Below the pieces are notes generated by a model. The model saw nothing but the letters and a program-made list of their open reading frames with translations, did not search any database and had not been told where the DNA came from. A stretch of 56,770 bases of DNA, the filler included, from Perkinsus olseni (lineage: Eukaryota), in the NCBI GenBank assembly GCA_013115125.1. It is 2 parts of 2 records of this genome, joined end to end, with 100 filler letters (N's around TTAATTAATTAA, not from the genome) between each part and the next. Parts side by side here need not be neighbours in the genome. Positions count along the whole stretch, not along the records: positions 1 to 28,356 come from JABANN010000449.1; 1 more part is not named here. One strand, written 5' to 3'. Below, piece by piece: positions 1 to 56,770 of the stretch (within the stretch, counting starts at the first letter, position 1; each line of letters starts with the position of its first letter). The position numbers and the translations under genes were made by a program.

Positions 1-726
1 CCCGCTGAGTTTGACTTATTCTAGTATTTCCATGGAAGTATAAAGTAAGACGTGTGAATTAGAGTTTCGTTTGTATGCTATGTTGTCGAGTTACAAGTCG
101 AATGTGTAGTGGAGCAAAATAATGTACGTCGCAAATCGGTCGAACTGGGTAGCTCGGTAATTAACTTGAAACTTTCGGCGTTGAATGTGAAATAGAGTCC
201 TCCCATCAGGGCTGTTGACATGAAGAGAGACCCTGCGAAGGGAGCATCCATGGCAGCCTCGCACGTCGGATTTGAGAGAACGTTATCTACAGGAAGGTAT
301 GTTGCCTCGGCTGCGCAGATGTTCGTGATGGATAGGGTTTAGAACAACACACAGAATCGGTGTACTGCTCTGAAGTGAAGCACCACTAGTCGCATCGAAA
401 ACCTGGATTTTCCTACGAATACCAGTCTGTGTGTATCCGAGATGAATCGGTCGATTCTTAATTATTAGATACACTCAGGGCGCTCCACCACTCGTTCAGC
501 ATTGCTACCGTGAGTTTCGAGGTTAGTCACAGAGCGAATCAGAACTATCTACCAGACCCAGACGACTCGTCTGGAGTGAACCCCGAGGCCTCGTCTGAGA
601 CGAGGCCTTCGGGGTTTCTGATGATACTGATTCCATTTCTGGCTCCCGCTTCGTCGTATGGTGACCTGTGAGTGTCGACAGGATCGACCATTACGCCGTG
701 TAGTTACCTCATTTACGGTTGCAGAT

Positions 727-813
727 CTGAACCAAGCTCCCTCAGAGGTACGTCGGTGATGCTAGTCTAACTAAGCCGTACTGTCGTAGGCGTAGGACTT
801 TAAACAGACACAC
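727..813 (+). repeat. Short dispersed repeat, copy 1
   Basis: CCCTCAGAGGTACGTCGGTG[A/G]TGCTAGTCTAACTAAGC shared with 32598-32680. Confidence 0.85.
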
Positions 814-1008
814 CCGGTCGCAGAACGACTGTCCACAATATTGAGGAGCGTGGCTCTTCCTCAACAGCCACCACCTCAAGAACGCAACCACGCCAGAGGA
901 GTAATAGGAAAAACACATTTATTTAGAGTATAAATGATAGAGGGCTCATCATCCATCACGGTCGAAGAATATCCAGAAGGGATGTAGCAGTGAACGACGG
1001 CGGCAAGT

Positions 1009-2779
1009 CTACTGTGTCCTGGAAAAGGATATCCCCATAACAATGAGGGACCCTACAAGGGTCGCCAAGAGGATGAGGTCAGCTGAGGGGGAGTCATTGG
1101 AAGCCCAGTCGAGTAGGGTCCCGAACTGCTCACCTCCAGAAGTTCCATCTCGTCGCTCACGGTCGGGTTGATGCGCTACTGGACACTTCCCGGTGGGTGT
1201 AGTGGCTGCTGCCGGGCATCCTTGGTGGCTTCCGCTGGCGGAATTACCAGTCGAGTGCCGCCTGAGTACAAAAACTTGTGCCATATTGCCAAGACCAGTG
1301 CCCCGTTTCGGGGCTCTAGCCTCACCCAACGTCTGCGGAGCCGATGATCATTCTGTCGTTGAAGTCAGGCTCGATGTCCCGGGTGAGCCAGAAGGGAGGG
1401 TTGTAGGGAGGGACCATCTGACGAGGCTTGAAGACATTCGAGAGTCGCTCAATACCACACCTTCGATTCATCCCCTTGCAGACATGGCACCGGCTCCAGA
1501 CCGAGGGACACCTTATAGGCCCCTACAGCCGTACGGACGAGGGCCTTGATGAGAAGAGGGTGTTCTAGGAAGGACTCTGAGCACCCGTGGACGGCGTCAG
1601 GAAGGCCTGATGAGCGGCAGGTTTCATGCGGGCTCGAGTGTGGATGTCATCGTGCACTCGTCATCACTCACCGGGTTCTCCTCGTGACTGGAGGCCCTTG
1701 TTTATCCGCTGTACGTATGAGGACCCGGTAGTGCCATTGGATGCCGACAGTACCATAACTTCCTCAACTCCCTCCCCCGATAGCAGCTCAGAGACGTGCC
1801 GATACACTCGACGTTGGGACTGAAGGCATGACTAACTGTGGCGACGACCAGCGATGACGATTCGAGTTCACCTGCGGCGAGCGGACAGTCTGAACGTAGA
1901 GGCCCTCACAGGACTTCACGCCGGCGGAGCGAAGCACTTGCTCGTTTATTCGACGATGAAGATGCTGCCAGAAATGCTCACAACCATCACCATGCGACAG
2001 CACCAGCGCAGCCGTCCGAGATGGAACTGAGGGTGCCAAGTCCGACACAAAAGGAGACAGCCTTCCTACTACCTCTCATCTCCGGCACCATCTTTTTGGC
2101 CTGTTCCGCTATGATCTCGGGTAGCACATCATGTTGATGGTCCAGAGGCGTGCACATGGTGACCGGCAGCCTGCCAACGTACCGAGGGATCTTTGGGTCC
2201 TGAACACGACTACTCGCTACTCGAGAAGTTTGAGATGTCTTACTTGGTCAGGATGATAGCGGATGTTGAGAGCGTTGGGTAGGTCCCTCTCCGAGTGAGA
2301 GCTCACTGATGTGAAGATCGGAACCGCAATGACCCTATCCATGCCTGAAGGACCCTCAATAATACACAAACAGGCCATTGAAGAATTTACCCCGAGGACC
2401 CGAAGATCATTCCGACAGCGATATGATGGTCTCAGAAAATCCGATCAATTTTCACTAGCAAGAGCCTCGTACTCCGCACGATTCCTACGAGCCCTCACAT
2501 GACCTCCTCCTCCTCCTCCTCCGTCTACCTTCAGCCTCCAACCTGTCCATCGTCGTCTTGATGTCTGGCCCAGCGAACTCCATATGGCACCATCTCAACG
2601 CCTCGAACGTACCACCGTAACTGTTATCGACCATACCACTCCTTTCGTAACTCATCTCTCTACCCTTCTTCCCTCAGCTCCTTTTCTATCGCCGGCAGCA
2701 TCTCCTCATGTGCCTTGTTCCAGGGTGGCATCGGTGCTCCGTGATCGATAAAGATGAGCCCCACCTTCGGCGCGTCCAT
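1009..2779 (-). CDS. CbiX/SirB-family (class II) chelatase-like protein, paralogue A; multi-exon; C-terminal Cys-Pro motifs and predicted transmembrane tail
   Basis: Manual splicing gives MDAPKVGLIFIDHGAPMPPWNKAHEEML...RWCHMEFAGPDIKTTMDRLEAEG...DRVIAVPIFTSVSSHSERDLPNAL, matching the CbiX pattern (HG, ME..P.I, VVVP.F...H..DIP). A second domain starts RTAALVLSHGDG. Last exon (1009-1261) is in frame after a GT-AG intron at 1262-1325. Confidence 0.75.
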
Positions 2780-2904
2780 GGCGACGAGACAGTTTGCACT
2801 GAACGGTCACCTCCCACCCTCCTCCATCCCCACACTACAAAACCCAACCCTTATGATATCAGGAACGAGGAAACATAATTGAAAAAATCAGGGCTGTCTT
2901 AAAC

Positions 2905-5000
2905 TTATGCCCCCACAGTTTTGTTGTTCGCACCAACCGTCTTCGGCCCCTCCAAGGCGGCCCTGAGAAGATCAACTCCATCCCTTCCGCCGCCGCGAAC
3001 GAATATTACTTCCGATCAGTAGATGGCCTTATGATCGTCCTGTCGTTGTGTCCGGGCGCAGCATCTCTGGTGAGCCAGAACGGAGGGTTGTACGGCGGCA
3101 CCGACTACGATACGCACACCATCGATCTCCCCAACCCCGGCAGTAGTCTACCTTCTTCTCTTCCCCTTGGAGCTCCGGCACCTCCTTCCTTCCAGTGCTC
3201 ACTTGGCACGCATGCACGGCACAGTCGACCAAGGCCGACACCATCAGAGGGCTCGACAGGAATAGAGTTTGACATCCGACAACCCCCGAGGGCAAACCTG
3301 AACAAAATATCTTCACGCCTAGGTTGACCGTAGGCTACCACGGATCAAAGATACCATCAATTATACCAATATCGCTGGAAGCACCATCAGCGACCACCCC
3401 CTGCCACTACCCTCTTCGTTCCTTTTGGCAAGGCCGTCAGCAGCCCGGGTCACGAACGTCGCCCCGGACGTACCGTTGAAGGCGGTCAGGACCAGCAGAG
3501 TGTCCACTCCCACCATAGCCCCCTTGCAATAGTCTCTCAACCTTCTCTGTGCCTGAGGAACGCACAGTCGAGAACACCAACAGCCAGCAGCAGCAGCAGC
3601 AGAACTCGCTGCACTACTACCGCGGGAGACCGGAGGGTCTGCACATAGACACCTTCACACGACTTTATACCAGTTCTTTCAATAACAAGGTCATTAATGT
3701 CTCTATGGAGATGCTGCCAGAAATGCTCACATCCGTCGCCATGGGAGAGGACGACTGCCGCGGTGCGGGTCGGGTCTGATAAGCACCACTGACTGTCACC
3801 AACGTGCCCGTCTCACACCCACGGAGTCCGACAGTTCCCTCCACAATTGAAGAGTTTATCAGAAAATCTAGCTTGCATGCCAGTACGTTAGCCCAACAGA
3901 ATCACCATTGTTCATGTAAGAAATAATCTCAGGCTTGCCCGTAGGAAAAAGCTAGAAAATAACAGGGCAGGCTGCCAGACTCACCCCTCCCGTCAGTCAT
4001 CATGTCCACAGCCTGCTGAGCGATAACCTTGGGGAGGAGGCCGTACTGGTGGTCCAAGGGCGTGCACAGCGTCACCGGAATGTGGCCGGTGTAGCGGACC
4101 ATCTCTGAATCCTGAAAGGAGTGGTATGGAGCTGTCAATAGTTACAAGACTACCTGATCTGGATGGAATCTGATATTCAAAATGTTAGGAAGATCCCTCT
4201 CCGAATGGGAGCTGACGGATATGAATACTGGTATCGCGATAACTCTGGATACTCCTGAACACTGGACGATAGCCGGACAGGGGAGAAAGCAGGAGCCCTC
4301 GCGTACCTCACCGATCGCCCTAACGCCAATACAATGGGCTTCCAATAAGTGTGAAATAATTAGAGAAGAAAACGAGATATGGTACGATAACTTCTATCAA
4401 GCACAATTCTCCGCGAGTACAACAATACAGAAGCACAAAAGTCAGAATTTTTCGCGGAGTGGGATGTTTCTAGTGATGGGGCATGCACAAAGAGGTAGCA
4501 GTGTACTGAGGACACTAACGATTATGAACACTGCATCAATCACCGTCTGAGCGCAGAAATAATCGAAAAACCATTTTCACCGATGATGAGTGACAGCTGT
4601 TCTACGAGACACACCATTCGAAAGCTTTCTGATGATCTACTATTGAGTCGGGTCTCGGTCTGATATTCAACCTTCGGACAAAGGGTTAGCCGTGGAAAAT
4701 CTTCTCTGACCGGACTATATATATTGAACGCTACCTTCGGCTTCTAGCTTGTTCATGGTTTCGGCGACTGACGGTTGGACGAACTCCATGTGACACCATC
4801 GCACGGCATAAAACATTGTGGCGAGCCTGATGGGAGGAGGACACGATTCGGTGGAGGTGTGGTATTAGGTTTTACTACCCTCGGCGTTCTAGCTCTTCTT
4901 CCACTTTCGGCAGCAAATCCTCATGGCTCTTGTTCCACACAGGTGACGGCGATCCATGATCAATCAGGATAAGACCGATGCGATGGGGAGAAGAAGCCAT
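2905..5000 (-). CDS. CbiX/SirB-family chelatase-like protein, paralogue B; multi-exon; short soluble C-terminus
   Basis: MASSPHRIGLILIDHGSPSPVWNKSHEDLL...RWCHMEFVQPSVAETMNKLEAEG...RVIAIPVFISVSSHSERDLPNIL...RTAAVVLSHGDGCEHFWQHLHR...PPYNPPFWLTRD. Exons are colinear with paralogue A and intron positions are shared, including the last phase-2 intron. Confidence 0.75.
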
Positions 5001-5158
5001 GAGCTGACGGGAGATATAAAAAACCTTTAGTCAACCTATTCCGTATCTTCCACTATTCAACCTCAAGATACCACTCAAGATCCATTGTCTCTATTACACA
5101 GTGTACCATGTCGTTAGCAGCAGCAGCAGATTCCCGTTCGTTATCGAATTTAATAGCC

Positions 5159-5587
5159 TCAATCAGACACTTGCTTCTTCTTCGTCAAATTAACGCTCTC
5201 CCTCTTCAACACGTGCAGCAGCGTCTGGCTCGACTCGAGGATCTTCATATACGCCGCCTCGGTCTCCTGGATCGTCTTGTCGTACTCATTCCGAGCCTGG
5301 GTCTTGCGAACGAGCGACTCTGAGGATAATAGTCATTGCAGAGCGCAGCGTGGACGTACCGTTTATCCTCTGCAGACGGTCAGTGAGCACCGCCAGCTCC
5401 TTCTGTATCTTCCCCTTGTCTTCTTCTTCCTGAACAAAACCCGCAGAGGTTCGATCCCTCGCACCGCCACCATTCCAAGCACCTTCAGTATCTGTCGATT
5501 GAGCTCCTCACGCTTCTCTCTCAAATCCTCAATACACTTGACCAGCTCGCTGTTGTAATTCTGAAGAGTCGAACCCTGACTGGACAT
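5159..5587 (-). CDS. SSNA1: SSNA1/NA14/DIP13 microtubule-associated coiled-coil protein, 3 exons
   Basis: [47 protein letters not shown]...[29 protein letters not shown]; introns at 5430-5482 and ~5320-5359. Confidence 0.93.
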
Positions 5588-5701
5588 GCCCGACGTTGAT
5601 AATAATAATGAACTGGTACGATCGAAATAGGAGCAACATCAGCATAACAGGAACGTGGCTAAAGGAACAACATCAGCACCACAACATGAGTAAAATGAAG
5701 G

Positions 5702-7345
5702 TCATCTCTTCGTCACCATCACCAAGAAATCTTCAACTCCCGGAGTCTCTCGGATCTTGTCAAGGAGGCCATCTGGCAAGCAGGCTGTGATACGGTCCGG
5801 AAGGGCAGGAGAGAGACCGCAAAGTCGACCAAGCAAGGAGAGGGTGCTCGATAAAAGGGGAATATCCTGACCATGGACGACGCAGGCTCGGAGGCAGAGG
5901 TTAGCCAGCAGAGAGATCGACGCGGTGTCGAGGGAGGCCTCGTCCGGGTGGAGCACGGACGCCCAATCGAAAGCGGCAGCATTGGTGGTGATGATGCTGA
6001 CGATGGAGGGATTATGAATGTGATGGTGGAAGGCAGTCAGGACGGTTAGATGCAGGGGAACGATATCTCTGCCAAGGCATCGCAACCCACAATACTGTAC
6101 GCATGCACACTCCAACCTGACCTCCATCGTATCTTGCACTATTCGACCCCAAGATACCAAATCCCTGCATTCGCTCCACGCCAGCAAGGCTGCCGCTCTC
6201 AATTCGTCGCATGTATCTTTGCCTCTTATGATAGACTCGAGTCGACCTCGGAAGCTCCCACCCAGTCCGCTGCGCCACACCGTCAGACAACTAAACTTGC
6301 ATGCCAAACTCCCACCATCGAAACAGCGGCCGAGGACTTCCTTCAACCTTAACTTCATCCCACTATCGGCATCTCGCCAGTCCAATCGCCACAGAAGATA
6401 CGACAAGCACTCCAAATCGAGCTTCGCTCCGCCTTTTTTCCACCGTTCCAATTCATGCAGGAGCGTATCGCTGCAGCGCTTCTCATGAAGACAGAGGGCC
6501 AGCAGCAGACAGGATAACCACCCTGCTTGGCCGAGGCTGACAACGGCCATGTGGTAGGCCCGCGCCGATCGGGCAGGGTTGAACGGAAGGTCAGCGAGGA
6601 AAGATACCATCCAAATGCAGACCAATGCGCGCGCTCGCCACGACGCTAGCTCGGGGGAGGAGGGCGCGGCTTCCACTTCGGATATTGAGTCGAAGAGAGC
6701 GAAGAAAGATGTATCATCGAGCCAGTGAGGGTCAACAGCCTCGCCTTTTCCCCATAATTTTATCAGAAAGTACGATAGGCCATGCAAGTGCTCGATCTGC
6801 TGATCCACGCTGTTCTGTGCAGAGTACGACAACCATTCTCGCAATATCTGATAATCGAATAATTTCGTGGCGAGTGACGGTTCTCACAGACCTTATCGAG
6901 TGGTCGCTGAGCCTTTTTGACCTCCAGCAGTGGATCGCTCGTTCGTAATTCGTCCGAGTAGGAGACTTCCCGTCCGAGGTCTGATGAGAGCGGGGCTACT
7001 ACTATCAAAATAGCTCTGGAGCATTCACTCGTATGTGCCACGGATCGACCTAAGATTCCACTGTCACCTGTGACGACCATCCAAAGATACGCTCGACCCC
7101 TGCTGTCAATGACGTCCTTGGAAAGATTCTCCACGGTGAGAGGCGTCTCACGACAGCAGTACCGCTCCACCTGTGCATCTAAGCGAAGCAATCATCAAAC
7201 GCACCATCACCACGCGGAACCCACCATGAGTATTCCGACCAGCGAGGTCGACGCAGCCGAAAAGATTGCTCCTTTCCTTGGCCAGCTCAAGCTCAAGTTC
7301 GTTCTCCTGTAGCTTCAGCGTGATCGCATCAAGCTTCTTCTCCAT
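5702..7345 (-). CDS. Hypothetical Leu/Cys-rich helical protein, probably multi-exon with an N-terminal coiled coil
   Basis: 380-aa ORF 5702-6844 plus upstream same-strand ORFs (MEKKLDAITLKLQENELELELAKER; 6763-7191). No family recognised and exon linkage is uncertain. Confidence 0.5.
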
Positions 7346-7516
7346 CGACTTCAACTGCGACTACCGCTGCGGCACTCTGCGCGGTGAAAAAAGCGCACGC
7401 CACTCTAATCGATTATGCGAATGTGCGTGCTAGTTTTCCAACGCGCTTCCGGCTTGTGGACTGTCTCTGATGCGTCAATTTATCATTCAACCAGTACGTT
7501 CGGATACCCCTTTATC

Positions 7517-8416
7517 ATGGCTCCTCGTCAACCTCTCCGAGTTAGCGATGCTTTCGGTCTGTCCGACTCTGAGGACGAGAGCACCATCCCCAAGGACGCT
7601 AAGCTGTCGAACAACCGAGGTGATGATGGTCCCCTTCCCCGTCCCTGCTGGACCGCTTTGTGTGCAGGTTCTAGTACCGGTGTGACTATGAATGTCAACG
7701 GCACAGTACGGTCGATGAAGTACGCCAACCATTCCCTCTTCCAGGGCTATACTAGTGTAAGGGCGAGCATGCGGTGATCACCTTCTTGACGATGCGATTT
7801 TCTAGGTTTACGGTGGTTTCATGCATCATGAGAAGGTGCTTGAGCAACAGCCTCAGGCCGAATCGACTGAAGGTGTGGATGGTCGTATCTTATGTTGAAG
7901 CGTGGTCATCGCAAATTCTACCGCCGACCAACGACTTAGGTATGAGCAGCATTCTCGGTTCACGAGAGTCTGAGGAAGAGTCCTCGAGTGATCGAGGCGA
8001 CGGATCTGAACCAAAAACTGCAGCCAAAAGGAAGCATTCATCATCGCTTTCTAGACAGCAGCTTGACGAAGGTGCGCCGTGAGAGCTTTTAGTGTTTGTC
8101 GTGCGTTGTTTCGGATGCTTGATGTTGTCGGGGTGTGTGTAACGATGACTACTATCGGTTGTTTGCTTTGGACATTACAGTCACTCCGAGTAAGAAGTCG
8201 ATGAGAAGATCGTCACCACCACGGCCGCCGCTGGCATCATCAGAGCAGCAAGCCGGTCGTCCAGCAGCTGAGCAGCCGCCCTTCATCTGCCATCTTTGTG
8301 CTCGGAAGTTCAAGTCATCAGCTCATTTACTGAAGCACGAGCAGTTGTCGAGGATGCACCGGGACAACCTCCTCAAACAGAAGGAGAAAGCTGAGATCAC
8401 TGCCTCTTCGGCATGA
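7517..8416 (+). CDS. Small multi-exon protein with a C-terminal C2H2 zinc finger resembling that of RBM5/RBM10
   Basis: Starts MAPRQPLRVSDAFGLSDSEDE; last exon has CHLCARKFKSSAHLLKHEQLSRMHRDNL. Confidence 0.6.
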
Positions 8417-8515
8417 TGGCTTTGGTTTTATTCTGTATTATTCTTGTTATATTTTGCACATTTTTTGAGAACCACTTGTAATGTTGCGTCCAAGTGTGGG
8501 GAATGGTGACACTTA

Positions 8516-9051
8516 ACCATTTCCAGACCTACTTAGTAAAACCCCAAAGCAATTCAATAAATCCCAGGGCAAATTAGTAAACCCCCAAAGCAATTTAATC
8601 GGCACACGAGACGCATCCGGATCGCCCCTCCTTCCGGCCCGGGGACTCCGGCCATGAGTGGCGGGAGATGCGGTAGGACGAAGTCAGAGTACCTCCTGCC
8701 GTACTGTGATATGTTGCTCTGAGAAGACGTTGAAGCGAGTACTATGCAGCTTTGTATACGATGCTTCAATCACGCTCAAACCTCGTATCCTTGTTGCTCA
8801 GCAATGGAAGGCGTGCCAGTCGGAGCCCCAATTCGAATGTTTAACGATTAAACTTCAACCTGCGATCTGTAGGACACCGAGGGCTTACTTCATGTAGGCT
8901 GACGTCGTGAGTTTTTCCGTACTTGTTAGTGATTTTGGTGGGCTCTACTAAATTGGTCTTTCATAAAATTTAATTGCTCTGGGCTTTTGCTAATTTGGTC
9001 CGGGCTTTATTAAATTGCCTTGGGGTTTTACCAAGTAGGTCTGGAAATGGT
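8516..9051. mobile_element. Non-autonomous DNA transposon (MITE-like) with ~80-bp imperfect terminal inverted repeats
   Basis: Left ACCATTTCCAGACCTACTTAGTAAAACCCCAAAGCAATT; right end reverse-complements to ACCATTTCCAGACCTACTTGGTAAAACCCCAAGGCAATT; internal sub-repeats. No clear TSD. Confidence 0.75.
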
Positions 9052-9671
9052 GTAGAGAGCAGACCGGAGGGGAATCCCCTCGGGGGATGCTGGACTGAGA
9101 GCAGGCTCTTGTGAGTGCAAGGGATGTTATAGGATGGACGAGGTGCGTGAATCCATAAAACATTGAGAACGTACCACACGCTCACCTCGAAGCTGCAGGT
9201 TGGGTGTCCATCGTGCAGTTGCTGCCCTCTGCTCTCACGGCGTGCTCCACATGAGCGGCGGCAGTCGTGCCATGATGGGGGATACTTTTTGTCCGATGCG
9301 TACGTGATGACGACTGTGCCGTGGCTGATCGTAAACTGTCGCAAACTCGAGCATGCACGCTAGTATTGGTTCCATTTTATAATTTCTCCGAGTTTTGCGG
9401 GGGCATCGCTGAGACTTTAACGAAGGTACCTTACCAACGATCCATCTCAGGACTTAGCCCGGATGTTCGCTCGGACTGCAGAATTGGTTTGACGGAAGAG
9501 CAATAGGTGTCGATGAGGGTGAGTCGTCGCAGCCAGGCGGATTCGGTTGTGTCGCTGTTGGTCAACAACGGGGGAAGCTAAGACACCAGGGGCGCACGCT
9601 TTCGACGGTGACGCCGAGTAGGGAGTTCCGCTGCTCATCGGTGTGACTGCAGAAGTGTTACTTTCCCCGGT

Positions 9672-10469
9672 ATGACTATCATTCCTCAATGGTCCTATGA
9701 TGATCAGTCTGCCTGGCCTGGTGTGGGTAAGAAGGGTAAATCTCAATCGCCGATATCTATTGAGACCGCTGCTGTCGACCAGTCGGTTATCTTAGAAGAT
9801 CTTCAAATCAATTATGGTCCAATTGATGATGCTGGTCTGAGTATCTCAAATCATGGTATTAATGTTTTAGTCGACGATGGTCAGAAGAGACACAATATTG
9901 GTAACGTCCGTATGTATGAAGAAGACACCTTCGTTTTGGATCATTTCCACGCTCATTGGGGTTTGACCGACGAGTCAGGCAGCGAGCATCTACTCGAAGG
10001 TATGGCCTATCCGATGGAAGTTCACTTTGTTCATTACAACGAGAAATACGGAAGTGTCGGGGATGCTAAGGGGAAGGCTGGTGGCCTGGCTGTCTTGGGC
10101 GTCTTCTTTGAGATCGGTGACGCCAACCCTGAGATTGAGAAAATTCTCGAAGCCGTGAAGACCGGTAGCGACACTGTTGGCTCCATCGACTTGTACGGTT
10201 TAATCCCCGAGGATGCGGGTACAAAGTTCTTTGGTTATGATGGTTCCCTCACCACACCTACCTGTGATGAGAATCTTCTTTGGCATGTGGCGAAGACGAC
10301 AATGACAATGAGTGAGGATCAGATGAAGATGCTCAGGTCTGCTGCTGGCCCCGATGGAGATGTCATCGCCCCCAACTATAGAGATGCTCAACCATTGAAT
10401 GGGCGCAAGATTTTTATAACCGATGGCTTGAAGGAGGAGTTGAGCATCAGCCGCAATCGTTTGCCGTGA
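9672..10469 (+). CDS. Alpha-carbonic anhydrase copy 1 (lacks signal peptide and Cys-rich tail; may be a truncated pseudogene)
   Basis: QSPI, HFHAHWG, GSEH, EVHFVH, GLAVLG, GSLTTPTC, NYR..QPLNGR; intronless; near-identical core to copies 3/4 but different termini. Confidence 0.85.
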   Translation: MTIIPQWSYDDQSAWPGVGKKGKSQSPISIETAAVDQSVILEDLQINYGPIDDAGLSISNHGINVLVDDGQKRHNIGNVRMYEEDTFVLDHFHAHWGLTDESGSEHLLEGMAYPMEVHFVHYNEKYGSVGDAKGKAGGLAVLGVFFEIGDANPEIEKILEAVKTGSDTVGSIDLYGLIPEDAGTKFFGYDGSLTTPTCDENLLWHVAKTTMTMSEDQMKMLRSAAGPDGDVIAPNYRDAQPLNGRKIFITDGLKEELSISRNRLP

Positions 10470-10693
10470 ACCAAATACTAATGTCATTTCTAACCGTATC
10501 GACTTGATAGTGTGTTGTTGAGTTCGTCGAGTGCGCCACAGCATCAAATCATACGCGAAGAGAATGAATCTGGGTACAAAGCATGGTGACTGTGATGATA
10601 TCGAATAGTATATTCGGAGTAGTGTAATGCGGGGAGCTCCCCGCTTAACACATCAGGAGTAGTGCTGAAGGTCCTCGTAGAACCTGTTCGCAG

Positions 10694-11290
10694 CTACTCC
10701 CTTCGCTTTCTTGGCCTCAGCATTGAATTTCCGTCGCGCGGCACTACGCACCTTACGGTGATGAACCGTTGAGGGAGCGTCAGTGACGCTGCGTCACTGA
10801 CGCTGATATGACGGTGATATCGCCGCTGGGCCCTTTTGAACTTAGCCTTCAGCTTCCCTAGCCGAGATGTCCACCAGGTGGCACCTGCCGTGGCGGGAGC
10901 TTCAAGCGTAAACGCATGCACCAGAGCGCTGAGAGCCTCGGTGATGTCGTAGGGCGACAGGTTCCGCAAGAGCTTAGCAGCTTCCCGCTTCACCGCCGCG
11001 ACATCTGTGAGCCCATGGGCAAGGCGAGGCTTCACCGGGGTGTTACCCGCAACCTCTATCCTGATCAGGCGATGATCAGAGCCCAGCAGATCATCCTCTA
11101 GGTACCAGACTGGCGCCAGCTCATCAGCCGGACCGTGGAGGAATGTAGCATCGATCCATGAACTGTGTCGCTCGGACTCGAAGGAAGGAAGAGACAGCTC
11201 GTCGTTCAGGATCGTGATCTGGCGCTCGGTGCAGCATTGTACCGAATAGTCACCACGAGACCACTGCAGACGATACCGGTTGGCGGCGGT
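10694..11290 (-). mobile_element. Non-LTR retrotransposon (LINE) ORF2 fragment: end of APE endonuclease plus linker
   Basis: Minus-strand translation ITILNDELSLPSFESERHSSWIDATF...LLGSDHRLIRIEV (S.ID and SDH motifs), followed by WWTSRLGKLKAKFKRAQRRY. Confidence 0.7.
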
Positions 11291-11409
11291 GACCGTAGAG
11301 CCCCAGGACCTTCACAAAATTTAAAGATCTACGCGCGGTCCGCACGGTGCGGAATACATATGCCCGTTTCAGATTCGTACCTCCAACTTTTCTCGCCACA
11401 GCGACTTCC

Positions 11410-11894
11410 GGCCTCTTTCACTAACCCCTAAGATGTAGAAAAAGCGCAAGCCAGGAAAACAGCATGGAATTGTATGCTCTGAGATTCGTACTCACGGGGC
11501 CTGAAACCGTGAGGTATAGACCATACTCCATGCTTCCACGCCCCGTACAATTTTCAGCGGAGCGTAGTAATGCACTTTCACTCGCTTCCGGAGGGTATGG
11601 CCGGGGCAAAGGTTTCGCTGTTCGGTCGAGGCTCGACCTTCGAGCTATACCGAAATCTTGAGTAAGTTTTTGAGGACGTCTAAAGTGAAACGAACTGACT
11701 TTCTTACTCACCGTTCTTTAAGAACTAACGTTAGAACTTGAGGACCTAAGGACCTAACGGACCTAAGTAGACTTACCGCTTCCGATCCCCTTTAAGGGGA
11801 CCCCTTAGTGAAACGAGCTCACCGTAGTTTCTTAAGTTTTGAACTGTTGAACAGTTCCTGTTCTAACTTGAGTAAGGGGTTAGTGAAAGAGGCC
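11410..11894. mobile_element. MITE with perfect 20-bp terminal inverted repeats
   Basis: GGCCTCTTTCACTAACCCCT at 11410 and AGGGGTTAGTGAAAGAGGCC ending at 11894; internal GGACCTAA x3. No TSD evident. Confidence 0.75.
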
Positions 11895-12336
11895 TTTATA
11901 TGGTTTTATTCACGAAGTAGATGTTGCTGAGGTGTAGCCAATTCATTATGATTCACCATCGGCTGCGAGTGGCTCCAGCTAGTGAATGTGTTTTTGTCGA
12001 ACGATTTTCAGGAATTCACTCACCGTTAACCGCACACCTTCGAATTGCTACCCAGCCAACGCAACTATCGAGGATGTTGGCAAATCAGAGGATTAACAAA
12101 TAATGACCAGCATGTTCCTCTTATGGGAACAGAACCTCATAAAGGTTCCACAACTGAAGACCAGGGTGTCGTGCTCGGGCCAGGCCTCGGCTCGAGCAAC
12201 AGACGTTCTATCAGAGCACGCCACCGCATTAAACATAAAAATGACACAGATAGAGGTTGTGACTGATCCTACATCCCTTATGCCCCGTCCATCACTGAAG
12301 AATGCGAGAAGCGCCGAAAAGTTACCTTGGGATAGA

Positions 12337-13397
12337 CTATGGTGCAGTGAAGATGAAATCACAGACCAAGGGTTTGAGGACGAAATCATCACATGTCTCC
12401 AACTGGGTAGGTTGGAAGCAATAACCATCATCGTTATGATAAAGACCATAACATACTCCATTGCCTTTACAGTAAGAGCCGTACTTAGAATCACCACAGG
12501 ATGACAGACCATCACATACACGATGACAATAAAGGTTCACTTCCTCCTTCATGCCTTCGGTTATATAAACCTTACGACCGTTCAATGGCTGAAGATGCCT
12601 ATAGTTGGGAGCGATGATTTCTCCTTCGGGGCCAACAAAAGCTCTGATGGTCTTCATCTGCTCTTCACTCAGTGTCATTATCGTCCTCGCTACATGCTGA
12701 AGAAGATTTTCATCACATGTACTGTAGGCGCCGATAGGGAACCATCATAACCAAAGAACTTCGTACTCATGTCTTTGGGGATAAGACCGTACAAGTCGAT
12801 GGAATCAACAGTATCGCTACCGTTCTTGATGGCTGCCAAAATTTTGTCAATCTCAGGATTGGCCTCACCAAGTTCAAACAAGACCGTGATGAAAACCAGG
12901 CCGCCGATTTTCCCCTGAGCATCAGGGAAAGGTGTTGCGTATTTCGCGTTGTTATGAACCAAATGAAATCCAGAGGATAGGCCTTACCTGCGAGTCGATG
13001 CTCGCTGCCTGAAGTATCGTTCAAACCCCAATGTGCGTGGAATTGATCGAAGATGAAGGTGTCGTTTTCGAAACCACGAACGTTGGTAACACTGTACTGC
13101 TTCTGACCACCACCGAGCAACACATCAAAACCATACTTAGAGATACTCAAACCAGCATGATCCACTGCACCATAATTGATTTGAAGATCTTTCAGGATAA
13201 CCGACTGATCAATGGCGGCATTCTCAATGGATATCGGTTATTGATGTTTACCCGTAGCACACAAGCCAGGCCACTGGCCTGAGGCCACTCTGCCTGGCCT
13301 GAGGCCAGGCAGACTGATCATCATAGGAATAGTCGAAGCCAGTAGCAAGTTGTTTAACCTGATACAGACCGATGGAGGCAACGGTGATGAGTTTCAT
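12337..13397 (-). pseudogene. Alpha-carbonic anhydrase copy 2 with Cys-rich tail; frameshifted
   Basis: Starts MKLITVASIGLYQ; palindromic insertion at ~13266-13310 gives an early stop; frameshifts near 12965 and 12720; pieces in ORFs 12767-13165, 12690-12962 and 12337-12678. Confidence 0.85.
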
Positions 13398-14423
13398 AGA
13401 TGGACGGGATACAGCTGGGGAGTGCAAACTCGGAATAATTTCGAACTACAGGGCGCCCAACTATGAAGGACGAAATCTGCATACACTGTGATCTGGGAGA
13501 TGTATGGTGGAGATCTATTCGATAGTAATTGTAACAAATTCAACGCTGTCATCAAGGAAGCGCCGATTTTTCCCTTAATGGCTGAAGACTCTGTCAACAC
13601 ACGAAACGACGTCACTTGTTACCAACTATCTTTTGCAAGACGGACGCGTTGTCGGAACTATAGCTGACGCCCCGTTGCCGTTGAGTCACACTTGAGCCAT
13701 GATGGCTCGAGTGGAAAAACTGTCATTAGGGATGGCTCAGCCATCCCTGATGACAGTTTTTTCCGTGTACCGCCAGCTGCACTATGGACGAGATAAGCCG
13801 AATACTTGAGCGAGTGGGCCTCAGCGAATAGATGGCACGCATGCACGTCGATCCTAGTGGGATACTCGCCGCGAGGACGAGATGACTGGGCACCGCACTG
13901 TTGTGCACTGCAGCTTAGTACAACGTAAATAATTGAGACGAGGCTCACTGGGTGGTGAAACCGAACTGGGGAGGGGTGTTGGGTGGACGCATGACCCGTA
14001 GCATGATCTGTAGCGTGATGTAGAATGCATGCTCAAATGCACGCGAGTGCAAGGCCCAAAATGATACCGGGTATAAGTGGGAAGCAAAGCTGTCGTCTAC
14101 TCCTCCGTGAGGGCACACATGCTGTCTGAGAAAGTTCATTGACCATCCAACATAACTTGTGTTATAGGTAATGTGTCACGTGTATGTTCCCACGCATAAG
14201 CCCCCGAAACCCGGTAGTCTGCTCAACAGCTGCAAAGCTTCTTCTCATTTCCTCGATTGCATAGTCCGACCCACACCTAACTATTTTCGGTGTCTACCAC
14301 TACCGTTGAAGCGGGTTCAGCTGCAATTCAGTTCACTCAGGCGCGTTAAGCGAGGACTAGGGCCAGCTTCGACATTCGTGATTTAAACGGGGCTAACCGT
14401 GCCGAAAACTTGCACGGTCACGA

Positions 14424-14680
14424 TTACGGTAATCGGATTACCGTCGAAACCCAAATTGGAGAAAGCTCAGGCTTCACGGTAGAGTCTTCACCAGAGGAAA
14501 GATCCCTTATAAAGTCTGGAAGACTTTCCCAGAAAGTGGCACTTCTGAAGTGCGCCATCCGTTGAGTTTGGAGTTTGAGAATGAGTTTGTCGTTCCGAGT
14601 TTGAGTCTCAAACTCTGACCTGCCGTAGCTTGACAATTTGGGATGCCTCAGTCGGACGGATTTTGGAGTCTCAGCCACTG
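14424..14680 (-). mobile_element. Possible LINE reverse-transcriptase C-terminal remnant within a degraded repeat-rich tract
   Basis: TQTRNDKLILKLQTQRMAHFRSATFWESLPDFIR resembles the TR...F...W..LP tail of CR1/L2-type ORF2. Confidence 0.35.
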
Positions 14681-16970
14681 CAGATGTCCTGGAGGCGATA
14701 GAAAATCGGCAAGGCCCTCAATTTCCGTGAAAGAGTGGGGTCCTATGACTCTCGGTCCAGTAGAGAAGCCGTACGCTCCCTTGCCTTACCCTCGCCTGAG
14801 CGGTGATTTTCACACAGCACCTTCTCGGACAGGATGATGCTCAACTTTTCTGACAAAGATTGTCGTGTAAGTCAATCCGTGAGGCTGGGGACGGCGCCAT
14901 GCAGAATAATCAACAGAGGGGAGTGTGAAAACCCCGTTCAGGTTTCAATATTGAGATTGTGCGTATGAGCTTAGCGAGCAATTTACGTTGCTGAACACTC
15001 CATACTGGATGAAATAGGCCTCTCATCGGCTAGTCGATCCGTAGAGGTATCGCTCCGTACTGAGGTTAATCCCGCAGGGTTTCATCGACGGTGAAACCGG
15101 AACGAAAGGGGACAATATTTGTGTGCTAGCAACATTGGCTAGAGCGCTAGCCAGGATGGATTCACCTTCTCGTAATACTGATAGTTTTCAGGGTGTAATA
15201 TCCTAGTATTGTTGCGTACTACCGTGGTATATCTTCCTCGACGAAAGGGAGGCGGTCCTGCTAAACGCGTGAACTCAAGCCACCTTTCGTTTGTCAGTTT
15301 GTCATCATGTTTTCTTGGTAGCGATTTGAGCGACCCTGCTGCCTCTGCGCGAGTCGATCCATTTGCCTTCACGACACTACGGTCATAGCCGCAGGACTCC
15401 CGGTGGCTGGACTGCGCCTCGCCATAGAGGACGTCGTGACTAGCCCCGAGTCCCCTCTCTCTCCTTCTAGTATCCCAATCTGAGCAGCGGCTCTGCAGCC
15501 TTTGCGTGAGCCGATCAATCCCACCCTACCCACTAACCGAGACTGCGGGTGAGCCTGGACCTGCCCCAATATCCGGGTGTAGGTCCTCGCTGGGCTGGCC
15601 GCTACACGCGCAGGGGTTGTGTACCCGCTGTGCGCAGCCAAACGCAGGAACTGTTGGCGCAAGGCCACAGAAAGGGCATTCACCCCTTGTCGCCCTCACC
15701 GCCTGCAGGTCCGTCGCGGCCACCGACTCGACTCCCAGTCCCCGTAGTTAGAGGTTTCACGTGTTGTTCCGAGAATGTCAGACCAGTACGTCGACTCGAC
15801 GTCTCACTAGTGCCGCGTGACGTTTGGCGAGCGAGCTGATTTCCGGTTTTCGGGTGGGCCCTACGGTTAGGGCCCTACCCTTGGAGTATGGAGTTGTCAG
15901 CTGAAGTCACGTTGCGCCGGTTTGGACGAAAAGCTCATGGACGTGGCACGTCCGACGTGCCTTCGTCCAAGGTGAGGGACTAGAGGTACGCTAAGAGGTT
16001 TGGAACATCGCGTGCTGCTCAGGTTCGGCATCAGTAACTCATTTTGAAGCAGGAAGCAACTGACTATTCGCCCACATCTAAGTCATCGGTCGCATCTTCA
16101 CTGCCGATATCTACGAAGTCACCTCTCCCTGAGCGAACCCAGTGGAATTGCCCCATGGTGGAACCCGAGGGAGCCGTCGACTTATCTCGGGGTCACTGGC
16201 CCACCCATGTCTCCTACTAGGCCCCTAGTCTATCCGCGTATAGATGCTCCGCCTTCATGTTTGAGTGCCTGAGAGCGATGGCCATGCCTCCCTTCACCAT
16301 TTGATGCCGATCTATGCCACGGATTCTACAGTGTTGATAACGAAATCCGCGACGACCGGTAGGGCCTACCGGGTAGGCTGCTGGCTGCCATCTGGCGGCA
16401 GCGGCGCGTAGATTCACATAACAACTGAGAAATCCTCAGTGAGAATATCAAGGTGCAAGAGCTGGTTCACGAGCTATTAACCACCCAAACGCCTCGTGAG
16501 AGCCTACCATTTGGTCTGTTGAAGCTCTCTGAATGTCGACAACCAGTCAATAAACAATCTGCCAGTCAACTGCCAGTAGACAACTCGTGACCCGAGAGTC
16601 CCGTGGACGGATCTCCGCGCCACGGAAGAGCTGTCTGTTTATCACAGGCATTACGTTTGCGTCCCTTATTCATACGATCTCGAGGCACTCAGTCCGTCGG
16701 TAGAGTTTGCGGGAGCGATCCAGACAACCCAGTGTTCCCACCTTTTCAGCCATCGTGAGACCGCGTTGTTGTATTTCATGGTGGAGCGCAGGACAATCGG
16801 TAGACGGTCATCAGGCCACCCGGCTCCACGACCGATTTCTCAATAGCTAGGGCACCAACGCATGAGCAAAACCGAGCGGGTTTCGACCTTGGGAAGCTTC
16901 TTCGAGTGTGAGCTGGAGTCTTTCGAATTGTGCAGCTTCTACAGGCTTCAGATAGCATCCCACTTTCAAA

Positions 16971-18076
16971 ATGATCAGCTTTCTCTCTACTTGCTTGCTA
17001 GTGGCTCAGCTTCTGGTAACTACAAGCGCATACTACATTGGCAAGTTCGTTCACGATGGGCACGACTTCACCATGGCCTATGAGGTGAACAAAGAGGGTT
17101 AAGTCAGATTGTCGTTCAAGGTTCCTGGTCAGCCAGCATTCACCAGCACGCCGTACCCCCTGCATGAACCTTCGAATACTTACACCGTCGACTTCACAGG
17201 CTCGTTCGAAGGGGTTCGCCACTGGTATGAGCGTATCCGTGGCCTTTACCAAGCAGCTCATATCAAGGATGATGACTTGACCGTTCTCAGTCTCGTGAAC
17301 AGTGATATCCTCTTCGCTAAGTTCGAAGGCCGAGAGCTCAAGTTCACCAGGCAACCTGACAGCTCGCCCTCAGACGCTCAGTACATTGGCGAGTACGTTC
17401 ACGTTGGGGACGACTTCATCATGTCCTACGCGCTGAGAATTGATGGTAAAGTCAAATTCTCGTTCAAGGTGCCTGGCCAACCAACGTTCACCAGCGTGTC
17501 GCACTCCCTGCACGGACCTTCGCATGTTTACACAGTCGACTTCACGGGCTCGTTCGAAGGGGTTCGCTACTGGTATAAGCGTATCCGTTGCCTTCACCAA
17601 TAAGTCCACATCAAGGATAATGACTTGACCGCTCTCAGTTTCGTGAACGGTTATATTCTCTTCGCCAAGTTCGAAGGCCAAGAGCTCAAGTTTACCAGAC
17701 GGTCTGATCGCGTGCCCTTTGACGCTCAGTATATTGGAAGATTCGTTTACGACGGCGACGACTTCACTATGGCCTCGAGCTGGACGACGAGGGCGGAGCC
17801 AAATTCTCGTGAGAGGTGCCTGACAAGCCAGCGTTCACCAGCATTGCATATCCCGTCACTGGAGGTCCGAATGCTTACGCCATCGACTTCACAGGCTCGT
17901 TCGAAGGGGTTCGCCACTGGTATAAACGTATCCGCGGCATTCACCAAGGAGTTGATATCAAGGACGGTGACTTGACCTCTCTTATTTTGACCAATGGTGG
18001 TATCGTCGCCACGTTCGACGGCCTAGAGTTCAGGTTCACCCGACGCCCCTACCCCCGGGCAAATCTGCGGAAGTGA
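16971..18076 (+). pseudogene. Decayed intronless secreted protein with three tandem 116-aa (348-bp) repeats
   Basis: Signal-like MISFLSTCLLVAQLLVTTSA; repeat starts YIG at 17034, 17382, 17730; shared motif Y..DFTGSFEGVR.WY.RIR; in-frame TAA at 17100 and 17601, frameshift and stop at ~17775-17810. Confidence 0.8.
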
Positions 18077-20287
18077 GTAACCTCCGGTCGATGGACTTCG
18101 CTACTGAGGGCACGAGCCGTGCCGTCGATGACGAGGAACCACGATGATGATGCTCGATCTTTTCTCAGCTGTAGAGCTATCGTTGGACATACCGTTCTAA
18201 CACTGTCACTGCCATTGTTTCATCTATCTATTTCAGTCATATATGGACCGCCGGGCACCCGCTGGTCTGATCTCGTCTTTTCAAGAACTGAAAAGACTCA
18301 ATTTGGGCGCTGCAGCAAGCAGTGATCACCTGCCGTGCAAATTGTGATGTTCTATGAAGTATCCGGAACGCCCTGCGATAATGCACATGTATCAGGATGG
18401 GAATGGTTCCAATATGGACGGCCTCAGGGAACAGTTTACTCAGGACTCTCACGAGCCTTGCATTAACCCTTAGGGGAGCGAAGTTTTTTGAGGCGAGCTT
18501 GTTACTGAATCAGCAACTTCACAGTCATGATTGATCACCAGACTGATACGAAGCTTGCAGGTTCAATCTAACTCAGTTTTCATCCCGCCAAACTGCACTT
18601 GCGTTTCATTGAGTTTCCTGGTCATCGCGATGCGAAGTTGAGCTGCGCCGCCGGTGTGTAAGCGGGAGATGAGGACGTAGGATGACATAGATAAGGACTA
18701 TAGTATGTCATACACATCTTTTACTAAAATCCTCACCGGTCGACGGACCCAACCTGCGAGCTCCGCGAAGTGGGACCGCGAGGTAACCCCTCCTCAGTCA
18801 CACGCTTCCGAGGGCTTGGGGCAACGCTGACGACGAAGAACCAAACCTGATCAGAAGAATCTCCCGGGTTGTTCGAGAGTCATGAAATAAAAGGCGGGAT
18901 CGGAGTTCCTGAAAGTTTCCGCTAGTGGGTCGTGTGGAGAAAGTTGGAACCACATTCATTATCAAGTTAGTCGGGTGGCACGGAGTTGTCCTATTCGACT
19001 GCTGAGCAGTCACTGCTCCTATCTGTTCCGTTATATCGCCAGAATAACGGATATATGGATGGACTGGCAGTTGTCGAGTGGGAGTTGGGTGAGGACCCCT
19101 CCCACACTTTGAGGTTTCTAGGGTTTCTCAACAAAGATAACAACCTACGCATGGCTACCGAACGCAGTGAGCACAGCAGCGGACAGCAGTGCTCGCGAAG
19201 AGTTCTTCTTTCCTGGGATTAGACGGTCGTCCGATCCATATCATCGGGATTGGACGATCATCTAATATTGGCCAAATGACAGGTTTACACGTACTTGCGG
19301 CGAGAAGAGCGTCACAACAGGGATATCAGCGTTCGTCCCGACTTGCAAATGCGGTGGTACTTGCGGTTTGCACAGATTGAGAATACAGTCAGAGTCGCTC
19401 ATCGACGTTTTCACAGGAATTCATCAGCGACAATGAACGTAGAAGACCGCAGCACCGGGTGGACAGAACGGAGATTGCACCAGCTGGCACCTGAAAGAGA
19501 TTTTGAAGACCACTACTGTGTAGAATTGGCCCGACAGCTGGCGCGCTTTATGACGAGAGACTTGGCGATCGTATCATGTACAACACGATATATATGGAGT
19601 TCCTATCAATGAACGAAGAGAACGGGATAACGATAGCGGGTGTGATACTACAGGAACTGGTGGTTTATTCACTCAACAAGATTCGGAAGAAGATTGCGCT
19701 ACGCCTACCGCGCGCATCGAATGCAGCCGCAATGCACATTACAAGATACTTCCCCTTATGAGACACTCGCCCTCCGTGTAAATATTTGAGTGCGGACTGA
19801 GAGTCTAAACGAAGCCGGTAGATGATACCCCGACGAGGGGAACAGCAATCTCGAAGCTGAACGGCGCGCTGCCTAGATTTTTAAGATTTGCAATTCCAGC
19901 CACGTTGAACTACTCTCTGCTGCCCAGACGACAGATAAAATGCAGCGCATTACGAAGATCCGGAACGGGTCCTGGCGTTCGAAGCACTGAGGATATAATG
20001 CAGGGAGCATGGAGCATTAAATTACAGGTCCCTCAGTTAGTCGAGGGGACCCACCCCCGCTGTCGACCTGAAACGGCGTGCTAATCGATTAGTCACGCAC
20101 AGTAAAGATTCGTCTAGCTTATTTGTGGATTGTAGTAGCTTATTCGTCTAGCTGAAAAGGCTAGCTCAGATGAAATTGCAAATTGCCATTTTGTGAGTCC
20201 GGAAGTGGTATGGTATGATTCAGTAAGTAGTGAATAGTAAGGCGTGCAGGCTAGATTTTGTCCTTGGCAGCTGTTTTCCCTCTCCTC

Positions 20288-21313
20288 ATGAAGTGCCTCA
20301 GCGTTGCCTCCATCGGTCTGCATCAGATCGCATTGGCTGCTACTGGTTCTGATTGGTCCTATGATGATCAGTCTGCCTGGCCTGGTATGTGTGCCGAGGG
20401 TAAATCTCAATCGCCGATATCCATTGAGACCGCTGCTGTCGACCAGTCGGTTATCTTAAAAGATCTTCAAATCAATTATGGTCCAATTGATGATGCTGGT
20501 CTGAGTATCTCGAATTATGGTATTGGCGTGTCAGTCGAAGGTGAGCAGAAGGAATACAATATTGGTAACGTCCGTATGTATGAAGAAGACACCTTCGTTT
20601 TGGATCATTTCCACGCTCATTGGGGTTTGACCGACGAGTCAGGCAGCGAGCATCTACTCGAAGGTATGGCCCATCCGATGGAAGTTCACTTTGTTCATTA
20701 CAACGAGAAATACGGAAGTGTCGGGGATGATAAGGGGAAGGCTGGTGGCCTGGCTGTCTTGGGCGTCTTCTTTGAGATTGGTGACGCCAACCCTGAGATT
20801 GAGAAGATTCTCGAAGCCGTGAAGACCGGTAGCGACACTTTTGGCTCCATCGACTTGTACGGTTTAATCCCGGAGGATGCGGGTACAAAGTTCTTTGGTT
20901 ATGATGGTTCCCTCACCACACCTACCTGTGATGAGAATCTTCTTTGGCATGTGGCGAAGACGACAATGACAATGAGTGAGGATCAGATGAAGATGCTCAG
21001 GTCTGCTGTTGGCCCCGATGGAGATGTCATCGCCCCCAACTATAGAGATGCTCAACCATTGAACGGTCGTAAGGTTTATATAACCGAAGGCTTGAAGGAG
21101 GAGGTGAACCTTTATTGTCATCGTGTATGTGATGGTCTGTCATCCTGTGGTGATTCTAAGTACGGCTCTTACTGTAAAGGCAATGGAGTATGTTATGGTC
21201 TTTATCATAAGGATGATGGTTATTGCTTCCAACCTACTGAGTCCGACACTTGTGATGATTCCGTGCTTGAACCCGTTATGTGCTCTCCCTATACGACCGG
21301 GTTCACTATTTAA
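20288..21313 (+). CDS. Secreted alpha-carbonic anhydrase copy 3 with C-terminal 8-Cys module
   Basis: Signal-like MKCLSVASIGLHQIALA; Zn-ligand His motifs HFHAHWG and EVHFVH; tail YCHRVCDGLSSCGDSKYGSYCKGNGVCYGLYHKDDGYCFQPTESDTCDDSVLEPVMC; intronless. Confidence 0.93.
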   Translation: MKCLSVASIGLHQIALAATGSDWSYDDQSAWPGMCAEGKSQSPISIETAAVDQSVILKDLQINYGPIDDAGLSISNYGIGVSVEGEQKEYNIGNVRMYEEDTFVLDHFHAHWGLTDESGSEHLLEGMAHPMEVHFVHYNEKYGSVGDDKGKAGGLAVLGVFFEIGDANPEIEKILEAVKTGSDTFGSIDLYGLIPEDAGTKFFGYDGSLTTPTCDENLLWHVAKTTMTMSEDQMKMLRSAVGPDGDVIAPNYRDAQPLNGRKVYITEGLKEEVNLYCHRVCDGLSSCGDSKYGSYCKGNGVCYGLYHKDDGYCFQPTESDTCDDSVLEPVMCSPYTTGFTI

Positions 21314-23139
21314 AATTTGACTTCTGAACAACTTGAGTCTTGATTAGTTGCTATCGATCTCGTAGCTTTTTTTTCAACTCAAATTGACATGAAATCGTAA
21401 TCTCATCTTTTAGTAAGTGGTAATTCGTTGTCGAGTTGCGAGTTGTCTTAGCAACTATCGCGTAGACTCTAACCTGAGTCATTGCAGTAGATATGTGCAT
21501 TTGGCGGAAAGTGATTCGGATAGGGGTATGGTAGCGATCGGGTAGAAGCTTCGTTGGCGAGATTTTCAATGGCTCTGCGCAGCGAACTCTCAGGGCGATG
21601 CGAGGAGGGATGGTGGTTCAGCCACCGTGGTCGACTAGCAGCTTGCTAGTAGAAAGACGAATTATAGAGAACTCTTATAACCCGACGTTCGGTATTGTCG
21701 AGCGTCGCGACTCCGCATTATTTGCTGTCAGTCTCGTCTGCGGAAGGCTATCAGAATATTGTATATCTAAGACGAACGGGTCGTTTCATGCCCATGGACT
21801 GTCTCGTTTCTCAAAGCGAATCACGACAGTTTCGTCTTGGTTGATATAAGTCGTTATTACCGCAGCAGTGTAACTACCTCTCACTGCAGAAGCTCGCCCG
21901 TGAGGGCAGGGGTTCTTGTTGAAGACAGTGAGGACTCGAAAGACCAGCAGTACGCGAGCCGAATCAACCTAAGACAATCCACAACCCAGAAGTTGTATTT
22001 AACAGGATGAATGCGATGTAACGGTCACCTGCCTTAGAAACGCTGACGCTTTTTGACGCCAAGGGAAGATCGAACCTGAGGTTCTTGCCATTGAGGTCGT
22101 AGCGAATAAAGAGGTATCCTCGACACGCTATGAGAGGGCAGAGAGGATAACATCGTTACAATGATTGGGGAAACGACCAGCACAATGAAAACACCGGCTG
22201 AGGTGTGGCCGGCCGTGGCAATCTCAAGGAGGGTTGAAGGTCGATCTCTGCAGGTTAGCTTTTCTCGGAGCTCATAAGCTAGCCATCGCCGGCTCCCATC
22301 GATTACTTTAGTTAACAGTCATGCACTGGCCTTAATCATCTTCGACATCCTCAGTACATCGTGTGAGAGGCATTGCTCTCGATAGGTAGAAGGCAAGTCT
22401 ATAACGGCGTCAAGAGCGTGATACAAATTGGAGTTGATTCAGACCATACTGTAAAGTAAAGTCCGCAACGGGAGCTGGTAATGTTGCGCGCTTGGTTGTT
22501 CTACACTGTGGTCGCTGCATTGAGAGGGCTATACGTGAGCGGAAGCTGCGCATCCACCCCCATTCACGATTGAATTCACTCCATCGCAGCCACTCCCCTG
22601 GCTAACGAATGGCCTAGGTTCTGTACAGTCCGCTTCGCGGAGCCTTGGAAGACGAGTCTAGAAAACCTCTACCGGTCTATTAGCTCAATCCACCCGAGCA
22701 GATGGCCCTCCAGCGGGTAACTATTCATGTATGCCAGCTCAGGCACAGCCGTTGCGCAGCGATCTGGTCATAGACCGTGTTTTGAAAGAGAAAATCGCAG
22801 ATTTTCAATCGCTGATTTGGTGTAGTGGGGTGTCATCCACTACTAGCTCCGGAAGTTCTTCGTCCCGCTGAAACTCTCCATTGATCCACTGCTGGTTCGT
22901 CCGAATTCCATCCTGCGGATGGAAGCAAGGCGCTCTGAAAAATATGGCATATCTGCGAGGAATCACCGACCAGATAATTGTGTGTTGGTGGTTCAAGTGA
23001 CGGGACATATCGCACCACACAAAAGGCTAGTAGCCGAACATCATTACAGCCTGCCATTCGTAATTCGATTATCCGCAGTTACTCGGTCTATCTCCTAATT
23101 CTTAGGGTGTGCTCTTCAGTTGCTTCTCCTTCTTCTTCA

Positions 23140-24165
23140 ATGAAGTGCCTCACCGTTGCCTCCATCGGTCTGTATCAGATCGCATTGGCTGCTACTGGTT
23201 CTGATTGGTCCTATGATGATCAGTCTGCCTGGCCTGGTATGTGTGCCGAGGGTAAATCTCAATCGCCGATATCCATTGAGACCGCTGCTGTCGACCAGTC
23301 GGTTATCTTAGAAGATCTTCAAATTAATTATGGTCCAATTGATGATGCTGGTCTGAGTATCTCAAATTATGGTATTGGCGTGTCAGTCGAAGGTGAGCAG
23401 AAGAAATACAATATTGGTAACGTCCGTATGTATGAAGAAGACACCTTCGTTTTGGATCATTTCCACGCTCATTGGGGATTGACCGACGAGTCAGGCAGCG
23501 AGCATCTACTCGAAGGTATGGCCTATCCGATGGAAGTTCACTTTGTTCATTACAACGAGAAATACGGAAGTGTCGGGGATGCTAAGGGGAAGGCTGGTGG
23601 CCTGGCTGTCTTGGGCGTCTTCTTTGAGATTGGTGAGTTTAACCCCGAGGTTGAGAAGATTCACGAAGCCATCATGGCGGGCAGCGACGCTGTTGATTCC
23701 GTCGACTTGTACGGTTTAATCCCGGAGGATGCGGGTACAAAGTTCTTTGGTTATGAGGGTTCCCTCACCACACCTACCTGCGATGAAAATCTTCTTTGGC
23801 ATGTGGCGAAGACGACAATGACAATGAGTGAGGATCAGATGGAGATGCTCAGGTCTGCTGTTGGCCCCGATGGAGATGTCATCGCCCCCAACTATAGAGA
23901 TGCTCAACCATTGAACGGTCGTAAGGTTTATATAAGCGAAGGCTTGAAGGAGGAGGTGAACCTTTATTGTCATCGTGTATGTGATGGTCTGTCATCCTGT
24001 GGTGATTCTAAGTACGGCTCTTACTGTAAAGGCAATGGAGTATGTTATGGTCTTTATCATAAGGATGATGGTTATTGCTTCCAACCTACTGAGTCCGACA
24101 CTTGTGATGATTCCGTGCTCGAACCCGTTATGTGCTCTCCCTACACGACCGGGTTCACTATTTAA
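23140..24165 (+). CDS. Secreted alpha-carbonic anhydrase copy 4 with C-terminal 8-Cys module
   Basis: Same length and nearly identical to copy 3; ATG at 23140. Confidence 0.93.
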   Translation: MKCLTVASIGLYQIALAATGSDWSYDDQSAWPGMCAEGKSQSPISIETAAVDQSVILEDLQINYGPIDDAGLSISNYGIGVSVEGEQKKYNIGNVRMYEEDTFVLDHFHAHWGLTDESGSEHLLEGMAYPMEVHFVHYNEKYGSVGDAKGKAGGLAVLGVFFEIGEFNPEVEKIHEAIMAGSDAVDSVDLYGLIPEDAGTKFFGYEGSLTTPTCDENLLWHVAKTTMTMSEDQMEMLRSAVGPDGDVIAPNYRDAQPLNGRKVYISEGLKEEVNLYCHRVCDGLSSCGDSKYGSYCKGNGVCYGLYHKDDGYCFQPTESDTCDDSVLEPVMCSPYTTGFTI

Positions 24166-24687
24166 TTTGACTCTTAACACGATGTAGCTCTCTTATCTAG
24201 GCTCAGGTTTATTTGTAGTTCATCAGTTCTAATGGTAATTAGATTTTTGATAATAGAAGTTTTCATCATGTTGCGTTGTGAGTCCACTGTGGCAGTACGG
24301 CAAAATACTGTTATTGGTGTTTGCTCATCGCAGATCTTTCAAAATGAGTCGCATGCTTATCAAACGCCGTCTGTGATCTTTGATAAGGTTGGTTCTCAGC
24401 ACTCGTCGTTCACGTTGATTAAGTTCTCTGTTGTCGATTCGTCAATCGATCTTAGAGGCACCAGTAATCGTAGCAATATATGTTCCGTAGCGATCAACGG
24501 GTTTGGAACTCATAAAGTTTCCAGGAACACGATGAGCTGTCAGAGTGCGTTCCGTGTGAGTAAATCACGAGGCGTCCGTTTCTGCACGTACTGTCAACTC
24601 ATTTCTAACCGTTCGAGACTTGATGACGCAAAACATCTTCATCAATGGTAGAAATGCTGCATCATGCTCTACTGAAAGTCTGGAACC

Positions 24688-27614
24688 TCATCCACCCTGA
24701 CACCGCCAGCTCTCCACGATCACGGAATCATCAAGTCTCACAAAGTTTCTGTCGCCACTACGTCTGCTTGATATTTGAGTCGGCTGCCGCGGCGCCCGCC
24801 AACACCGTTCGATGATGTCGTCCCATCGCTCGTCGCGCCTGAAGAGGTTCTCATGAAATTCCCATATAAACACATGAGCCGGCTGGACTTGACGAGTGCC
24901 GGTGAGCGGCTTCTATTCGCTGGTACAGTGGGCTCTTTCCAACGAGCAGGCGAGGCAGTCTCCCTCCTGAAGAGTTCGCTGCTCATACTGGCCCTACTCG
25001 GCCAGTTTTTAACCTTCTTTCGTCGTCTGCTCCATCGATCCGCTCGCCATACTTTCGGCCGGTCGAGCTTTTATCGTCTTCATCGGTGGAGTCATGAAAA
25101 AGACCGCCTCTCGACTGTACTGTTCTACGATGATGCTCGTTAGATTTGACAGACGAGGCCCTCCCTGTTGGCACACTGGGTGACCACGACCAGCCGCCGC
25201 CACCTCTTGTTGTGCTGCGCCCAGTCGGGTCCGCTGTGCGAGTGTGAGAGTCAGTCATCTGCTCCAGCCCTATGGACGTTCTCGATGTCGGCAATTGACG
25301 CCTCGGCCGATTGGTGGAGTAGAGGGGACCGTTGGGGTGGGGGCGGACTGTCAATGGTGAGGGAGACTGTACCCCGACGTTCCCTTCACTCGGTGCGCTC
25401 AATGGGGCCGAGGAGGTGCACTCGGACAGGGGCTTCGACCTCCTCCGCCAACGCGAACTAGCCTGATCGCTAGGTCACATACAGGAAGCTGCAACGCTTC
25501 AATACTTGAGACGAAGCACGGCACCGTTCGGGCCGCAAGGGTGTGGCCCAGGGGTCCTGAGTTGCCGCCCTCGGTGGTGGCCCGATGCCGCCTCTACGAC
25601 GGATAGCCAAAGGCCAGTAGAACTAATATTCTAATTAGAAGACCGGCTGTTGCAAGCTGACCCACTGGTGATGGTTTCTCTGAAACAGTCGTGCAGGAAG
25701 AGGACGAGTGGAGGCTGGGTGGTGAGGACCGCAGGATCGGCGAGGAAGGCATATCTAGAGGTCGATCCAGGGTCGTTACAGAAATCGGCCTACTCACCGT
25801 CCGATCTTGCACGACTCCGCTGCAGTTTCACTATTCTCTCCAACTTCAGTCGCCTCGCCCTCTCCTGTGACCAGAGTGAAGCATTCACCTCATAGCGGTG
25901 AATCATACCTCATCGAGTTCACATCTGAGGAACGCCACAGCCTCCTTCAAGTCCTCATGCTCTTCACGGGATACGATCGGTCGCCCTCTGGCTGTAGACG
26001 GCGGAAGGCTCTGATGATACACAGGGAAAGGCATATGGTAGACAGGGTGTGGGTTCGAATCCCAGGTCTATTATTTTCACCGTGGATCGATCCTTTTGGT
26101 TGTGCGATTTTTTGGTTCCTGTACCTCCCACTGGGCGAATGAAGGAAACCGTCTTCTTCATGGTACTCGCGAACCGAATCGACCGTTGCGTATCTGATGG
26201 AGTCTTACGAGTTGGCGGAAATGTGGTATAGGATCGCACCAGTGAGGAGAGTCCGCCTCGCCCTCTCGGACTGTTCACCAATAACATCTTCTGCTATGCA
26301 AACGAGGACAAGCACGCAACTCGGAGGTTCGGCGAAAAACGCAGCCAGAAGCCTAAGAGACTTGAAGAGAGAAAAACACCATGGTCGACTAAGATATTCG
26401 AACGATCGTGAAGAGCAGCAACAAGAAGGACAGTCTCGGTTCACCTCGTGAGTGTCGAACCTCTGAAAGTTGGCGTAGCGTTGTTACACTGGGACATACT
26501 CATAACGCACATCGCGAGCGATGTCAGGCTCTTGTTAATACTCGTCATCTCGTCACGGCTATCGGGCCGCTTGTCGTGCGCTAGAAGCCCGAAACTACAC
26601 CAACGCTCGGCACCTGTCAATTTTTATAGAACATGAGGACGCGGTAAGCTCTACCGGCTAGGTCAACGACGGTTATGCGCTGTACGGCGTCAATATACAT
26701 GATGACGAGGGTGTGGGAGCGGCTACTTCGATGATTGGCTGCGTTCTTGCCGACCACTCGGTTCAGCAGACCTGTGGAAGCTAGAATGGTCATGACGTTC
26801 ACTCAGGCAGACCTCACCCGAGCTGATCATTTTTAAGGCGTCATGAGGATCCCCCGGGCAGGCTCTGACCCCGTCTGCAGCGCAGCGGATGGTAGTCCTT
26901 GAACAGGTTGGGGACAGCATATCATAAACCTGTAGGCACCAATGCTGCATTGATAGAATCACAAAAAGGGGCTCAAGTTGGCGAGCCCCCCCATGCTGTC
27001 CGAAGCATACTCAGGCCCGCCGCGCCCTGGCTACCCCACGAGTTCACCTTCTCTTTGTAAACCTCCAAGACGGATATAGTCAGCTCGTGCTTAGACCTCT
27101 TGCACTCGTCAAAAACCATCCTCAGCAATGGACCGGTTAGTCCGTGGTCACCGGGGGTAGAGTCACCACCGAACACCGAATGTGTTTTACCGCTGCCGGT
27201 ATGCCCGCTACGAGAGAGAATATCATCAGAAGTTTCGCCCTCGGCTCACTAGGCCATGATGAGCATCTTCGGACCATCTCCGTTAACACCGCCGCGCACG
27301 GCCGTTCGAGAAAGCAGTTCTGATGACCTGCAAGACAGTGGTGGTGTGAAGTTGGATGAGAGCGAACCCCTACACGTCGGCGTTGGTGGCTGCTGGAGTA
27401 AAAACTCGATCGAATCGCACATGGGAACGAGTTCGGCAGTCCGCGTAGAGGTCTGTGGGGAAGGTGAGGAAGTCCTGTGACGGATGGTTGGGCATAGCGT
27501 AGCGGTCGGTGTGGACCTCACCCCATCGCAGCCCACCAGAGGCCCTCTGTCACTGCGCCGGGGGGCCGGACGTATCCTGGCGTAAATGCTGACTGATGAT
27601 GACTCAGTATGCAT
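24688..27614 (-). CDS. Kinesin motor-domain protein, multi-exon
   Basis: VSIYARIRP, GHTGSGKTHSVFG (P-loop), LEVYKEKV, SSRSH (switch I), VVDLAG (switch II), INKSLTSL, FRGSTLTRLL. 3' end approximate. Confidence 0.88.
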
Positions 27615-28005
27615 TGGCAGCCCGCATATCAAAGTCAGAGTTGGGGAAGGGCAAACAAAGATGCCACTCGTTAGCCCAAGGCCCGGATGACTCGTCAATG
27701 CCCCTGTGGCTGAGTTGCAGTACCGTCAGTGAACGATGCTGCTAGAATGGGATTCGCCCCCCCCCCATCAACCCATAGGTTATACGACGATTCGAGCCAA
27801 CAGCCATTAGACGGTTGAACCCCCGCTCAGTTGGGAGCAGCAAGAATTTGGGGATACCAAGTCCGCCATTTACTAGCTGCCTGAGATTCCCTCTATCATA
27901 TGTTAGAATGACTATTCATTCATTACCGGACGAACTTTTCGAGAGCGTCGCACCGCACGATTCTACGCAATACTCAATAAATGAATCAGATTGGACAAAC
28001 GAGGT

Positions 28006-28287
28006 CATCTACTCGAAGGTATGGCCTATCCGATGGAAGTTCACTTTGTTCATTACAACGAGAGATACGGAAGTGTCGGGGATGCTAAGAGGAAGGCTGG
28101 TGGCCTGGCTGTCTTGGGCGTCTTCTTTGAGATTGGTGACGCCAACCCTGAGGTTGAGAAGATTCTCGAAGCCGTGAAGACCGGCAGCGACACTGTTGAT
28201 TCCATCGACTTGTACGGTTTAATCCCCGAGGATGCGGGTACAAAGTTCTTCGGTTATGATGGTTCCCTCACCACACCTACCTGTGAA
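28006..28287 (+). pseudogene. Internal fragment of alpha-carbonic anhydrase (copy 5)
   Basis: HLLEGMAYPMEVHFVH...GSLTTPTCE; homology begins and ends abruptly just before the assembly gap. Confidence 0.8.
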
Positions 28288-28356
28288 ACCTCTGAGTGTG
28301 GGGAGGGGGAGTGGGGCGTGCGAGCACCGGAACCTGAGGCAAGCGCAGTTCCGTGA

Positions 28357-28456
28357 NNNNNNNNNNNNNNNNNNNNNNNNNNNNNNNNNNNNNNNNNNNN
28401 TTAATTAATTAANNNNNNNNNNNNNNNNNNNNNNNNNNNNNNNNNNNNNNNNNNNN
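28357..28456. other. Assembly gap with artificial six-frame-stop linker
   Basis: 44 N + TTAATTAATTAA + 44 N. Confidence 0.97.
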
Positions 28457-28799
28457 AGGAACGTTCTTGAACAACGTTCTTCAAGAACGTTCCTGGGAAC
28501 GAACTCGCGCTTGTCTATTGAACAGCCCGTAAATGTTGCGCTTCGCTCCGCCCGAAAGTGATTTTACTAAACCGCTGCTGAACAAGAAAGTCTGCCCCTT
28601 TCCACTATGATTTGTGTTAACAGTCGCTCCGAATCCTCTCCTTTTAGTCTTATGCTTTAGCGTATCTTAGGTTGACTCTCGTCACAGACGGTGGCCTGCA
28701 GAGGTACCGATTGGCCGGTTACTCGGGTCACGAATGGCTGTAGATCTGTTCTCGAGTATCATGGATAATGCATGTACATTACTATGAGATGACGCATGG

Positions 28800-29000
28800 G
28801 AGGCGTGGTTCAACCTTAGATACGAGATCGCCCGACTGAAGGCGTCTCGTGAGAAGCTTGCCACAGCAGTGGACATGCAGTGTGAAGTGATGGCTCAACA
28901 GGAGGTCTTCGAACAGGAGGGTGATAATAAGGATGAGGATAAAGGAAGCAGCAAGAAGGAGACGCCAAAGGAAGGGTAGTAATAACTGGAGGAGGGGAGT
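28800..29000 (+). repeat. Orphan duplicate of an early VPS13 exon with flanking splice sites
   Basis: Near-identical to 33390-33590 (YEIARLKASREKLATAVDMQCEVMAQQEVFEQEG...PKEG). Confidence 0.9.
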
Positions 29001-29009
29001 CGGAATCGA

Positions 29010-29480
29010 GGGTTAATCTACAATTGCAGAGGTTTACGTGCGGGTGGGAAAGCTAACCGAATTTTATTCGCCTTGATCGGCGATTATACTGAAAGTTTCA
29101 TTTTCCCGGCCAGAATCATGTGTATCAGGGAAAATGAATGTATCACCGGCACTGCCGTTCCGGCAGTTCTCACGCTTGGAGGCGTGCGTATGCACTCCTA
29201 GCTGGGGCCCTGCTCACAGTTCGGAGGGAACGTCCCGTTCTTCGGGTTCACACAATATTTGAAGCGGGTCATCTTCAACACACGGCTTGCGAATCGCAAG
29301 TTGGGATTGATTTCCACTTTCCGATGATACCATTCCGAACCTAGGAGCCTGAGTAGATGGGAATGCGCAATGCTCTTTTCACGCAGGTTTGGCTCGAGCA
29401 CGCAGGCGGCCTCTTTGGAGATCCGTCGCAACAGGCGGCGTTCAGCAGTGAATTCAATCATGTACGGCTATACGCCGAAC
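29010..29480 (+). mobile_element. Degenerate LINE APE-endonuclease N-terminal fragment
   Basis: LIYNCRGLR...RIMCIRE resembles the N.RGL and .C.QE motifs; interrupted by stops. Confidence 0.45.
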
Positions 29481-32400
29481 TGGGCGCGAGGACGGACGCT
29501 CAGGTAGGCCAGTGAGCTTAGAGAATGTACTGAACTGAAATCCACTAATCACTCTAACGTAAACATGAACAACAACATCACGCAGCTTTGTGTTCGAAGC
29601 TCTGGCATCTCCCATCAACGGTCTAGCTCAGAGGCACCATCCTTGGTAAAATGTAGATTACCTTTTCATCGCGTCCAGTACTGTCGTACGGAACGTTCTT
29701 CGTTATTTCGGTCATGATTTTCTTGTCTTCTTCTGCCGTCTTGGTCTGTTCATTCCCGCCGCCGAGGTAATCCTGATCACAACTCCGCATGAGGAATTCT
29801 CATTACGATGACGTACTGAGTAGTATATGGCGGTGAGTGTGAACACCTCGACTGTGGCTCTGCAGAAACTCTCCGAGACCCCCACTTGGACCATGTAAAC
29901 TGCCATCTTGGCGTCAATGTCCGGTCCTCCGAAAGCAGCGCCTGAGAGGCTCGCTGAAGTCCCCGGGCGAGCTGAGTATTTGGTCGGCTCACGAAGGGGA
30001 GTGAACATCATCTTTTGTCCTTTGGTTGATGTAAAGGGTATGCATGCACGAGGGGCGATTTCAATGCTACTCATCCACTGCAGCCACGTTCCACGGGGGT
30101 TGAAGAAATCCTGAGACGGGCTCGGATAACTCAAAGATTCCCTTGTCATTTCGTCCTGCACCTACATATCCCATGATATAGAAGGCGTAAGGCGGCATGC
30201 TCGAACGGCTGATCAAAGATGTTTCCGGAGCGGCGTCGTCGCTTCTGTAACCCTCGCAGGCCGAGGTAACGTCATCAGCGGTTGAATCATCCGAACTGGA
30301 CGAAGCCGAGTCCGAGTCAGAATCATCATCGGAGCTTTCACCGGAGGTGTCCTGGCCCTGAGTAGTGGAGAGATGGTGCACAGTTCACTCATGAGCGCTC
30401 AAGATAGTACCTCAGTGCGGACTTTGGTCCACCAAGGATCATGCAGTCTCTTGAATCCCTGAGCCTCCGATTGAAGGACGTGATGATCACTGAGGTCTTC
30501 GTCGCCGGCTCGACTTTCCTGAGTCGAGGTTAATTGCCGAATGAGCGTATCCATTGGCTAGAGCTTGTACCTTGTAAGTCTCCTCAAGCATCAGCGCATG
30601 GGCCATAAAGGCCCCATATGCGTCCCCTGTGTTATCGTAGATGAACTCAATTGTCATATCGTCAGTGACGCGCGTGTTGACGCTGCTGGCCTTCATCTTA
30701 ATGGTAGGCAGGCCGCTATTGGGGTCGATGAATGCTTGGGGCAGCTCAGTAAGCTTTACTGTGCATACCGTTATCTGCTGGCCAACGGAACAAATTTTGG
30801 CCAGGAGTAGCGGAGGTTCTTACGTATCTCGTGCTGCTGCTTTGGTTCGGCGGTGCACCACAGAGTTTCTGCACTTCTGCGATCTGAGAAGAAACAACGG
30901 CGAGCGCACGAAGGACTGACGGGCCGTCACACCTTTTTGGCTTCTTTCCCCTCCAGTGTGTACAACAAGCTCGGCACTTCCAGCTAACGGAAGAGACACA
31001 ATCCAGTTCACCGCGGTCAACAATCGGGAGCCCGAGCACCACAGAATACGATTGCTAGGCTGTGCTGAGCTAGGTGCTCCCATTGGTCGCTCTATTACTA
31101 AGTTGAGTGTGGACAACTATCCTCAAAATTGCCGTACTGCTTTACGCCGAGGAAACTCACCGCAAAGACCAAGCCCTGGCCCACGAGACGCGTCCAGCTG
31201 TTGAAAGTGTATGTAATATTCTCATCCGGCGGCCTTGTTAATCCACCCAACCCCATTCTCCGACGTTGCCTCCTCGAAATGGTCAAAGTCCTCTGTATGA
31301 AGTGGGTCTTCCACGCTCCAATATTAGGTGGGGCGAAGGGTTTTATGACGCCAGTCTGATCCGGAAGACCTCCCAGCGGAGCGAGACACCAGCCTACCGT
31401 TTTCTTCAGCTTTGGGGCGTCACCAGAGCTAGGGGTAGCACCGGTAGCGTTGACACTCTAGAATAAAGTACATGGGTGTCAACTTCAAGTGTTGGCCCTA
31501 CCTCTAAGTTTCTGGTCACGATGTCGTCCAGACTCCCCGTGAGGCTAGAGCCCAGCACGGATGTTCCCTAATGGGCCCATTGTCTAGAGCCCTTTTTACT
31601 TGGATAGTACCTCTTCTTTATCCGAGTCGTCAGAATCCATCTGAACGGAAGTGTAGCCTTTGCGATACCGCACACTTCCTTCACAGTGCTGCAGCACCTA
31701 CTAACAATATGTCAGCTTCGAGACCAAGTCAGTCAACCTACCGTCGAATGGTACATGAGAAGAGTCGCGGCGACGCCAGTGAAACGCATTTCGTGGAGAG
31801 CTGACTGAATGGAGTCATATCCTCGGCACCTGGACTAGTGTGATTGAAAAACCCGAGCCGGCCAGCCCTTCCCAGAGGACAAGATGTCACTGCAGCGGAT
31901 GGTTACGAGCCCTTGGAGCGCCGTAGCGGTGGTAGACTCGTCAGCAGTTCTGGCTCTCACGAGTCGTGGCTCTCGGTAGCCATTCTCGACGAGCACTATT
32001 TACTGTCAATGGACCGCTGCTGGCTGGCTTATTGGCAACTCGCTATTCCCGAGAGAGCTCATCGTCCCAGCCGACTAATGCGTCACATGACGCACGCGTC
32101 ATGCTTGGTTCTGGGCATCGCCCCCTTCCTCCAGTTTCCACTTTATTCTCTCTAGCATGTGAGGGATTTTCTGCGAAAGCAACGGGCAAGTACAATGCGA
32201 GTGGGGGATCGTGGGACGATGGTGCCGTGGAATTCCGAAAATCTGAGCTCTCCAAGTATGGAAAAGCCTGAGTTCCTATACTTCGAGCGCGCATAAGTGT
32301 CGTTCGCCTGGAATGTACGTGAAGGGACATGGGAAAAGCACTGAAGATCTAGTCGAACCTTTTTTTGTTTCTTGCCAGGTTCAAGGTAGGATATGCGAGT

Positions 32401-32549
32401 CGACCAATTCGGCGGTTCACCAGTTGTAGTCATGAGGCACTAAGAAATAAACTATCGAACCGTGTCTGATTAGAAGAGCCTCCATGACGCTTTTACTGAT
32501 GATAGTTCATGAATGGTTTCGCCTGACACACATTGCCACTTGTGTTGAA

Positions 32550-32723
32550 ACCAGTATATTAATAAGGTTCGTTCTTCCGAGTTGTTTATCGCACAGGCTG
32601 AACTAATCCCCCTCAGAGGTACGTCGGTGGTGCTAGTCTAACTAAGCTCATCTGTCGGCGTTGGACTTCAAATTCACACGCACCAGTTTATTAATGAGGT
32701 TCGTTCTTCCGAGTTGTTTATCG
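32550..32723 (+). mobile_element. Short dispersed repeat, copy 2 (32592-32681), flanked by 42-bp direct repeats
   Basis: ACCAGT[A/T]TATTAAT[A/G]AGGTTCGTTCTTCCGAGTTGTTTATCG at 32550-32591 and 32682-32723. Confidence 0.65.
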
Positions 32724-32763
32724 TTTTTGTCATCAATTTCCGGACCATCATCCTTCCCGCTTC

Positions 32764-35700
32764 ATGTTTGAGGGTATCGTAAGTCGGTATCTCTCGCAAT
32801 ACCTCGGGGACTACTTCGACGGTCTCGATGAGAAGAATCTCAGCATTGGCGTGTACAGCGGTCATGTACACCTGCAAAACGTAGACTTCAAGCAGGAGGC
32901 TGTTGACATGCTGCATCTTCCTGTTAAACTCGTGCACGGCAAGCTTGGCAGTCTCCACGTTTATGTAAGAAGAGGGAATGATAGCCAGAGAGGGAGTTTG
33001 GCTGGATTTAGGTTCCTTGGAACAGGCTGGGGTCGTCTCCTGTAGTGATCGAATTGGAGGACCTCTACCTTGTTGTCGAGCCAAAACGAAGGGAAGAGTG
33101 GAGTCAAGGGTAGGTGGGAAGCGACTCACTGGTCCATTTTGTGAGTGTGAGTAAATGAGTGGGCTATGTCGTTAGCAGTACAGTCTTCCGAATGATCCTC
33201 GACTACTGTTATAAGAAGCGACATCTCGAGTACGGTTACGAATTGGGAGCTGTTTCTTGGGCATGTTTTTAACACGATGTTATGGCTGGCAGAGAGATAT
33301 CGAGCTTTTTTTGGAAATCTCGCGAGATTGTTCAGATTAGATGACTGATGATTTATTATTCTAAGCACTGTAGACGCTAGGAAGCGCGGGAAGACGTGCT
33401 TCAACCTTAGCTACGAAATCGCCCGACTGAAGGCGTCTCGTGAGAAGCTTGCCACAGCAGTGGACATGCAGTGTGAAGTGATGGCTCAACAGGAAGTCTT
33501 CGAACAGGAGGGTGGTAATAAGGATGAGGACAAAGGAAGCAGCAAGAAGGAGGCACCGAAGGAAGGGTATTAATAACTGGGAGAGGGGGTCGGAATTGGC
33601 GTGAGAAAGTCTGAGAAGGTTGTGTGATGCTAAGGAATGGGCGGTGGATCTTCGGGCGTCCTTGGGAGAAGGTTACGTTGCTGGATCTGTCCGGCCCGAG
33701 GAGTGCTGTATTGAGGTAGGTATATCGCGTCTATATGTCGGAAGATGGCCGATAATGTGGAGCTGAGGGTGTCTAATATACACATACGTTATGCCTACAG
33801 TAATGCTGAGCGTACAACTGGTGAGACGGGTATGGGTGTGTATTTCCACGGGGAAGGTTGTTGGTTCTATCCCATCGGGAGAACGCGGTCTCCTTAGGTG
33901 GGGCCTGTGGCATTACTCTCCAAGGCTTCACTATGACTACTACTGATTCATCATGGTCGCCGGTGTTCGTAGACAGGAAGGCTCCACCAGAAAATGGTGC
34001 TAAGAGGGATGACTCTAAGCTGTAATAAGGAGGAGGGCGTGGTTTCCCTTCCGGGCGTATACGCCGGAGACAGTTTCATAGCGGTCAAGGCTGTTCATGT
34101 CGCATCCCATCGGGGGAGTTTAGTGAATGGAGGCCGATACTAGTCTACGGTATGATACGATCGATGTAGAGAGTATCTGCAGTAGTAGAGTATCCCTCGA
34201 GATTCGACAATCTTTCCCTTGTTATGCTGCGATGTAGGTATAAGTTGGTACGGCTGGAGCGTCTGGCGGCGTATTGGAATCCTCTCATTATCAAGAAAGG
34301 TGACACTCCAGTACGGCCGAGAGGCACGTCAGCTTCGAGAGTATCTTTCGATACGAGTAGCTTCATTAGCATGGAAGGCGATACAGACGAAGATGGTGAT
34401 GGACAACACAGGGATTACATTGTAAATGCCGGTCGCCGGGTTCGAACCTGGGTCGTCCGATGGTTAGTCTGTGTCAGATCGAGCCGGTATCCGGATCGCT
34501 GCGAATGATTAGAACGCCAGTGGCGAAGAAGCTCCCCCCAGACGATCCGAACTTCGTGCCGAAAATTCAGCTCACTGGCGCGTTGGATGTGGTCTCGATC
34601 AAGCTGACGAAATCTCAGTAATAATGTCAGCAGCGGAGCGAAGCGATTCATGTTAGTGTTTTTCTCCTAATTGTGGTAGATACGCGGGTATGCTGCGTAC
34701 AGCGTCCCTTTTCTCCGACTACAATGCCTACAGGAGTGCCATCGAGCGACGAGTCCGTTTCGTGTGGCCATGGCGGCCCTTGAAGGGAGCTGGGACTTCG
34801 CGTGGTAATAGGGGAGGGAAGCAGTGGGACATAGCACTGACAAGGGACGCTGAGACGAGTAGTGGGTCTGTCGTAGGAGTGAGATTAGGCCTAATATGGA
34901 AAAATGACAGGCGTGGGAATCGAACCTGCGTGTTGCACCCCAGATACAGCGCGAAGGATGTGGAGGTATGCTATCGGGTGTGTGGTACGAGATATAAGGC
35001 AGACTCGGCGGGAGCTGGGGCAGCAAAGTGGCATGCCCAGGTGAGTGGACAGTGCGGCGGCTCCTTGCTGAGGTTGGGAAGATATCTTTTCAGGTTGCTG
35101 GGTGAAGTCTTCACAGATGAGAATCTTATGAGGTTGGTACAACAGAAGAAGTATAAGGCTTCCCTTTATCGTGCTGAGAAGAAAATTCAGAAAAACAGCA
35201 GCCGTCAGCAGGCGGAGCGGAGCGGGACTCCGAGCGAGTCACAGGAAAGCAGTGATGCCAGTAGCGAGCCTCAGGATACATCCGAGGAGGAGGACGTGGG
35301 CGGCAGCAGCAGCAGCAGCTGCGAAGGTGATGGGAATTGTTGCCAATGGAAGCATTCCTTATACGTAGATCGTTCTGTACATGGTACAATTGCCACGTCT
35401 CTCAGTGATAATGGCTCCGCCGCTTGTCACGGCTATCCCGCCAATTTTACATAATAGTCCTCTTCTTACTCTTCCAGTCGCCCGTTGCTGCGCGGAGTCT
35501 TTGCGCAGCCACCGGTTCTCCTCGCTTTCGATCATGAAGTTGTGATGGCTGGTTCAGATACTCCGTTCGCGTCCCTGTCCCCGGCCCCACCTGATGCTCA
35601 CGTTGGAGCGGTCAGCGTCATCGGACCTGTCTCGACCTGCATAGACCCTCATCATGATAATGAGAGGAATCTTGAGGTTGAGATGAGGTCGGAAGATCTT

Positions 35701-56770: not shown

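Follow-up and report, generated by a model that had tools for sequence, protein, structure and literature searches.

Tandem CbiX/SirB-type chelatase genes of Perkinsus olseni, candidates for the iron-inserting step of a proposed eukaryotic coproporphyrin-dependent heme route

SirB of B. subtilis, CbiX-L and CfbA (PF01903) are built from two alpha/beta domains and carry a His-Glu-His metal site within their N-domain. Plants and algae have a plastid SirB that likewise belongs to PF01903 and shares the N-domain His pair; the plant form has a single domain. Chelatase-like proteins of the FetB/IhtB type have a role in heme and iron handling. In the available text of two heme reviews (PMC10991733, PMC13564367) eukaryotes are put on the protoporphyrin route of heme synthesis and the coproporphyrin-dependent (CPD) route is placed in bacteria, being assigned to Gram-positive and some other bacteria.

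Here we describe two tandem genes, A and B, from a stretch of 56,770 nucleotides of the P. olseni assembly GCA_013115125.1 (the window), in which positions 1 to 28,356 come from JABANN010000449.1. The features are as follows.

2905..5000, minus strand: gene A, 345 aa, 9 exons, predicted soluble two-domain CbiX/SirB-type chelatase; ATG at 5000, stop ending at 2905
5000-4879, 4826-4735, 4254-4154, 4111-3985, 3775-3621, 3552-3411, 3297-3152, 3104-3010, 2962-2905, minus strand: exons of gene A
4953..4964, minus strand: IDHG motif of gene A; His15 corresponds to CfbA His9 by alignment
4187..4213, minus strand: SSHSERDLP motif of gene A; His88 corresponds to CfbA His75; exon 3 matches CbiX with E=0.0027
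3705..3743, minus strand: second-domain HGDGCEHFWQHLH of gene A; the HG is common with bacteria, the Cys/His cluster limited to the eukaryotic clade
1009..2779, minus strand: gene B, 392 aa, 10 exons, paralogue with a Cys-Pro tail and a predicted C-terminal membrane anchor; ATG at 2779, stop ending at 1009
2779-2664, 2620-2529, 2344-2244, 2199-2073, 2026-1872, 1819-1672, 1606-1461, 1417-1326, 1261-1134, 1082-1009, minus strand: exons of gene B
2738..2749, minus strand: IDHG motif of gene B, with His13
2277..2303, minus strand: SSHSERDLP motif of gene B, with His86; CbiX E=0.008
1956..1994, minus strand: second-domain HGDGCEHFWQHLH of gene B, with His157, Cys161, His163, His167 and His169
1171..1221, minus strand: disordered tail of gene B holding a pair of Cys-Pro motifs (GCP at 341, GKCPVAH at 352); exon 9 is present in spliced contigs
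1021..1077, minus strand: C-terminal hydrophobic stretch of gene B, residues 371-389; the protein ends just 3 residues further on
5159..5582, minus strand: separate upstream coiled-coil gene, based on database protein P0004 and RNA contigs, which we take to be SSNA1/DIP13-like

The products of A and B are about 59% identical; over the first eight exons 190/329 residues match. Introns 1-7 are GT-AG introns at positions common to both genes, with phases 2,1,0,1,0,1,0 in both, and intron 8 is in phase 2 in each. Fifteen of the 17 introns were splice joints in spliced contigs of every run (4/4 runs from 4 studies, one recorded as RNA and three guessed to be RNA), and the remaining two (A 4734-4255, B 1133-1083) matched exactly according to the record coordinates of run X3. 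The two transcripts were on separate spliced contigs, that of gene A with poly(A) at 2859. A and B are expressed tandem paralogues, and an exon-5 search of the P. olseni genome found no copies beyond them. A model of eight exons for each gene was dropped, because homologues and RNA joints revealed further exons. Both proteins are already in public databases and the heme-pathway context is the new result; the model of gene B is identical to P0058 and that of gene A to the last 345 residues of P0004, both from P. olseni. The public model P0004 fuses the upstream coiled-coil gene to gene A, a fusion that finds no support in the RNA contigs and was rejected.

In-frame stops are located 10 codons (A) and 9 codons (B) upstream of the ATG, and the spliced contigs end just before it, at 5024-5034 (A) and 2799 (B), contig ends being a weak hint only. 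We concluded that neither protein has an N-terminal extension or plastid presequence; an upstream targeting exon was rejected on the same stops and RNA contigs. The preliminary description of this locus had proposed two spliced, intron-bearing paralogues in 1009-5000 that lack a targeting extension and keep IDHG, SSHSERDLP and a second HG, and the gene models and RNA joints bore out each of these points, on the minus strand.

The same description had assigned both proteins to CbiX/SirB, and we arrived at the same identity. Full-length Pfam CbiX (PF01903), whose cut-off is 22, scored 40.8 bits with B and 51.7 bits with the database record that includes A. The N-domain ligand set of B, His13/Glu53/His86, aligns to His9/Glu42/His75 of CfbA and was found in every eukaryote-type row covering it (16, 22 and 22 rows, respectively). 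His9 is a metal ligand of CfbA according to the available text of PMC11568245. In the C-domain His157 (gene B numbering) is conserved. Cys161, His163 and His167 of B are kept in 23/23 eukaryote-type rows and His169 in 22/23, and in 62 bacterial rows these four are absent from the commonest residues at their columns, bar Cys/His traces. The AlphaFold model of B (pLDDT 83, pTM 0.76) had SirB as its top structural match (5zt7; Z 19.9, rmsd 3.1, 238 aligned), tied with the coproporphyrin ferrochelatase CpfC (Z 18-19.5; at Z 19.5, rmsd 2.7 and 242 aligned), and matched FetB with Z 15.9. The solved sequences nearest to A and B were CfbA/CbiX/SirB. The NCBIfam CfbA equivalog/PRK00923 cut-off of 120 bits was reached neither by B (47 bits) nor by the Perkinsus and Amoebophrya proteins (45-67 bits), and Pfam Ferrochelatase (PF00762) matched B below its cut-off of 27, with 19.2 bits over residues 19-97 only. 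By score, predicted fold and ligands, A and B are two-domain class II chelatases of the CbiX/SirB type, and chelation itself is predicted.

Several features set the A/B family apart from its described relatives. Identity to SirB is only 12-13%, and Arg12 of CfbA is replaced by Pro, likewise in most bacterial relatives. Unlike SirB, CbiX-L and CfbA, the family has an extra Cys/His cluster and a PYNPPFWLT tail, and no siroheme/B12 pathway was found alongside. Unlike plastid SirB, A and B have two domains and no presequence.

Orthologues of A and B were found in other Perkinsus, in perkinsozoan-like contigs and in Amoebophrya, and form one clade; one environmental orthologue (P0011) has no introns. 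In quick IQ-TREE runs with SH-aLRT support only, this clade grouped with exported bacterial CbiX-like proteins against the CfbA/CbiX rows (SH-aLRT 95); it sits on a long stem (1.96) and carries a new invariant residue set. In the later of the two trees, three rows labelled 'canonical' (P0151, P0152, P0156) turned out to belong to the exported family, and P0189 was left out because its coverage was short. The sole algal-SirB-like row retrieved (P0192, labelled so from its presequence and motif) fell outside the eukaryotic clade on a long branch, there being no land-plant SirB among the rows; nesting of A/B with it or with the CfbA/CbiX rows was not seen. The profile match to the exported family was full length over both domains (probability 100, E 2.2e-64), and Atlas structure neighbours gave TM 0.77-0.79. 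The bacterial carriers are anaerobes, Bacteroidota, Planctomycetota and others. Unlike A/B, the exported proteins have signal-like leaders (hydrophobic leader in 55/62 bacterial rows against 0/23 eukaryote-type proteins), lack the eukaryotic signature residues and are often encoded beside iron/heme uptake genes.

A bacterial origin of the A/B lineage is probable from the trees and the profile match. As judged from the clade, the acquisition is old and common to Perkinsozoa and Amoebophrya; the probable horizontal transfer proposed earlier is supported, but not as an event restricted to the P. olseni genome. Intron gain and tandem duplication, also proposed, were supported. A viral origin was rejected, as none of 211 pattern matches in viral contigs was confirmed.

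To place A and B in a pathway we searched the fragmented P. olseni assembly (39.9 Mb, 3353 contigs) exon by exon with profiles. Such a search misses divergent genes: PF01903 caught one exon of A/B (E 0.279), and PF00590 gave a best E of 0.54 although diphthine synthase is expected, which marks it as insensitive for intron-split divergent genes. PBGD was found at 5 places (best E 2.6e-16) and UroD as 6 exon matches on one contig (C2635, best E 6e-12). The exon-wise search yielded no candidate for ferrochelatase/CpfC (HemH; PF00762, TIGR00109) or for the coproporphyrinogen oxidase HemF (CgdC; PF01218, HemN/CgdH being outside the search). Since known divergent genes were missed, a divergent HemH or HemF could escape detection; both may be truly absent.

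Three PF06778 matches above cut-off, all intron-bearing, represent genes of the ChdC/HemQ type; the ChdC-like protein has an N-terminal anchor. All 16 of 16 rows keep the YP motif together with the proximal His. Among 14 matches of the ChdC-like profile to the PDB, 13 ChdC-type chains ranked above the sole true chlorite dismutase, and the predicted structure was closer to ChdC (Z 18.8-21.2; at Z 21.2, rmsd 2.3 and 201 aligned) than to chlorite dismutases (Z 15.7-17.9) or DyP (Z about 14). The Y135A chain of C. diphtheriae ChdC scored 23.7 bits against this profile and the wild type 29.2 bits, which indicates that the invariant Tyr sits at the catalytic position. Chlorite dismutases carry Ile there, according to the available text of PMC7611857. 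The homologues fall into tiers parallel to those of the chelatase: Perkinsus spp., then homologues with 42-52% identity, then bacteria. A HemY-family gene was found on contig C41; its similarity was read from the C-terminal exon, which was nearest to 3i6d (E 8.7e-12) and then 2ivd (5.8e-6) among 3 matches, and its substrate is not readable from sequence. We take 3i6d to be B. subtilis HemY and 2ivd to be from Myxococcus. B. subtilis HemY is a coproporphyrinogen oxidase, as stated in the available text of PMC13564367. A second TIGR00562 match (contig C560) was a general amine oxidase and was set aside. The ChdC-like genes (25-46 bits vs 235-253) and the HemY-like gene were far under the NCBIfam equivalog cut-offs, which counts against a CPD route; their products would be active enzymes under the reading proposed next.

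We consider it fairly likely that A/B serves a eukaryotic CPD heme pathway as its coproporphyrin III ferrochelatase, in place of CpfC/HemH. UroD would convert uroporphyrinogen III to coproporphyrinogen III, the HemY/CgoX-like enzyme (C41) would oxidize this to coproporphyrin III, A/B would insert iron, and the ChdC-like enzymes (contigs C3024, C881) would turn Fe-coproporphyrin III into heme b. As in CfbA and SirB, Fe2+ would be bound by the His/Glu/His set of the N-domain. The porphyrin would sit between the two Rossmann-like domains, in the cleft that they form, and the invariant Arg, His and Cys residues specific to the eukaryotic proteins may serve to bind propionates and to deliver iron. 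The preliminary description had considered the proteins repurposed, a view that gains support here and is given a named role, the substrate being probably not sirohydrochlorin and the metal presumably iron. The A/B proteins have the overall fold of CpfC and are proposed to act at the same step, after a HemY/CgoX-like oxidase and before a ChdC-like decarboxylase. Unlike CpfC they are eukaryotic and not orthologous to it, and their metal site is in the N-domain, the CpfC metal being in the C-domain (PMC11568245, available text), a difference that counts against the CPD reading. The same source reports that oxidised porphyrins can be metallated by CbiX-type enzymes and that a single substitution made CfbA active on coproporphyrin I; neither wild-type CfbA nor S11T used coproporphyrin III, which counts against the proposal.

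For a wider scenario the balance tips only slightly in favour: Perkinsozoa and Amoebophrya would finish heme by the CPD route, using HemY-like and ChdC-like genes gained from bacteria separately, and a protein of the CbiX/SirB lineage would be a new coproporphyrin ferrochelatase unrelated to HemH/CpfC. In Perkinsus this enzyme would have split into one soluble copy and one that is tail-anchored and senses heme. As part of the main proposal, an ancestor of Perkinsozoa and Amoebophrya would have exchanged HemH for an exported bacterial CbiX-like protein, which lost its signal peptide (alternatively, one of the two lineages gained the gene and handed it to the other), and the duplication would precede the P. 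chesapeaki/P. olseni split. If the proposal is true, a whole branch of marine parasites departs from the protoporphyrin route of eukaryotes, and iron insertion into a heme precursor has been recruited twice, the second time from the CbiX/SirB side of the chelatase family. The heme route would be unlike that of the mollusc host, of practical interest for shellfish disease control.

In the available text of John et al., Amoebophrya ceratii is described as being without the last three heme enzymes, the HemY step included, and if the proposal is true the genes named here fill this published gap. In the supplementary proteome of that study the chelatase and ChdC are both present, each split over two models (g1957+g1958 and g5544+g5545, respectively). 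A HemH motif was found in 0 of the proteome entries listed, which with a single motif proves little. MALV-I and Oxyrrhis, by contrast, have HemF/HemH according to PMC10624901. PF00762, PF01218 and PF06778 were likewise in 0 of the annotation entries listed; this table cannot show absence, because ChdC is in the proteome and PF06778 is absent from the table. The reported lack of HemY leaves the A. ceratii oxidase unaccounted for and speaks against the CPD reading. P. marinus keeps the heterotrophic heme pathway according to the available text of PMC5115734, with the enzymes not itemised, which is a further point against. The text of PMC13693241 names HemB-E only as heme enzymes, and heme terms are absent from PMC7789003. 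We found no report on Perkinsus CbiX or Perkinsus chlorite dismutase, and heme-synthesis reviews or Perkinsus-plastid work may mention the genes. Perkinsus HemH is unnamed in the available text of the Perkinsus/ferrochelatase literature found, Perkinsus is not mentioned among the ChdC/HemQ titles listed, and no claim of a CPD route transferred to a eukaryote was met in the literature, as far as its text was available.

It is unlikely, in our view, that A/B work outside synthesis, binding host heme or stripping its iron in the manner of FetB/IhtB-type proteins, as suggested for the bacterial relatives, with the ChdC-like genes used for salvage or some other purpose while an ordinary HemH went undetected. 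Iron/heme-uptake-type neighbours were found at 15/25 bacterial loci (FeoA/FeoB/DtxR at 7, HmuY or ChaN at 3, a TonB-dependent receptor at 6, including one locus that also has HmuY), a count without background control from 75 hand-picked same-strand proteins at 25 of the 60 loci found. These neighbours, the leaders of most bacterial rows and the common fold with FetB fit such a role, as does heme binding by the Cys-Pro motifs of B, which suits either model. Loss of the leader and the new invariant residues on the long stem point instead to a changed function. Furthermore, ChdC requires coproheme and hence an iron-inserting step, for which the genome search found no other chelatase. ChdC was found in 0/30 genomes carrying the exported family, which led us to reject the bacterial relatives as CPD chelatases, and full-length HemH in 1/30; a sister family outside the CPD route also weighs against the CPD reading of A/B.

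Rather improbable is a ferrochelatase replacement on another ring, either uroporphyrin III, with early iron insertion and UroD then giving coproheme, or protoporphyrin IX by way of an unrecognised oxidase. Early insertion into uroporphyrin III followed by UroD decarboxylation to coproheme is reportedly known from work on S. aureus SirB. CfbA and CbiX-S accept uroporphyrin III (PMC11568245, available text), HemH was not found in the exon-wise search, and the early-insertion route could tolerate the reported lack of HemY in A. ceratii. However, the HemY-like gene of P. olseni is nearest to the Bacillus enzyme, and a protoporphyrin route is needless given ChdC, HemF not having been found.

The database names, hypothetical protein or 'sirohydrochlorin cobaltochelatase', suggest a true sirohydrochlorin ferro- or cobaltochelatase for siroheme or cobalamin-related synthesis, a reading which the nearest solved sequences, the SirB fold match and the B12-dependent methionine synthase present in A. 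ceratii would suit and which we regard as very improbable, given the shortfall against the CfbA cut-off, the statement that eukaryotes do not make corrinoids (PMC7242693, available text), the lack of a cobalamin riboswitch at 10 bacterial loci scanned and of further cob/cbi enzymes in the set of 75 neighbours, and the outcome of the insensitive exon-wise partner search in P. olseni, with no convincing uroporphyrinogen methyltransferase (SUMT; PF00590, best E 0.54), siroheme-dependent reductase (PF01077) or methylmalonyl-CoA mutase (PF01642; precorrin-2 dehydrogenase and MetH outside the search). The cobaltochelatase name is not supported by the genomic context, and it would be corrected if the CPD proposal is true.

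Under the CPD proposal the two copies would divide the work, A being soluble and B tethered to a membrane with heme-responsive Cys-Pro motifs. The cytosolic location given in the preliminary description fits A; B is probably held in a membrane by a tail anchor, as predicted from its sequence and model. The Cys-Pro motifs and hydrophobic C-terminus of B were missing from that description. The motifs resemble heme-regulatory motifs, and a heme-responsive role may be suggested for them; they lie in a segment of low model confidence (residues 314-368, pLDDT <50). The C-terminal stretch reached 2.29 in a Kyte-Doolittle 19-window and was modelled as a helix at 369-383, and exon 10, which encodes it, was present in the spliced contigs of runs X3 and X2.

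Six-frame reading and splice-site listing of the Perkinsus olseni window resolved two paralogous genes in tandem:

2905..5000, minus strand, gene A
1009..2779, minus strand, gene B

The first seven introns have GT-AG borders in both genes, which share their positions and phases, and the first eight exons are identical at 190 of 329 positions. Homologues revealed a ninth exon in A (stop ending at 2905; product 345 aa) and a ninth and tenth exon in B (stop ending at 1009; product 392 aa). Fifteen of the 17 introns were found as joints in contigs of all four public sequencing runs, from four studies (X3 is recorded as RNA; X1, X2 and X5 are presumed RNA), and the other two fit exactly from the X3 record coordinates. 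A and B are separate in the spliced contigs, and the poly(A) end of A lies at 2859. In-frame stops lie 10 (A) and 9 (B) codons upstream of the ATG and the spliced contigs end there, from which we concluded that neither protein has a presequence. The preliminary description, two intron-bearing tandem chelatase paralogues lacking an N-terminal targeting extension, was thus confirmed. No further copies were found by an exon-5 search of the genome.

A equals the C-terminal 345 residues of the P. olseni record P0004, letter for letter, and B equals P0058; databases call such proteins "hypothetical protein" or "sirohydrochlorin cobaltochelatase". Several public gene models are faulty (P0004, P0001, P0010/P0069): A is fused to the upstream gene in P0004, the P. 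chesapeaki model merges A and B into a single protein of 632 aa, and in A. ceratii the chelatase and ChdC are each cut into two.

The proposed CbiX/SirB likeness held in both profile and structure. The Pfam CbiX cut-off was exceeded; those of the CfbA equivalog and of ferrochelatase were not reached. The AlphaFold model of B (pLDDT 83; 85 sequences in the alignment) showed a chelatase fold of two alpha/beta domains, disorder at 305-368 and a final helix at 369-383. It matched SirB best (Z 19.9), then CpfC (19.5), human and yeast ferrochelatase (17.6-18), CbiK (16.9) and FetB (15.9). His13, Glu53 and His86 of B align with CfbA His9, Glu42 and His75, given as metal ligands in PMC11568245. We concluded that A and B belong to the CbiX/SirB structural family and are not plastid SirB; they are outside the CpfC/HemH family, yet probably work like CpfC. 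The tail of B carries two Cys-Pro motifs, putatively heme-regulatory, and a hydrophobic end (KD 2.29) that is probably a tail anchor. Among 13 proteins checked, three homologues besides B (P0019, P0069, P0209) carry Cys-Pro in the tail; A and the short environmental forms lack it.

An exon-wise profile search of the P. olseni contigs found PBGD, UroD and the following genes, all three of the ChdC type bearing introns:

C41:~2200-3900 (L083), HemY-family oxidase, nearest structure Bacillus-type, model provisional in the middle exons
C3024:~4190-5250 and C881:~13100-16800 (L075, L082, L084), three ChdC/HemQ-type genes of the chlorite-dismutase family, two in tandem on C881

Two porphobilinogen deaminase copies lie on one contig (C2735:1124-1793 and 6603-7081). 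The structure nearest to the HemY-like exon was 3i6d, B. subtilis HemY. The HemY-type enzyme of B. subtilis is described as oxidising coproporphyrinogen (PMC13564367). The same search found no ferrochelatase with two profiles and no HemF. These absences are suggestive, not proven, because the search missed most exons of A and B themselves.

The ChdC-like genes occur in three Perkinsus species, followed by homologues of 42-52% identity and then Myxococcota. Among 14 PDB hits, 13 ChdC-type chains rank above the sole chlorite dismutase, and the C. diphtheriae ChdC Y135A chain scores below wild type. The predicted model scores higher against ChdC (Z up to 21.2) than against chlorite dismutase (at most 17.9) or DyP (about 14). 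All 16 rows keep the YP-motif Tyr and the proximal His; chlorite dismutases are reported to have Ile where ChdC has Tyr (PMC7611857). From this ranking, the model scores and these residues, the genes look like coproheme decarboxylases. The proteins begin with a hydrophobic helix.

In the coproporphyrin-dependent (CPD) pathway thus suggested, UroD would make coproporphyrinogen III, the HemY-like enzyme would oxidise it, and A and B would insert iron into coproporphyrin III. Because ChdC requires the iron complex and A and B are the only chelatases found, we consider it probable that they are coproporphyrin ferrochelatases. According to PMC11568245, uroporphyrin III is a substrate of both CbiX-S and CfbA, and the S11T variant of CfbA uses coproporphyrin I but not coproporphyrin III. 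Enzymes of this family can thus shift their substrate, with uroporphyrin III and coproporphyrin I as the rings for which the precedent holds.

An unlikely alternative is that A and B handle heme or iron, the role suggested for their bacterial relatives. These relatives are an exported CbiX-like family of about 300 aa (L012-L071), aligned over both domains (E 2.2e-64), a candidate heme/iron-acquisition chelatase of anaerobes by its gene context. Of the 60 loci found, neighbours were scanned in 25: 15 had Feo/DtxR, HmuY/ChaN or TonB-receptor genes and none another cobalamin enzyme; no cobalamin riboswitch was found in 10 scanned loci. FeoAB/DtxR, HmuY, ChaN, SusC/D+DUF4929 or flavodoxin genes often lie beside them, and L041 carries tandem copies. 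Insertion of metal into another porphyrin, for which the uroporphyrin III activity offers a precedent, we regard as slightly less likely still. A true sirohydrochlorin chelatase is very improbable: that function, implied by one public name, is unsupported, and the weakly sensitive exon-wise search for siroheme/B12 partners yielded no nitrite/sulfite reductase, no methylmalonyl-CoA mutase and a best tetrapyrrole methylase match of E 0.54 only.

P. marinus, P. chesapeaki, Amoebophrya sp. A120 and A. ceratii have close homologues of A and B, and so do intronless environmental contigs, at 35-44% identity; on the one such contig checked (L006), a neighbour gene matches a Perkinsozoa cluster at 0.95. 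Quick tree searches joined the 21 eukaryote-type rows in a single clade (SH-aLRT 100, stem 1.96), with the A/B split older than that of P. chesapeaki and P. olseni. The N-domain tree grouped this clade with the exported bacterial family (SH-aLRT 95), and the CfbA/CbiX rows and the one algal-SirB-like row available fell outside. At tree level this supports the acquisition from bacteria proposed earlier; the tree does not name the donor. Hydrophobic leaders occur in 55 of 62 bacterial rows versus 0 of 23 eukaryote-type rows. The residues R109-Y110, D123-H124, C161, H163, H167, H169, Q191-T192, R194 and a PYNPPFWLT end are present in eukaryotic rows and absent from bacteria. Among 30 carrier genomes of the bacterial family none has ChdC and one has full-length HemH; these relatives are not part of the CPD pathway. 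A CPD role would therefore have arisen after transfer; the length of the stem and the newly invariant residues agree with this.

A. ceratii is reported to lack the last three enzymes of heme synthesis. Its g1957.t1, listed with a CbiX domain in the supplement of John et al., is P0010. The proteome holds the split chelatase as g1957+g1958 and the split ChdC as g5544+g5545, the latter sharing the motifs of the Perkinsus ChdC-like proteins and having a hydrophobic stretch at its N-terminus and Cys-Pro in its tail. Holt et al. 2023 (PMC10624901) report HemF and HemH in MALV-I and Oxyrrhis, and place the heme enzymes of Perkinsus and Syndiniales in mitochondria or cytosol. The CPD pathway itself is already known, and the cited reviews assign it to bacteria and the protoporphyrin route to eukaryotes (PMC10991733, PMC13564367); its presence in a eukaryote would be the new part, if true. 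In the non-subscription literature searched, no paper connected Perkinsus with CbiX, ChdC or chlorite dismutase.

Three near-identical metagenome contigs (L007, L008, L009; L008:109-1467) carry an Amoebophrya-type homologue, 51% GC and syndinian-like. It is full length only if TGA is read as Cys at 2 sites, where relatives carry Cys or a similar residue, and TAG with one further base as a +1 step at 2 sites; the same breaks recur across all three. This looks like a code that we liken to that of Euplotes; a pseudogene is the alternative.

The window also contains:

5702-6883, minus strand, 393-codon open frame, no Pfam match in the stretches scanned
9612-10469, 12337-13237, 20255-21313, 22978-24165 and 27985-28356, alpha-carbonic-anhydrase-like gene cluster, PF00194 confirmed for the first only
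10694-11311, minus strand, endonuclease fragment of non-LTR retroelement type (PF14529, E 5e-7)
16998-17975, repeated-module protein region, no Pfam match in the stretches scanned
28357-28456, N spacer joining contig C2734 to other sequence
37206-40964, plus strand, extended open frames from what would be a very large protein, putatively VPS13-like as judged by eye

Some of the carbonic-anhydrase-like genes have a Cys-rich tail.
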